From Candidatus Poribacteria bacterium (GTDB taxonomy: Bacteria > Poribacteria > WGA-4E > WGA-3G), in contig OZ242029.1 in assembly GCA_965205015.1 (NCBI GenBank), forward strand, positions 4,160,001 to 4,224,000: a stretch of 64,000 nt of DNA, read 5' to 3'. Under the pieces are notes generated by a model. The model searched no databases and was not told the origin of the DNA. It worked only from the letters and a program-made list of their open reading frames with translations. The number at the start of each line of letters is the position of its first letter. Position 1 is the first letter of the stretch. Below are positions 1-64,000 of the stretch, in pieces. A program made the translations under genes and the position numbers.

Positions 1-52
1 AGGTGAAGACTTGATCGACCGATAGCGGAAAAGCAATATTCGCGTAACGCAT
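1..52 (-). CDS. priA: primosomal protein N' (PriA), 5' end only, runs off the window
   Basis: Reverse complement from ATG at 52 reads MRYANIAFPLSVDQVFT, resembling the PriA N-terminus (YAxVAxPxPLxxxFTY). Only 17 codons are visible. Confidence 0.6.
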   Translation of the reverse strand, partial: MRYANIAFPLSVDQVFT

Positions 53-92
53 AGTTTTTTATAGCCATCAGTTGACTACGGACACTCTTTTC

Positions 93-812
93 TTATCCGT
101 CTGCTAAAAAAGCAAGCACCTTTTTGACATCTTCCCATACCTCAGCTTTACCCTTCGGGTTTCTGAGGAGATATGCCGGGTGATACGTCGGCATGATGAC
201 TGGCGGTTGCCTATGTGGAAGGACGCGGAGTCCTGACACATTACACGGATGGAATTCCCCGCGAAGTCTTGTAATACCGGTTTTGGTATCCAGCAACATC
301 TGTGCCGCAAAACTTCCGAGTGCCATAATCACCTTCGGTTGAACGAGCTCTATCTGACGCACTAAATAGGGACTACAGGTTTCGACCTCATCGGGGGCAG
401 GATTCCTGTTACCGGGGGGACGACACTTAAGCACATTCGCGATATAGACATCCTCGCGCTTAAGTTGCATCCCGTCCTCAATAATGCGCGTCAACAACTG
501 ACCGGCTCTACCGACAAAGGGTTCTCCCTGTTGATCTTCATCAGCACCGGGGGCTTCACCGATGAACATAAGGTCGGCTTCCGGGTTGCCAACACCAAAA
601 ACGACACTGTGCCGTGTCTCGTGCAATGAACATTTGGTGCAATCTGCGGCATCGGTAGCCAGCGTAGGGAGGTCGAAGTTCGCATAGGGCGATTCTTGTT
701 CTGGCTCGTTGAGTTCTGATTCCATGAAACCGAGTTGGAGTTGTTCTTCCACGTATTCCCTCACATTTGCTACGAGTTCTACATACTCTTTTTTGAGACG
801 ATCTCTGTCCAT
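93..812 (-). CDS. uracil-DNA glycosylase, family 4 (Fe-S)
   Basis: [33 protein letters not shown] and TYHPAYLLR motifs. Confidence 0.95.
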
Positions 813-1003
813 TTTTTAGTTATTATGGTAGCGTTGCGGGCAGCCACAAGGGCAGCCCCTACAAGATGTCTACTTATTTTTAGGGTCCACCATAGTTCTC
901 GGTTTGCCTCGCAGTGAGAGTTGTCAGTCACAAGCGGTTGCTTCTAAACCAAAATCTCTACAATCGCGAGCACAGCTCGCTCCTACAACTGATGATTCTT
1001 CTA

Positions 1004-2692
1004 CTAATTGCGCAGATCGTGAATCAGGGATATACTATCGAACCAAGTGATGTACAGGAAGAGCGCAATCAGGAGAACGATACAAACCTGTTGAACAAGT
1101 TCTTGTGCTTTCCGAGGCATAGGTCTGCCGCGGATCTTCTCGACAGCAAAAAACAGTAATTGACCGCCGTCCGCGATTGGGATCGGCAACAGATTGACGA
1201 TGCAAAGATTGATACTAATAAATCCAATAAAAAAGAGAAAACTACCCAATCCGACCCGGTCAAACATACGACTCGTGATGTTCGCGATACCGACTGGACC
1301 GGTAAGCTGCTTCGGTGAGACATCTCCACCTACCAAGCGTTCCAATATCTTGCCGACGGCTGTAAATGTCAACCATGTCGCTTCAACCCCTTTTTCGAAA
1401 CTTGTAAAAAAGTTATAGTCCGGCAAGGGTGCCGTTTTTGCATCGAATTCCATTCCACTCAAAGAGGTTTGCCACGCCAATCCGAAAGGTGCGCTCTCGG
1501 TATCTGTTTCTGAACTTTGTGTTTCCGCTGCGAGGATTACTTTTTTTAGGCTTCCATTGTGCACCACGTCGATTTCAATCGATCCGCCTGCCATTTTCTT
1601 GAGTTCCGAATAGAGCGTTGCATTGTCTATTGGCGTTCCGTTAAGAGCAACAAGCACATCTCCATCGTGGATGCCAGCATTTTGGGCAATGCTGTCCTCT
1701 TGGACACTTGCTTTGACGTGCCAACGTACCGGTAGTTCAAGTGTGCGTGTCTCATCACCACGGCGAATACCGAGGGTCAAGGCTTCCTGATTTCCGTTAA
1801 TACGTTGATACAGTCCCTGATACTTCTCATTTCGCCAGTCTTCGGAAGCGTGCCAGACACCGTATCCAAAATACGGGACGTTGTGGAGTTTCTCGCCGTT
1901 GATACTCTCAATTTGGTCGCCGACTTGGATTCCAGCTTGTGCAGCGGGACTCCCTGCTTCGACGTGACTGACGATTGTTTCGGTTCTACTACTCACTTGA
2001 ATCACACCTATATCGCCCCTCACACTCGGCTCAGCATTGGGCTTAACAGAGAGGATCTTGCGTTCATCGTTCCGTTCTACCAGGAGTTCAAGCGGTTTAT
2101 TTGCACTGGTGACAACCCATGTTTGGAACATCATCCAATGGCTAACCGGGTCTCCATTGACAGAAATGACTGTATCCCCAGGCATCAGCCCACCCCTTGC
2201 GCCGGGTCCATCATCATTGATCCAACCGATCTGAATTGTCTCTTTTTCACTGAGCGGTAAGTCTGTTAATCCACCGATTAACCGAGCAGAATCTGTATTA
2301 ATCCCGGTAGCAAAAACAAGCCAATATATCAACACGCCAAATAAGAGATTAACCGCGGGTCCCGCGGCGACGACCAAGGCGCGACTGCCGAGGGGGGCAC
2401 TCGCGAATTCACCGGGAGCCCCGGTTTGCTCGGTTGGACTTTCCCCCTCCATTTGAACATAACCGCCAAACGGCAATAGTGAGATTCTATAATCTGTTTC
2501 GTCTCGCTGAAATCCGATGAGTTTCGGGCCGAAACCGAGGGAGAAGGTGTTCACCTTAATACCACACCGTTTCGCGGCATAAAAATGACCGAGTTCATGA
2601 ATGAAAATGAGAAACCCGAGAGGAATAATCGCCAGAAATGCGGTTTTTATGTACGGAAGTATGGAGCTAATCAGACCGACAAAAAATTCCAT
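1004..2692 (-). CDS. rseP: RIP metalloprotease RseP with three PDZ-like domains
   Basis: HELGH, PFGGYVQM, AGPAVN and NLLPIPIADGG motifs; lies downstream of dxr. Confidence 0.95.
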   Translation of the reverse strand: MEFFVGLISSILPYIKTAFLAIIPLGFLIFIHELGHFYAAKRCGIKVNTFSLGFGPKLIGFQRDETDYRISLLPFGGYVQMEGESPTEQTGAPGEFASAPLGSRALVVAAGPAVNLLFGVLIYWLVFATGINTDSARLIGGLTDLPLSEKETIQIGWINDDGPGARGGLMPGDTVISVNGDPVSHWMMFQTWVVTSANKPLELLVERNDERKILSVKPNAEPSVRGDIGVIQVSSRTETIVSHVEAGSPAAQAGIQVGDQIESINGEKLHNVPYFGYGVWHASEDWRNEKYQGLYQRINGNQEALTLGIRRGDETRTLELPVRWHVKASVQEDSIAQNAGIHDGDVLVALNGTPIDNATLYSELKKMAGGSIEIDVVHNGSLKKVILAAETQSSETDTESAPFGLAWQTSLSGMEFDAKTAPLPDYNFFTSFEKGVEATWLTFTAVGKILERLVGGDVSPKQLTGPVGIANITSRMFDRVGLGSFLFFIGFISINLCIVNLLPIPIADGGQLLFFAVEKIRGRPMPRKAQELVQQVCIVLLIALFLYITWFDSISLIHDLRN

Positions 2693-2752
2693 GATGTTTG
2701 TTCCCTCTTTTTTTTAGGGAGACAGGTACAAGACCCGTTCCTACGAAGTTTA

Positions 2753-3925
2753 TTAAATCGTGTGATATTTTTTTATTATTGAACGTGTTGTTGATTTTGC
2801 CCACCGGTCAACCTCAAGGATATCCGAAAGTGTTGGATCCGCGATTACCTGATGCGTATCCATCACACGCGCAAGGATCGCAGGAATATCCATAAATCCG
2901 ATGCGTGTATCAAGAAAAGCCTCCACGACCACTTCATCTGCGCTACTGAGCACGACAGGGAGTGTGCCGCCGACATCTGCAGCCGTGTAAGCAAGCGAGA
3001 GGCATGGAAATTTCTCAAAGTCCGCCGGTTCAAAGTGTAGTGTGCGTGCTTCCATTAAATCCAAGCGTGGCACTGGTGCCGAAAGTCTACGCGGATAGGT
3101 TAAAGCGTATTGGATCATAATACGCATATCTGTGGGACCGAGTTGGGCGAGTGTGGAGCCATCTGCCCATTCCACCATGGAATGGACAATACTCTCTGGA
3201 TGGACGACGACCTCGATTTTTGAAAGTTCGATATCGAACAACCATTTCGCCTCAATGACCTCCAGTCCCTTGTTCATCATCGTCGCGGAGTCGATTGTAA
3301 TTTTCTGTCCCATCTTCCAATTCGGGTGTTGAAGGGCTTGCTGCGGCGTGACGGCATACAGTACTTCTTTGGGCACCTCTCGAAAGGGTCCACCTGACGC
3401 GGTAATCAGGAGTCGATGGATATCTGCCTGTTGATCGCGCGCGCCCTCCAAGCATTGGAAAATGGCACTCATTTCACCATCTATGGGTATTAAGTTAACA
3501 CCGTTTTTTTCGACCGCTGCGTTAACAAGAGGGCCTGCCATCACCATAACCTCTTTATTAACAAAAGCGATGTCCTTGCCGGCGTTAATTGCTGCCAAGG
3601 TCGGCAGCAAACCCGCAGTTCCGCCCATTCCATCCAAGACTTGGGACGCTTGCGGCATTGTCGCTACGGCTTGAAGCCCCTCGGTACCTGCGAGTACTTG
3701 TGTGCAGTTGATATCTCGGATCCGGTCTCGGAGTTCTGACGCCGCTGTGGGTTCATTTAAAGCCACCAATGTAGGACGATACTGTCGAATCTGTTGTTCA
3801 AGGGTATCGACGTCTCGGTTTGCCGCGAGGCCGACGACCTTAAATTCGTCAGCATGCGTTTCAACAACACTGAGAGTGTTCTTTCCAATAGAGCCCGTGC
3901 TACCGAGTATGGCGATATGCTTCAT
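2753..3925 (-). CDS. dxr: 1-deoxy-D-xylulose-5-phosphate reductoisomerase
   Basis: ILGSTGSIG, NKE, TASGGPFR, HPNWKMGQKITIDSATMMNKGLE. Start reset to ATG 3925 because the upstream extension is repeat DNA. Confidence 0.97.
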   Translation of the reverse strand: MKHIAILGSTGSIGKNTLSVVETHADEFKVVGLAANRDVDTLEQQIRQYRPTLVALNEPTAASELRDRIRDINCTQVLAGTEGLQAVATMPQASQVLDGMGGTAGLLPTLAAINAGKDIAFVNKEVMVMAGPLVNAAVEKNGVNLIPIDGEMSAIFQCLEGARDQQADIHRLLITASGGPFREVPKEVLYAVTPQQALQHPNWKMGQKITIDSATMMNKGLEVIEAKWLFDIELSKIEVVVHPESIVHSMVEWADGSTLAQLGPTDMRIMIQYALTYPRRLSAPVPRLDLMEARTLHFEPADFEKFPCLSLAYTAADVGGTLPVVLSSADEVVVEAFLDTRIGFMDIPAILARVMDTHQVIADPTLSDILEVDRWAKSTTRSIIKKYHTI

Positions 3926-4057
3926 TTTTTGTGGTTGTCGGTTATCGGTTCGCCTGCTGCGCAGGCTTTCAGCCGTCGGTTCCAAGAGCGTTTTGCTAAA
4001 CGATACCCCCTTAACCGACTCCCGAAAGGGTTGCGTAGCAACCCGCACCGAGAACCC

Positions 4058-4888
4058 TCAAAAGTGTCCCGTTAGTGCCAAGTAGTAATAGAGCACAGGT
4101 GTGCTAAAAATTAGGCTGTCGCACCTATCAATGAATCCGCCGTGTCCAGGGATAACGTGTCCGGAATCCTTAACACCGGCGGTTCGCTTCATCAGAGAGG
4201 CACTGAGATCCCCAAGTTGACCTAAGACGCTCAGGAGCAATCCAATAAAGACGGCGTGCCCCCAAGAGAGTGTTCCTTTCAGAAGGATTGCACTCAGCAG
4301 GAAACTCGTCAAAGTGCCGACAACCAATCCACCAATCGTTCCTTCAATTGTTTTTCGTGGACTGACCGGCGTGCCGAGTTTGTGTTTACCGAACGCTCTG
4401 CCAACGAGATACGCCCCGGTATCGCTACACCAAATGATGCCCGCCAATAGAAAAATCAGTTGCCTACCGATCGGTTCCACATTTCGGAGTAAGATGAGAT
4501 GATAGCCTAATGCCCAACCGATAGTTAAAATACCGGTGAGTTTGAGTGTGACAGCGAGCAATTCGCCAGCGACCTTCGCCCGAAAAATACTTTCTGCGAA
4601 AATATAAATGAATACGAAGGTAAAGTAGCTGAATATTACCGTTGAGGCAGACGTTGTCCGTGTGAGTACAGGCAAAAAATACGCGAACAAACAGAACACA
4701 CCTGACAAGAGTGCCGGCATCACTGGATTCAATTTTTCCGTGAAGTGCTGTGCTAAACGACAGTACTCAACTTGCATCATCACCACGGCGACAGATACAA
4801 GTATCAGATAGAGCCAATCCCCCCTATAAACAATGAGGAGGACTAACGGCGCCAGCACAACCACACTCAAGGCTCGCCGCCAAAACAT
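4058..4888 (-). CDS. cdsA: phosphatidate cytidylyltransferase
   Basis: Hydrophobic; SPRKTIEG and KDSGHVIPGHGGFIDRCDS motifs. Confidence 0.96.
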   Translation of the reverse strand: MFWRRALSVVVLAPLVLLIVYRGDWLYLILVSVAVVMMQVEYCRLAQHFTEKLNPVMPALLSGVFCLFAYFLPVLTRTTSASTVIFSYFTFVFIYIFAESIFRAKVAGELLAVTLKLTGILTIGWALGYHLILLRNVEPIGRQLIFLLAGIIWCSDTGAYLVGRAFGKHKLGTPVSPRKTIEGTIGGLVVGTLTSFLLSAILLKGTLSWGHAVFIGLLLSVLGQLGDLSASLMKRTAGVKDSGHVIPGHGGFIDRCDSLIFSTPVLYYYLALTGHF

Positions 4889-4896
4889 ATTTTTTC

Positions 4897-4995
4897 GTAG
4901 TTAACAGTCTTCGGTTAACAGTTAACAGTTAAAAGAGGGTAAAGTTCAACGAAACCCTTTTAACTGACAACTGATAACTGACAACTGACAACTAT
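4897..4995. repeat. 7-bp-periodic inverted-arm hairpin element (family A)
   Basis: (GTTAACA)n left arm, CAGTTAAAAGAGGG...CCCTTTTAACTG core, (AACTGAC/AACTGAT)n right arm. Relatives at about 913-1000, 3930-4050, 5786-5885, 6520-6643, 8900-8935 and 37829-37928. Confidence 0.85.
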
Positions 4996-4998
4996 TCC

Positions 4999-5586
4999 TC
5001 AAGTTTCTAATAATTCAGATTCTTTCGCCTCCGTCAGCTCGCTAATCTGGTCGATGTACTTATCCGTGAGCTGCTGAACGGGATCCGCGCTTGCTTTCCC
5101 ACGCTTCTTATCGCCGCCACGTCCTCTGCTTTTACCGCCGCCGCTACCCGTATCACCATCGGCTTTTTTAACGGCTTCGTTGGCATCGCGTCGGATATTC
5201 CGAATTGCCACTTTCCCTTCTTCAGCGAGTTTACGCACGACCTTCGTTAGTTCGGTCCTGCGCTCCAATGTGAGTTCGGGGACTTGGATTCGGATAACGT
5301 TCCCGTCATTGTTCGTCGAGAGTCCCAAATCCGAGTGGGCGATTGCTTTTTCAATTTCTGTAATTAGGGTTTTGTCCCAAGGTTGAATGACAAGCAGCCG
5401 CGGTTCAGGGGTGGTAATCGTGCCGACTTGACTCAACGGACTTTTGCTACCGTAATAAGTAACACTGACCTGATCCAAGAGTGCCGGTGTCGCACGCCCT
5501 GTTTGTACATGCGACAATTTCGCCGCTGTCGCTTCGACTGTCTTCTTCATCCGGGACTCAGTCTGTTGAAGAATCTGCTGTTGCAT
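4999..5586 (-). CDS. frr: ribosome recycling factor with an atypical Gly/Lys/Arg-rich loop
   Basis: TGRATPALLD, QPWDK, NDGNVIRI, KVAIRNIRRDAN and VQQLTDKYI. ATG at 5586. Confidence 0.95.
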   Translation of the reverse strand: MQQQILQQTESRMKKTVEATAAKLSHVQTGRATPALLDQVSVTYYGSKSPLSQVGTITTPEPRLLVIQPWDKTLITEIEKAIAHSDLGLSTNNDGNVIRIQVPELTLERRTELTKVVRKLAEEGKVAIRNIRRDANEAVKKADGDTGSGGGKSRGRGGDKKRGKASADPVQQLTDKYIDQISELTEAKESELLET

Positions 5587-5909
5587 CTGATATTTCCCTA
5601 TAAGACATCGCGAACGCCTATACAGCAATAAGAGGAACCGCCGAGGGTCCCATGACAGTTGGCTGCAAAGGGTCGCGATGGAAGAAGTGCTTTTCTCTTT
5701 TCAGTTCGTATGATTCAGTCCACCCGTAGCCTCGAACGTGAAACTACGCGTGTCATCTATACACAAACCATCACACCATAGAAAGGTTGTCAGCATATTG
5801 GCTTTCAGAAACCTTCAGTTAAGAGGTTTTCGATTAACAGAACCCGCTTGTAACTGACGGCTGCCCGCCATTCTGCTGATCGCTATTCACTATAAATGGT
5901 TCTGTATCT

Positions 5910-6503
5910 TTATTGTCCAAGTACGTAGAGCACAAAACGTTTGACGACAATATTCTCACCCAATTGGGCGATTGCGTCCTTTACGAGACTCTCAATAGTC
6001 TTGTCTGAATCTCGGATATAAGGCTGCTGTAAGAGACAGGTCTCCGTATAGTATTTAGAGATTCGCCCTTCAACAATCCTTTCAGCGATGTGCGCGGGTT
6101 TACCCTCTTGCTCGGCTTGTGCTTTCAGAATGGCTTTCTCGGATTCCAGATCTTCGGCAGGTACATCTTCCGCTTTAATATATTTCGGTTTTGCGGCTGC
6201 GACCTGCATCGCGATCTCTTTTGCCAATTTTTGGAATTGCTCTGTTCGCGCAACGAAATCGGTTTCGCAATTGAGTTCGACCAAGGTGCCGACACGGCTA
6301 CCGGGATGGATATAAGAAACAATCAATCCTTCTTCTGTCGCTCGACCGCCTTTGATTTCGGAAGCTTTCAATCCCTGCTCCCGTAATTTCTGAATTGCTT
6401 CGTCAATATTTCCGTTCGTTTCAGTTAGCGCCTTTTTGCAGTCCATAATCCCTGCCCCCGTGCGCGAACGGAGGTCGCTAACAAGCTTTGCTGTAATTGC
6501 CAT
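5910..6503 (-). CDS. tsf: elongation factor Ts, short (197 aa) form
   Basis: LRSRTGAGIMDCKKAL, ELNCETDFVA; follows rpsB. Confidence 0.97.
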   Translation of the reverse strand: MAITAKLVSDLRSRTGAGIMDCKKALTETNGNIDEAIQKLREQGLKASEIKGGRATEEGLIVSYIHPGSRVGTLVELNCETDFVARTEQFQKLAKEIAMQVAAAKPKYIKAEDVPAEDLESEKAILKAQAEQEGKPAHIAERIVEGRISKYYTETCLLQQPYIRDSDKTIESLVKDAIAQLGENIVVKRFVLYVLGQ

Positions 6504-6645
6504 TTATCCTCCTTTTATTTAGCCATCAGCCGTCAGCCTTCGGAAACCGTCAGTTTTTGGAAACTTTCGAACCCAACAGGAAACGGATGACACATCAAAA
6601 ACCGCTTTACTGACGGAAACCGATAACCGATGGCTGATTGCCAAT

Positions 6646-7551
6646 TTATTGAGATTGTCGCCGAGGCGGTCTTCTTCTCTGTCGTTGACGTGGCGCCCGT
6701 GCCTGACGCTGTTCTCCATCGCCAATCGCCTCTGGCTCTGCGGACAGTTGTGCTTCTTCCAGAATTGCGGCACTTTCTTCCTCATGCCTTTCCACTTCAA
6801 GCATAGCGTCTACTTGTGCTACAGTCGCTGCGGGCTGCTCTGCTTCCGTTGCGACCTCTTCGCCTTCTAACGCATCTCCCCTGCCATTAATGACTGCATC
6901 GGATAAGACAGTGCAGATGAGACGAATCGAACGGATCGCGTCATCGTTCCCTGGAACCGGCAAATCAATCGGATCAGGGTCGCAGTTGGTATCAACGATA
7001 GCGATGATTGGAATGCCGAGTTTGTTTGCCTCTGCGATCGCTGTATGCTCTTTCCGTGTATCGGTAACAACGACGGCTTCGGGGAGCCTTTTCATCTCTC
7101 TGACCCCACTCAGGTTGCTGTCGAGTTTGCCTTTCTCACGTCGCAGACGCATGACTTCTTTTTTCGGCATCTGATCAAAAAGTCCATTGGTTTCATCTGC
7201 ATCCAGTTTATCCAACCGGTTGACGCTCCGACGGATGGTTTGGAAATTCGTCAGCATACCGCCAAGCCACCGATGATTTACATGATACATACCACATCGG
7301 ACAGCCTCGCCTCGCACGGCTTCTTGGGATTGTCGTTTCGTTCCGACAAATAGCACACCCCCGCCCTTTGCGGCGATCTCTTCAACGAACTGCGCGGCGG
7401 TTTCGAGCATACGTAGCGTCTTTTGCAAATCAATAATATAAATCCCGTTTCGTTCGGCGAAGATGTACTCTGCCATCTTCGGATTCCAACGACGGGTTTG
7501 ATGTCCGAAGTGAACTCCACATTCAAGGAGCTCTTTCATTGTAACTGCCAA
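6646..7551 (-). CDS. rpsB: 30S ribosomal protein S2, TTG start, long acidic then Arg-rich C-terminal tail
   Basis: [48 protein letters not shown] lies just upstream of the TTG. Confidence 0.97.
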
Positions 7552-7589
7552 AAAAACCTCCTAAGTTCGCGAGGGCAACCTCGCCCCCA

Positions 7590-7675
7590 CTGGGTTTTCG
7601 CGTCCACCTCTTTCATATCTGCATCAGACTCCCAACACGAGAGAACCCGCTGTGCAAATCGAGAGGTGTGTTTTA
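7590..7675 (-). ncRNA. rpsB leader (t44 / S2 autoregulatory RNA)
   Basis: Minus strand reads ACACACCUCUC...GCGGGUU...GAAAGAGGUGGACGCGAAAACCC: a CACCUCU/AGAGGUG stem plus GGGU/ACCC pseudoknot potential, the same layout as the known rpsB leader. Confidence 0.8.
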
Positions 7676-7731
7676 TCCAGTATTGATTGTGTAACTCCCG
7701 ATGAACGTCTTTCATCAGAATTGATGTAAAT

Positions 7732-7760
7732 ATTTTACCACAGAAACGATTGAATTTCAA
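7732..7760 (-). promoter_or_regulatory. sigma70-like promoter for the rpsB operon
   Basis: TTGAAA-17 bp-TAAAAT with an extended -10 TG, upstream of the leader. Confidence 0.6.
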
Positions 7761-7847
7761 GTATTTATAACACACGTCTGAACTGAGGTCAAGAAAATTG
7801 TAGATTCGGGATAGGTTCTGTGATATAAAACAGGTGGAGGGACACAG

Positions 7848-8900
7848 GTGAAACACCTAATTGAACAGATCGCAGCACACTTCAAAACAGAGGCAGATGC
7901 TCTGAAACTCCAACCGATTCAGCACGGCAGCCAGCCAAAACACAATGTCTGTCGTTTAAAATGCGGTTCCGTGAGTTACTTACTCAAACAGCACGACATC
8001 ACCACACCCGTCGTTAAAGCAGGCTATACGCCTTGTCAAATTGAAGCCACCGTCCTGTCGATATTACACCGCAACGGCTGTCGTGTACCACAAATTATTT
8101 GGGAATCGGAAGACGCTCATGCCCTACTGTTGGAATGGTGCGGTGAATGGACGCTCGATGCCATGGCACAACGCAGACCGGCGTCTATTCTCAAACCGAT
8201 TTTGCAGACTACGCTTATGGAACTCTGTCGGGTTGAAACCGTTTTTGCAAAAAACACGGAACTTCTTACGGCTTACGCCTTCCGTCATGATTTGCACATT
8301 ACCCTACAACGTTTACTGGAACAAGGCAGAAGAACCCTTGGCTATCTTTGTGGTTCCATGCGCGCATCACAAACGACGCAGCTTGACACGGCATGGGCAA
8401 CCTTTTCCAATCGACTCCAGACGGCACCACCGACTTTCGATAGTCTGGACTACCAGAGTCGCAACATCGTGATTTCCGATGAAACGCCTTTCTTAATCGA
8501 CTTTTCGAGTGTTGGTTGGGATTGGCAGGAACGGCGGTTGGTCCAGCTTTTCAATAGTATTGGGGCAAATCAAGAGGGGGCGAACTTCGTCTCGTTGCTA
8601 AATCGCGATTTGGTTGATGCTTATGCAGCGTGGGTTATCTCGCATCGTGAAACTTGTTCACCTGCAGAGATCGCGGCACGTGTTGACAGCCATCACCTCC
8701 TCTTTTATCTTTTGGTTATACATCAAATTTTGCGTGCTGTTGCGCAGCCGGAAGCCTCCGAGAGCCAAACACTCCTCGAGGCGTGGGGTGCTCCCAAGGC
8801 AAGATACCAAAGCGCGCTGATGCAGGTGATTCATACGGGGCTGAGCGACGACGTTTACACAACTCAAATTCGAGAGATGGTTGCCAATCGAGGTTCCTAA
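7848..8900 (+). CDS. aminoglycoside phosphotransferase/kinase-like protein
   Basis: YLLK, VPQIIW, LLLEW, LDYQSRNIV and FLIDF match the APH/choline-kinase fold; GGAGG RBS before GTG. Confidence 0.7.
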   Translation: MKHLIEQIAAHFKTEADALKLQPIQHGSQPKHNVCRLKCGSVSYLLKQHDITTPVVKAGYTPCQIEATVLSILHRNGCRVPQIIWESEDAHALLLEWCGEWTLDAMAQRRPASILKPILQTTLMELCRVETVFAKNTELLTAYAFRHDLHITLQRLLEQGRRTLGYLCGSMRASQTTQLDTAWATFSNRLQTAPPTFDSLDYQSRNIVISDETPFLIDFSSVGWDWQERRLVQLFNSIGANQEGANFVSLLNRDLVDAYAAWVISHRETCSPAEIAARVDSHHLLFYLLVIHQILRAVAQPEASESQTLLEAWGAPKARYQSALMQVIHTGLSDDVYTTQIREMVANRGS

Positions 8901-9007
8901 GCCGTCAGCAATCAGCAATTAGAGGTCGGCGATTGGGGCAAGGTTAGGAAACCTCGTCAGCGGGCAGTGAGGGTGGTAATCCACAGGCAGGATGAGGGGT
9001 TTAACCA

Positions 9008-9409
9008 TCACTCTTTACCTGCATCCTTAAGAATTGTTTTCCCGAGTTCCTGAAAAAACACGTGGACTTCGGGGGTTGATGGTTTTGTGTTATGAAACTC
9101 GGTCTGATACGATTTCAGTACCCTGTAAAGTGATGTAAGACTTATTTTCCGATTCTGGAGTGCCTCGCGCACGTTTGCGAAGACCGCAATCACCTGATCT
9201 TCTGAGATACCATCGGGACGATTTTTTGACTTAAGATGTTTTTCTACACCGTTCAAGGCACGTTCTGCCATCCAATAGCGGGCACCTTCAGGACCACCGA
9301 CTCGGCGGTAAATCACACCACCTGCGATTAAACTGACTGCGATAACCGCCAACACGAAAGTCAGAACTCGTCTATAGCAGCCGCTTAGTTTTCTATTCGT
9401 ATTCGCCAT
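9008..9409 (-). CDS. hypothetical membrane-anchored protein
   Basis: 133-aa ORF with an N-terminal TM segment; co-oriented and closely spaced with the amidohydrolase. Confidence 0.7.
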   Translation of the reverse strand: MANTNRKLSGCYRRVLTFVLAVIAVSLIAGGVIYRRVGGPEGARYWMAERALNGVEKHLKSKNRPDGISEDQVIAVFANVREALQNRKISLTSLYRVLKSYQTEFHNTKPSTPEVHVFFQELGKTILKDAGKE

Positions 9410-9415
9410 GTCGGT

Positions 9416-10543
9416 TTAGATTTTTCCTTCGCGTATCGTTAACGCCGCTTTCAATTTTTTGTTCCCGATAAATTTTGTGCCGTGTGTGTCAAAGAATTCA
9501 AATTCACCGTCCAGGACTTCAAAGACTGCGACATCGGCGACGGTTCCAACTTTCAAATGACCGAGTTGTTCCTCACGTTGGATAGCCTTTGCGGCACTGA
9601 AAGTCGCTTTCTCAATCACGTCTTCAAGTGAGAGTCCCAAATGCATCATCTTTGACAAGACCGTCGGTAAATCATAGACGGGTCCGTTGATGTTGCCTGT
9701 GTGGAGGTCGGTACTGATAACGTCGGAGATGAAACCTTGTTCCATGGCGCGTTGTGCGACCTCATAACGGAAACTGCCTGCCCCGTGCCCGACATCGAAG
9801 ATAATGCCATCCTCGCGCGCCTTCCACGCCTCAGGTATCACGCGCCCCTTTTCGTCAACAATATTATCACCGTTGCCTTGGAAACAGTGGGTAATCACAT
9901 CGCCCGGACGGAGTAACCGCAAGATATCGGGCAGCGGCACGCCGGCACCGATATGACACATGACGGGTGTCTCTGCGCGTTCAGCGGCTTCAATGGCAAG
10001 TTTCAGCGGTTCAACGCCGTTATCGCCAACCTGCATTTTCCCCTGACGCACCTTGACGCCGACGGTCATATCGCGATGTGCTTGTAACGTCTCGGCAACG
10101 CGACCCGGGTTGGCATAAGCGATATCGTGCATTTCACCGACAGGTCCGTAGACAAGCCCAATTCCAGAGATGTGGATATAGGTGAGAATATTCGTCTGCG
10201 CGGGTTCAGCAATGAATTCACGGAAACCGGGGAACGTCACCCAACTGGGGCTACCCGCATCGACAACGGTGGTGGTTCCGGCTGTTGGGCAAACGCCGTC
10301 GGCTCTGATACCCCAAGTCGTGACACCGTAGTAGACATGCGTGTGGATATCAACGAGTCCCGGTGTCACGAATTTATCCTTAACATTGATGGTTTGCGTC
10401 GCTGCGTCTTCGGGAATGTCCCGTTCAATCGCAGCGATGACACCGCCCGTAATTGCGACATCTCGCCTTGCATTCAAATTCTGTGCGGTGTCAATGACAG
10501 TGCCACCTTTTAGTAGAATGTCGTAATTCATGTCCGTCCCCAT
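9416..10543 (-). CDS. amidohydrolase/deacetylase family metallohydrolase (dihydroorotase-like)
   Basis: PGLVDIHTH, GTTTVVDAGS, DVGHGAGSF and ISTDLH motifs. Confidence 0.9.
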   Translation of the reverse strand: MGTDMNYDILLKGGTVIDTAQNLNARRDVAITGGVIAAIERDIPEDAATQTINVKDKFVTPGLVDIHTHVYYGVTTWGIRADGVCPTAGTTTVVDAGSPSWVTFPGFREFIAEPAQTNILTYIHISGIGLVYGPVGEMHDIAYANPGRVAETLQAHRDMTVGVKVRQGKMQVGDNGVEPLKLAIEAAERAETPVMCHIGAGVPLPDILRLLRPGDVITHCFQGNGDNIVDEKGRVIPEAWKAREDGIIFDVGHGAGSFRYEVAQRAMEQGFISDVISTDLHTGNINGPVYDLPTVLSKMMHLGLSLEDVIEKATFSAAKAIQREEQLGHLKVGTVADVAVFEVLDGEFEFFDTHGTKFIGNKKLKAALTIREGKI

Positions 10544-10549
10544 TACTGC

Positions 10550-11230
10550 TTAGACGCCACGTTTGTCTCCCCATATATCTACGTGCACACGAGGGGAATA
10601 GCGATAACCGTTCTCTTTGCAGAGATCCACCAACCATTCCTGTTTCTGTCGTAGCACGACAGGTGTTGTCCCTTGCGGCATCAAGAGGATAGTCTCGGCA
10701 GGAATATCGATCTCCGTCTCTAACGCTTGGATTTCCGCTAAATCTTCAGGAGTGTCCACGACGAATTTCACTTGGCATGGATACTGATCCAAAAACTTTC
10801 GGATAACGTCGGGACGGATGCGGCCACGTTCGTGACGTTTGAAAAACCGGTTGTCTGCTGGCGGATTAGAGTTACGCAACTTAGGACTCATGGAAATGAG
10901 GTGTGCGGAAACCGCTGCAAAAAGCGTGGCGTTCGTTTCAATTGTGATGTGATGCCCACGTTTATCCAGTTCACAACAGAGCTCCATCAACTCCCGCGCC
11001 TGAATAAATGGCTCTCCACCGGTAATAACCACGTGCTTACAGCGGTATTGCGAGATGGCATCAACGCTTTCAGCGACAGAGATGTTCCGGTTTTCAGGCT
11101 TCCAAGATGTGTAAGGTGTATCACACCAAACACATCTCAGATTGCAATAACTCGTTCGGAAGAAAACAGAGGGAACACCGATAAGTTGTCCTTCTCCCTG
11201 AATCGTGTGGAAGAGTTCGCTAAATTTCAT
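10550..11230 (-). CDS. queE: 7-carboxy-7-deazaguanine synthase (radical SAM)
   Basis: ELFHTIQGEG, CNLRCVWCDT, TGGEP, IETN, SPKL and RVHVDIWG. ATG at 11230. Confidence 0.9.
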   Translation of the reverse strand: MKFSELFHTIQGEGQLIGVPSVFFRTSYCNLRCVWCDTPYTSWKPENRNISVAESVDAISQYRCKHVVITGGEPFIQARELMELCCELDKRGHHITIETNATLFAAVSAHLISMSPKLRNSNPPADNRFFKRHERGRIRPDVIRKFLDQYPCQVKFVVDTPEDLAEIQALETEIDIPAETILLMPQGTTPVVLRQKQEWLVDLCKENGYRYSPRVHVDIWGDKRGV

Positions 11231-11367
11231 ACTGTCGTCCCTCGCGAAGCGTTCAGTCAAGGTGATGTGTTAGCTGACAGCATCTTGTGAGGTCGGTCTC
11301 GGATTTTAAGGAAATTAGACGCGAGTGCTATTCACAAACGGTGCGAGGTAACGATTTCCGCGAATGA

Positions 11368-11739
11368 TTAAGCCTCAATGAGTTCAATTTGAACGTTGTC
11401 GGGTCCCTTGAAAAACGCCATCATGAGTCCATTGGGTTTCAAATCTTCGAGTTCCGCGCCCTTCGCTTGGAGCTTCGCGACCTCGGCGTCTAAGTCTTCT
11501 ACAGTAAAGGCGAGTTGATAGACACCCCAACGTGGGTTCCCGCTGGTGTCCTCGACTTCCATATCTCCGAACTTCGGTGAGAGGAAGATCCGTTCGCCAC
11601 CGATCTCCATCCGGACAATGGGTAACCCGCGGACCTCTACCTTTTCTGTGACCTTTCCATCGAACATCTCTTCATAATAACGAATTGCACCTTCTAAATC
11701 TTCACAACGAAGATGAACGTGGTGAAATGTAACTGCCAT
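11368..11739 (-). CDS. VOC/glyoxalase family protein
   Basis: FHHVHL, LAFTVEDLD and FFKGPDNVQIELIE motifs. Confidence 0.9.
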   Translation of the reverse strand: MAVTFHHVHLRCEDLEGAIRYYEEMFDGKVTEKVEVRGLPIVRMEIGGERIFLSPKFGDMEVEDTSGNPRWGVYQLAFTVEDLDAEVAKLQAKGAELEDLKPNGLMMAFFKGPDNVQIELIEA

Positions 11740-11810
11740 TGTTAGAATTTCCTTTCCTTAGAAGAATCGCGCTTTTCACGCGCGGGTTGAAATATGGTAT
11801 GGAATATACA

Positions 11811-11839
11811 ATTATCACACAATCGGTTGATTGTGTCAA
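11811..11839 (-). promoter_or_regulatory. sigma70-like promoter with overlapping palindromic operator
   Basis: Minus strand TTGACA-17-GATAAT; perfect inverted repeat ACACAATC-ggtt-GATTGTGT at 11817-11836. Confidence 0.65.
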
Positions 11840-12039
11840 ATTATTTTTCAGCGCCGTAACCCTCAAAAAGTTGAAGAATTGTCTACGAAATGGGTTATTA
11901 ATAAAAAAAAATGAAAAAAAATCTAACTTTTTTCGAGGAAGTGCGTCTAAAGTAACGAAAGCATCAATTGAACATTCAAATTTTGTGTAAAAAGTAATAT
12001 ACACTTTCAATATTTTCGTAAATGAAAAGGAGAAAAACA

Positions 12040-12381
12040 GTGTCAACGCAAATTCGTAAACAAGGCGACGTAGCGATTTTGGAACCCAACGGAAAAATAG
12101 TGGGACCCTCCGTATTGGAATTACGAGAGGCAATCGCGCCGCAAATAGAGACTTCCAACGCCCCACGTATCCTCATCAACTTTGAGAACGTCAATATGAT
12201 CGACAGTTCAGGACTGGGTGCTCTCATGGAGGCACGTGCCCTTGCGACCCGAAAACAAGGACGCATCGGGGTCATTCATGTTGGTAAACACATCAAAAAC
12301 TTGGTCGTTCTGAGTCGTCTCGTGAGTATGTTTGAACATTACGACGACGAGGATGCGGCAGTTTTAGGACTATCCGCATAG
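12040..12381 (+). CDS. STAS domain anti-sigma factor antagonist
   Basis: INFENVNMIDSSGLGAL motif; AAGGAG RBS before GTG 12040. Confidence 0.9.
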   Translation: MSTQIRKQGDVAILEPNGKIVGPSVLELREAIAPQIETSNAPRILINFENVNMIDSSGLGALMEARALATRKQGRIGVIHVGKHIKNLVVLSRLVSMFEHYDDEDAAVLGLSA

Positions 12382-12401
12382 AACGCACAGGTCAATGCAC
12401 G

Positions 12402-12437
12402 ACAAAAGGGACTGGTTTTACCGGTCCCTTTTTTGTT
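12402..12437. terminator. intrinsic terminator, possibly bidirectional
   Basis: ACAAAAGGGACTGG-tttta-CCGGTCCCTTTTTTGT just after the STAS stop codon. Confidence 0.75.
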
Positions 12438-12513
12438 GCCCCCGGCAAAGTCTTGACAAATCCCACTATGTTGTTATGATATCGTGAACGACTCACTGAG
12501 AAGGTATCATAAC

Positions 12514-14622
12514 ATGTCGCTGGAAAAATGGACAACTCTCCAAACTGAGCATATTCAATGCCTCGCAGAAACCCTTGCGAGACGGGAATTCCTTGCAATT
12601 GGGCAACTGGAACCGATCGCGGATTTTGAGGAACTCTTCACGTTTGACGAAGCACAGCCGACACCGATCGAATTCACACCGGAATATCCCGCTTGGCGGT
12701 TGGAATCGGTGGCTGCACGTCTCATTGAGGCGGTCGCGATCGCGGCACATGAACCGCTCACTGCGTTGGGATACCGCGAACTTGCTCGTATCCTGTTGGA
12801 GCATACTGCGTATCTCTACACCTATCCAGACGGTGAACCGCGTCCAAGGCTCGAAGCGGGCAGTGCATTGGCATTGGCAGGGAGTGTCTGTGCGTCGCTG
12901 CCACAATCGGAACTCTGGCGGCTTGCAGGCTTCGGAAGGATTTCGGCGGTATTAGCGGAGGTTGCGCCGGCACCGACAGATTCTCATCTCACCAGACCGA
13001 TAGATGCCGCTTTCTCGCTTGCGAATGAACGGAACCTCCCAATTTTGGCGTCCGCCGTTACTGCCTATAACACCGTTCTCAAACGCAATTTCACGCCTCA
13101 GTATCAATACAATCTGCCCTTCAGCGATAATGACTTTTTTGACGTCCTCGATCTGGATTTTCCGGGAATGGAAGCCGTGAAATCCGCCCTCTTAGCGGAG
13201 GATATGCCCACAGCCAAATCCGCATACATCGCTTTTCGGAGAGAATTTTTAGATTCACAGGTTGAACATAAATCAATCCCGCTAACGGAAAGATCCGATA
13301 CCTATACGACTGCGAAAACCTACCTTGAATGCCTACTTCGGTTATCCATCCATCCGACCCCTGCTATCACAGCAACGACAGAGATGGGGATTGCCGCACA
13401 CCTGTTTCCGGAATTCCGTGGGAGTGAACAACTTCGGACGCTCGCGCTGCGTCGTTATCAGTGGATCGCGGAGATGTTCTTCCGTTCCGATGGCTTTCAC
13501 AAGGACCGGACGTTGCGCTCCCACGTTGAAGCGATCGCTGACTTTGTCAGATTCCTCCGTTTTCAATCCGATTCACAAACGAATGCCCTCCGAGAGTTGC
13601 TCGAAAAGTTAGTGGCGACATGCATCCATTTAAGCCAACCCGATTACTCGTTTCCACCGCTTGGTCCGCTCCCTGCTCCGAATTTCGATGCCGTTGAGCT
13701 CTGTACGATCGTCGATAGCGACTTCCGGCGTGAGGATCTTCCGCATTCTGATATCACTTCGCACGCACTTCCTGAGACGGGCTGTTACGTCATGCGGGAT
13801 AGCTGGGAACCCGACGCACAGTACCTATTTTTCGATGCGCATCCGTCGGGAAAACAGAGCAACACGGACACCTCAACTTTCGTGTTATATGCACACGGAC
13901 GACACCTGACAAAAGGTGCTGTTCGTCTGCTTGATACGCCACTGTCCGCATCCGATAGGATTGATACGCAGTGGATAACAACACCCGCCTTCGATTGTGT
14001 CGAAAAGTGGCATCAAACGCCAACGGTTCACCATAAACGCGCCATCTTTTACCTCAAAGGCGAATACTTTATCTTACATGACCTCGTCCTCGGTGGTGGT
14101 GCACACACATTGGAACAGGTTTTTCGTCTTGATCGGGGGACAGCTTCGGATATCGCCACTGATACCGGATCTGCTTGGACACAGGATCCACGCCGTAGCA
14201 ATCTGTTCATCGGTGCGGTGGGGCCGACTCATCCCTCGGTAACGTTGGAGGCGGACAGCGTTATATATCGAAGTCCTCAAGAGTCGCCAATCGCAATGAA
14301 CACATTGTTATTTCCTATGAAACCTAAAGTTAAGGTGCCTCCGATGTTTTCCGCTATCGAAGTTCGTACGGATCCTGATGTTTTGGGCACAGGTTTCACC
14401 CTTCAGCTGCCCAATGTAACGGACACGTTTCTCATCTCTGACGACGGCTTAGCGGAGATGTCGTCTGGAGAGATTCGGTTTGTCGGTGAATCTCTCTTTT
14501 TACGGAGAGATACCTCCGGTTCAGCCGTTCAATTCGTGATGTTGAACGGTCGGTTTCTGGAGGTAGATGGGGACGTCCTTGCCGATTTGGCTGAAGCCTG
14601 CGAAAGTTATGTGCGGATGTAG
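12514..14622 (+). CDS. heparinase II/III-like protein, divergent
   Basis: LDLDFPGMEAVK, LPETGCYVMRDSW, YLFFDA, LYAHGR and HKRAIFYLKGEYFILHDLV. Promoter TTGACA-16-TATGAT at 12453-12480. Confidence 0.65.
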   Translation: MSLEKWTTLQTEHIQCLAETLARREFLAIGQLEPIADFEELFTFDEAQPTPIEFTPEYPAWRLESVAARLIEAVAIAAHEPLTALGYRELARILLEHTAYLYTYPDGEPRPRLEAGSALALAGSVCASLPQSELWRLAGFGRISAVLAEVAPAPTDSHLTRPIDAAFSLANERNLPILASAVTAYNTVLKRNFTPQYQYNLPFSDNDFFDVLDLDFPGMEAVKSALLAEDMPTAKSAYIAFRREFLDSQVEHKSIPLTERSDTYTTAKTYLECLLRLSIHPTPAITATTEMGIAAHLFPEFRGSEQLRTLALRRYQWIAEMFFRSDGFHKDRTLRSHVEAIADFVRFLRFQSDSQTNALRELLEKLVATCIHLSQPDYSFPPLGPLPAPNFDAVELCTIVDSDFRREDLPHSDITSHALPETGCYVMRDSWEPDAQYLFFDAHPSGKQSNTDTSTFVLYAHGRHLTKGAVRLLDTPLSASDRIDTQWITTPAFDCVEKWHQTPTVHHKRAIFYLKGEYFILHDLVLGGGAHTLEQVFRLDRGTASDIATDTGSAWTQDPRRSNLFIGAVGPTHPSVTLEADSVIYRSPQESPIAMNTLLFPMKPKVKVPPMFSAIEVRTDPDVLGTGFTLQLPNVTDTFLISDDGLAEMSSGEIRFVGESLFLRRDTSGSAVQFVMLNGRFLEVDGDVLADLAEACESYVRM

Positions 14623-14689
14623 TCAAGCATCAGGAATCGGAGTGTTTTTGCTTGGGTGTTTCGTCCTCCTACAAAGAGGTTATCATCGC

Positions 14690-15424
14690 TTAATCGGTTG
14701 TGAGCTTTTGTGCCTTTTTCAATGCTTTTTTCACGTCTTGAGGCGTAACATCGATGGCTGCTTGTCCCGTGTTGATGGCATTGCATGCGATAATGGTTTT
14801 GAGAATTTGATGTGCCAAGGTCACATGTTTCGTAACATTTTTTGAATTGCTATGTTGAAAGATGCGTTGTCTCTCATATCCGTAGAGGGTTTCTAATTCT
14901 CGGACGACGTTTTCCGGGACGTTGAGGTCGGGGATACGGTAATTCTTGCAGAACTCGTCTCGGGTTTCGTTAAAGAGTGCCTTGTATTTATCCGGGAACT
15001 GCACATGGTCGATATCAAGACGGCGGAAGCGATTGAATAGGATGTTGCGGAGTTGGGCGTGGTGCTGTGGAAGTTCATTTCTTCGAAGTATTTCACAATA
15101 CTGAGCGTAGTCGCGTTCGCATTCAACTTGATAAGCCTCAAGGAGGTCTTGATTGAATCTTTCATCGGCTTCGTCCCCGTATTTTTCTTTGTACGCCTTC
15201 TGATGATTTCGAGTGAAATCTTCGATGAAACCCTGTTTTTCCAGGTCATCTTCGTCAGGGATCGGATCCCCCATCCATTCCTCAAAGGGCAGCAGATCGG
15301 GTATATCGGGTGGTGGCAGATCGTCTTCAAATTCTTCCATGAATGCGTCAACGATCTGGGTTAGTGTCATAAAACGTGCGAAACATTTGACGACGAATTC
15401 TTTGTGTTTTTCTTCGAGTTTCAT
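14690..15424 (-). CDS. DUF2280-like (phage-type) protein with an acidic insertion
   Basis: KEFVVKCFARFMTLTQIVDAFMEEF and KYKALFNETRDEF resemble the two conserved blocks of DUF2280 as recalled; AGGAGG RBS. Confidence 0.55.
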   Translation of the reverse strand: MKLEEKHKEFVVKCFARFMTLTQIVDAFMEEFEDDLPPPDIPDLLPFEEWMGDPIPDEDDLEKQGFIEDFTRNHQKAYKEKYGDEADERFNQDLLEAYQVECERDYAQYCEILRRNELPQHHAQLRNILFNRFRRLDIDHVQFPDKYKALFNETRDEFCKNYRIPDLNVPENVVRELETLYGYERQRIFQHSNSKNVTKHVTLAHQILKTIIACNAINTGQAAIDVTPQDVKKALKKAQKLTTD

Positions 15425-15942
15425 GAGAATCCTCCTTAAAAATGTTACACTTGTGTAACATTTGGTGCGCGGTGGTGATCGGTAGAGAACCCAGTTGTTG
15501 TAAGGGTTCATAGGCATTTTTTGTAACTATCTACTGTGAAAAAAATAGATAAAATAGCGAAAAGTGTAACATTTTATTGAGATAGCCGGGGGCAGTGGAT
15601 TATCAGGCACTGCTCCTCCGTTGGTAAGGCAATTTGTAAGTTGAGTTGTATGATGTTTAACCTCATCTTTCCACTTTATTTGTTTTTAGGATATTTATAT
15701 AATATCATATATAATATAAGGATGCAAATTTATTTTTTTATCTATAGGAAAATTCGTCAGAATTGTGATTGACTATGATTTCTGTGATTCACCCTGATTG
15801 GCTGTGATTGACTGAGGTGCAATGAATTGCGCTACTACGAACCAGGCTCCTTTTGAAAAATGGACATCTTTCAAGTGTGCATCTGTTTGTAGTGATGCGA
15901 TTTATCGCATCAATGCGTAAGTCCGATCTATGATAAAAAGTC

Positions 15943-15971
15943 TTGCACTTGAGAGGTAGAAGGGATATAAT
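15943..15971 (+). promoter_or_regulatory. sigma70-like promoter placing the start site at the ATG of the RM gene
   Basis: TTGCAC-17-TATAAT, then 6 nt, then ATG 15978. Confidence 0.65.
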
Positions 15972-15977
15972 GGAAGT

Positions 15978-18900
15978 ATGAATTTCCAAACACGTTGCAA
16001 CCGTTATCTACAGAATATCCAACAAACACACAGCACTTCAGCAGCGACCCCAGAACTCTCTCTATACCCACATCTCCAGGCGTTTCTTGAAGGGATTGCT
16101 GTTGACCCTTTCGACAGAGATACCATCACATTTACGCAAGAACCGAGAAGATTGGATCAGATCGGTAGACCCGACTTCATCGCGATGGACGGCTTACTGC
16201 CTATCGGTTATATTGAGGCAGAAGTTTATGGCAGAGACCTCGAGGCACTCACCGGACACGCCAGGGAACAGAACGCTCGGTTTATTGAAAACCTCGATAA
16301 TTTCATCCTCACAAATTTCGTTGAATTCCGGTTGTATACGGAGGGGCAGCTGCGCGCAACCGCAAACATCCAGAACGACCCTGAGAATTTAGAAATGCTC
16401 TTGGAACGGTTTCTGAACGCTGGAGGTGTCCAAATCGCGTCACCCGAGGTATTGGCGAGATACCTCGCGAGACGGACGCGGGAACTCCAGATACAGATCG
16501 CAACGACGCTTACCGATGAAAATAGTGAAATCCACAGAATGTTCTCGGCGTTCAAGGAGACACTCATCTCTACGCTGACCCCTGACGACTTTGCGGATAT
16601 GTACGCCCAAACGCTCGCCTACGGATTGTTCGCGGCACGCTGCACACTCCCGAACGCGACGAACTTCTCACGGCACACCGCCGTTGAGGCACTTCCGAGA
16701 TCAAACCCATTCCTCGTCCAACTCTTTTATCACGTCGCCTCTCCGACACTGGAGACGAACGTGACCTACATTCTGGACGACATCGCCTCGCTGCTCCGAA
16801 ATGTCCCGACAGAGATGCTCCGCACGGCGTTTGCCGCAAGGAATCACCTTGAAGACCCTGTCATCCACTTCTACGAGACTTTCCTCGCCGAATATGATCC
16901 ACAACGCCGCGTCGATCGGGGTGTCTACTACACACCGCCACAGGTTATTTCTTATATCGTTCGATCGGTGGATAGCCTCCTCAAAACGGAATTGAACAGA
17001 TCTGACGGTCTCGCCGATGATAATACGCTCATCTTAGACCCTGCGACAGGCACCGGTGGATTCCTGTTGACGGTGTTGGATCACATCCGCGAGTCGGTTA
17101 CCGAAATATACGGCACGGGAGAGTGGAACCAATATATCAACGCGCAGTTGGTGAAACGGATTTTCGGGTTTGAGTTGCTCGTCGCGCCGTATACCATTGC
17201 GCATCTGAAGTTGAGTCTGTTCCTGCAAGCGCACGGGTGGCGCGCCGATGAACGCCTCCGTATCTATCTCACCAATACGTTGGAGAACCCTGGGGAAATG
17301 CAACCATCATTACCCTTTGCGGGGTTTATCTCGGATGAGGCGAACGCGGCGTTGTCGGTGAAACGGGACGAACCTCTTCTCGTTATTCTTGGCAATCCGC
17401 CTTATCAGCGAAGTTCTGCTAACCCGAGCCGTGACACCGATGGAACCTTAAATTTTATTGGGCGACTAATGGAAGATTACAGAAGTGTTGATGGAACACG
17501 AATGGCAGAGCGAAATCTCCAAGCACTTCAGGGTGACTATGTGAAGTTTGTTCGGTGGGCACAATGGCGCATTGACAAAAACGGTGAGGGTATTACTGGC
17601 TATATTGTAAATAACGGATTTTTGTACGGTATCATCTTTCGCGGTATGCGGCAGAGCTTGATGAACAGTTTTAATACCATCTATTGTTTCAATTTGCACG
17701 GCAGCAGCAGAATCGGGGAAATTGTACCTGATGGTGAAACTGATGAAAATGTTTTTGATATTCAGCAAGGTACTGCAATTCTATTGTGCGTTAAGGAACG
17801 TGGTAATGTTGATCCAGCAAAAATCTATTATGCTGACCTGTGGGGAAATCGAGAGGAGAAATACGAGATACTTTCGGAGACTGATGTTCAGACCACGTCA
17901 TGGACAGAGCTAATCCCTGACCCACCGTTCTATCATTTTGTGCCCCGTCACGATCAACATATAGAAGAATACGAAGTTGGTTGGGAATTAACTGACATCT
18001 TTCAAGCAAGTTCAATTGGAATTATAACAGCACGAGACAGACTGACTATTCATAGCACCCCAGAAGCGGTGTACACCACCGCCACTGATTTTGTGTCGCT
18101 CTCTGAATCCGAGGCACGACAACAATATAGATTGCCAAGGGATAGACGTGATTGGCAAATTCGTCTTGCCCAAGAAGATCTCCGCGAGCACCCTGATACA
18201 GAACAACACATAGTACCGATTAATTATCGTCCTTTTGACACGCGGTATACCTACTATACAGGACAGTCACGTGGGTTTCACTGTATGCCAAGACCCGCTA
18301 TTATGTCGCATCTCCTCACGAGCGAGAATCTTGCCCTCTGCACGCACCGCATCATTCGGAGTGCTACCACATGGCAGCATGCATTTATTACCAACAGAAT
18401 TACTGATGGCAATTGTGTCTCAAATACCGATGGCCCCACCCATGTTTTCCCGCTTTACTTGTATCCGAATCCTGAGGAATTGGGGATATCGACAGAACGG
18501 TCTCTCAATTTCAAACCTGCCTTTCTGACCGCACTTTCGGAAGCAGTGGGACTCTCACAGGTTGCGCCGTTTAACCTCCCTGAAGGCGTTTCAGCGGAGG
18601 AGATTCTCGCCTATGTCTATGCGGTGCTGTATAGTCCGACCTATCGCGAACGATATTATGAGTTCCTGAAATACGATTTCCCGCGTATCTCGTTGCCACA
18701 AGACCTTGATCAGTTCCGTACGCTCGCGGCGTTGGGACAGCGTTTGATGGATTGGCATTTATTAAAAAACGTGCAGATTCCGCCGATGCATCGGTTTGAG
18801 GGTGAAGGGGACGGTGTCGTTGCACAGGTGCGGTATTTGGATGGACGGGTTTGGATCAATCCGAATCAGTATTTCACGGATGTGCCGCCTGAGGTTTGGG

Positions 18901-19067
18901 AGTATGAGGTGGGTGCGTATCAGGTATGTGAGAAGTGGTTAAAGGATCGGCGTGGTGAAGCGTTGCGCTATGAAGATGTGCGACAGTATCGTGCAATTTT
19001 GGTGGCTGTGGCGGAGACGCTTCGGGTTATGGCGGAGATTGATGGGGTTTTGTGGGGGATTGTCTGA
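15978..19067 (+). CDS. type IIG / type ISP-like restriction-modification protein (nuclease-like N-terminus, N6-adenine MTase, C-terminal specificity domain)
   Basis: GRPDF...GYIEAE, GVYYTP, LDPATGTGGF, GNPPY, YRPFD, YAVLYSPTYRERY and YQVCEKWLKDR. No helicase motifs seen. Confidence 0.85.
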   Translation: MNFQTRCNRYLQNIQQTHSTSAATPELSLYPHLQAFLEGIAVDPFDRDTITFTQEPRRLDQIGRPDFIAMDGLLPIGYIEAEVYGRDLEALTGHAREQNARFIENLDNFILTNFVEFRLYTEGQLRATANIQNDPENLEMLLERFLNAGGVQIASPEVLARYLARRTRELQIQIATTLTDENSEIHRMFSAFKETLISTLTPDDFADMYAQTLAYGLFAARCTLPNATNFSRHTAVEALPRSNPFLVQLFYHVASPTLETNVTYILDDIASLLRNVPTEMLRTAFAARNHLEDPVIHFYETFLAEYDPQRRVDRGVYYTPPQVISYIVRSVDSLLKTELNRSDGLADDNTLILDPATGTGGFLLTVLDHIRESVTEIYGTGEWNQYINAQLVKRIFGFELLVAPYTIAHLKLSLFLQAHGWRADERLRIYLTNTLENPGEMQPSLPFAGFISDEANAALSVKRDEPLLVILGNPPYQRSSANPSRDTDGTLNFIGRLMEDYRSVDGTRMAERNLQALQGDYVKFVRWAQWRIDKNGEGITGYIVNNGFLYGIIFRGMRQSLMNSFNTIYCFNLHGSSRIGEIVPDGETDENVFDIQQGTAILLCVKERGNVDPAKIYYADLWGNREEKYEILSETDVQTTSWTELIPDPPFYHFVPRHDQHIEEYEVGWELTDIFQASSIGIITARDRLTIHSTPEAVYTTATDFVSLSESEARQQYRLPRDRRDWQIRLAQEDLREHPDTEQHIVPINYRPFDTRYTYYTGQSRGFHCMPRPAIMSHLLTSENLALCTHRIIRSATTWQHAFITNRITDGNCVSNTDGPTHVFPLYLYPNPEELGISTERSLNFKPAFLTALSEAVGLSQVAPFNLPEGVSAEEILAYVYAVLYSPTYRERYYEFLKYDFPRISLPQDLDQFRTLAALGQRLMDWHLLKNVQIPPMHRFEGEGDGVVAQVRYLDGRVWINPNQYFTDVPPEVWEYEVGAYQVCEKWLKDRRGEALRYEDVRQYRAILVAVAETLRVMAEIDGVLWGIV

Positions 19068-19104
19068 ATCGCGGATTATCGCGGATTATGCAGATTTCGC
19101 TGAT
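19061..19104. repeat. 9-bp-periodic TGTCTGAATCGCGGATT element (family C)
   Basis: Inverted copies at 20088-20132 and 22521-22565 share ATCCGCGAGAATCCGCGATTCAGACA exactly. Confidence 0.85.
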
Positions 19105-19461
19105 AAGAAGCCGGTTCGTAGTAGGGCGATTTATCGCCCGTTCTTTTCTGTGTATAATGAGTTTTCTTAATCTGAACAGAAACATTCAATAGCATTCAGT
19201 TCTGGCCCCTTTCAGATTCCGTTGAAATCTTGTGGTTTAATATGTTACTATCGAATTAACAGAAACAGGGTCGAATTTTCTAAACTACACTGTTATGGGG
19301 GTTTTATGGCAGAAGGACAATTTTTATTTAATATGGATTACCAGCAGTTTACTGAAATTTTGAACCAGCAAAATAATCTTTTCAAACTGCGAGAAAAATT
19401 TGATACGAGTAATGTACCTGTACTGCCATCGGAAATTAGGGCCACCCCCTAAACCAAGATT

Positions 19462-19731
19462 GGGATTGAGATTTCATTAGCACAGAGAGGGCGCCCTTGG
19501 GAGAACGGATATGCGGAAAGACTTATCCGTACCCTCAAGGAGGAAGAAGTTCACCTCAATGACTATGAGGACATCCATGAAGCGAGAACCCGTATTGGGC
19601 AGTTTATTGAACACGTGTATCATCACAAACGCCCTCACTCGGCGTTAGAGTATTTGATGCCTATGGAATTTCAGAAACAAAACTTGTCTTAACTTTACGG
19701 AATTTCGGCCCTAATAAGCGTTGGCACTTCA
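19462..19731 (+). mobile_element. IS3-family remnant: transposase 3' end and right terminus
   Basis: 19462-19692 translates GIEISLAQRGRPWENGYAERLIRTLKEEEV...YHHKRPHSALEYLMPMEF*, followed by about 40 bp ending in CA. The 5' part is absent. Confidence 0.85.
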
Positions 19732-20060
19732 CGCAGGCATTTTGGGAAATCGGTATGAAAGAGACAGCACAACCGCTTTGGTTGTCCGCTGCTACATACG
19801 AGGAACATATCGCACCGATGCTTGATGCCTTGGGGCGAGAGTTAGAAGGGGCGATGCATCGGATTAGCGCGGCATCGTGTTATGAGAAGGCGGGGGATCT
19901 GAGTCGAGCCGTGAACCTGTATCGTGCGGCACTGTCAGGTCCGTTGTGTGAAGATACGCGGGAAGAGGTTGAAAATATGCTGAGTGCTTGTCTCATTACG
20001 TTGAATCACCAGCCATCGGAAAACACTTTTTCTATACACCTGTCGCCCCGCTGGGGCTAA
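19732..20060 (+). pseudogene. 5'-truncated TPR-like helical protein
   Basis: Begins at the IS end in mid-gene (QAFWEIGMKETAQ...); the matching N-terminus occurs at 22397. Confidence 0.6.
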
Positions 20061-20388
20061 GATAACCCGAAAATAAAAAACACTTCTAATCCGCGAAATC
20101 TGCCTCATCCGCGAGAATCCGCGATTCAGACAGACAATCAGCAATAAGGCTTACGCATGATGCGCTTTTGTAGCATAAACTGTTAGTTTGTGCTACCAGA
20201 ACGCTGTGTTTTCCGAGAAATCTCATCTCACAGAATGGGAAATCACAGTCAAAATTGCGTAAGTCCTGACTATAATTTCTCCTTATCAACCACAAGGGTG
20301 AAACGCGAAGCAATCTCATTTTCCCTTGCGATTGATCATAGATATGCCTATAATTGATTCAAAGCCAACACCGATAGGAGAAAAAACA

Positions 20389-21831
20389 ATGAATGCCTAC
20401 ATTAACGTAGAAAACTTTGGGCCGATAGAAAAGGCAGAGATAGACCTGCGTCCACTCACTGTATTCGTCGGCGAGAGCAACACCGGCAAGACCTATCTCG
20501 CCGCGCTCATTTACGCATTATACCAACATTTTAGGGGCATCTCACAATTTCCTTGGGCAGACTCTGTTTCCTCTCATCTCAGTTTTGTTTATCGTTTCCA
20601 CTCACCAAATCGGCAGGAAGAGATAGAAAAAGAGTTGTTAAAGGCACTTGAAAAGTTAAACACGCCTGGACGTCCGTTCAAATTTGCCGATTTACCGCAG
20701 CAGATGTCTTCTCGGTCGCAGTCTATACTCACTGATCAGGAAAACTTCACATATGAACTCCAACGGTGTTTCGATCTTGAATCTGCTTCCAAGTTAATTC
20801 AATTCACCCGGAGCCAAGACAACGAAATGAAAGTTTCACTTTCAGTTGGCGAGGGCGATCAAACATATTGGGATTTTGAAGCGCGAATCACTGAATCCGC
20901 CGATCCGACTATAATCGGGCACATCAATCCAGATATGATTCTCCTCAACGCAAAGGATCCAATGCGTAAGACTGAATTCAATGAAACATCCGATGTTGAA
21001 CGTCTATTTCAGACTTTAAGCGGGCGACGCTGGCGAACAGTGGATTCATACTACTTGCCTGCCGCTCGAAGCGGTATCATGGAAAGCCGAGACGTACTTG
21101 CCACTGCCCTCATCAAGCGAGCGACGCGCATCGGTTTAGATCGCCTTGAAGTCTCCACATTTTCCGGAATGATAGCAGATTTTCTGGAGCAAATTTTCCA
21201 ATACAAGGAACGCAAGAGATCCTCAAGCAAAATAAGTCGCGTCGCTGAACAACTGGAGACGGAACTGCTTGAGGGTAAAATAGAGGTTAAACGCCACTCG
21301 CCAGAAGCGTATCCAGAATTCCTTTACCGTCCAGATCAAGCGAAAGAAGGTTTACGGATGAGCCATTCCTCCGCCATGGTGTCCGAGCTTGCACCTTTAG
21401 TCCTCTTTCTGCGAGGTATCGTTAAACAGGGTGACCTACTCATTATTGAAGAACCTGAGTCCCACCTGCACCCAGGTGCCCAAACCAAAATCGCCCAAAC
21501 CTTTGCCCGTTTGGTCCGAGCCGGTGTTAACATTCTTATGACAACACACAGCAACTATCTCCTCCAACAAATCGGGAACCTCATTCGCGAAGGTGAATTG
21601 CGGAAACAGGGAGAATCCACAGATGAATCAAAAGACTGGCTCAAGGAGGAAGAGGTCGGGGCGTGGTCATTTCATAAGAATAAGCCCGTCACAGAACTCT
21701 TATTCGACCTTGTTGGAGGTATAGAACCCGAAGATCACTTAGATATAGCAGAGGATCTCTATAACCGTTCCGCAGGACTCCAAAATAGAATTGAAGAAAC
21801 CAAAGGGAGAGACGCCGTTGAATCTGAATAA
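20389..21831 (+). CDS. ABC-type/AAA ATPase (AAA_15/AAA_21-like)
   Basis: VENFGPI, Walker A GESNTGKT, YLPAARSG, Walker B IIEEPESHLHP and TTHS; AGGAG RBS. Confidence 0.88.
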   Translation: MNAYINVENFGPIEKAEIDLRPLTVFVGESNTGKTYLAALIYALYQHFRGISQFPWADSVSSHLSFVYRFHSPNRQEEIEKELLKALEKLNTPGRPFKFADLPQQMSSRSQSILTDQENFTYELQRCFDLESASKLIQFTRSQDNEMKVSLSVGEGDQTYWDFEARITESADPTIIGHINPDMILLNAKDPMRKTEFNETSDVERLFQTLSGRRWRTVDSYYLPAARSGIMESRDVLATALIKRATRIGLDRLEVSTFSGMIADFLEQIFQYKERKRSSSKISRVAEQLETELLEGKIEVKRHSPEAYPEFLYRPDQAKEGLRMSHSSAMVSELAPLVLFLRGIVKQGDLLIIEEPESHLHPGAQTKIAQTFARLVRAGVNILMTTHSNYLLQQIGNLIREGELRKQGESTDESKDWLKEEEVGAWSFHKNKPVTELLFDLVGGIEPEDHLDIAEDLYNRSAGLQNRIEETKGRDAVESE

Positions 21832-22315
21832 AGGGTTTACCCACATTCAAAAGCAGGTATCTCCAAACAGTCTCACCAAGTCATGCAGCGGAGAAGGATG
21901 TCGAGTATACCTTACCGACATACCCAGGAAGCGGATCGTGATAAATGTAGAGAAAGAATTTGACGCACGCCGAGACAACCGAAAAAGGTCCGACCGTCTG
22001 ATGTTTTACGGGCACAAAAACACCTTCGTCGTCGTTCCAATTGAACTCAAAGGTCGTGGTAAAGGCGAAGAATCACAAGTTCTTGAGCAGTTGAAAAACA
22101 GTTTAGAATTTGCCGCTACCCTCGTGCAGGATGTGAAAAAAACCGTCTACGTTCCAATTGTGCTAACCAAGAACGGCATTAGATGGACGAATCCAAGACG
22201 TCAAAACCAAGAACTTAAACTGACATTCAAAGGTAAAACTTTGAGAGTTCTGACAGGGCGTTGTGGTAGACCGAAGAACCTCGCCAATTTACTGTCCAAC
22301 GCGGGTTATCTCTAA
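21818..22315 (+). CDS. small basic protein, putative PD-(D/E)xK nuclease, coupled to the ATPase
   Basis: KRSDRLMF...VPIELKG...QL pattern; TTG start overlaps the ATPase 3' end. Confidence 0.6.
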   Translation: MNLNKGFTHIQKQVSPNSLTKSCSGEGCRVYLTDIPRKRIVINVEKEFDARRDNRKRSDRLMFYGHKNTFVVVPIELKGRGKGEESQVLEQLKNSLEFAATLVQDVKKTVYVPIVLTKNGIRWTNPRRQNQELKLTFKGKTLRVLTGRCGRPKNLANLLSNAGYL

Positions 22316-22396
22316 TCTTAATAGGACTTACACATTTCCTCTTAAAGAGTGGACGATTAGAGGTAATGAATTATCGGAACTTCAAGGAATAAGCAC

Positions 22397-22520
22397 ATGC
22401 CCAACGGAAAAACTAAATCCTACACAAAGACCCTCAAAGAGACGATGAATCGAAAATCAGAGATCCTCTCGAAGGCACAAGCATTTTGGAAAATTGGCAT
22501 GAAGGAAACGGCACAACTAA
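22397..22520 (+). pseudogene. 5' fragment of the same gene family as 19732-20060
   Basis: MPNGKTKSYTKTLKETMNRKSEILSKAQAFWKIGMKETAQ, cut by the repeat starting at 22521. Confidence 0.6.
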
Positions 22521-22690
22521 AATCCACGTCATCCATGTCATCCGCGAGAATCCGCGATTCAGACAGCAATTGAATGCCTCTGGAGATTCCGCTAATTGAC
22601 GATTTTCCCTTGCTTTGTGCAGAAAATTGTGGCAAAATATGTAAAGATTCTGGGTTTTCTACGCGAAGGAACTTACAACAGAAAAAGGTT

Positions 22691-23134
22691 ATGTTGAAAA
22701 CAATTCTGTGTCTCTCTGCGTGTTTGTGCGTGATGGCGGTGTCAGCTCAGGCAGAGTTAACATCCCAAGACCTCGATAAGATCCGTTTGATTATCCACGA
22801 GGCAAACGCCCCGATAAAAGCCGAGATAGCTTCTGTAAAAGAGGAACTCTCAAAAGATATTGTGTCCGTGAAAGAGGAACTCTCAAAAGATATCGCCTCT
22901 GTGAAAGACGCGCTTGCAAAAGAGATCGGATCCACAAAAAATGAGGTGTCAGAGGTGCGTGGCAGACTTGATGGACTTGAAAAGATGATGACGTGGCTAA
23001 TGGTTTTGATCGGAGTTGTCGTCGGTATTCCACAGATTATCATGGCATGGCGTAGCAAAAAGGATCGGGCCCAAGAAGAGGAGATTCAAGAACTTAGACA
23101 GGAAATAGAAATGCTCAAACAACAGCGGACGTAA
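22691..23134 (+). CDS. coiled-coil protein with signal peptide, 11-aa repeats and a C-terminal TM helix
   Basis: IASVKEELSKD/IVSVKEELSKD/IASVKDALAKE (33-bp tandem units); TM segment WLMVLIGVVVGIPQII. Confidence 0.75.
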   Translation: MLKTILCLSACLCVMAVSAQAELTSQDLDKIRLIIHEANAPIKAEIASVKEELSKDIVSVKEELSKDIASVKDALAKEIGSTKNEVSEVRGRLDGLEKMMTWLMVLIGVVVGIPQIIMAWRSKKDRAQEEEIQELRQEIEMLKQQRT

Positions 23135-23160
23135 GCCTGTGATCCGGAGAATGAGACGAT

Positions 23161-23760
23161 TTACGGATGAGTGGTGGCTTTGAAGACAGAATCAACCGCT
23201 CCAAAAAGTGTGGGTAAATTCGCCAATGCAAAGTCCGTTCTGTTTTGGGTAAAGGTGTCGCCGATAAGCCGTCCAAATTGCCACAATGTTCCATCGGTGA
23301 CAATGCCGTAGATAGGGAAACCAAGATCATCATTTATCTTCTGGGCGGCGACTAACTCCGCCAGACATTGCCCCCACCCTTGCTCAAAGTCGTTTTTTTT
23401 CGCCTCAACGAGCAGTATCAACGGACTTCCAACAACGGTCTTGCCCAATTCGGATCGGGTAGAGATAAAATAATCGGGTGTTCCGTTCAAGATGTCATCG
23501 TAAGCGATGGATTGTTTTATCCAGAGTGCGTATTGATCGGCATAAGCTTTATAACTCTCCTTCAAAACAGGAAAGATAATTGCTTCACACCGTGCCGCTT
23601 CAGAGGCGAAGACATGAATACGTTCCCGGGTAAATTCAAAGTCTCGCAGGAATTCCGCTGAAGGGCTTGACGGTTCGGCTTTAACAAAGTCATCTTCAGC
23701 GTATATGATTCCGAATTTCTCCTGCACTTCAGAGATTGTCTTGAAATCGCTAAATGCCAC
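23161..23760 (-). CDS. PD-(D/E)xK-fold protein (HsdR N-terminal-like)
   Basis: GTPDY...LVEAKK...GWGQCLAEL...YGIVTDG.LWQF; GGAGGGAG RBS. Confidence 0.75.
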   Translation of the reverse strand: MAFSDFKTISEVQEKFGIIYAEDDFVKAEPSSPSAEFLRDFEFTRERIHVFASEAARCEAIIFPVLKESYKAYADQYALWIKQSIAYDDILNGTPDYFISTRSELGKTVVGSPLILLVEAKKNDFEQGWGQCLAELVAAQKINDDLGFPIYGIVTDGTLWQFGRLIGDTFTQNRTDFALANLPTLFGAVDSVFKATTHP

Positions 23761-23775
23761 GGTTCTCCCTCCACA

Positions 23776-24345
23776 TTAAAATGTGACGCGTCTATAAATG
23801 TCGCGGAGCGGAAGTGCACAATTGATAGAAAAAAGCGGTAACACATCTGTAAGTTTACGGAATTCCGTTGAAATCCACTCCGTTTCTTGACGAAGGTAGT
23901 GCTCTACGCGCACTTTATCTTGTGAAATCAGGCTGTATTCTTGCAAGGCGGGAATCTGCCGATAACGTGCGAATTTTTCACCTCGATCCTCGGCTTCGGT
24001 TGAAGGTGAGAGTACCTCCACAACAATACGCGGATTGAGGAGCGTGTCAAAAACGTCGTCTTCAAAACGGAGCTCCTTGCAGGCAACGACCACATCTGGA
24101 TAGAAATAGGAAGTTGTCGTGCCAGCCTTGACACGCATGTCACCAATGAAGGCTTCACACTCACTATCGACTAATTGATTGGAAATCCCATTAAACACAT
24201 CCCCCGTGATGCGATTGTGCGCTCGACTGGCACCAGACATTGCGACTATTTCTCCTTTGATGAACTCATTTTTGAAGGGTGCTTTGCGCTCAAGGGTGAT
24301 GTACTCTTTGGGGGTTAAGCGAGTTCGCGCAGCAGCAGATACCAT
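23776..24345 (-). CDS. Uma2 family endonuclease
   Basis: MSGASRAHN, FYPDVVV, VEVLSPST and DRGEKF motifs. Confidence 0.92.
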   Translation of the reverse strand: MVSAAARTRLTPKEYITLERKAPFKNEFIKGEIVAMSGASRAHNRITGDVFNGISNQLVDSECEAFIGDMRVKAGTTTSYFYPDVVVACKELRFEDDVFDTLLNPRIVVEVLSPSTEAEDRGEKFARYRQIPALQEYSLISQDKVRVEHYLRQETEWISTEFRKLTDVLPLFSINCALPLRDIYRRVTF

Positions 24346-24452
24346 AGTTTCCTCCACGAATCTGATAGCATTCCTAATATATTAACTCAAATTCACTGTG
24401 AATATTATAATAGGAAATCTATTGCAAAATCAACGAAATTCCGTGAATTGTT

Positions 24453-25907
24453 TCAATCCAACGGGAACAACGGGCGGCGGATGTCGTGGTATTCAAAATG
24501 TAGCGGGTTCACGGCAGTCAATCCGGGTGTATCTACCTCGATAATCTGTCCTGCGATGGGTTCGTAGGCGGCGCGGTAGGCGACCGCGGCTTTGACGACA
24601 ATCATCTGCATCTCGGTCGGGTCGATACCGAGACTGTAGAGCTGCTGGAGACTAAAGGGTGTCTGTCGCCGACTCGTCAGGACAACCAGAGAATCCCCAA
24701 CGGCGACGACAGTCGTCAACCCCTGATCGTGGTATCTCACGCCACCGTGCCGAGGCTGCGTTTCTATGTACTGTCCATCGTGGATGAGCCGGACAGTGCC
24801 GCGAATCGGGACGGGATCGCCGTGTCGGTCGTCCGCTTTTCCACCGACTTCGAGGGAAACCGTCCCACCGACTCCGGTTTGAATGCACGTTTGAACAGCC
24901 TCTGGATCGTAGACGACCACGACGAATCCGGATGCTTCCTGTCGGACCAACTCCCCTAAAATGAAAGTGCTATCTCCGGGTGAGCCACCACCGATGTTAT
25001 CCCCCATTTCAACAAGAATAACGGGATGGTTTTCAGAGTGGATGGCTTGCTCGACTGCCTGCTCAGCATTGGGAAGATCGAGCGTAAGGTGTCCACGGAC
25101 ATTCCAGAGCATGTCGGAGAGGCGATCGGCTTCTGTCTGAGCGAGTTCTGGGTCGTTATCAGTGACGACGACGAAAGCGGGTCCCGCCTCATGGACATCG
25201 GCGTACGGATAACCCACGGCGACGCTCCCGACGAGGATATTCGGATTTTCTTCTAACTGCGTCGCGGCGTTGAGGATAGGTTCCATCGGTGGCACGCTGG
25301 TGACATGATACAGGATGTTGAGGAGCATCGGCGGCTTGGCGAGTGCTTGCGTCGGTGTAACCTCACCTCGGAGTATCCGCATCATCAATTCCGCTGCCTG
25401 TAGTCCACGTTGACGTTGATCGATGTGGGGTGTTGTCTTGTAAATCACGAGGGCGGTCGATTCGGTGACCATCTGCTCGGAGACGTTGGCGTGCTGGTCA
25501 AGCGTGACAACAATCGGAAAGTCCCGCCCGAATGCATCCCGGAGCCGTCGTAAGACTTCGCCATCGCCATCAGGGTAGCTCTCAACGGCCATCGCGCCGT
25601 GTAGTGCGAGGAGGAGTCCTTCGTGTTTCGGTGCGGCTTTGAGGTGCTGGATTAATATCTCGGTCATCCGGTCGAATACATCGTCCGTCACACGTCCTGC
25701 AGGCATGGCAGTCGCCATAAACGTTGGATAAATCGTATAATCGTATTGTGTCGCGCCTTGAATGAATCCGCTTATTTCGTGGTGTGCTTCTCCCCACGTC
25801 TTTATTATATTACTGGCATGGGTTTGAGAGAACGCAGCGGCATCGGTGGGGGTGCCGCTAAATGTGTTCGATTCATGCATGATTCCGGCGATAGCAAGTG
25901 TTGTCAT
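24453..25907 (-). CDS. M81 family metallopeptidase (MlrC-like)
   Basis: HESNTFS, LALHGAM, LDQHAN, PHID and DNIGGGSPGD motifs. Confidence 0.92.
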   Translation of the reverse strand: MTTLAIAGIMHESNTFSGTPTDAAAFSQTHASNIIKTWGEAHHEISGFIQGATQYDYTIYPTFMATAMPAGRVTDDVFDRMTEILIQHLKAAPKHEGLLLALHGAMAVESYPDGDGEVLRRLRDAFGRDFPIVVTLDQHANVSEQMVTESTALVIYKTTPHIDQRQRGLQAAELMMRILRGEVTPTQALAKPPMLLNILYHVTSVPPMEPILNAATQLEENPNILVGSVAVGYPYADVHEAGPAFVVVTDNDPELAQTEADRLSDMLWNVRGHLTLDLPNAEQAVEQAIHSENHPVILVEMGDNIGGGSPGDSTFILGELVRQEASGFVVVVYDPEAVQTCIQTGVGGTVSLEVGGKADDRHGDPVPIRGTVRLIHDGQYIETQPRHGGVRYHDQGLTTVVAVGDSLVVLTSRRQTPFSLQQLYSLGIDPTEMQMIVVKAAVAYRAAYEPIAGQIIEVDTPGLTAVNPLHFEYHDIRRPLFPLD

Positions 25908-25942
25908 GATAGTTCGTTTAACCTCTTAGTGGGAAAGTTATC

Positions 25943-26216
25943 GTAGGGAATCAACGCTGAATGCGCGTATGGCATTCAGCGGGGTTGAACGGATACCACC
26001 AAAATCGTAGAAACAATGGAGGAACGAAACTTTCTCCTAATACGCCACATCAAATAGGGAGCAAGTGAAACCCAACGCTCTTCCTGTGAGGTATTCGGAA
26101 ATATGGCAGTATGACGTTGGGTTTCGCTATATCGCTGACTGATATCATCACATAGAATGTTGAATATGCTTGGGGGCCAGCATCGCCTTTCTTAGTTCTG
26201 CTCAACCCAACCTACG
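25943..26216. repeat. composite GTAG-type REP/MITE-like element
   Basis: GAAACCCAACG...CGTTGGGTTTC inverted pair and GCTCAACCCAACCTAC terminus; the same right half recurs at about 49731-49834. Confidence 0.7.
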
Positions 26217-26347
26217 GGCTTTTCTCCTGATAACTGAAAACTAAAAAATGCCTTGACGGATACAGTGGAAATAGTGTATCATTTAACAATCTTTAAGTCT
26301 CCTATTTTCTAACAGCAGGATAAGACGATTACTCACGATTGGAAAGC

Positions 26348-27061
26348 ATGACGCAGAACGGCACTCGGAAGAATCAGATCGAAGAAGCAATAGAAGTCGC
26401 CGCCGAAGCCCATCAAGGGCAATATCGGAAAGGCACTGACACGCCCTATATCACACACCCTTATGCCGTTGGGCTCATTTTAATGGAAGCAGGATGTCCT
26501 GAAGCCGTGATTATTGCAGGGATCCTGCACGATACCGTCGAGGACACCGATCTGACCCTGGAGTTTATTCGAGACCGTTTTGGCGACGTTATCGCAGACA
26601 TCGTCGAAGGATGTTCAGAGAATAAAGCGTTGCGGTGGCGAGCGCGCAAGACTGAACGGATTGAGGCTTTACGCACAGCAAGCCCCGAAGTCTGCATCGT
26701 AACATGCGCCGACAAACTTCATAACCTACGCACTATTATTTCAGAGTACGATGTCATCGGTGATGCCGTGTGGGATCGGTTCCACGGTGGTGTCGAGGAT
26801 CAAGCGTGGTATTACCGCAGTATTCTCGGTGCAATCGCTGATCGAGACACGACTTTACAAAAAAGCGGAGTTCGTGCTAAACTGTCTGAACATGACAGCG
26901 GTGTAAACACCCACTCCGATGGCAATGACACCGTACCTCAACAAGAGCCCTCCGATAGCAACGACGCTCGGAAGACTCCCACAGCAATAGATGCTATAAA
27001 TCCTCAACTCTTTCGACAGTTTCAGCAGGCTGTGGCATATCTATTTGATGGTGATTCGTAA
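26348..27061 (+). CDS. HD-domain protein, small (p)ppGpp hydrolase-like
   Basis: AHQGQYRKG..PYITHP, ILHDTVEDT and ADKLHN motifs; low-complexity insert near the C-terminus. Confidence 0.85.
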   Translation: MTQNGTRKNQIEEAIEVAAEAHQGQYRKGTDTPYITHPYAVGLILMEAGCPEAVIIAGILHDTVEDTDLTLEFIRDRFGDVIADIVEGCSENKALRWRARKTERIEALRTASPEVCIVTCADKLHNLRTIISEYDVIGDAVWDRFHGGVEDQAWYYRSILGAIADRDTTLQKSGVRAKLSEHDSGVNTHSDGNDTVPQQEPSDSNDARKTPTAIDAINPQLFRQFQQAVAYLFDGDS

Positions 27062-27096
27062 ATGACGAAGCCATACCTGCAGAAAGGCGAGGTTAG

Positions 27097-27222
27097 ATGA
27101 AGTTTAAATAAATATTTCGGTAATCCTATCCCAAAAAAGACATTGTAGGGGGTTTTTGCTTGGGTGTTTCCCCAGGTCTTGTGCCTGCCCACATATTACC
27201 GAATTAAATTCTTAATCTTCAT
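27097..27222. repeat. MITE-like element with imperfect terminal inverted repeats, containing a REP
   Basis: ATGAAGTTTAA...TTCGGTAAT versus ATTACCGAA...TTAATCTTCAT. Confidence 0.55.
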
Positions 27223-27300
27223 GAAACTCGCCAGCGGAATATAAGGAGAGATTTAAGGCGGGGTTAGAAACCTCGCCAGCGGAATATAAGGAGAGACCTA

Positions 27301-28197
27301 ATGAAGATTGCGTACGCTTTTAGACGATGTGCATCGTATCCTTACAACGGCGGCGAATTACCCACCGATGCAACAGATAGACGGCGGTTTTTGGATCATG
27401 CCAAGGCGATTGGATTCGACGGAATTGAGCTTCCCGCGATGAACCTCCCTGAGACCGAAGCCAAGACGCTCCGTTTGGAACTTGAAGACGCTGGTATGCC
27501 ATGCGTTGCGATTCGTGGGGGTGGCGGTGCCGCGCATCCGCGTGTCGCTGCTGCAAACAAGCAAAGTATGATAAACGCTGTTCATTTCGCGGCGAATATC
27601 GGGGCGGGCGTTGTGAATTCCACGGTTACCACCCCACCTCGCGACCCGAACGGTAAAGGCACGTATCGCGGTGAATCCGTCTCGCAAGGGTCAAGCCGTC
27701 TCGCGAGCGCAGTGGATTATGAACGCACCGCAAAAGCCGTGAGCGAAGTCGCGGGTGTCGCTGCCAATCTGGGCGTGGAAATCTCCATAGAAATCCATCA
27801 AAACTCGATTGCGGATAACAGTTGGTCGGCACTACATCTTTTAGAATTAATCGATGCCCCAAATGTCGGTGTGAATCCCGACTTAGGTAACATCTATTGG
27901 ACTTACGATATTCCGGAGGAATCGTGCGAAGATGCGATCGCTGCGCTTGCGCCGCACGTCAACTACTGGCACTGCAAGAGTCTCTATCGTGTGCATATTC
28001 CGGAGCTGGAAACGGCTATCTATGTCCAAGCCCCGTTGCCTGACGGTGAAATCGACTACCGCTTCGCAATCGCGGCGTTACTCGAAGCCAACTACGAAGG
28101 CTATCTGGCAATCGAAGGGATACGCGATGGCGACCAGTTCCACCAAGATGGTCGGAGCGTGGCGTACGTGAAATCGGTTTTGTCGGATTTGCAGTAA
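27301..28197 (+). CDS. sugar phosphate isomerase/epimerase (TIM barrel)
   Basis: GFDGIEL, IEIH, NPDLGN, HCK, GEIDY and YEGYLAIE motifs. Confidence 0.88.
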   Translation: MKIAYAFRRCASYPYNGGELPTDATDRRRFLDHAKAIGFDGIELPAMNLPETEAKTLRLELEDAGMPCVAIRGGGGAAHPRVAAANKQSMINAVHFAANIGAGVVNSTVTTPPRDPNGKGTYRGESVSQGSSRLASAVDYERTAKAVSEVAGVAANLGVEISIEIHQNSIADNSWSALHLLELIDAPNVGVNPDLGNIYWTYDIPEESCEDAIAALAPHVNYWHCKSLYRVHIPELETAIYVQAPLPDGEIDYRFAIAALLEANYEGYLAIEGIRDGDQFHQDGRSVAYVKSVLSDLQ

Positions 28198-28215
28198 CAA
28201 TTGAGCACAAGAGAC

Positions 28216-28304
28216 GGAACGGAAGAAAGAAAAGAAAGGAAGGATGGAAGGATGGAAGAAGGGAAGGTTGGGTAACCCCCTTCCAATCTTCCGCCCTTCC
28301 AACC
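28216..28304. repeat. 8-bp-periodic GGAAGGAT/CTTCC hairpin element (family B)
   Basis: (GGAAGGAT)n...(CTTCCaat)n; relatives at 51921-52012, 53249-53330, 39476-39525 and 41887-41918. Confidence 0.8.
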
Positions 28305-28312
28305 AAATCGCT

Positions 28313-29356
28313 ATGACACAAGAAAAAGTTCGACTCACGGCGACCGTTAAATGTGCAGGGTGAGCGTCAAAACTGGCTCCGGGTGAGCTTGCGCACATTT
28401 TAGGTAAAATCCCGAAATCCACCGATCCGAACCTGCTTGTCGGCACTGAAACCTCCGATGACGCTGGGATCTATCGTATCTCTGACGAACTCGCGCTCGT
28501 TAACACGGTGGACTACTTCACACCTATCGTGGACGATCCGTATACCTTCGGTGCGATCGCTGCGACGAACTCACTGAGTGATGTCTACAGCATGGGGGGT
28601 GTCCCGAAAACGGCGTTGAACATCACCTGTTGGCCCAAGGCTGACTTGGATCTATCCATCCTCGGCGACATCGTCCAAGGTGGCACTGAAAAGGCGATTG
28701 AGGCGGGGGCAGCACTTGTCGGTGGGCATACCGTGGATGCGCCGGAACTCATGTATGGACTCGCTGTAACGGGTATCGTGCATCCGGAGAAATTCGTCAA
28801 GAACTACGGGGCGCGTCCGGGTGAAGTGCTTATTCTTACCAAAAATCTCGGCATCGGTATTCTCACCACAGGACTGAAATTCGACAAAATTAGCGATGCA
28901 GTCTTACCGCAACTCGTCGAATCTATGACCCGACTCAACGCCTCGGCAGCATCCGTCATGCTGAAGTACGGTGCCAGTGCGTGTACAGATGTTACAGGGT
29001 ACGGCTTGTTAGGGCATGCGTCGGAGATGGCGGCGGGTAACAATGTTCGCCTCAAGATCAATAGCAGCACTGTACCATACTTTGCTGATGCCCCCGCACT
29101 TGTTGCACAGGACACCTACACGCAAGCCTATCTTGCGAATATGACGTTCCTCGCCGACAAGGTTACCTTCCACACCGATAGCGAGGCGATGCGGCACATT
29201 TTGATGGAGGCGGAAACGTCTGGCGGTCTGCTGTTCTCGCTGCCCGCAGAGAGTGCCGACGCGGCGATAGCGGACCTCCATGCCGCTGATTGTCCAGAGG
29301 CGGCTGTCATTGGAGAAGTGGTAGCAGGCGATTCCGCACATATTGAAGTTTTTTAA
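28313..29356 (+). CDS. selD: selenide, water dikinase (selenoprotein, UGA=Sec at codon 17)
   Basis: ATG 28313 reads MTQEKVRLTATVKCAG-UGA(28361)-ASKLAPGEL...DDAG...VDYFTPIVDDP, in frame with the ORF ending at 29356; DVTGYGLLGH and ETSGGLL motifs. Confidence 0.93.
28364..28394 (+). promoter_or_regulatory. bacterial SECIS-like hairpin of selD
   Basis: GCG.CAA...GCUC-CGGGU-GAGC-UUG-CGC directly 3' of the UGA. Confidence 0.65.
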
Positions 29357-29363
29357 GGGGCAT

Positions 29364-29879
29364 ATGACCAAAACAGAACTTGCAAAACAGATACGTGCTG
29401 TTTCATATCTTACGGGAGAATTCGTACTCCGCTCAGGAAATATTAGCAACTTCTATTGGGACAAATACCGGTTCGAGAGTAACCCTGCCCTGCTCACTGC
29501 TATTGCTGAAGAGATGGCGAAATTACTGCCCTCCGAATGCGACGGTCTGGCAGGCTTAGAATTAGGGGGCATACCGCTGGCAACTGCCCTCTCGTTGCAA
29601 ACAGGACTACCCTGTTTCTACGTTCGGAAGGAAGCGAAAACATACGGCACCCGCAACCTCATTGAAGGCGGTGTTGCGGAAGGAAGCACACTTGTCGTCA
29701 TAGAGGATGTGATTACGACCGCAGGACAGGTCTGCACATCGATTAATCAGATCCGCGACGAGGGATATACGGTGGAACACGTTGTCGCTGCCATTGATCG
29801 ACAGGCAGGCGGTGCGGCAAAAATTAACGCGATCGGCTGTTCGTTCGCATCCGTTTTTACACTTGCGGAGTTAGCCTGA
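29364..29879 (+). CDS. pyrE: orotate phosphoribosyltransferase
   Basis: GEFVLRSG, GLELGGIP, RKEAKTYG and VIEDVITTAG motifs. Confidence 0.92.
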   Translation: MTKTELAKQIRAVSYLTGEFVLRSGNISNFYWDKYRFESNPALLTAIAEEMAKLLPSECDGLAGLELGGIPLATALSLQTGLPCFYVRKEAKTYGTRNLIEGGVAEGSTLVVIEDVITTAGQVCTSINQIRDEGYTVEHVVAAIDRQAGGAAKINAIGCSFASVFTLAELA

Positions 29880-29904
29880 CCGAACCGCAAGGAACATTAA
29901 AAAT

Positions 29905-30681
29905 ATGAAGATACTGTTTATCGGGGATATAGTTGGCAAACCCGGCAGAGTGGTAACAATCCAGTTTTTGGAAGAACACCGGCACAAATACGACTTCATC
30001 GTTGTGAATGGGGAGAACGCAGCAGGGGGCAAAGGGATAACGTTTGATATCGTTGACCAGCTTCTTGCCTCCGGTGTCTCCGCGATTACAACTGGGAACC
30101 ACGTGTGGGATAACGGAGAGATCTTCGGTTTTATAGATACAACACCTCAACTGATACGCCCTGCGAATTATCCGACCGATGTCCCTGGACGCGGTATAAC
30201 CATTGTTTCTTCCGAGGACGGACAAACGCAACTCGGGGTCATCAATCTCGCCGGGCAGCTTTTCATGAATCCTTATACCAATCCGTTTCATGCGCTCGAT
30301 TCGATTTTACCTGAGGTAAAAGCGGTAACACCTTATATCCTCCTTGACTTTCATGCGGAAGCGACCTCTGAAAAAATTGCGATGGGCTGGCACGCAGATG
30401 GCAGAATAGGGGCAGTGCTTGGCACGCACACGCACGTTCAGACAGCGGATGCGCGTGTTCTGCCACAAGGCACGGCTTACATTACAGATGTGGGTATGAC
30501 GGGACCCTACGATTCAGTGATCGGCACACGAACGGATCAGGCACTTGAACGTTTTTTAACGATGATGCCTACCCGATTCGGTGTCGCTAAAGGGAAGGGT
30601 AAACTTTGTGGTGCCGAGGTAGAACTCGACGAAGAAACCGGACTGGCAGTGAGCATCGTGCCGCTGCAACATCAGTATTAA
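29905..30681 (+). CDS. ymdB: YmdB/TIGR00282 metallophosphoesterase
   Basis: GDIVGKPG, NGEN, GNH, DFHAEATSEK and GTHTHVQTAD motifs. Confidence 0.93.
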   Translation: MKILFIGDIVGKPGRVVTIQFLEEHRHKYDFIVVNGENAAGGKGITFDIVDQLLASGVSAITTGNHVWDNGEIFGFIDTTPQLIRPANYPTDVPGRGITIVSSEDGQTQLGVINLAGQLFMNPYTNPFHALDSILPEVKAVTPYILLDFHAEATSEKIAMGWHADGRIGAVLGTHTHVQTADARVLPQGTAYITDVGMTGPYDSVIGTRTDQALERFLTMMPTRFGVAKGKGKLCGAEVELDEETGLAVSIVPLQHQY

Positions 30682-30685
30682 TGAT

Positions 30686-31915
30686 ATGCAATTAGAAATA
30701 CCTATGGCAACACGGACTGTCCGCAGTGTCAGTGAAATAACAGATTTATTGAAGCGTCTGATTGCAGAACAGCCATACCTCCAAGATGTATGGGTGCAGG
30801 GGCAGGTCTCTAATTACAGTAGATCCGCCGCTGGACATATCTATTTTACACTCAAGGATGAGAAAAGCCAAATCAGGTGTGCCCTTTTTCGGCGAGATGC
30901 CGCCCTTCTCCGATTTTTACCGCGTGATGGTGAAGAGGTCCTGGTCGGAGGGCAGATAGGTATCTACGCTGCCCGGGGTGAATATCAGATAACAGTCAAA
31001 AAAGTAGAACCGCTTGGGATCGGTGCGTTGCAACGAGCCTTTGAAGCGTTGAAACAGCAACTCACCGAGGAGGGTTTATTTGCGGCACACCACAAAAAAC
31101 CGTTGCCGGAATTCCCGATAAAAATCGGCGTGGTAACTTCCGCGACGGGTGCAGCGTTTCAGGACATCTGCCAACAACTCCGTAAGCGGTACCCATTAGC
31201 TCGAGTGGTGCTGCATCCAACGCTTGTTCAAGGTGATGGTGCCCCAGAAGGGATCGCCCATGCGTTACAAGTGATGAACCAGCGGGACGACATAGATGTG
31301 CTAATCGTCGGTCGCGGCGGCGGCTCAATCGAAGATCTCTGGGCATTTAACGAAGAACGCGTGGCGCGTGCGATCTTTGCATCTACAATTCCAGTGGTTT
31401 CCGCTGTCGGGCATGAAACAGATTTTACCATCGCCGACATGGTGGCGGATCACCGCGCACCGACCCCTTCGGCGGCAATTGAACATATCGTCCCAGATCA
31501 GGATGAGCTTCTCGCCCAATTAGACGGATACAACGCGTGGCTGCAGAGAATCATCAATGACCGATTTGATACGCACAAAACACGCCTCCAAGACCTGCAG
31601 ACACGGCTCTCGCCGACACGGCGTAAAGATGCCATCTATCAACTTCACCAAACGGTAGATACTTTGGACGTTGCATGTCGGAGTGCTGTAGGACGGAAAC
31701 TCGCTGATAGCGAACGCGATCTTCACACACTTGCGCAACGCTTAAACGCGCTGAGTCCGTTAGCCACGTTGGAACGGGGGTATAGTATCAGTCGGAAAGT
31801 AGATGGGGCGGTACTCACCTCGGCTGAACAGGTATCGATAGGTGATAAAGTTGAGATTCAACTCGCAGATGGACATCTTGTGTGTCGCGTTGAGGAACTC
31901 TTGTCAGAGGAATAA
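30686..31915 (+). CDS. xseA: exodeoxyribonuclease VII large subunit
   Basis: GHIYFTLKD, RGGGSIEDLWAFN, AVGHETD and APTPSAA motifs. Confidence 0.96.
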   Translation: MQLEIPMATRTVRSVSEITDLLKRLIAEQPYLQDVWVQGQVSNYSRSAAGHIYFTLKDEKSQIRCALFRRDAALLRFLPRDGEEVLVGGQIGIYAARGEYQITVKKVEPLGIGALQRAFEALKQQLTEEGLFAAHHKKPLPEFPIKIGVVTSATGAAFQDICQQLRKRYPLARVVLHPTLVQGDGAPEGIAHALQVMNQRDDIDVLIVGRGGGSIEDLWAFNEERVARAIFASTIPVVSAVGHETDFTIADMVADHRAPTPSAAIEHIVPDQDELLAQLDGYNAWLQRIINDRFDTHKTRLQDLQTRLSPTRRKDAIYQLHQTVDTLDVACRSAVGRKLADSERDLHTLAQRLNALSPLATLERGYSISRKVDGAVLTSAEQVSIGDKVEIQLADGHLVCRVEELLSEE

Positions 31916-31980
31916 TAGCAGTCCATCGGGAATCGGAGTTCCCTCCTACCACTGCAATAATGTAATGTTATAGGGGAAAA

Positions 31981-32169
31981 ATGACATTTGAAGAAAATTT
32001 GAAAAAACTCACACAGATTGTTGAACAACTTGAAGAAGGTAACGAACTACCGCTTGAGGATTCCCTGAAACTCTTTGAAGAAGGCATCGGCTTAATCGCA
32101 TCGTGCAGGCAGATTCTCGAAAATGCTGAACAGCGGGTAGAAAACGTTCTCGAAACAGATGATACTTAA
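31981..32169 (+). CDS. xseB: exodeoxyribonuclease VII small subunit
   Basis: FEENLKKL..IVEQLE...LEDSLKLFEEG; follows xseA. Confidence 0.95.
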   Translation: MTFEENLKKLTQIVEQLEEGNELPLEDSLKLFEEGIGLIASCRQILENAEQRVENVLETDDT

Positions 32170-32187
32170 ACAGACAGGATTCATAAC

Positions 32188-34041
32188 ATGTTCTTAGAGA
32201 AGATTAACAGTCCCGCGGATTTGAAAAACCTTGAACTCGACGAGCTCAAAGTGCTCGCTGAAGAGATGCGCGCTTATCTATTATCGGTGCTCTCTGAACA
32301 TCCCGGCCATTTTGCACCGAACTTCGGGACGATTGAACTCGCAATAGCGTTGCACAAAGTGTACGATACACCGCGCGACAAGGTTATCTGGGACATCGGG
32401 CATCAGGCGTATCCGCATAAACTGCTCACCGGAAGACGGGAATCGTTCCCAACGCTCCGACAAAGTGGGGGTATCAGCGGGTTCCTCAGTAGAGCCGAAA
32501 GTGAATATGATGTCTTTGGCGCGGGGCACTCCAGCACTTCTATCGCTGCGGCATTGGGTGTTGCCACCGCCAGAGACCTCATCAATGAGCATTACAAAGT
32601 CGTTGCCGTCATCGGAGATGGTGGGTTAACAGGCGGAATGGCATTTGAGGCGTTGAACGCTGCGGGTGACTTTAGAAACGATATGACCGTCATTCTCAAC
32701 GACAATAACATGTCTATTTCAGCGACTGTCGGGGCGTTCTCTAAACATTTTCACAAACTCACGAGTTCACCCCAGTACAACCTCCTCCGCTCTGGAGCGA
32801 AGGGGTTGATGAACATGATTTCAGAAGATGCCAAGCAGATAGCACGGAAGATTGAGGCGTCATTGAAACCGGGCACACTGTTTGAAGAATTCGGGTTCCG
32901 CTACTTCGGTCCGCTTGATGGTAACGATTTAGAGGCGTTGATACCTGTCTTGACAGGCATCCGCAGTCTCACAGGTCCTATTCTATTGCATATCGTAACC
33001 GAGAAAGGGCGCGGCTATACGCCAGCAGAGGAAGATCCAGTTGGATTCTATAGTGTCAGTGGTCCCTTCAACCTGAAAACAGGAAAGACAACCAAACCGA
33101 AACCTAAAACCCCGACGTATACGGAAGTGTTCAGCAAAACGTTGATTGAATTAGCGAAACGCGATGCAAGGATCGTGGGAGTGACGGCAGCGATGCTTGG
33201 CGGGACGGGGTTGGATAAGTTTGCGAACGCATTCCCGAGTCGATGCTTTGACATCGGCTTGGCGGAACAGTGTGCGGTTACGTTCGCGGGTGGGCTTGCG
33301 ACACAAGGCATGCGTCCCGTTGCCGCTATCTATTCCACCTTCCTCCAGCGGAGTTACGATCAGGTCTTACACGACGTGTGCATCCAAAACCTGCCGGTTG
33401 TTTTCGCATTGGATAGAGGCGGACTTGTGGGCGCAGATGGTCCAACACATCACGGCGTTTTCGATTTCGCATTCCTCCGCTCCATTCCAAACATGGTCGT
33501 CATGGCACCCAAAGATGAGAACGAACTCCAGGCTATGGTGAAGACAGCTGTCGTGTATCAAGAGGGTCCCATTGCGTTCCGTTACCCGCGCGGCACTGGG
33601 GTCGGTGTGAAAATGGCAGCGGAACCGCAGGCACTCCCGATTGGAAAAAGTGAGATCGTTAGAGAGGGTGAGGATGTACTCGTGATTGCCATTGGCAACC
33701 GCGTCTATCCTGCGCTTGAAGCAGCGCAAACGTTAGCCGATGCTGGCGTCTCAGCGGCGGTTATTAACGCACGGTTTGTCAAGCCTCTGGACACTGCGAC
33801 AATTCTACCACTTGCAGAACGGATCGGTAAGGTAATTACGATTGAAGATGGTGTGATAATGGGCGGTTTCGGGAGTGCTGTTTTGGAAGCACTCGCTGGA
33901 GCGGGTCTCAAAGATGTGCAGATCAGAAATCTCGGTATCCCCGATGAATTTATTGAACACGGTGATGTCCAGCACCTTTATGCCCTGTGTCAATGTGATG
34001 CCGATGCCGTTGTCCGAACCGCACAAGCGATGCTACAATAG
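32188..34041 (+). CDS. dxs: 1-deoxy-D-xylulose-5-phosphate synthase
   Basis: WDIGHQAYPHK, GDG...NDN, AIYSTFLQR and DGPTHHG motifs. Confidence 0.97.
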   Translation: MFLEKINSPADLKNLELDELKVLAEEMRAYLLSVLSEHPGHFAPNFGTIELAIALHKVYDTPRDKVIWDIGHQAYPHKLLTGRRESFPTLRQSGGISGFLSRAESEYDVFGAGHSSTSIAAALGVATARDLINEHYKVVAVIGDGGLTGGMAFEALNAAGDFRNDMTVILNDNNMSISATVGAFSKHFHKLTSSPQYNLLRSGAKGLMNMISEDAKQIARKIEASLKPGTLFEEFGFRYFGPLDGNDLEALIPVLTGIRSLTGPILLHIVTEKGRGYTPAEEDPVGFYSVSGPFNLKTGKTTKPKPKTPTYTEVFSKTLIELAKRDARIVGVTAAMLGGTGLDKFANAFPSRCFDIGLAEQCAVTFAGGLATQGMRPVAAIYSTFLQRSYDQVLHDVCIQNLPVVFALDRGGLVGADGPTHHGVFDFAFLRSIPNMVVMAPKDENELQAMVKTAVVYQEGPIAFRYPRGTGVGVKMAAEPQALPIGKSEIVREGEDVLVIAIGNRVYPALEAAQTLADAGVSAAVINARFVKPLDTATILPLAERIGKVITIEDGVIMGGFGSAVLEALAGAGLKDVQIRNLGIPDEFIEHGDVQHLYALCQCDADAVVRTAQAMLQ

Positions 34042-34046
34042 AAAAA

Positions 34047-34146
34047 GTCTGAACTGTGATTTAAATGATTGAAGGATTACCTTGATTGTCGGAGTTTTCA
34101 TTCTTCCATCATGGTGAATCACATAAATCACATAAATCTTGGTCAA
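34047..34146. repeat. 9-10-bp-periodic TGATT/AATCA hairpin element (family E)
   Basis: GTCTGAACTGTGATT...AATCACATAAATCACATAAATC; half copy at about 15756-15815. Confidence 0.7.
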
Positions 34147-34148
34147 AA

Positions 34149-35009
34149 ATGCGGATAGACACCTTTCTGGTAGCGCGCGGCTTGGCAGAGAGTCGGGAAC
34201 AGGCGAAACGGCTCATTCTTGCGGGTGCAGTGACCGTCAACGGAAACGCCAGAATAAAGCCAGGACAACGGATTCCCGCTGATGCCAAAGTGGTCGTCCA
34301 GCAGCAACAAAAATATGTGAGCCGAGGCGGGTTCAAGTTAGAAAAGGCGTTACACACCTTTGACATAAACGTTCAAAATCGGGTTGCGCTTGATGTCGGT
34401 GCGTCAACAGGTGGGTTCACAGATTGTCTCCTCCAGCACGGTGCGAAATTCGTCTACGCCATCGATGTCGGTTACGGACAACTGGCGTGGAAACTTCGCA
34501 CGCATCCGCAGGTGCAACCGATTGAGAAAACGAACATCCGACACCTAACGCCAGCACACCTAAAAGCATCAGCGTTGAATGACCGGCAAGATTGTGCCTC
34601 CATTGCCGTGATTGATGTCTCCTTTATCTCTTTGAGAACGGTGCTGCCGAGTGTCATCAAGCTTATCACGCAGCAAGATAACAGTCAATTATCGATTGAC
34701 ATCATCGCACTGCTGAAACCGCAATTTGAAGCTGGCAAGGCATACGTAAAAAAAGGTGGGATCGTGTCTGATAAACAGGTCCATATCCAGACGATAGATA
34801 CCCTCAGTGCTTTCGTCACGGAGAAACTCGGAGCCACAATGAGAGGATTGACCTATTCACCGATCCACAAGGACATCGGAAATATTGAGTACTTGCTTTG
34901 GCTTACGGTCGATGGTAAGCGTCGGGATTTTCGTCAACATCAACAGACAGCTGCTGAGGTTGTAGAAGCGGCTCACGAATTTTTTAATTGTTCGCAAGGT
35001 GTTAATTGA
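34149..35009 (+). CDS. tlyA: TlyA family rRNA 2'-O-methyltransferase
   Basis: S4 domain, YVSRGGFKL, LDVGASTGGFTD, DVSFISL, KPQFE and GNIEYL. ATG at 34149. Confidence 0.93.
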   Translation: MRIDTFLVARGLAESREQAKRLILAGAVTVNGNARIKPGQRIPADAKVVVQQQQKYVSRGGFKLEKALHTFDINVQNRVALDVGASTGGFTDCLLQHGAKFVYAIDVGYGQLAWKLRTHPQVQPIEKTNIRHLTPAHLKASALNDRQDCASIAVIDVSFISLRTVLPSVIKLITQQDNSQLSIDIIALLKPQFEAGKAYVKKGGIVSDKQVHIQTIDTLSAFVTEKLGATMRGLTYSPIHKDIGNIEYLLWLTVDGKRRDFRQHQQTAAEVVEAAHEFFNCSQGVN

Positions 35010-35206
35010 AGTCATAACTTCATTGAAGGTTTTCTCTCATATCCGCCTGCGTGTTTTTGCAAACGCTAAAATCCAATGCGAAGAAAGTATTTCTGCGTAT
35101 TGTTGCAGGCTACTGTCTTAAGTTAATTTTCGTAACCGTAGCCCGTAATGTAATGGAGGGGTTTTTGCTTGGGTGTTTCTTCAGATTTAAGAAAGGAACT
35201 TTAAAG

Positions 35207-38200
35207 ATGAAATCTGCGTTATTCCTCCGCAAGGTAAAATTAAAAATTTTCGTCGGGATATTCCTCATTGTCGGGCTATGTGGAACGCTTTTCTTTATCC
35301 GTTCGAGGACCTTTCTGGATTGGATAGAGGGACGGCTTGAGACTGAACTCAAAAATAGGATAGACAGTAGCTACACCGCAACCGTCGGCAACATAGAGGG
35401 AAATATCTTAGGGAGCGTCAGCGTTAGAAGCGTTGAGATTTCCAAGGAAAACAGACCGGTAATCTCCACTGGAAAAGTCTTACTCAAATACAATCTGTTA
35501 GGGCTGCTCACTCGGAGATTTGAGGTGAAGGCGCTACAGGTAGATAAAGCGGAGATTCACGCCCGTAGGAACGCCGATGGTGACCTTAATCTGACACATA
35601 TCTTTACGAAACAGGACGGACAAGACGCCGCACAGTTCGATTTTGCCATTGAATTGCTCCAGTTGACTGACGGAACCCTCGGTTACACCGACACGCAACG
35701 CAATCTTGATCTCCGGATTGATGGAATTACCATTGCGGTGAAAGGACCTCTCAACACATGGAAGCATAACGGAAGGTTTGAAATTGAAAGTGGCAGTTTC
35801 AGGTTCAACGGTGCTGAAACGGCAATTGACACGTTTGATGCCGATTTTCAGATCTCCGTCAGCGGCAGTACATTGGATAAACTTCGATTGGAATTTGGCA
35901 ACTCCAATTTGGAGGTTACTGGCGAATTGATCCACAAAGAAACCGCGCCTGCTTGGAACAGCAAAGTCGAATTAAACCTGAACTTTGCAGATATAGCGTC
36001 GTTTTTGGGCGAAAATATTGAACTTAAAGGGAATGTTGGCGCGACGCTGGTCGTGAATGGTACAGATTCCGCCTTAGCAGGAACGCTCTCTGTGGAAATA
36101 CCAACGTTCTCCGCTGTCCCTGCCCCGTCAGGTCTTGTGCCTGCCCACAGTCGCAACATAGCGTTGACAGCAGGACATGTTGACGCGGATTTCAACTCCG
36201 AACCCACCCCAATATTCACAGTAAAAAAACTCAGTTTCCAAGTCGCCGATGGTACCGTGGTCGGCGATGGGAGCGTCACGTCACAGAATGCGTTGGAAGG
36301 TCCTCTGCTAAAGAGCCTTCAACAATTGTCAACCCATCCGATGACTTACCGCGGAAAATGGGACGCGACAAACGTACAACTGGTCTCCCTGCTGTCAATG
36401 TTCACGCACCCCCCAGAAAACCTTACTGGCAGCACGGGACTTCTCTCAAGTCGTGGAGAACTCAGTGGCAATAGCACGAACATTTCAAGTCTCGAACTTG
36501 ACAGCAAAATAGTGCTGACAGGGACAACACTCGACGAAGTTAAACTTGACGATTCGACGCTCAATTGCACAATAGCATCGGGTGAATTGAAAATCGACGG
36601 GAACTTAGATGAAACTGAGATTAATATCACAGGTCCCTTTCCCGTTGAACGCCAAGACGTTTTGGATATCCACGCAACAGACCTCAATTTCGATGATTTG
36701 ATGAAAATTGTCGACAGTGCGGATATCGGCGGGACAGCAGAGGTGTCCGCGCAGTTGTCGGACGGCACACTGACCGGGTTTATGAAAATTCCGAATGCGA
36801 CTTTCAACGACATCCCGATCGGTGCTTTGTCGGGTGATTTCCGCTACCAAGACGGACGGGTATTCATCGAAAACGGATTGATGACGAAAAATACAATAGA
36901 ACAGCTGATAACTACTAAAACTCAATATGAGAGTCGCACCAAAATAACCGGTATTGTAGAGGTTAAAGGCGAATTCCCCGCAGATTTCCGCGTCATCGCC
37001 GACCCGGTTTACGTCCAACATTACCCGAAACTCTTGTTAGGTGCTGAATATCCTGTAGAGGGTGAGATCAGAGGCGAACTCACATTGAGTGGAACGCTCA
37101 TCCATCTGGATGGCAGTGCCGACTTCAGTGTTACCGAAAGCGTGGCATGGGGTATCCATTTGGATCCGCTGACGCTCCCTTTGGAGATTGAGGATTACAC
37201 CTTCAGACTGCCAGATTTCAAGATAACCACGCGCGGTCAGCAGATTACCTTTAATGTTACAGCCGCCCCTAACGGGGACTATGACCTTCTCCTTGAAAGT
37301 GATGCCCCTGTCCGTTTAGAAGAAATTGCGAAGGCGGCAAATCTCCCCGATTTCCCCTTTGAAGGACAATTCGACGTTCGGGTTGTTGGAACGCTCAAAA
37401 AACCGGCGCGTCCTGATATTCAGGTTAAACTCGATTTTTCAGACTTCACCTTCTTGCACAATGAACGCGGCACAAAATATCCGCTCGGCGATGTCTATCT
37501 GCTCGGAAAACTCGTAGAACGGGAAGAGACTACCGGTGAACCCGATATCTACGACTTCCAGGGACACGGTTTTGAGGGGACGAGTCAGATTCAGGGGTAC
37601 ATCAGCATGGCTGCAGGGAACCCTTACCAGTTCACGGCGGAGGGTGAGACTTTTGACATGACACGGATCCTACCCATATTACACCCAATGCTTGAGGCGG
37701 TTACGGGGACCGCTGATGGGACCGCATCAATAAGGGGGACATTGGCAGACCTCGCACCATCGACTGAGGACGAAGTTACTGAATCCCAGAAACAACAGGT
37801 CTATCCCTATGATGTTGATATTCTTGTGAGTCGTTGTCAGTTGTCGGTTAACAGTCGTCAGTTAAGAGGTGGGTCTGTTGAACCAGAGTCTTCTTTAACT
37901 AACCATCAACAACTGATAACTGAAAACTATTCTTTCACAAATACTGAACCGATTCGCCTGCATCTCAAAGACGACACATGGACAATCGATACCCTTTCCC
38001 TAAGGACATCCGAAGATAAAGTCCCGTTTCTTGAATTGACAGGGACCTTGGATGCTAAAACTGAGATGATGAATCTGCACGCTGCATCTGACGGGTTCGC
38101 GCTGCTACCTTTTGAAGAGACATTCGGACTTCCACCTGGCATGCTGCAAGCCGGTGCTGTTCGTTATGATTTGAAAGTGACGGGGACATCCCTCGAACCC

Positions 38201-41200
38201 ACTGTTCAGTTAGAATGGGAAATCCCGACGCTCATATTAGAAACAGATGCGGGTGATATTGACATTGCCGATGCGGGTGGGGTCATAACATATCAAAGGG
38301 AGACGCTGCGTTTTGAGAGCTGCGCTTTCAAACTCTTCGGGAACGATGTGAACTTGGAAGGGTATATTGATGTTCATCCCGAAACGGTTAACACCTCGGA
38401 GTTACACCTCCGCGTCGATACGATTACCTTAGATCTTGCCACTCTGCCGATGGTGGCTCTCGATACTCTTGGATCCGGTAACGGAGTAACCGGGATTTTA
38501 GAGGCATCAATAGAGATCGGCGGCACGCTCGCTGAGCCGCTTGCGCTCCTATACGCCGAAACAGTCGGACAGCGGCCGATTCGTGTTGTCTCTTATATTC
38601 CGTCTATCACGCTGGAGCGCCTTCGTGTAGATGTTCATTTCGATTCAGACTTCGTGCGTGTTCAAAGGGTGGAAGCGAACGGGCAGGTGGGAGAGGGTCC
38701 CTACCGTGTCCAAGGAAAAGCCGTGTTCTCACGCGGGAATAGCCGTCAGCCATCAGCCGTCAACCATCAGCAGTCAGCCGATAGCTATTTCGAGGTTGAT
38801 GTGTCAGCGTCACAAATAGGGATTGGGGACTATGGTTTCGCTTCAGGACGTGTTAAGCTCAGCGGGACGGGCTTAGACCCACAGCAGCTTACGGTAATTG
38901 GTGAAATAAAGGAACTGGAACTTGACGGCTACAATTTCCGTCTGACGAACAGCGCGCCGCTCCAATTCATATCGGATCCAGCAGGAACGACTGAGGAAGC
39001 GGAGCCGCTTGCTGTGCACATTCCGCTACAACTCGAATCACCGGCTATGACAGCGGCGATGGAGGTCAACATTGCAGGCACCATTACCTCCCCTGAAATC
39101 ACAGCAGACTGGCACGGCATACTCAATGACAAGGCGTGGACAGGCAAAATCCAGTATCGAGATGAACGGATAAACGTCACCGGAATAGAACTCAAAAACT
39201 CTGAAGGGACGTTAACTTTCGTAGGTGTTATTCCGTTTAATCTGACGTTTGAAGCGATGGATATATCTGAACGGTTTATGGCGCTACCTATTGATGTACG
39301 TCTTCGAGGTAGCGAACTGCCTCTCAATTTTTTTCCAAGGATTGAGGGGATGCCCTTTTCAGAGGCGGATGGCACCGTTGACATAGATTTGGGACTGCAA
39401 GGCACAAGTCGATCGCCGGAACTCGTGGGCACCGTGTTTCTTGAAGCACCGCAACTACATCTCAAGGACTTTCACGGAGAAGGAGAAGAAAATGGAAAAC
39501 GAAGTTTTCCATCCCTTCTTCCGCCGCTTCAGAATATGCAGCTGCACCTCAGTGCGCGGGAAGACTTGATTGATTTCACAGCATTTCGATTCGACATAGC
39601 GGACGGTACCTGTAGACTTGAACAAGGGCAGGTCGTATTAGACGGCTTAATGCCAAAATACTTGATATTACGAGGGTTGAGATTAGAACGATTTCCACTC
39701 GGTTCGACTCTCCGTCAGGTCTTGCCGCCAGACCTGTCAAAAGAGGTAGAGGGACATATAACAACGACCTTACGTTCATTAACAGTGCCATTCGATAATT
39801 TCTTAGGGCTTGGAGAAAGTACGCCATTTCCACAAGTCCGAGAGATCCCTTCACTCACGGACCTTGTGACTGTTTCAAATGCGGATTTATCAATTGATAG
39901 TGTCCGCTTCGCTTTCAAGGCAGTGGATCGGACTTATGACTTCCGAAACCCGCGAAAGACCCCGATCGTTCTGAGTGGTGGAACTTTGGCTTTAACGGAG
40001 ATTTTCACGCTTGAAAACCGAGACGAATTCTCAGTCAAGCAGACCTTTACCGACGAGGATACAAAACCTGATGGTTTACTTGGGAACGAACAAACACTGT
40101 CAGCCAAGACGACGCTCAGTATAGATGCTGAAAGTAAATGGTCAGTGGACGGGGTTTTTGATGGCGCACTTCGGATCAAGAATTTTGATGTCTCCGTGAT
40201 AACCGACAGGTGGCCTGCGCCGTATCGGGTTACCGGTGCCCTGTCTGGAAGTCTACAGATGAGCGGGACCAGCGAGAATCCGAAGATAACCGTGCGGCGG
40301 CACGAGCGCGAACCTGCCGAACTCTACCTACACGATATCCCGATTGACCTGCGCTGGAGGATCCGCTATCAGAACGGGAAGTGGGAAATAACAGAGAAAC
40401 GATACGTGGAAGTTACATTCGGTGAAAACCAGTTGACTTTCTCATGGACAATGCCTTACAAATTTGAGGTAATTCCGTTCCTGACGGCACTGCAACAGAC
40501 ACCAGAAAAGGTCTGGACGGAACTCCAAGAGACTGAGATGCATGGAACTTTGGATATAAAAATAAACGACCTGACCATGCTACCGTCTGTGGTCCCAGGG
40601 CTTAGCACTGCAACGGGGACGAGTGAAATCCATACCAAATTGACAGGGACGATTGAAACCCCGCAAGTCGATGGGAGTGTCCGTTTCGAGAATATAGGAC
40701 TTACGTTTTCTGAAGCGAATATTCGGGTTAAAGAGGTTGAAGGCGACATTCGGTTATCAGAAACAGAGGCAACTATTAGGCAATTTGAAGGCATCTTGAA
40801 CAACGGGAGATTTGTTACTACGGGCAACATTATCGCGCCGCCAGATAGACCCATCTGGGAGAAACCTCCGACGTTGAATGTGTCCACGGGTCTCACATCA
40901 ACGGTTTTTGAACAGATGGGACAGTATCGAGTGGACCTCGCTTCCATGTCAGTTGGTCTGCACGGTGAACTGCTACGCCCGCGTCTCACGGGGGAACTCG
41001 ATATCAACGGCGGCTACTACCAACAGAATTGGGAAAGCGTTCGGGATTGGCTTACAGGGGGTTCGGTCAAGGAGACAGAACTTGTATTGGATTCCCCGAT
41101 TCTACGCGATTTACATCTGGATGGGGTAGATATTAACATCTCTGATAATTTTCGTGTGCTTTCATCAATCACAGGACCTACAGATATTGAAATCGCCTGT

Positions 41201-41716
41201 TTAGGCAAACTCTTCGGGACAATCCGTCAGCCGGTATACAGTGGGAACGTATCGGTACTGAGCGGAAAAATTGGGTTCATTGCGCAGACTTTTGAATTCC
41301 TCGAAGGTTCTCGAATCAGCAATCAGAGCACTGTTGACTTCGATCCAGAACTCAATATCTTTCTCCGGACCCCGAACCGGATTCGCGGTGTGCTACCGAG
41401 AGATGGAAGCACAATAGATCTTCAAGTGTATGCCGCCTTTACTGGCACTCTCAGCAATCCGAATTTCGTCCTGAGCGCGCCCCCTGAAACGACAACGGAA
41501 GTCCTCTCACACGACGATATTATAGATTTCATCTTACAGAACGCTGCACTCTCAGGCGCGCTCGGTGCGTTTACGTTTAGTTTCCACCGTCCGCTTGATG
41601 AAGATGCACGGTATATCAGTGCAGAGTACCCACTTGGGAAAAATGTGTCCATTAAAATTGAAACCAACGAAAAAAGGGAACACGGGATTGACCTTGAATT
41701 CAAAGGGCGGTTCTAA
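35207..41716 (+). CDS. TamB/AsmA-like translocation and assembly protein (about 2170 aa)
   Basis: N-terminal TM, beta-rich repeats of the GTLxxP type, DUF490-like C-terminus; immediately upstream of an Omp85 gene. Confidence 0.8.
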   Translation: MKSALFLRKVKLKIFVGIFLIVGLCGTLFFIRSRTFLDWIEGRLETELKNRIDSSYTATVGNIEGNILGSVSVRSVEISKENRPVISTGKVLLKYNLLGLLTRRFEVKALQVDKAEIHARRNADGDLNLTHIFTKQDGQDAAQFDFAIELLQLTDGTLGYTDTQRNLDLRIDGITIAVKGPLNTWKHNGRFEIESGSFRFNGAETAIDTFDADFQISVSGSTLDKLRLEFGNSNLEVTGELIHKETAPAWNSKVELNLNFADIASFLGENIELKGNVGATLVVNGTDSALAGTLSVEIPTFSAVPAPSGLVPAHSRNIALTAGHVDADFNSEPTPIFTVKKLSFQVADGTVVGDGSVTSQNALEGPLLKSLQQLSTHPMTYRGKWDATNVQLVSLLSMFTHPPENLTGSTGLLSSRGELSGNSTNISSLELDSKIVLTGTTLDEVKLDDSTLNCTIASGELKIDGNLDETEINITGPFPVERQDVLDIHATDLNFDDLMKIVDSADIGGTAEVSAQLSDGTLTGFMKIPNATFNDIPIGALSGDFRYQDGRVFIENGLMTKNTIEQLITTKTQYESRTKITGIVEVKGEFPADFRVIADPVYVQHYPKLLLGAEYPVEGEIRGELTLSGTLIHLDGSADFSVTESVAWGIHLDPLTLPLEIEDYTFRLPDFKITTRGQQITFNVTAAPNGDYDLLLESDAPVRLEEIAKAANLPDFPFEGQFDVRVVGTLKKPARPDIQVKLDFSDFTFLHNERGTKYPLGDVYLLGKLVEREETTGEPDIYDFQGHGFEGTSQIQGYISMAAGNPYQFTAEGETFDMTRILPILHPMLEAVTGTADGTASIRGTLADLAPSTEDEVTESQKQQVYPYDVDILVSRCQLSVNSRQLRGGSVEPESSLTNHQQLITENYSFTNTEPIRLHLKDDTWTIDTLSLRTSEDKVPFLELTGTLDAKTEMMNLHAASDGFALLPFEETFGLPPGMLQAGAVRYDLKVTGTSLEPTVQLEWEIPTLILETDAGDIDIADAGGVITYQRETLRFESCAFKLFGNDVNLEGYIDVHPETVNTSELHLRVDTITLDLATLPMVALDTLGSGNGVTGILEASIEIGGTLAEPLALLYAETVGQRPIRVVSYIPSITLERLRVDVHFDSDFVRVQRVEANGQVGEGPYRVQGKAVFSRGNSRQPSAVNHQQSADSYFEVDVSASQIGIGDYGFASGRVKLSGTGLDPQQLTVIGEIKELELDGYNFRLTNSAPLQFISDPAGTTEEAEPLAVHIPLQLESPAMTAAMEVNIAGTITSPEITADWHGILNDKAWTGKIQYRDERINVTGIELKNSEGTLTFVGVIPFNLTFEAMDISERFMALPIDVRLRGSELPLNFFPRIEGMPFSEADGTVDIDLGLQGTSRSPELVGTVFLEAPQLHLKDFHGEGEENGKRSFPSLLPPLQNMQLHLSAREDLIDFTAFRFDIADGTCRLEQGQVVLDGLMPKYLILRGLRLERFPLGSTLRQVLPPDLSKEVEGHITTTLRSLTVPFDNFLGLGESTPFPQVREIPSLTDLVTVSNADLSIDSVRFAFKAVDRTYDFRNPRKTPIVLSGGTLALTEIFTLENRDEFSVKQTFTDEDTKPDGLLGNEQTLSAKTTLSIDAESKWSVDGVFDGALRIKNFDVSVITDRWPAPYRVTGALSGSLQMSGTSENPKITVRRHEREPAELYLHDIPIDLRWRIRYQNGKWEITEKRYVEVTFGENQLTFSWTMPYKFEVIPFLTALQQTPEKVWTELQETEMHGTLDIKINDLTMLPSVVPGLSTATGTSEIHTKLTGTIETPQVDGSVRFENIGLTFSEANIRVKEVEGDIRLSETEATIRQFEGILNNGRFVTTGNIIAPPDRPIWEKPPTLNVSTGLTSTVFEQMGQYRVDLASMSVGLHGELLRPRLTGELDINGGYYQQNWESVRDWLTGGSVKETELVLDSPILRDLHLDGVDINISDNFRVLSSITGPTDIEIACLGKLFGTIRQPVYSGNVSVLSGKIGFIAQTFEFLEGSRISNQSTVDFDPELNIFLRTPNRIRGVLPRDGSTIDLQVYAAFTGTLSNPNFVLSAPPETTTEVLSHDDIIDFILQNAALSGALGAFTFSFHRPLDEDARYISAEYPLGKNVSIKIETNEKREHGIDLEFKGRF

Positions 41717-41723
41717 GGGAAAA

Positions 41724-41811
41724 AAGTTTGCGAGTGTATCTAAAGTTGTGAAGTGCCTAAGGTTGTTGACAACTTTACCGACCTTAGCACACTTTATGAA
41801 CTTTAGCACAC
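41724..41811. repeat. AAAGTT/AAGTG periodic hairpin element (family D)
   Basis: (TAAAGTTGTGAAGTGCC)-type left arm and (ACTTTAGCAC)-type right arm; second copy at about 44937-45032. Confidence 0.8.
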
Positions 41812-44800
41812 GCTATGCAGTTTGTCTTATTCTGTGGCTTCCTTTCTGCTTTTTCCTGCAATCTATAGAAGCGCAGGAAAAAACGACGGAATCTTCCAGA
41901 CTTCCAATCTTCCAACCCAACGATTCCTCTCAGAAACGGATTGCGAAGATAGAGTACTACATTGGCACAACCCCTGCAGAAGAAACCCCAGAATACCCGA
42001 GTATACTTAGAAACCAGACAGTCGTATCAGTTGACAACACACTGTCTCGTCATACGATTCAACAGAGTATAAAAGCACTCTATGCGACACAGCAGTATTC
42101 CCAAATTCAGGTATACTTGCAGGACACTTCCGATGGTATTGTTTTAACCTACCAGTTAACTCCTTTCGCGCGTATCGAACAAATTGTGCTCGCCGGCATC
42201 CCTGAAAACGAGGTCAAGGATGCCATTGAGAATGCGATGCGCTCAAAACCGGGAGGAAGGTATGTCCCTACGATCGTCAAAACCGATGTGCAGCGCATTA
42301 AAGACGTCTGTCAAGCGTATGGATATTTTGACGCTAAAGTCACAGTCTCCGATACGCTCACCGAAGCGGGGACGTTAACCTACCAGATAGCCGTGGGTGA
42401 TGCCTCACGTATCAAAATATTGCAAATTCAGGATAATGTTGCCCTCTCAATCAACAGCCTTAAAGCCGTGTGTAACTTTAGCCGGCTCTTTCCGATTTAC
42501 AACGAATCCGGTGTAGAGACCGATGTGGCATCCATGGTGGCACTTTACCGTAAAAACAATTATCCCACTGCGACGATCGTCCCAAACTTTAATCATGAAA
42601 CGGGGGTGCTGCAATTTAAGGTCACTGAAGGGAGAGAGGTTCGGTTTAACTTTGTTATGGATGTCGGAGAGGTCCCGCTATCGCTCCAAGACGCATTCAG
42701 AGAAGACATAGTTTCGCTGATAAACACAGCGTCCTCGTCTGTATGGGAACGCCGGATAAGATCCTATTTCAAAGCCAAAGGTTACCACGATACCACCGTA
42801 GCGGTGGAGACACCGGACACCTCGACTGTGCGATTGACGATTAATCCGGGGATGCGTTATGTCGTTAAGGATGTCATTTTCTCTGGGAATAGGGCATTTT
42901 CGGATGCACAACTGAAGCGAGAGATGACGATGAAACCGATAGGCGGCTTTCTACGAAACTTACAAGCAGACATCGCAAGAGTGTTATTTCAGCACGAACA
43001 GAGACCCTTTTTTTATGAAGTAGAACTTGAAACCGATAGGCGTCGGCTCGACATTTTATATGGAAAGGTGGGGTATCCGAAGGCAACGATTACGACAACG
43101 CTTGATAAACAAAACTCAAACAACCGGCGTATTGGCGAAGTTGTGATACATGTCGCAATAATTGAAGAACACAAGGAGATGATTCACCGATGCGCCGTCA
43201 GCGGGAACAACGCGTTAGATACCGCGACGCTTCTGACACGTTTGGTGAGTGAACTCCCGCTTCCGCAGCCGAATGCCTCGCTTACGCGGAAAGCCTACAG
43301 CGACGCAATCTTAAAAGCCTATTACGAACTCGGATACATTGATGCAGCGATTAGTAACGCGTATGTATCAGAAACGGAGGATCCAGTTTTTCGGGTATCG
43401 GGTAATTTCTCTGAACCTCTTGCAGATCGTAAACTCCCGCCAGAAATCCGATCAGAATTCGACAGACATAACCTTACACTTACAGGGGCTGACATAACTA
43501 CCCAGATCGGCAATCGTTGGAGTCTCCAGGACATTGAAGGGAATCCACGGTATACACTTATACAGGAAGCGGCACATCTTGAGGTTTATGAACACGGCGT
43601 GCTACACCTCACTGTGGATCAGGAGGGTGAACAGGTCGTGTTCGGTAAATTCTATTTTGTAGGGGACACGGATGTTGTGAAACGGGACGTGTTTGAACGG
43701 GAAGTTACGCACCTTGAAGGAACACTGTGGACCTCGGAGAAGTTAAGCAGAGTCTTGCAAAACCTCTACAATTTGGGGCTTTTTCGCAGCGTCCAATATG
43801 AGCGTTTCTCACAACCGACCCGTAGCATAGGGACCCCGCAATCATCGAAGGTTACAGATTCCCCTCACCTCCGTCTCAGGAAAACCAACGATGTTTTAAT
43901 AACAGTCGAAAAACAGAAACCAAGAACCTACAGTGTGAGCAGCGGTTACAGCTTCGCAGAGGGGGTCCGCGGAACAGTGGTGTTGACGGACAGCAATTTC
44001 CTCTTTGATCGGAACATCCGAGGACGGGTGCGCAGCAGATTGGGATGGCGAGACGAATTAGGCTATCTTTTTGACGCAACACTCACCGAACCGTGGTTGA
44101 TTGGACGGACGCGGGGGAGTCTACAGGTATTAGCCAAGAAGTTAGAAGTAGACGATAACGTCCGCGCCCTTCAGGGGAGTTTTATCCTCAGCAGAGACTT
44201 GTCGGAATCGCACCATCTCGATCTAAGATATAGTTACCGGGACTTGAACCAACCCGTTCCACCGGTGCAGGATTCTCCCACAGGTATCGGCTCCCATATA
44301 GAGCAGAATCCTTTCAGCACAACCGTGAGCAGTGTTCGATTTTCTTGGACCTACGACAACCGCGAGCGTTATTTGAATCCTACCGGTGGTATGTTGAACG
44401 ATCTCACGCTTGAATACGCGGGCGGCAACCTCTTGCGGGGTGAAACCAGTTTTATTAAGACAACAACGGATACCCGGTATTACCAAAAACTTATCGGTGG
44501 GCTTGTAGTAGCGACCGCCGTCCGATTCGGAATCACGACAGGATTGCGCTCAAACCGGCGCGCGGAACTGATCTCTTTTGAGCGGTTTTGGGCAGGTGGC
44601 GGGACAACCGTTCGCGGTTATGCGGAACGCTCTCTCGGTCCCAAGGATAGCACGGGCATCCATCGCGGCGATGTGCAATTCATCTTTAACACGGAACTCC
44701 GCTTCCCAATCTATCGGATCGTTCGCGGTGCCCTCTTTTTTGATACCGGCAATGTTTGGGATGCCTTAGCGGATATCGAGACGACGCAACCGCTACCCTC

Positions 44801-44936
44801 CTCTGTTGGTGCCGGGCTTTACTTGGACCTGGGTGCCCTCACGGCTGGCATCGATTATGCGATCCCACTCGTGTCCGTGCCAGGTGCTTTAGATCCGAAC
44901 AGAGCCGTTCACGTTCGTGTGGGGAGTACATTTTAA
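41796..44936 (+). CDS. Omp85 family (BamA/TamA) outer membrane protein with multiple POTRA domains
   Basis: POTRA signatures (YGYFDA, FSGN), GGGTTVRGY, ELRFP, FFDTGNVW and terminal Phe. Confidence 0.88.
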   Translation: MNFSTRYAVCLILWLPFCFFLQSIEAQEKTTESSRLPIFQPNDSSQKRIAKIEYYIGTTPAEETPEYPSILRNQTVVSVDNTLSRHTIQQSIKALYATQQYSQIQVYLQDTSDGIVLTYQLTPFARIEQIVLAGIPENEVKDAIENAMRSKPGGRYVPTIVKTDVQRIKDVCQAYGYFDAKVTVSDTLTEAGTLTYQIAVGDASRIKILQIQDNVALSINSLKAVCNFSRLFPIYNESGVETDVASMVALYRKNNYPTATIVPNFNHETGVLQFKVTEGREVRFNFVMDVGEVPLSLQDAFREDIVSLINTASSSVWERRIRSYFKAKGYHDTTVAVETPDTSTVRLTINPGMRYVVKDVIFSGNRAFSDAQLKREMTMKPIGGFLRNLQADIARVLFQHEQRPFFYEVELETDRRRLDILYGKVGYPKATITTTLDKQNSNNRRIGEVVIHVAIIEEHKEMIHRCAVSGNNALDTATLLTRLVSELPLPQPNASLTRKAYSDAILKAYYELGYIDAAISNAYVSETEDPVFRVSGNFSEPLADRKLPPEIRSEFDRHNLTLTGADITTQIGNRWSLQDIEGNPRYTLIQEAAHLEVYEHGVLHLTVDQEGEQVVFGKFYFVGDTDVVKRDVFEREVTHLEGTLWTSEKLSRVLQNLYNLGLFRSVQYERFSQPTRSIGTPQSSKVTDSPHLRLRKTNDVLITVEKQKPRTYSVSSGYSFAEGVRGTVVLTDSNFLFDRNIRGRVRSRLGWRDELGYLFDATLTEPWLIGRTRGSLQVLAKKLEVDDNVRALQGSFILSRDLSESHHLDLRYSYRDLNQPVPPVQDSPTGIGSHIEQNPFSTTVSSVRFSWTYDNRERYLNPTGGMLNDLTLEYAGGNLLRGETSFIKTTTDTRYYQKLIGGLVVATAVRFGITTGLRSNRRAELISFERFWAGGGTTVRGYAERSLGPKDSTGIHRGDVQFIFNTELRFPIYRIVRGALFFDTGNVWDALADIETTQPLPSSVGAGLYLDLGALTAGIDYAIPLVSVPGALDPNRAVHVRVGSTF

Positions 44937-45043
44937 GAGTCTTGAAGTGTGCTAAAGTTTTGAAGTGCTTAAAGTTGTGCAGTGCTCACTGCTCTTTTCA
45001 ACCTTACAGACTTTAGATACACTTTACAACTTTCCTTTGATGG

Positions 45044-45976
45044 CTAATCTGCTGACTCGCCGTAGGGTCTGCCCAACGCAAGAGGGGCTTCGGCGCGCCC
45101 GACAAAGCCTGCCAGTACTGCCAAACAGAGCAGATATGGCAACATCAAAAATACCTGATACGGCACCTCCCACCCCAACGCTTGGAATCGCGCATCGAGT
45201 GCTGAACCGAGTCCAAAAAGCAGGGCAGCTCCACATGCCTTCACAGGATGCCATTTCCCAAAGATAACGATCGCCAAAGCAATGAACCCACGTCCGACTG
45301 TCATGCCGGGTGTAAAATAGGGGACATCGGCGAGGGAGAGATAGCCGCCAGCCATCCCTGCCAACGCGCCCGCGAAGAGTAGACACACTGTCCGCAAGCG
45401 GAGAACGTTCGCGCCAGCAGCAGCAATCGCCCTCGGATGTTCGCCACAGGCACGGGTCCTGAGTCCCTGTTGTGTGTGGTAGAGGAAGAAATAGACGCAC
45501 GGCACGAGGAGAAACGAAATGAAAACGAGGATGTTGTGCGAAAACAGGGCGCGTCCAAAGAAAGGAATTTCGGAGAGCAGTGGAATGTCGATCTGCCCGA
45601 ACGCTGGCACGCCCTGTGCGATCCCTGTTATGCCGAAGAGTCGTTGATAGACGACCTCTGTCAAACCCAACGCCAAGAGCGTCATCGCCGTGCCGATGAT
45701 AACTTGGTCACCCCGGAGTCTTATCGCACAGAGTGCAAACAGTGCGGCGGCGATCAGTCCACTAAGACCCGCCATTAACAGTCCGAACCACGGTGCGATC
45801 GCCACTAAGTCTGCCGTGTAGAAGGAACCGACCATCCCAAAGAACGCCCCGATAAGCATCATCCCTTCGATACCGATGTTCAGCACACCGGCGCGCTGGG
45901 AGATGACTTCGCCGAGTGCGGCGAGTAAAAGTGGGGTTGCCCCGCGTATTGTTGCTGAAAGAATTTCCTCAAACAT
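45044..45976 (-). CDS. nucleoside/sugar ABC transporter permease (NupC-like)
   Basis: ATPLLLAALGE..RAGVLNIGIEG, GLRTRACGEHP and GRGFIALA motifs. Confidence 0.92.
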   Translation of the reverse strand: MFEEILSATIRGATPLLLAALGEVISQRAGVLNIGIEGMMLIGAFFGMVGSFYTADLVAIAPWFGLLMAGLSGLIAAALFALCAIRLRGDQVIIGTAMTLLALGLTEVVYQRLFGITGIAQGVPAFGQIDIPLLSEIPFFGRALFSHNILVFISFLLVPCVYFFLYHTQQGLRTRACGEHPRAIAAAGANVLRLRTVCLLFAGALAGMAGGYLSLADVPYFTPGMTVGRGFIALAIVIFGKWHPVKACGAALLFGLGSALDARFQALGWEVPYQVFLMLPYLLCLAVLAGFVGRAEAPLALGRPYGESAD

Positions 45977-46233
45977 TTTTTAATTTATTGCTCCTGGACT
46001 GCTGCGTCCGATTACTTCGCAGTGAGAATGCAGGTTTTCTGTTATCCACACTTCAAACGGATTTGATCGTAGTCGTGCGATTTATCGCACGTTTCTTTCG
46101 TAGCATAATCTGTTAGATTGTGCATCTTCAGCACGCAGACGAACAGTCTACGCTACAGAATGCCTCACAATAATCAAACCGTACGAATCAAAACGGGGCT
46201 GCCTACCTAAAATCTTATGCGTAGCAACTTGGG

Positions 46234-49200
46234 TTATTTCCGTATCAAGAGTTTCCGTGTTGCTGTAAAATCGCCAGTTGTTAAGGTATAGAAATAGACA
46301 CCACTTGCCACGCGCTCGCCTTGGACATTCCGACCGTCCCAATACGCTGCACGGCTTTTGCCATGATATATCCCCGCAGGCTGATGTCCGAGTGCCAACG
46401 TCCGCACCAAGGCACCATTTACAGCATAAATGTGCAATGTTACTTCTGTAGGTTGTGACAATTGATAGGGTATCCAGGTTTCCGGGTTAAACGGGTTCGG
46501 GTAGTTGTGAAGTAGAGCCGTGTTTTCTGGCACGAAGCGTGCCAAAAGTCGTTCGAGAGTATCGATCCCGCGTTTGAACGTCAGTGTTCCATCGTCCGCT
46601 GCGCGCAGGATGTTCAGCGCGTGTTCAACAGTGTCAAGTGTAAACCCGAGGGGCAGTGCGGGGGACGAAGGGGCAGCGGGTGCGTCGCCTTCGCCGAGGT
46701 GTTCAGCGACAAGGGCAAGGTCTTTGCCGTCCACAACGCCATCGCCGTTGACGTCGAGACGCGGGTTCTTCGGCTGCTGTTGCCCCAATGCCGCCGTTAC
46801 GAGTGTTGCGTCCGTTGCATCGGTGATACCGTCTTCATTGACATCCCACGCCGGTCGAGCAGCTTCGGCTGTTGGAAGCGTAAGCGTATATTCCGCATCA
46901 GCCGCAAACCCAAAAAAGCCACTCCATTCACCCCATCCCTCATAGACAGCCACCAATAAGATATTTTTTCCTTTTTTAAGAGTGACAGGGAATTGGTCTT
47001 GATAGTTATAAGCTGGCCGGTCCACAGGATTGTTATGAACCAGTTCCCCGTTGAGCCAGACTTTGACGGCATCATCGCTCCCGATATACATCCGTGTCTT
47101 CTGTGTCCGGGACGCATCTAAGGCGATGGAACCATAAGCAACATGGTTATCTATATCACCTTCCGCTAACCCGATCGCGTTCACCAGTTCGGTGATGTTA
47201 TCGTTCCCAGTCGGGGCGATGTTGCCGGGGGTCCACACCTTATCTCCTATAGCACCACCAATCCTTGCTCCGTTAGTGGCAACCTGCTTTTCTGTAACGG
47301 CATCCCCACTCGCTTTTGCGAGGTAATCTATTTCTGAAGTTGCCGCTGCACTTCCGTCTACCCCTGTCGGAACAATCACCCATACCCAGGGACCCTCTAT
47401 TTTCGGACCCGCTTGCGGATAGAAGTTCTCCACTGAGAAGACCCCCTCCTGATCCATCACTTGAAGCGCGACTTCGCCACCCTGTCTAAATATCGTTTTG
47501 GAGACGACGAATTCAACCGTGCTGCTGGTTCCATTCAAGTGCTTACAAACTATTAATTGAAAGTATAATTCTTCAGATTCTTCTTCGGGTGTCAGCAACT
47601 GTGCCTGATGGAGTCCATCGGGATCCGTAACCTCAAAGCGGAGGCGAATATCGTCCGATGGTACTGATTGTGGTGGGCTCATCTCAATCGTTGTGACTTC
47701 ATTAAATCCTGTCTCGTGGGTGTTGAAGTAACTATGGGCATCCAACCATTCCGCGGCACAGAAAGACCGGATCATCTCGTCCGCGGTATGTGAAGACAGC
47801 ACGCGTTTAGGATTCGTGCGGTAATCGTGTTGCAATCCAAAGGCGTGCCCGAGTTCATGCGCGATCACATCCACGTTAAAGCAATCGCCAGAGGCAGGGA
47901 CGAGTACCATTCCACCAGATGCTCCACGGGGACCGCCGCGACCGCACACGTCGCTACCATCGAGGATTTCGTTACTGATATCTATCGCAGTGATATAGAT
48001 ATTCGTTGATGTGTCAAACTGTTGACGAATTTCTTCCCACATGTCCCATGTGTCAGATAAATTATTATAATGTTGATCTGTGAACTGTCCGACAACATGA
48101 TGCACGACCGCCTTCCCGTTCACATCAGTTTCATACTTAAAAGTTTTTCTGCCAAACCCGTGTCGCTCCATGATCTCGGCGTAAGCGAGTTGTGCCTCTT
48201 TGATGAACGCGTCCATCTTTGCGTCAATATCGGGTTGAGCGGTGCGGTCGCTCGGGAGAAAATAGATCAACCGAACTATCCCGCGTTGTTGATAGGACTC
48301 CAGATAGGACTCAATATCCCAGATATGGACGGTGCCATCTTCACCGCCGCTGGCAAGGGTTGTGCCGTCGGGAGAGAAGGCAATTCCGTGAATCCATTTT
48401 CCCCCTGTGTGTCCTGTCAGCGTGCCTATCTTTTCACCATTTTTAGCAGACCAGAGGATTACCTCTTCCCAGCCCCCACTGGCGAGTATCTTCCCATCAG
48501 GAGAGAAATCAAGGGAGGCTACATTCGTCTGAAGTGTGCCGAGAAGTTCCCACTTGGAGACGGTTTCCCATAACTTGATTTCTCCCCACGAGGAACTCGC
48601 GAAGGTCCGATTATCGGGAGAAAATTTAGCATAATTGACATCTTCAGTATCTCCATCTAATATAATGCTAATTTGTTTTTCCTGAACATCCCAGATTTTC
48701 ACGGTAGTTTCTATGTGATCATCGGTGGCAAGATACCTGCCATCGCTTGAAAAGGCTGCCAACCAAACCCACTCATCATGTGGCAGTGTCGCAATCTCCT
48801 GCTGATTGATGATATCCAATAGTTGAACATGTCTACCGGAGACGGCAAGCATCTTGCTGTCAGGTGAAAAAGTTACATGGGGGACTGGGGAAGGCATTCG
48901 GAATGTAATGGGTTCGCGGGTTTCAATATTTTGCCAGTGTGAAATGTCCCATACTTTGATGGTAGCATCATCGCTGCCACTCACAAGCCATTTGCCGTCG
49001 GGTGAGAATGTTACCGAATTGACGACATCAGTATGGTCCTCGAGGATTTTCACGGTAGTGTTCTGCAGATTCCACACCTTCACGGTGTTCTGTCCACCCG
49101 CACTCGCAATGAGATTAGGATTCACAGGTGAAAAAGCAACCGAGCTCACAGAACCCCCATGATCAAGGATGGTCGGCTCCTGTGCGAAACAGGGTGCCCA

Positions 49201-49266
49201 AAAGTTCAATAGGACGATGAGTGTTAAAAATACATGTTTGCATTGTATCTGAAAATTTTTTTTCAT
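46234..49266 (-). CDS. secreted WD40-repeat + zinc metalloprotease + dockerin-like + C-terminal sorting-domain protein
   Basis: Signal peptide, about 7 WD40 repeats, HELGHAFGLQH, GSDDAVKVWLNG module, DVNxDG repeats and NYPNPFNPETWIPY tail. Confidence 0.88.
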   Translation of the reverse strand: MKKNFQIQCKHVFLTLIVLLNFWAPCFAQEPTILDHGGSVSSVAFSPVNPNLIASAGGQNTVKVWNLQNTTVKILEDHTDVVNSVTFSPDGKWLVSGSDDATIKVWDISHWQNIETREPITFRMPSPVPHVTFSPDSKMLAVSGRHVQLLDIINQQEIATLPHDEWVWLAAFSSDGRYLATDDHIETTVKIWDVQEKQISIILDGDTEDVNYAKFSPDNRTFASSSWGEIKLWETVSKWELLGTLQTNVASLDFSPDGKILASGGWEEVILWSAKNGEKIGTLTGHTGGKWIHGIAFSPDGTTLASGGEDGTVHIWDIESYLESYQQRGIVRLIYFLPSDRTAQPDIDAKMDAFIKEAQLAYAEIMERHGFGRKTFKYETDVNGKAVVHHVVGQFTDQHYNNLSDTWDMWEEIRQQFDTSTNIYITAIDISNEILDGSDVCGRGGPRGASGGMVLVPASGDCFNVDVIAHELGHAFGLQHDYRTNPKRVLSSHTADEMIRSFCAAEWLDAHSYFNTHETGFNEVTTIEMSPPQSVPSDDIRLRFEVTDPDGLHQAQLLTPEEESEELYFQLIVCKHLNGTSSTVEFVVSKTIFRQGGEVALQVMDQEGVFSVENFYPQAGPKIEGPWVWVIVPTGVDGSAAATSEIDYLAKASGDAVTEKQVATNGARIGGAIGDKVWTPGNIAPTGNDNITELVNAIGLAEGDIDNHVAYGSIALDASRTQKTRMYIGSDDAVKVWLNGELVHNNPVDRPAYNYQDQFPVTLKKGKNILLVAVYEGWGEWSGFFGFAADAEYTLTLPTAEAARPAWDVNEDGITDATDATLVTAALGQQQPKNPRLDVNGDGVVDGKDLALVAEHLGEGDAPAAPSSPALPLGFTLDTVEHALNILRAADDGTLTFKRGIDTLERLLARFVPENTALLHNYPNPFNPETWIPYQLSQPTEVTLHIYAVNGALVRTLALGHQPAGIYHGKSRAAYWDGRNVQGERVASGVYFYTLTTGDFTATRKLLIRK

Positions 49267-49339
49267 TCCTTATACCATTTCTAAGAGATTATATTTCATT
49301 AGTGGTGTTATGAAATAGGAGTATTCGGTGATTTTAGCA

Positions 49340-49698
49340 ATAGCTGCGTCATGCGGAATCGCCATCGCCTGTGCCAATCTTTTCGCTACTTACATCCAAC
49401 GCAGTGAAATAGATATTTTTTGACAGGTCAAACTGTTCCTCAGCATTTCCACGCTTATCAGTTTCAAACAGGAAAGTTTCCTACCGAACCCGTGTGCCTC
49501 CATCTGTTTTGCGTAGAACCGTTGTGCATCCTTTATCAACGTATCCATTTTTGCGTCTATGTCTGGTTGGGGTTGATGGTCGCGTGGCAGGAAATAGATG
49601 AGGCGCACAATGGGTCGTTCTTGTTGTGCTTGTGAAAGACTTGGAAGTAAAAGATTGGACAGAACAGTTATTGTGACGAATAAGTGTTTGATTTGCAT
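49340..49698 (-). pseudogene. degraded paralog of the adjacent metalloprotease domain
   Basis: IVRLIYFLP..QPDIDAKMD..HGFGRK matches the neighbour. One base is lost after GRK, an internal deletion follows (FETDKRGNA/EEQFDLSKNIY), and it then stops. Confidence 0.8.
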
Positions 49699-49869
49699 GT
49701 AAGGAAGTCTATTCTATAGGGTTATTGAGTGTTGGGTTTCGCTAAAATTTTGGTGTATTCAAATGTATTGGGAATGTAGAGTTTTCTGTGCTGCAAGCGT
49801 TTGGTGGCTCATGTTCCGCTCAACCCAACCTACGATAGCCAAGGTTTCTGAAGCCTATGGGAGAACCTA

Positions 49870-50616
49870 TCAGGCGTTTCCGCGCAAGCGTTCGAGTTCG
49901 GCGCGGAGACGTGCGTTTTCCGACTCTGTCTCAGCGCGAGCAGTCGCTTCCTGACGGGCAAGCGACTCTGCAGCTTCAGCACGGGCAGTCGCCGCCTCAG
50001 CACGGGTTTCTGCTACCACTTCAGGCAGCTGAAGCCATTCATCCTTGATAGGATCATAAAACTGTAAATCCCCCTGCGCACACTGCACATCTAACCCCAA
50101 ACTCGACGCATGAATGCTACCAGACGCACCCGGCGAGACTGTCCGATACTGACCGGCTACTAACCGAAAACCCATCAAAGGTGAAGGTAGATACAGACCC
50201 TCTATATCCGCCAAGAAATACTCTGAAACCCCTAACCCGGCGTAAAGCTCCAACTTCTCCGTCAAGTCTCTTTGATATGTGCTTTTGCTCGACAACTCCA
50301 TCACGAAATCTGGGGGTTTCCCCTCTACCCAGACCTGATACGTCCGACGCGCTTTCCGGCCTATTCCGAAAGAGACAAGCACATCCGGAGATACGACGCG
50401 ACGTGGGTCCCCTTGAACATAATACATCAGGATATCCCCAGAGACATACACATCTGGGGTGTCACCAAAAAACGACTCAAGTTCCCGAAGGATCTTTATC
50501 AACACACGTCTATGATCGTCACTTGCTGCCATCGGTTTGCCGTCGGTTTCCGGATAGAGGCTGTGTTCTTCGGTCGGGACATAGCCGAGATGTCCTTCCT
50601 TTTCAAACATCGCCAT
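49870..50616 (-). CDS. Uma2 family endonuclease with coiled-coil tail
   Basis: YPETDGKPMA, VSPDV, PPDFVMELSSKST and GVSEYF motifs. Confidence 0.9.
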   Translation of the reverse strand: MAMFEKEGHLGYVPTEEHSLYPETDGKPMAASDDHRRVLIKILRELESFFGDTPDVYVSGDILMYYVQGDPRRVVSPDVLVSFGIGRKARRTYQVWVEGKPPDFVMELSSKSTYQRDLTEKLELYAGLGVSEYFLADIEGLYLPSPLMGFRLVAGQYRTVSPGASGSIHASSLGLDVQCAQGDLQFYDPIKDEWLQLPEVVAETRAEAATARAEAAESLARQEATARAETESENARLRAELERLRGNA

Positions 50617-50809
50617 CCTTGTTCTCCTTATTATGGTAGATTTTACTAAGTTTTAGACAATTGTTAGGGGGACACACATTTCACCCCGCTGGGACTGCTC
50701 TTTGGTGCATCCAAGCTGCTTTTTTCATGAGTTGAGTTTATGTAATTTTATTGTAACTTGCAGCAAGCATTTTGTCAAGATTTTCCCAAAATTGAGGCAA
50801 TACCTCGGA

Positions 50810-52024
50810 TTACACATCCTTTACCGATGCTTCTTCTTTTTTCACCTCAGCGTGTGCAGATGCTCGCTTACGGAAAAGTTGGATAGAACTATAACCGATG
50901 ACGAACAACAGAATCGTCGCTTGCATGACCAACGTCACCTTGTCAGAGATACCAACCTCCCGCTGCATGCTATAGGAACCTGTCGTCAGCGCGCCAAATA
51001 ACAACGCAGCAGCAACCGTCACTAACGGATTCAACTTTGCCAACAAAGCGACGGCGATCGCTGTGTAGCCGTATCCGGGCGAAAAGTTGAGGAAAAGTCG
51101 ACGGGTCAGGGCTGTGAGTTCAATCGCCCCACCAAGCCCTGCGAGCGCGCCACTGATGAAAAAGACGCGGAGCGTGTTTTGCACAATTGAGATGCCAGCG
51201 GCTTCCGCTGCCGCCGCGCCTTCTCCGACTGCGCGGAGTTGAAACCCGAATTGTGTTCTGAAGAGAATAAACGTGAGAATAATTGCCAACACGACAGCGA
51301 TCACAATGCCGAGGTGGACCCGATGCGGTGGAAAAAGTCGAGGCAGAAATACCCACTGAACGATGCGATCGCTCTGCGGACCGCGTTGCGCTGCCTCCTG
51401 CAATGGACCGCCATCTATCATCAGACTCACCAGATGGAGGGCGACGTAGTTCAACATAATCGTGCTGATAACTTCGTTGACCCCGCGCACCACTTTGAGG
51501 ATCGCAGGGATGAGTCCCCATACGCCACCCGCGACTGTGGCAAGTCCGAGACACAACGGCACTGCAATCCACGGGGTTTGCGGAAAAATTGGCGCAAGTT
51601 TCGTCCCAAACCATGTCGCCGTTAGCGCGCCTATTAAAAATTGTCCCTCGGCACCGATGTTCCAAATCCCACACCGAAACGCCATTGCCACCGAAAGCCC
51701 TGCCATCAGAAATGGTGTGCTTTTGACTAAGGTTTCTCCGAACTTTCTGCCTGTCCCGAACGCGCCACTCACCGCGGCTTGGTAAGCCTCTAATGGGTTA
51801 TAGTGACAGAGCAGCATGATGATGGCATTTACAACAAACGCACTCACGAGAATTAGAACAGGCGTTGCGAGCCACTGAATATTGATTTTCTTTAATATCA
51901 TAAAAATGGTCTTTAGTATTTGGTTGGAAGGATGGAAGGATGGAAGAATGGGTGCCCCTCTTCCAACCTTCCACTCTTCCATTCCAGTATCTTCTATCCT
52001 TCCATTTCCTCCTCTGATTGCCAT
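50810..52024 (-). CDS. nucleoside/sugar ABC transporter permease (NupB-like); start at 52024 or 51901
   Basis: WNIGAEGQ, NEVISTIMLNY and GYGYTAIAVALL motifs. The first 41 codons are largely repeat DNA. Confidence 0.88.
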   Translation of the reverse strand: MAIRGGNGRIEDTGMEEWKVGRGAPILPSFHPSNQILKTIFMILKKINIQWLATPVLILVSAFVVNAIIMLLCHYNPLEAYQAAVSGAFGTGRKFGETLVKSTPFLMAGLSVAMAFRCGIWNIGAEGQFLIGALTATWFGTKLAPIFPQTPWIAVPLCLGLATVAGGVWGLIPAILKVVRGVNEVISTIMLNYVALHLVSLMIDGGPLQEAAQRGPQSDRIVQWVFLPRLFPPHRVHLGIVIAVVLAIILTFILFRTQFGFQLRAVGEGAAAAEAAGISIVQNTLRVFFISGALAGLGGAIELTALTRRLFLNFSPGYGYTAIAVALLAKLNPLVTVAAALLFGALTTGSYSMQREVGISDKVTLVMQATILLFVIGYSSIQLFRKRASAHAEVKKEEASVKDV

Positions 52025-53676
52025 TCCCCGGTCATTAGCAATCCGAGTACCTCGATATCGTTGCGTTGCGCCGTTGCTTCGATCAGTTTGCCTCTCGACA
52101 TGACATAGAGTCGATCGCTCAACAATAAAACCTCGTCTAACTCTGTTGAAATTAACAGGACAGATTTTTGTGCGTCGCGCTGTGCCAACAGGTTCTCATG
52201 GACATAGCGAGCTGCGTTGACATCTAAACCGCGTGTCGGATTCACAGCGATAAGGAGGTCGGGGTGCAGCGAGATTTCTCGGGCGAGGACGATTTTCTGT
52301 TGATTGCCGCCAGAAAGCGCGGACGCGGGAATATCAGGATTCGGGGGTCGGATATCATAATCCGTGATTAAACTTTCTGCTGTTTCACGTTTCCGCTTCT
52401 GGTTAAGGACATTCCAGTGAGCGAGATTTTGTAGGTGGGTCACGTTCAAAAGGAGGTTTTCCGTAACCGAAAACGCGGCGATAACCCCGGTTGTCTGCCT
52501 ATCTTCAGGGATATAGCCGACACCGTGTTGACGGACCGCCTTTATCCCTTTGTTGACGGAGCCTTTCAATCTTCGATTGAACAGCGAAGTCAACTTCGGA
52601 TCGGTGCCTAAGATGCTTACTGTACCAGAGTCACTGGGTCGTAACCCCATGATTGCCTCGGCGAGTTCACGCTGTCCATTGCCATCGACACCAGCGATAC
52701 CCACAATTTCACCGCGACAGGTCTCCATAGAGACATCTGACACTGCGATCTCGTTTCGACTGCCGAGGACTGTTAAGTTTGAGATGTGTAGGACATTCTC
52801 TGGAGGGACGTTTTCGAGGTGTGTGCCGGTTGAACGTTCAACGTCGGTGATGTCTTCTCCAATCATCTCCCTTGCGAGTTCCCGTGCGGTTAATTCACCC
52901 GTCGGCCCGAGATAAACTTTCTTGCCGCGTCTTAAAACGGTAATTCGATCACTGATACTCAGGACCTCTTTCATTTTGTGGCTAATGAAGATGATGGCGC
53001 GACCATCGGCTTGAAGTTTGCGCAGAATCGTGAAGAACCCTTCTACCTCCTGTGGGCTTAGAACGGCGGTGGGTTCATCGAGGATCAGGATACGGGCATC
53101 AACGGCGAGAGCTTTGAGGATCTCCACGCGTTGTTTTAAACCGACTGAGAGCGTCCGGACCAGCGCCGTTGGATCAACAGCGAGACCGAACCGCTCCGAG
53201 AGCTCTTCAGTGATACGGATAGCCTCCTCCTTCTTAAACCAAAAAGAGTGGAGGAGTGGAAGACAGGAAGATTGGAGGAAAGATTTCCAGCCATCCTTCC
53301 ACTTTTCCCCCCTTTCCTCCTTCCTACCTGTTCGCAATTGTCCAAGAGCCAAGGCGATATTCTCAGCGACCGTCAGGTTCTCAATCAGCATAAAGTGCTG
53401 ATGCACCATGCCGATACCGTTCGCAATCGCATCCCGTGGTGACTTTGCCCGTAACCTGCGCCGCCAGTTTTCGCGATCGGTAACATAGATGCGTCCCAAG
53501 GACGGTTGGTAAAGCCCATAGATGAGATTCATCAGCGTGGACTTTCCTGCGCCATTCTCTCCCAAAATCGCGTGGATTTCACCGGCTTGCAATTCAAAAT
53601 CGACATCGTCAACAGCGACAAGATCGCCGAAGGATTTCGTAACATTCCGAAGTTCAAGGATATTCTCTGTTGCCAT
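51994..53676 (-). CDS. nucleoside/sugar ABC transporter ATP-binding protein, double domain (NupA-like)
   Basis: GENGAGKST, VHQHFML, ILDEPTAVL, GVDGNGQ and LSGGNQQK motifs. Confidence 0.93.
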   Translation of the reverse strand: MATENILELRNVTKSFGDLVAVDDVDFELQAGEIHAILGENGAGKSTLMNLIYGLYQPSLGRIYVTDRENWRRRLRAKSPRDAIANGIGMVHQHFMLIENLTVAENIALALGQLRTGRKEERGEKWKDGWKSFLQSSCLPLLHSFWFKKEEAIRITEELSERFGLAVDPTALVRTLSVGLKQRVEILKALAVDARILILDEPTAVLSPQEVEGFFTILRKLQADGRAIIFISHKMKEVLSISDRITVLRRGKKVYLGPTGELTARELAREMIGEDITDVERSTGTHLENVPPENVLHISNLTVLGSRNEIAVSDVSMETCRGEIVGIAGVDGNGQRELAEAIMGLRPSDSGTVSILGTDPKLTSLFNRRLKGSVNKGIKAVRQHGVGYIPEDRQTTGVIAAFSVTENLLLNVTHLQNLAHWNVLNQKRKRETAESLITDYDIRPPNPDIPASALSGGNQQKIVLAREISLHPDLLIAVNPTRGLDVNAARYVHENLLAQRDAQKSVLLISTELDEVLLLSDRLYVMSRGKLIEATAQRNDIEVLGLLMTGEWQSEEEMEG

Positions 53677-54531
53677 TTATGGTAGATACCATCTTTCGGT
53701 TCTTGATGTTGTTAACTCGCCGTCGTAAGCGATAACCCGAAGTGAGACTTTCCAACGCTCACCTGCTGGTGTTGATACGGCACCCGTCCATGTCGGGTTA
53801 TAGAGTGCCATCCCATAATCGCGAATAAACCATGGACCGCGGACACCTTCATTGAGAATCCTCATACAGACCCCAAAGGCTCCATGGCCTGCCAATACGT
53901 TCTGATAGGCAACGAAGTCGGATTCGCCTTCGTGAACGACTTCAACACCCCCCTTACGTCCGTTGTCCCCCAACACAATACCGCCCATGACAGGGAGGAG
54001 TCTCGGTTCAACGCGGATACCGATGCTTCCGAACTTCGTCTGCGGATATGTCACAGCACCGTAAGCCGCAATTTTTTCGCTCGTCATATCGCAAACGGTG
54101 GCATCATCGAGTGCATAAAGATTGACAGTGCGGATTTCGTCAATCATCGGTTCTTCGTTCTCATCTCGCCAGATAACATTTTGAACGAACTGCACGCCAT
54201 CAGTATGGGGAGTAATGTCAATCGCTTTCTGTGTATCCATCCGTCCCAGTTTCTCAAAGACTTTATCTGTAAAGGAGCGACGGGGTGGCGATGCCCAGAA
54301 ACCCGCCTCTCTGTCGCCGACCTGCACGGGTCCTTGTCCAACAAAAATACCGTTGTGGAACGGATGGTCGAAGGCGAATTCCTGAACAACGGTGTGTCCT
54401 GCTGGTGTGTAGAACGGAAAAACAAAGGGACGATAAAAATTTGCACCGACACCGCCCAAACAGCGACCCGTATCACTTTGGACGACTAAATGTGTTTTTG
54501 CGTTAACTTTGACTTCAAAAGTGTTTTTCAT
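53677..54531 (-). CDS. PmoA-like/DUF6807 family protein
   Basis: RPFVFPFYTPAG..V..FDHPFHNGIF and PWFIRDYG motifs. Confidence 0.65.
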   Translation of the reverse strand: MKNTFEVKVNAKTHLVVQSDTGRCLGGVGANFYRPFVFPFYTPAGHTVVQEFAFDHPFHNGIFVGQGPVQVGDREAGFWASPPRRSFTDKVFEKLGRMDTQKAIDITPHTDGVQFVQNVIWRDENEEPMIDEIRTVNLYALDDATVCDMTSEKIAAYGAVTYPQTKFGSIGIRVEPRLLPVMGGIVLGDNGRKGGVEVVHEGESDFVAYQNVLAGHGAFGVCMRILNEGVRGPWFIRDYGMALYNPTWTGAVSTPAGERWKVSLRVIAYDGELTTSRTERWYLP

Positions 54532-56168
54532 GTTTTTTCCTTGACGTTAAAACTCGCTGTCATTGATGAAGGAACCTCTTGAACCACAGGAATGACGTAA
54601 CTCCGAATCGTTAGGTTTCTGTCTAACGTTTCTGTTTCTACGCGTGATTCCGCGCGTTCACGATGATCAAAGACCACGTAGTATCCTTCAGCCGCGCCTT
54701 CTAATGTGAGATACGCGGCGAGCTGCTGTTTACCGGCTTGATAGCGTGCCTGCCTTCTCCAAATCTTTGTTTCAATGATATATTTTGCGCTGTTGTGTGT
54801 GATGAGGATATCGATCCTACCGCGCCCTGTTTGGACTTCAAGATACATACTGCCGCCCACTGCTTGGACAAACTGGTCAAGATAGGTAAGCAGGAGATGC
54901 CGACCGACCGACTCCGGTGGGGTCTGGGGGACTTGCAGGATCTGGAAGCCTGCCCGTGCGATGAAGTCTCGGAAGTTGTCAAGCAACGGTTCCATGGCAA
55001 TGTGTCCTGTATCTGTGAGATACGTCCGGAACCCGGTAAGGTTGTCTTCGGGGAAGTATTCCGCCTCTAATCCGTTGACTGTCGGCTTGAATGCTCGCAG
55101 GATAGCATACAGATAGATCGGGTTGGCAATATCACAGAGACCGTCCGCCCCTTCGGAGATAACCCCATACGTCGCAAGTTCATCGATGGTTTCATCGTGT
55201 AGATTGAACGGGACCCCCTCATCGGATGCAGTGATTCTCATGAGGATTTTTTCAAAACGCGGATCCTTGCGGATATTCGTCGTCAGATGCGCAATGTTCG
55301 TGTTCCTGCTGTGAAGGAGCTGTGTATGTGCCGACCTCCAGTGCTCCATTGTAATCGTCTCAGTTTTCGGGATGTCCATCTCTTCCGTAAGAATTTGTGC
55401 GAACCGATTAACAAGTACAGGTTGCCCCGCAGTCTGTTTATGAATGGATGCCACAACTTCAGGCTCGAACGCTTGATCCACTTCCTCCGTATACTGCGCA
55501 AGCAGTTCCGCGACCTGTTCATGTGTAAAGTTTGGTAAATGAAATTCCTGTTGAATATTGAACGGAGAGATGGATCTGTCGTAGCCGAGTTGAATGATGT
55601 TTTTAACTCCCACGATGCCGACACTGTGGGGACATCGCGTCTTACCGGAGAGGTAAATATGGCGCAGCGAGCGCAGGAAACCCTTGACAGCCGACTGTGG
55701 AATAGCGTCAAACTCGTCAATAATAAGCACAACTTTCTGCTGAATTCCATAGTGTGAGTCAAGCAAGCGATCCAGTTGGGCAAAGAACCTTCGCATCGCT
55801 CTATGATCCGTTATCTCGGTCGTCTCCAAAAATTCTATGAGTGCTTCAGAAGGTGCTTGCCCACGCCGCTGAAAAATGGTTTCTATTTCTTCCCGAATAT
55901 CCTCGGAGAGCCCTCGGTAAAAATCAGCAGGAGTATCGTCTTCGTGTTCCTCAAAGTTCAGTTGAATTGGGAAGTAGGTTAAATCTTCGGCTGTGAGTTT
56001 CTCAAGTGCCAGTCGGAAAAAGGTCGTTTTGCCAGTTTGACGCGGTGCGAATAAAACGATGTATTTGCCCTGTTTGATGCGTTCGATGAAATCGGCTGTT
56101 CCTTCTGTGCGCGGGACAACGTAGTTATCCTCAAGATACAAACGCCCTTCGGTCCCAAAACGTCTCAT
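54528..56168 (-). CDS. AAA-like ATPase with C-terminal PD-(D/E)xK domain
   Basis: APRQTGKTT, LIIDEFD, SPFNI, TAGQP; GRIDI...IIETK...QLAAY. Confidence 0.85.
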   Translation of the reverse strand: MRRFGTEGRLYLEDNYVVPRTEGTADFIERIKQGKYIVLFAPRQTGKTTFFRLALEKLTAEDLTYFPIQLNFEEHEDDTPADFYRGLSEDIREEIETIFQRRGQAPSEALIEFLETTEITDHRAMRRFFAQLDRLLDSHYGIQQKVVLIIDEFDAIPQSAVKGFLRSLRHIYLSGKTRCPHSVGIVGVKNIIQLGYDRSISPFNIQQEFHLPNFTHEQVAELLAQYTEEVDQAFEPEVVASIHKQTAGQPVLVNRFAQILTEEMDIPKTETITMEHWRSAHTQLLHSRNTNIAHLTTNIRKDPRFEKILMRITASDEGVPFNLHDETIDELATYGVISEGADGLCDIANPIYLYAILRAFKPTVNGLEAEYFPEDNLTGFRTYLTDTGHIAMEPLLDNFRDFIARAGFQILQVPQTPPESVGRHLLLTYLDQFVQAVGGSMYLEVQTGRGRIDILITHNSAKYIIETKIWRRQARYQAGKQQLAAYLTLEGAAEGYYVVFDHRERAESRVETETLDRNLTIRSYVIPVVQEVPSSMTASFNVKEKT

Positions 56169-56527
56169 GCTTCCTTTCTCCTAACAGTATTTCTCTTCAG
56201 GGTGCTAAGTTTCACTGCTATCTTGGCTTCGCGCCAAATATCCTAAAAAGTATACGTTATTTGGGCAGGCATGTCAACAGAATTGTGCAGAGTTCGTCAA
56301 TTCGTTTGTAGGAGGGCTCTCCGAATTTTGACCGTTTTCACTCCCCGCTTACCGGGGAATACAAGGGAGTAGACTGCGGCTCTCGATGTTCTGTGTAAAA
56401 AAATATTTGACAAGAATTTCAACCTTGTGGTATTATTTTTGCTAATCACGCAATATGCTGACAAGAAATGCCACCAGCGTGTTTGGTAGGTTCCAGAAGA
56501 AGTTGTGAAAAAAAGGAGATATATTTT

Positions 56528-59179
56528 ATGAAACCGAAACATCTATGGGTTCTGACGGTTTTCTTTGTAACGCTTACATCGGTACTGACTACCTTTGCCC
56601 AAGATTCATCGCAGTGGCATCTCCCCGAAGGTGCCAAAGTGCGATTTGGTAAAGGTAATATCAGCCAAATCGTATATTCACCTGATGGAACGCTTTTGGC
56701 ATTGGGGAGTAGCCTCGGTATTTGGATTTACGATGCGGAGACGGGCGAAGCACTTGACCTGCTCACGGGGCAGACGGGTGTTGTCTATAGGGTCTCTTTT
56801 AGTCCGGATGGCACTACGCTCGCAAGTGGGAGTAGGGACAGCACCATCCGTTTGTGGGATGTCAACACGGGCAGACCCCTGCACACGCTCACGGGGCATA
56901 CGCGTGCTGTCTTTAGCGTCTCTTTTAGTCCTGATGGTCAGACGTTGGCAAGCGGGAGTGTGGACAGCACCATCCGTTTGTGGGATGTCAACACGGGCAG
57001 ACCCCTGCACACGCTCATAGGACATACGGGTGGGGCCCATAGCGTCTCTTTTAGTCCTGATGGTCAGACGCTGGCAGGTGGAAGTAGGGATGGCACTGTC
57101 CGTTTGTGGAATGCCAAAACGGGCAGACCCCTGCACACGCTCACGGGGCATACGCGTGCTGTCTTTAGCGTCTCTTTTAGTCCTGATGGTCAGACGCTGG
57201 CAAGTCAGTGTTGGGACCTCACTGTCCGTTTGTGGGATGTCAACACGGGCAGACTTCTTCGCACGCTCACAGGGCATACGGATGATGTCCGGAGCGTCCG
57301 GTTTAGTCCTGATGGTCAGACGCTGGCAAGTCTGACGCTGGACACCATCCGTTTGTCGGATGTCAGCACGGGCAGACATCTGAACACGCTCACAGGACAT
57401 ACTGGGCAGTTGGTCTTAAGTGCCTCTTTTAGTCCTGATGGCAGCATGCTGGCAACTGGAAGTATGGACCGCACTGTCCGTTTGTGGGATGTCAGGAGTG
57501 GGGCACACCTTCGCACGCTCACAGGGCATACGGCAGGTGTTGCAAGCCTCACTTTTAGTCCTGATGGCACTATGCTGGTAAGTCAGGGTTGGGATCATGA
57601 CGGCACCTTCCGTTTGTGGGATGTCAGCACAGGCAGACATCTGAGCACGCTCACAGGCCATGGTACGGGTTGGCTTGCGGGTTCGGTCAAAAACGTCTCT
57701 TTTAGTTCTGATGGCAGCACGCTGGTAAGTCGGACTTGGGACAACAACGTTTACTTGTGGGATGCCAACACGGGCAGACACCTTCGCAGGCTCACAGAGA
57801 ATGAGGGGAGATGTTTCCTTGGCGTCTCCGTGAGTCCAGATGGCACCACGCTGGCAAATAGAGGTCAGGATGGCAATATCAGAAACATCAGTTTGTCGGA
57901 TGTCAATACCGGCAGACACCTTCGCACGCTCACAGGGCATACGAATAGAGTTGTACGGGTTTCTTTTAGTCCTGATGGCAGCACGCTGATAAGTTGGAGT
58001 TGGGACGCGACTATCCGTTTGTGGGATGTCAGGAGTGGGGAACACCTTCGCACGTTCACAGAAAAGGATATGCCGGATGCCTATAACCTATCCTTTAGTC
58101 CAGATGGCACCACGCTGGCAGGTGGAAGTAGGGATGGCACTGTCCGTTTGTGGAATGCCAAAACGGGTAGACCCCTTCACACGCTCACAGGGCATACGAG
58201 TAATGTCGAAAACGTCTCTTTTAGTCCTGATGGCAGCACGCTGGTAAGTGGGAGTTGGGACGCGACTATCCGTTTGTGGGATGTCAGGAGTGGGGAACAC
58301 CTTCGCACGTTCATAGGGCATACGGGTAATGTCTGGAGCGTCTCTTTTAGTCCAGATGGCACCACGCTAGCAGGTGGAAGTACGGATGGCACCGTCCGTT
58401 TGTGGGATGTCAACACGGGTAGTGCCCTTCGCACGCTCACGGGACATACGGAGCCTGTCAAAAGCGTATCCTTCAGTCCAGATGGCACCACGCTGGCAAG
58501 TGGAAGTAGGGATGGCACCGTGCTTCTTTGGGAACTCGTGCCGACTTCACCGGAACCCGAAAGCATCGCCGAGGATGTCAACGGCGACGGTGTCGTCGAC
58601 ATTATCGACCTGACTTTGGTTGCATCAAACTTCGGGAAAATAGGACAAAACGCAGCGGATATCAACGGAGATGGCACCGTCGATATCGTTGATCTCACAC
58701 GGGTTGCTGGCGCATTTGGGAACGCAGCTGCCGCACCTGAAGTATGGAGTCGCCATCTGGAGATCACCCTCACAAGAGAGCAAGTTCAACAGTGGCTAAC
58801 TCAAGCCCAGCAGATGAACCTGACAGATTTGACATTTCAACGTGGGATTCTCATCTTAGAACAACTGCTTACGGTATTGACACCCAAGGAAACGGCACTT
58901 TTGCCGAATTACCCGAATCCGTTCAACCCTGAGACGTGGATGCCCTATCAGTTGGCAGTACCCGCAGACGTTAGCGTATCTATCTATTCAGCGAATGGAC
59001 GCTTGATTCGGACGCTTGATTTGGGACAGCAGCCTGTAGGGGTCTATAAATCCCGGAGTCGTGCAGCGTATTGGGATGGCAGAAATGCGTTGGGTGAACC
59101 CGTGGCAAGTGGAGTCTACTTTTATACGCTTACCGCAGGCGACTTTACCGCGACACGGCGGATGCTCATTCTGAAATAG
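56528..59179 (+). CDS. secreted WD40-repeat protein (about 14-15 repeats) with dockerin-like and C-terminal sorting domain
   Basis: Signal peptide, LPEGAKVRFGKG, tandem GHT..V.SVSFSPDG.TLASGS.D.T.RLWD, DVNGDG and NYPNPFNPETW. Promoter TTGACA-18-TATTAT at 56407-56436. Confidence 0.92.
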   Translation: MKPKHLWVLTVFFVTLTSVLTTFAQDSSQWHLPEGAKVRFGKGNISQIVYSPDGTLLALGSSLGIWIYDAETGEALDLLTGQTGVVYRVSFSPDGTTLASGSRDSTIRLWDVNTGRPLHTLTGHTRAVFSVSFSPDGQTLASGSVDSTIRLWDVNTGRPLHTLIGHTGGAHSVSFSPDGQTLAGGSRDGTVRLWNAKTGRPLHTLTGHTRAVFSVSFSPDGQTLASQCWDLTVRLWDVNTGRLLRTLTGHTDDVRSVRFSPDGQTLASLTLDTIRLSDVSTGRHLNTLTGHTGQLVLSASFSPDGSMLATGSMDRTVRLWDVRSGAHLRTLTGHTAGVASLTFSPDGTMLVSQGWDHDGTFRLWDVSTGRHLSTLTGHGTGWLAGSVKNVSFSSDGSTLVSRTWDNNVYLWDANTGRHLRRLTENEGRCFLGVSVSPDGTTLANRGQDGNIRNISLSDVNTGRHLRTLTGHTNRVVRVSFSPDGSTLISWSWDATIRLWDVRSGEHLRTFTEKDMPDAYNLSFSPDGTTLAGGSRDGTVRLWNAKTGRPLHTLTGHTSNVENVSFSPDGSTLVSGSWDATIRLWDVRSGEHLRTFIGHTGNVWSVSFSPDGTTLAGGSTDGTVRLWDVNTGSALRTLTGHTEPVKSVSFSPDGTTLASGSRDGTVLLWELVPTSPEPESIAEDVNGDGVVDIIDLTLVASNFGKIGQNAADINGDGTVDIVDLTRVAGAFGNAAAAPEVWSRHLEITLTREQVQQWLTQAQQMNLTDLTFQRGILILEQLLTVLTPKETALLPNYPNPFNPETWMPYQLAVPADVSVSIYSANGRLIRTLDLGQQPVGVYKSRSRAAYWDGRNALGEPVASGVYFYTLTAGDFTATRRMLILK

Positions 59180-59256
59180 AGGGTTGCGAATTGACAACCT
59201 ACATAACTGTCCTGGACCGACCACGAATGTTCCCTCCAGTTTCAAATTGAAGGTAA

Positions 59257-59535
59257 ACTTGGTTTATAGTAGACTGTTGGTTCGCGGGATCTTTCCTAAC
59301 ATCAGTAACCTTTGGGTGTTTAGGTGGAACTGCCGTTGCAGTAAATGCCCAATTTATGCCAGTGACCGCACCTACGCACCGATTGATGGGAAAATCCGCT
59401 ACCTACGTCAATGCTTACATAACCGCGTATAAGCGAGAGGTCAGGAACAAACGACTCATCTACACATCTACTGGATGTATAGCTGGATCGGCGGTTGCTG
59501 CTTTATTCACTTACCCTCGTCTTTACATCTACTAA
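59257..59535 (+). pseudogene. start-less fragment of a small membrane protein gene
   Basis: Open frame WFAGSFLTSVTFGCLGG...RLMGKSATYVNAYITAYK...GCIAGSAVAALF...* preceded by a stop, with no start before the first hydrophobic segment. Confidence 0.5.
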
Positions 59536-59714
59536 TTAGAGGGCTATAAACTCATCAAAATGAGATTGTTAGTAGCAGGGACTGTATCTCCGCATGCTAA
59601 CACAGATGGGTATTGCCGATGCGCCTGAAAAGATTGGCATATTTTCACAGAAAGTGGTATAATGTTCTCAGTCTGGTAACGTAATGCTATCACCACAAAC
59701 AGGAAGGTCAAATA

Positions 59715-59954
59715 ATGGAACATCAAGTTACCCTCAATATTCCTGATGCCATGTACCAACGCGCTCGCCAAATTGCAAAAACGCAAGGGGTTAAATTAGA
59801 AAATGTCCTCGTTGATGTGTTACGTGCGTATTGGGCTGCTGTCAAGGATCCTTTGACTGAGGCAGAGAAACTGGCAACTATTGCCCCAAGTATAGAATCA
59901 ACAGATTGGTGGGATGTTGAAGGCGATAAGGAGTGGGACACATGGACACCCTAA
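59715..59954 (+). CDS. putative antitoxin (ribbon-helix-helix-like)
   Basis: VTLNIPDAMYQRARQIAK N-terminus, acidic Trp-rich tail; overlaps the toxin start. Confidence 0.7.
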   Translation: MEHQVTLNIPDAMYQRARQIAKTQGVKLENVLVDVLRAYWAAVKDPLTEAEKLATIAPSIESTDWWDVEGDKEWDTWTP

Positions 59955-60277
59955 AGTCCGCAGATGTGATTATTGCCGATTTCCCAGGAGTTACAGGCAT
60001 TAAAAGGCGACCGGCAGTGGTTATCTCAACTGTGGATTACCATACCATCGCTGGAGACGTGATTCTTGGAGCAGTAACAACGAATTTAACCATTGCAACG
60101 ACACCTACAGATCACTTGATTGCTAATTGGACAGGAGCAGGTCTCCGTAGACCAAGTGCATTTAGGAGTTTCCTTGTAACACTCCCACAAAGCAAAGTTT
60201 TAGCAGTCATTGGGCACTTATCACCTGCAGATTGGCAAAAGGTGCAGGCATGCCTCCGCAAAGCAATAGCGGTGTGA
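59942..60277 (+). CDS. PemK/MazF family toxin
   Basis: DVIIADFP..GIKRRPAVVIS, AVTT, AGLRRPS and IGHLS motifs. Confidence 0.85.
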   Translation: MDTLKSADVIIADFPGVTGIKRRPAVVISTVDYHTIAGDVILGAVTTNLTIATTPTDHLIANWTGAGLRRPSAFRSFLVTLPQSKVLAVIGHLSPADWQKVQACLRKAIAV

Positions 60278-60394
60278 GTGCTTTCAGATTCAATACTTCC
60301 TATTCGACAGAATTTTTACACCCCCCTTTACATTTTTCCCGTAAACATGCTATACTTTATCAAACATTCTTGTGAAGTAAGGAGAAATTTTGAA

Positions 60395-61441
60395 GTGATA
60401 CAGATATTTTACAAGTTACGCGATAACATTGCAATCCAGGCATTATACCTGTGCCTTTTCATCATTGGACTCATGCTAATTGGGAGCACGAATCTTGAAG
60501 CGAAAGGACATGAAAAATTTAAGGTTGCCATGCTACTTCCGGGTTCAATCAGCGATGCGGGGTGGAACGCCTTAGCGTATGAAGGACTGAAAGCGATTGA
60601 AAAACAGCTCGGCGCGGAGATCAGTCATGCTGAGACCCGAACCCCGACGGATCAGGAAGAACAATTCCGCGCGTATGCACTCGACGGTTATAACATGGTG
60701 TTCGGACACGGATACGAGTTCCAAGATCCCGCAAAGGCGGTCGCTCCGGATTTTCCTGAGACGATTTTCATTACGTCTTCCGGTGGCACGATCACCAATA
60801 ATATCTCAGCTGTTAACTTTCGTGTTGAACAGGCCGCCTATCTGTTAGGGATGATCGCAGGAAAGATGACACAAACCAATAAGCTCGGCGTCATGGGTGG
60901 ACAGAACATCCCATCTGTCAATAGCACGTTTATGGCGTTTGAAGGTGGGGCGAAAAGTGTGAATCCTGAAGTAGAGGTATCTTGGGTATACGTCGGAAAC
61001 TGGGAGGACATCGGTAAAGGCAAGGAACTCGCACTTGCACAGATTAATGAGGGTGTTGACTTCCTTTTCCCGAATGCAGACGCAGCAGGACTCGGGGCTT
61101 ATGAAGCTGCTGAAACTGCCCAAAAAGAGGGAAAAACTGTTTACGCGTTCGGTGCGAATCGTGACAAGAGCGATATTGCCCCGGAAGTCGTCATTGCAAA
61201 TGCTGTGATTACGCCCAATGCATTTGTGCAGATTGCTAAGATCATTAAGGAAGGCACGTTTAAGCCCCAGATCTATACCTTCAATATGCTCACGGATGAG
61301 GCGATCACGCTCACCTATAACCCCGCATTGAAGGATAAAGTGCCGGCAGACGTGCGAAAAGCTGTTGAAGAGGCGAAAGCCAAAATCCTCGCAGGCGAGT
61401 TGAAGGTGCCACAAATTGATTTCTCTGAAAAGGAAGATTAG
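60395..61441 (+). CDS. BMP family ABC substrate-binding protein
   Basis: PGSISDAGWNALAYEGL, FGHGYEF and YLLGMIAG; AAGGAG RBS before GTG 60395. Confidence 0.9.
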   Translation: MIQIFYKLRDNIAIQALYLCLFIIGLMLIGSTNLEAKGHEKFKVAMLLPGSISDAGWNALAYEGLKAIEKQLGAEISHAETRTPTDQEEQFRAYALDGYNMVFGHGYEFQDPAKAVAPDFPETIFITSSGGTITNNISAVNFRVEQAAYLLGMIAGKMTQTNKLGVMGGQNIPSVNSTFMAFEGGAKSVNPEVEVSWVYVGNWEDIGKGKELALAQINEGVDFLFPNADAAGLGAYEAAETAQKEGKTVYAFGANRDKSDIAPEVVIANAVITPNAFVQIAKIIKEGTFKPQIYTFNMLTDEAITLTYNPALKDKVPADVRKAVEEAKAKILAGELKVPQIDFSEKED

Positions 61442-61516
61442 AGCGATGGGCGGGGAGGCCCGCCCCTACGAACGTCCATCATTTTAAGGTGGACAGCACA
61501 ATACGGAGACCAGTTA

Positions 61517-62566
61517 ATGAAACCGATGCCTTATAAATCAGGACCCAGCCTCATAATTTATACGTTGCAGCTGTGTTTGATTGCAATTGGATTTATACTT
61601 ATTGGGAATACAGAACTCTCTGCGAAAGGACATGAAAAATTCAAAGTGGCATTGCTTTTACCTGCCTCTATTACCGATGGCGGCTGGAACGCTTTTGCTT
61701 ATGATGGACTTAAAGCGATAGAAAAGGAGTTAGATGCCAAAATTAGCCACGTTGAGAGTCGAACGCCTACCGATCAGGAAGCACACTTTCGTGATTATGC
61801 CATGGATGGGTATCAACTGATTTTTGGGCACGGCTTTGATTATCAGGATTCTGCGAAACAAGTTGCCCCAGATTTTCCTGAAACGGTTTTTATCACATCG
61901 ACCGGTAGCACCGTCACTGATAACATATCCCCTATGGTTTGGGCTATTGAGGAACCTGTTTACTTATTGGGGATTATAGCCGGAACGATGACCCAAACAA
62001 ACAAAATCGGTATTGTCGGTGGACAAAACATCTCGGCTATCAATAGTATGTTTAGTGCGTTTGAAGAGGGCGCAAAGAGCGTTAACCCTGATGTCGTGGT
62101 CCGTCGAGCGTATGTCGGCAATTGGTCGGACATCGGTAAAGGCAAGGAACTCGCCCTGGCACACATTAATGAAGGCAGCGATTTTCTCTTTCCGGTTGCG
62201 GATGTCGCAGGACTCGGCGTTTTTCAAGCCGTAGAGGCAGCGCAAGCCGATGGAAAAGTCGTTTACGCTTTCGGTTCATATCGAGACCAGAGCGAGGTGT
62301 CCCCTACAACTATAGTCGCGAGTGCCATTGTTACACCCAAGGTCTTTGTCCACATCGCCAAGGTTGTGATGGAGAAAACCTTTGAACCTCGACTGTATAT
62401 TTTCACAATGGCAACAGATGAAGCGATTACTTTTGGATACAACCCCGCGTTGAAGGACATGGTGCCAGAGGCAACGCAAAAAGCAGTGAAAGCAGCGAAA
62501 GCCAAAATCATTGCTGGTGAATTGAAGGTGCCACAAACCTATTTGACTGCAGCAGACGAAGAATAG
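61517..62566 (+). CDS. BMP family ABC substrate-binding protein, tandem paralog
   Basis: Colinear with the previous gene (AKGHEKFKVA, DIGKGKELALA, AGELKVPQ). Confidence 0.9.
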   Translation: MKPMPYKSGPSLIIYTLQLCLIAIGFILIGNTELSAKGHEKFKVALLLPASITDGGWNAFAYDGLKAIEKELDAKISHVESRTPTDQEAHFRDYAMDGYQLIFGHGFDYQDSAKQVAPDFPETVFITSTGSTVTDNISPMVWAIEEPVYLLGIIAGTMTQTNKIGIVGGQNISAINSMFSAFEEGAKSVNPDVVVRRAYVGNWSDIGKGKELALAHINEGSDFLFPVADVAGLGVFQAVEAAQADGKVVYAFGSYRDQSEVSPTTIVASAIVTPKVFVHIAKVVMEKTFEPRLYIFTMATDEAITFGYNPALKDMVPEATQKAVKAAKAKIIAGELKVPQTYLTAADEE

Positions 62567-62606
62567 ACACTGCAAAATATGTAATTTTGTGTTTGGAGTA
62601 TGCATC

Positions 62607-64000
62607 ATGGCACATAAAATAGAAATTGATGGTGTCGAAGTCACCTTTACTGAAGGTGAAACCGTCCTTGAAATTGCAGAACGCCATCAGAAAGAGATTC
62701 CAACGCTCTGCTATGATCCAAGGCTTGAGCCTTTCGGTGGGTGTCGCCTGTGTATCGTCGAATTAGAAGGTGCGCGAACTCCGGTGGCATCTTGTACAAC
62801 GAAAGCGACCCCCGGAATGGTGGTTCGCACAGCGACGGATACAATAGAAGCGTATCGCAAGACGCTGCTCGAGATGGTCATCGGTGAAAATCGTGAAGTC
62901 GATGTGTCCCCTCTGCGCGGTTATGCATCTGCCGAACTCACAGACCTCCGGGACAGGTACGAGATTCACGGAAACCCACGTATCACAGGGGCAACATCTG
63001 GCACGAGTAAAACCGATGAAAATCCGTTCATTCTCAGAGATTACGAACTCTGCATCTCCTGTTATCGGTGTGTCCGCGTCTGTGCCGAACAGGAAGGCGA
63101 CCACGCCATCAATGTCATGAATCGTGGTTTCCATACGCAGATTACGACCGAATTTGACGGGCTTCTCAAGGACTCCGCTTGCACCTTCTGTGGACAGTGT
63201 ATCCAGACCTGTCCGACTGGAGCACTCGGCGACAAGAAGGCACTACGGCATGCTGATGTTACGGCACAACGGCGTGTGCCTACGACTTTGCATGATATTG
63301 AAAAAACGCGCACAATTTGTCCCTACTGCGGGGTCGGGTGTTCCGTTGATGTGCTAACGAAAGACGAAAAAATCGTTGGTATCCACCCCGCAATGGACGG
63401 TCCCGCCAATCAGGGTGCCCTCTGTGTTAAAGGTCAGTTTGCTTACGACTTTGTCCAGCATCCCGACCGACTGACAACGCCACTCATCCGCGGTGACGAT
63501 GGAGAACTCCATGAAGCCACATGGGAAGCGGCTCTTAACAAAGCCGCTGAGGGATACCGGAAAGTCCATGCTGAACACGGTAGACATAGTATCTACGGTA
63601 TCGCTTCTGGGCGTGCACCGAGTGAAGCGGCGTATCTGATGCAGAAGTTTATCCGGGCTGGGTTCGGGACGAACTACATCGACAACTGTAGCCGTGCCTG
63701 ACACGCCCCGACCGTTGCCGGTCTGGCAGCGACAATCGGACGTGGCGCGATGTCGAATCCGCTCGTGGATATGCAGAAACCGGATGTAATCTTCTGCATC
63801 GGCACGAATATGACGGAGTGTCATCCTGTGGCGGCGACAGGGCTTAAGAAAGCAGTCGCCCGCGGTGCCAAACTCATCGTCGCGGATCCGAGGCGCATCG
63901 AGTTAGCCGAAATGTCGGATCTCTATCTACCGCTCCGTGTCGGTTCAGATACCGCACTACTCCTCGGTATGGCACACGTGATTGCCCGTGAAGGTTTAGT
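62607..64000 (+). CDS. fdhF: formate dehydrogenase alpha subunit, selenoprotein (UGA=Sec at 63699), partial
   Basis: N-terminal 2Fe-2S and 4Fe-4S motifs, CPYCGVGC, LCVKG; NYIDNCSRA-UGA-HAPTVAGLAATIGRGAMSN stays open to the window end. Confidence 0.9.
63713..63731 (+). promoter_or_regulatory. SECIS hairpin of fdh
   Basis: CGUUGCC-GGUCU-GGCAGCG begins 11 nt after the UGA, closely resembling the E. coli fdhF SECIS. Confidence 0.8.

Follow-up and report, generated by a model that had tools for sequence, protein, structure and literature searches.

Rickettsia palindromic elements (RPEs) comprise several families of dispersed palindromic repeats. They occur not only in intergenic DNA but also in frame in genes that are unrelated to each other, where the added peptides fit the fold of the protein, according to the part of the review PMC10969869 that deals with them (citing Ogata et al. 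2000). In-frame insertion by more than one family has already been described for the Rickettsia RPEs in that part of PMC10969869, and thus, as far as this description goes, it is not a new principle in the case reported here. The same part of this source also mentions that ERIC and other MITEs occasionally occur inside genes as in-frame fusions. Besides, heptameric repeats are described as over-represented in bacteria in the relevant part of PMC4692102.

The DNA analyzed in the current study, a window of 64,000 nucleotides (i.e., the whole stretch analyzed), belongs to a genome of Candidatus Poribacteria, a sponge symbiont. In-frame palindromic repeats in its tamB and bamA genes (Table 1) represent a well-supported RPE-like case in a new phylum, and no description of in-frame repeat inserts for Poribacteria was found in the literature searched. 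The likeness to RPEs is one of description: the Poribacteria repeats also form several families and are found in intergenic DNA as well as in frame in unrelated genes. On the other hand, the host is a sponge symbiont of another phylum, while Rickettsia is an obligate intracellular parasite, and the Poribacteria elements are ~30-120 nt long compared to ~150 bp for the RPEs, have arms built from tandem 7/8-nt units, mostly lack any open frame in their non-coding copies, and reuse the same hotspots with different families. Cyanobacteria contain STRR heptamers and small dispersed repeats, i.e., abundant tandem heptamers and very small mobile repeats that are sometimes located inside genes. The Poribacteria repeats are similar to the STRRs, again by description, in their abundant tandem heptamer units, but differ in that the tandem 7-nt units form both hairpin arms, with a conserved loop between them; a literature search on heptamer or STRR hairpins yielded nothing usable. 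They also resemble REP/BIME and MITE-type elements (ERIC, BOX, Correia) as short hairpin-forming intergenic repeats within operons (here rpsB-tsf-frr-cdsA-dxr), but may differ from them, with no RAYT or IS partner seen among the 40 window ORFs scanned (64 kb of genome; 0 transposase or RAYT-like genes, including Y1 transposase) and no clear target-site duplication at site 3, the cleanest site. An Rfam scan of the window returned 0 families.

Table 1. Genes, repeat-derived segments and intergenic reference repeats in the window (positions counted from its first nucleotide).
Feature	Position	Strand	Remarks
tamB-like gene	35207..41716	+	2169-aa TamB/AsmA-like product; carries five repeat-derived segments
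tamB site 4, short GC-rich REP hairpin remnant	36125..36151	+	net +6 aa, ..SGLVPAHS..
tamB site 5, right-arm remnant EQLITTK of heptamer-arm hairpin	36899..36919	+	newly found, absent from the original prediction
tamB site 1, full-length family A heptamer-arm hairpin	37829..37930	+	34 codons in place of ~14 ancestral loop codons
tamB site 2, internally deleted heptamer-arm element, TCAGCCG-type arm	38741..38785	+	period-7 array, 5.7 copies
tamB site 3, 45-nt purine/pyrimidine palindrome, family-B-like	39476..39523	+	clean DNA insertion, single recent
BamA-like Omp85 gene	41796..44936	+	Pfam Omp85 and POTRA; directly 3' of tamB
bamA site, right arm of family-B octamer hairpin	41887..41918	+	just after signal peptide, +13 aa
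Claimed REP remnant in bamA	43821..43875	+	ordinary variable linker
Family A intergenic reference copy	4889..4998	.	between frr and cdsA; fold z -5.49; nhmmer E 4.4e-18 (match 4898-4994)
Heptamer-arm hairpin, TCAGCCG-type arms, intergenic	6520..6643	.	between rpsB and tsf; nhmmer E 2.3e-07
REP copy with 21-mer, intergenic	27147..27193	.	apparently split by second small repeat; direct-repeat family D11
Family B intergenic reference copy, GGAAGGAT octamer arms	28232..28308	.	fold z -4.75; profile seed, E 1.2e-18

The reading frame of tamB is uninterrupted, in agreement with the ~2170 open codons originally predicted, and its ATG start is backed by ortholog P0003 (99% identical, 2169 aa). Its product has a C-terminal TamB (DUF490) domain (PF04357, E 2.2e-17) and an N-terminal AsmA/DUF748 region, both detected with Pfam, and the adjoining gene encodes an Omp85 protein, while the NCBIfam TamB model scored only 51.6 bits (cutoff 825). 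We retrieved 120 orthologs (identity 55-99%), of which three have names that refer to a TamB domain or to Poribacteria. A Foldseek search of a TamB fragment model against the PDB was uninformative (best TM 0.19, to the ApoB100 beta belt and LptD). The Omp85 protein is nearer to BamA (TIGR03303, 230 bits, cutoff 297) than to TamA (59.6 bits, cutoff 625), and is formally a member of neither, as it falls below both curated cutoffs. The synteny of tamB and omp85 is kept in 52/56 loci (53 rows including the window). Inserts of this type are also present in an ABC ATPase gene within the window and in a TlyA-like gene of relatives.

At least three kinds of repeat are involved, i.e., heptamer-arm hairpins, purine-rich octamer hairpins, and a short GC-rich imperfect palindrome of the REP type, the latter also present in L006, L008 and L011. 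This supports the original prediction that several families add peptides, but not that all of them are unrelated, as a single iterated profile recognizes both family A and the TCAGCCG run, which are thus better treated as one superfamily. A regular expression written by hand to match the loop of family A gave only 13 matches and missed site 1, and was therefore replaced by this iterated nhmmer profile. With the profile, in which drift between arm types is possible, we detected 284 non-overlapping copies in 1.41 Mb, distributed over non-coding DNA (183), tamB (46), the omp85 ORF (14) and other ORFs (41), where non-coding is a heuristic class comprising everything outside ORFs of at least 200 aa; this repeat family is thus shared by non-coding DNA and genes. 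Period-7/8 arrays were present at 1.08 per kb of non-coding DNA versus 0.09-0.15 per kb in ORFs. When the whole window was compared by BLAST with the masked database, syntenic coding DNA that the 200-aa ORF rule had left unmasked dominated the output, and no counts were taken from this search. The built-in inverted-repeat finder detected the family-A hairpin between genes but overlooked those coding copies that have decayed.

In the comparison with shuffled sequences, none of 200 shuffles reached the best BLAST score of site 1 (dinucleotide shuffles, masked non-coding DNA), of sites 2 and 4, of site 5 (non-coding DNA), or of bamA 41887-41918. Site 1, predicted to be a complete family-A hairpin, gave 77 matches of at least 28 bits compared to a shuffle mean of 0.12, and its match to the repeat profile spans the entire segment together with the non-repetitive loop (E 5.3e-20, HMM positions 2-101). 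The element is thus full-length, but its pairing has decayed, with a DNA fold z of -1.14 that was equaled by 24/200 shuffles, versus -5.49 for the intergenic copy. The 7-bp TCAGCCG/TCAGCCA run at site 2 proved to be a repeat as claimed, and the segment comprises 37 residues when empty, 48 in the window and 57-89 in the versions of the orthologs. The identity between the 21-mers at 36129 (site 4) and 27173 is exact, as had been noted, and 0/100 shuffles gave two matches; 17-18-nt exact matches link site 4 to non-coding copies of two other genomes. The left arm of this element is mutated (fold z -0.29). L006, L008 and L011 carry the element at the corresponding tamB position, and in L006 and L008 it additionally occurs in non-coding DNA. 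L003, L007, L008 and L017 have the full element at site 5, and L020 and L045 have an empty site. The family-B arm predicted in bamA also holds: it matches the family-B profile with one arm (E 0.0025, HMM positions 6-32) and is an indel relative to 8 close orthologs, and the whole family-B hairpin is found at this position in L004 (E 4.5e-14).

The possibility that the segments are ordinary variable loops with a chance or low-complexity likeness to repeats is refuted by these shuffles for five of the seven segments (sites 1, 2, 4, 5 and the N-terminal one of bamA), as well as by the coding controls reported below (0/123), and as a general explanation its probability is close to nil. It does apply to 43821-43875, and possibly to the family assignment of site 3. 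The former segment had been considered a probable REP remnant, a claim we abandon, as its score was equaled by 64/200 shuffles, its BLAST matches were only to homologous bamA positions, its fold z was +1.70, and the alignment with close orthologs shows no indel there. Site 3, on the other hand, is a real lineage-specific palindromic insertion, present in 4/121 TamB proteins that form a 4-row clade with support 100 and gained once on the tree, and its hairpin is genuine (fold z -2.94, 1/200 shuffles). Its predicted link to family B is nevertheless weak, with an E of only 0.59 against the family-B profile and no similarity by BLAST to the non-coding repeats (127/200 shuffles as good).

Across a sample of 57 Poribacteria tamB genes, we identified 123 insert segments of at least 10 aa, of which 71 matched non-coding DNA, compared to 0/123 size-matched coding controls (E <= 1e-3, 181 kb masked). 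The median fold z of the 91 inserts of at least 14 aa was -1.93 versus 0.03 for the controls (Mann-Whitney p 1.7e-10); in the window itself, the palindromic character is kept at site 3 and has decayed in the other coding copies. Stops in all six frames were found in 101/139 full-length non-coding copies, and in 61/83 coding copies a single frame is open, namely that in use. The identical peptide frame is found again and again, at separate sites and in more than one gene, and this frame conservation suggests that the inserts are translated.

These data also bear on whether the segments were born in place inside tamB, with short tandem units slipping and palindromes forming by template switching, and not as dispersed copies. 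The arms do consist of tandem 7/8-nt units, present in different copy numbers in different orthologs, and site 3 has no detectable donor family, both in line with such an origin. However, slippage in place does not fit the full-length match of site 1, which includes the non-repetitive loop, the exact matches of site 4 in this and two other genomes, or the matches of more than half of the inserts to non-coding DNA, and we regard this origin as highly improbable. We consider it very likely instead that repeat copies landed in genes and stayed there as tolerated passenger loops.

The alignment with the 120 orthologs bears out that all four originally predicted tamB peptides (sites 1-4) are lineage-specific insertions, and at the DNA level the indel ends coincide with the repeat ends. 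These four sites are empty throughout the distant clade (27 rows at 55-60% identity), except for P0122, filled at site 2, and P0094, with an insert of another kind at site 4, while in the near clade they are filled in subsets of rows. The minimum number of state changes on the tree is 24 at site 1, 14 at site 2 and 17 at site 4, and the same hotspots have been struck repeatedly by different repeat families. At 4/5 sites, 4-14 ancestral codons are missing from the filled allele, a feature that plain insertion does not predict and that counts against the landing of repeat copies as passengers. The family-A allele of site 1 has the same borders in 15/121 proteins, yet requires 13 changes on the tree. 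A search for recombination around this site gave no signal either way (11-13 changes with trees of 100-300-aa flanks, 13 with the whole gene, 12-13 with three control regions), and the DNA identity of the insert (67-79%) is near that of the flanks (73-83%). This patchiness is explained by neither simple vertical descent nor recent transfer.

It is conceivable, although rather unlikely, that hairpin elements, rather than entering loops by chance, repeatedly overwrite the same loop segments of giant envelope proteins, removing the 4-14 ancestral codons, and that the resulting alleles spread patchily among co-resident Poribacteria. Such overwriting would suggest that the mechanism is targeted or linked to repair, e.g., hairpin DNA used as break-repair filler or very short-tract gene conversion, and would represent a phylum-wide loop-diversifying system.

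On the predicted structure, which the original prediction had proposed to check, the inserts are located in disordered loops that separate beta strands. Five of the nine segments with pLDDT < 50 in the AlphaFold model are the five tamB sites (residues 607-626 of the model for site 1), and 22/23 insertion blocks of other orthologs lie in coil (expected 54%, p 1.4e-5), a result that is not fully independent of the indels since the model saw the alignment gaps. Between the window and P0003, 5/81 insert residues differ versus 18/2088 elsewhere (Fisher p 0.0013), i.e., the inserts diverge ~7 times faster.

A different reading of these loops is that they are selected functional additions, e.g., flexible Ser/Gln/Asn-rich linkers that adjust how long TamB and BamA are, or what they contact, in the envelope of the symbiont. 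The repeated strikes on the same loops by different families are in favor of selection, and so is the site-1 allele, which keeps a conserved loop peptide and, having diverged about as much as its flanks, has persisted long. Nevertheless, the faster divergence of the insert residues, their predicted disorder, the frequent reduction of inserts to one arm, the differences in presence and absence between close relatives, and the similar inserts in unrelated cytoplasmic proteins argue against selection, making a functional role improbable. We infer that the inserts are neutral.

Based on these results, we propose a scheme for the passenger loops. Poribacteria genomes are full of palindromic repeats of ~30-120 nt, chiefly between genes, from which an occasional copy would enter a gene and survive there only with a length that is a multiple of three, a stop-free frame, and a loop tolerant of added residues. 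TamB is very long and all-beta with many hairpin turns, and thus would offer many tolerant places. In this genome, five such segments are present in tamB and one in bamA, probably translated as disordered loops, which would afterwards lose their pairing, undergo internal deletion and evolve fast, as expected for tolerated passengers.

Overall, these results extend the reading of selfish palindromes as protein, known from Rickettsia, to an uncultivated phylum of sponge symbionts and to unrelated element families. The inserts account for a large part of the differences in length among Poribacteria TamB proteins (2108-2356 aa), and are worth recognizing in the alignment, modeling and annotation of Poribacteria genomes. 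With dozens of genomes, they also offer a natural experiment of unusual clarity for asking in which of their loops TamB, BamA and other proteins can accommodate 10-40 additional residues.

The peptides that the original prediction regarded as repeats read in frame within tamB behave as lineage-specific indels, with sites 1-4 varying between filled and empty states across 121 TamB proteins, i.e., the window protein and all 120 orthologs P0003-P0122, none of which was dropped from the alignment. Within a distant clade (27 rows), sites 1 and 3 are empty throughout, while the exceptions at the other sites are P0122, filled at site 2, and P0094, with a different insert at site 4. At the DNA level, site 3 amounts to a pure insertion of 45 nt, and at four of the five tamB sites 4-14 codons of the ancestral sequence are missing from the filled allele. 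Two segments of the adjoining omp85/bamA gene had also been proposed as repeat inserts. This held for the N-terminal one, of which locus L004 carries a longer version at the same position, but not for 43821-43875, where no indel was seen when compared with close relatives.

Coordinates of inserts, genes and repeat elements in the window. Shuffles, dinucleotide shuffles (out of 200 per segment) attaining the best score of the real segment against the masked non-coding set; matches, those of at least 28 bits.
Feature	Position	In the window	In orthologs	Shuffles	Matches
tamB site 1	37829-37930	34 residues	14-16-residue loop in its place in the majority	0/200	77
tamB site 2	38741-38785	48-residue segment	37-38 residues in 54 proteins, 46-89 in 67	0/200	31
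tamB site 3	39476-39523	+15 residues	filled in 4/121 proteins	127/200	0
tamB site 4	36125-36151	net +6 residues	same insert in 11 proteins, different insert in 25 others	0/200	4
tamB site 5	36899-36919	remnant EQLITTK	seen in alignment of 57 tamB genes	0/200	6
bamA N-terminal site	41887-41918	13-residue insert directly past signal peptide	missing from 8 close orthologs	0/200	6
Second bamA segment	43821-43875			64/200	0
tamB ORF	35051-41716 (stop to stop)	likely start ATG 35207; 2169 aa
omp85/bamA-like gene	ATG 41796 (start)	next after tamB; 1046 aa; Pfam Omp85 and POTRA domains
tamB-bamA gap	41723-41795	imperfect hairpin, 30-nt arms, 73% complementary
tlyA-like gene	34086-35009	307 aa
ABC-transporter ATPase ORF	51997-53676 (-)
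Family-B hairpin in ABC ATPase	53245-53331 (-)	in frame; profile E 1.3e-11
Intergenic family-A copy	4889-4998	between frr and cdsA
Heptamer-arm hairpins in gaps	3932-4055, 4898-4994, 5786-5891, 6520-6643	rpsB-tsf-frr-cdsA-dxr cluster
Intergenic REP copy	27147-27193
GGGGTTTTTGCTTGGGTGTTTC-like repeat	14635-14665, 35152-35182	second copy just upstream of tamB start
Defence- or mobile-island-like region	15978-25907
Type ISP restriction-modification enzyme	15978-19067
Long inverted repeats	19061-19110, 20083-20132, 22540-22565
WD40-repeat proteins	46234-49266 (-), 56468-59179 (+)	second with ~14 tandem 126-nt units
MazF/PemK-like toxin gene	59933-60277

All 56 related loci, and likewise the closest proteins, are labelled Candidatus Poribacteria. 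The ortholog P0003, 99% identical to the window TamB, has the same length, which supports ATG 35207 as the likely start. The Pfam TamB C-terminal domain (E 2.2e-17) is present together with DUF748 and AsmA. Against the BamA model the omp85 product scores 230 bits (cutoff 297) and against the TamA model 59.6 bits (cutoff 625), placing it nearer to BamA with both scores under the cutoff. Outside Proteobacteria, tamB often adjoins bamA; the order dxs, tlyA-like, tamB, omp85 is conserved among the related loci, and an omp85 ORF lies downstream of tamB in 52 of the 56 (53 rows counting the window). The tamB-bamA gap, filled by a hairpin in the window, holds heptamer-arm elements in related loci.

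The repeat database drew on the window and the 56 loci, 1.41 Mb in all, with 64 kb coming from this genome and ~26 kb from each relative. Masking of ORFs of at least 200 aa left 181 kb as 'non-coding'; the coding and non-coding classes are heuristic and based on ORF length. The proposed similarity to non-coding repeats exceeded the shuffled controls for sites 1, 2 and 4 and for the N-terminal bamA site, but not for site 3 or 43821-43875. Among 123 insert segments of at least 10 aa, drawn from 210 merged segments in 57 tamB genes, 71 matched the non-coding set (E <= 1e-3), compared with 0/123 size-matched coding controls.

The heptamer-arm profile, obtained by iterated nhmmer from a copy in L053, matches site 1 end to end (E 5.3e-20). 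It yielded 284 non-overlapping copies, 183 of them non-coding, 46 in tamB, 14 in the omp85 stop-to-stop ORF (10 at relative position <=0.07, upstream of the likely start) and 41 in other ORFs. The arm heptamers vary among copies while pairing is maintained, and the intergenic family-A copy forms a strong hairpin (fold z -5.49) with tandem-heptamer arms flanking a non-repetitive loop. The profile also matches four gaps between genes of the rpsB-tsf-frr-cdsA-dxr cluster; such hairpins stand in nearly every gap there, a placement resembling that of REP/BIME elements inside E. coli operons. Period-7 arrays made up 441 of the 873 tandem arrays detected, and period-7/8 arrays per kb amounted to 0.146 in tamB, 0.136 in omp85, 0.091 in other ORFs and 1.08 in non-coding DNA. 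For family B, whose arms are of the GGAAGGAT type, 29 copies were counted at E <= 1e-3 (16 non-coding, 11 in other ORFs and 2 in omp85); its profile scores E 0.0025 at the N-terminal bamA site and only E 0.59 at site 3. Site 4 derives from a GC-rich hairpin of ~27 nt, with non-coding copies in L006 (two) and L008. The intergenic REP copy is seemingly broken by another small repeat of ~22 nt, GGGGTTTTTGCTTGGGTGTTTC-like, and the two may represent a nested insertion. A scan of the window against Rfam gave no matching family.

Inserts also occur in other genes. The family-B hairpin of the ABC-transporter ATPase is read as TGRKEERGEKWKDGWKSFLQSSCLPLLHS inside the first ABC domain; it is present with varying length in five orthologs (L008, L029, L031, L048, L051), and in L009 and L011 this relative position is occupied by a heptamer-arm element. 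Upstream of tamB, the gene for a TlyA-like S4/FtsJ methyltransferase contains, in ~30 related loci (L003-L056), a heptamer-arm hairpin that is read in frame at 0.53-0.60 of gene length and is absent from the window homologue. Elsewhere in the window, the island-like region also encodes an AAA_15/AAA_21 ATPase and a Uma2 endonuclease and has repeats of 10-nt units as well as long inverted repeats at its flanks. The window further encodes two large WD40-repeat proteins and a MazF/PemK-like toxin.

On a FastTree phylogeny of 2071 core columns, at least 24, 14, 1 and 17 state changes are required at sites 1, 2, 3 and 4, respectively, and the same hotspots host different repeat families in different lineages. 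The site-1 family-A allele, with identical borders, has 15 protein carriers scattered on the TamB tree (13 changes required). The carriers are not grouped in trees of the flanks, and insert identity approximates flank identity; the scatter is explained by neither vertical descent nor recent transfer. The coding copies in the window are decayed (fold z -1.14, -0.11, -0.29 and +0.27), with pairing retained at site 3 only, and sites 2, 5 and the N-terminal bamA site hold remnants with a single arm or an internal deletion. The inserts diverge faster than the remaining protein: differences from P0003 affect 5/81 insert residues versus 18/2088 elsewhere (p 0.0013), the same trend being seen against P0004 and P0005.

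In an AlphaFold2 model of TamB residues 280-1479 (55 aligned fragments as input, L012 and L049 omitted; mean pLDDT 72.6), the five window sites make up five of the nine segments with pLDDT <50, and each of these sites is predicted in coil between strands. Insertion blocks of other orthologs in this fragment are predicted next to coil in 22 of 23 cases (expected 0.54, binomial p 1.4e-5), a loop test that is partly non-independent since the model had alignment gaps as input.

These elements have parallels in the STRR heptamers and small dispersed repeats of cyanobacteria. Among the papers listed by our literature search, none connects Poribacteria with such repeats, as judged by title or abstract. 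Several families of Rickettsia palindromic elements take part in in-frame insertion (PMC10969869), and the Poribacteria inserts match their behaviour, multi-family involvement included.

Reading frames were compared for 222 heptamer-arm copies covering at least 80 HMM positions. Among the 139 non-coding copies, 101 have no open frame, 30 have one, seven two, none three and one four (48/834 frames open, 5.8%); the 83 coding copies have one (61), two (19) or three (3), and none has zero or four. Nearly every frame of family B is open. The identical reading of the heptamer-arm element recurs in bamA, in the tlyA-like gene and at various sites within tamB. This recurrence, together with the open-frame bias of the coding copies, argues that the inserts would be translated and that most insertions would have been purged.
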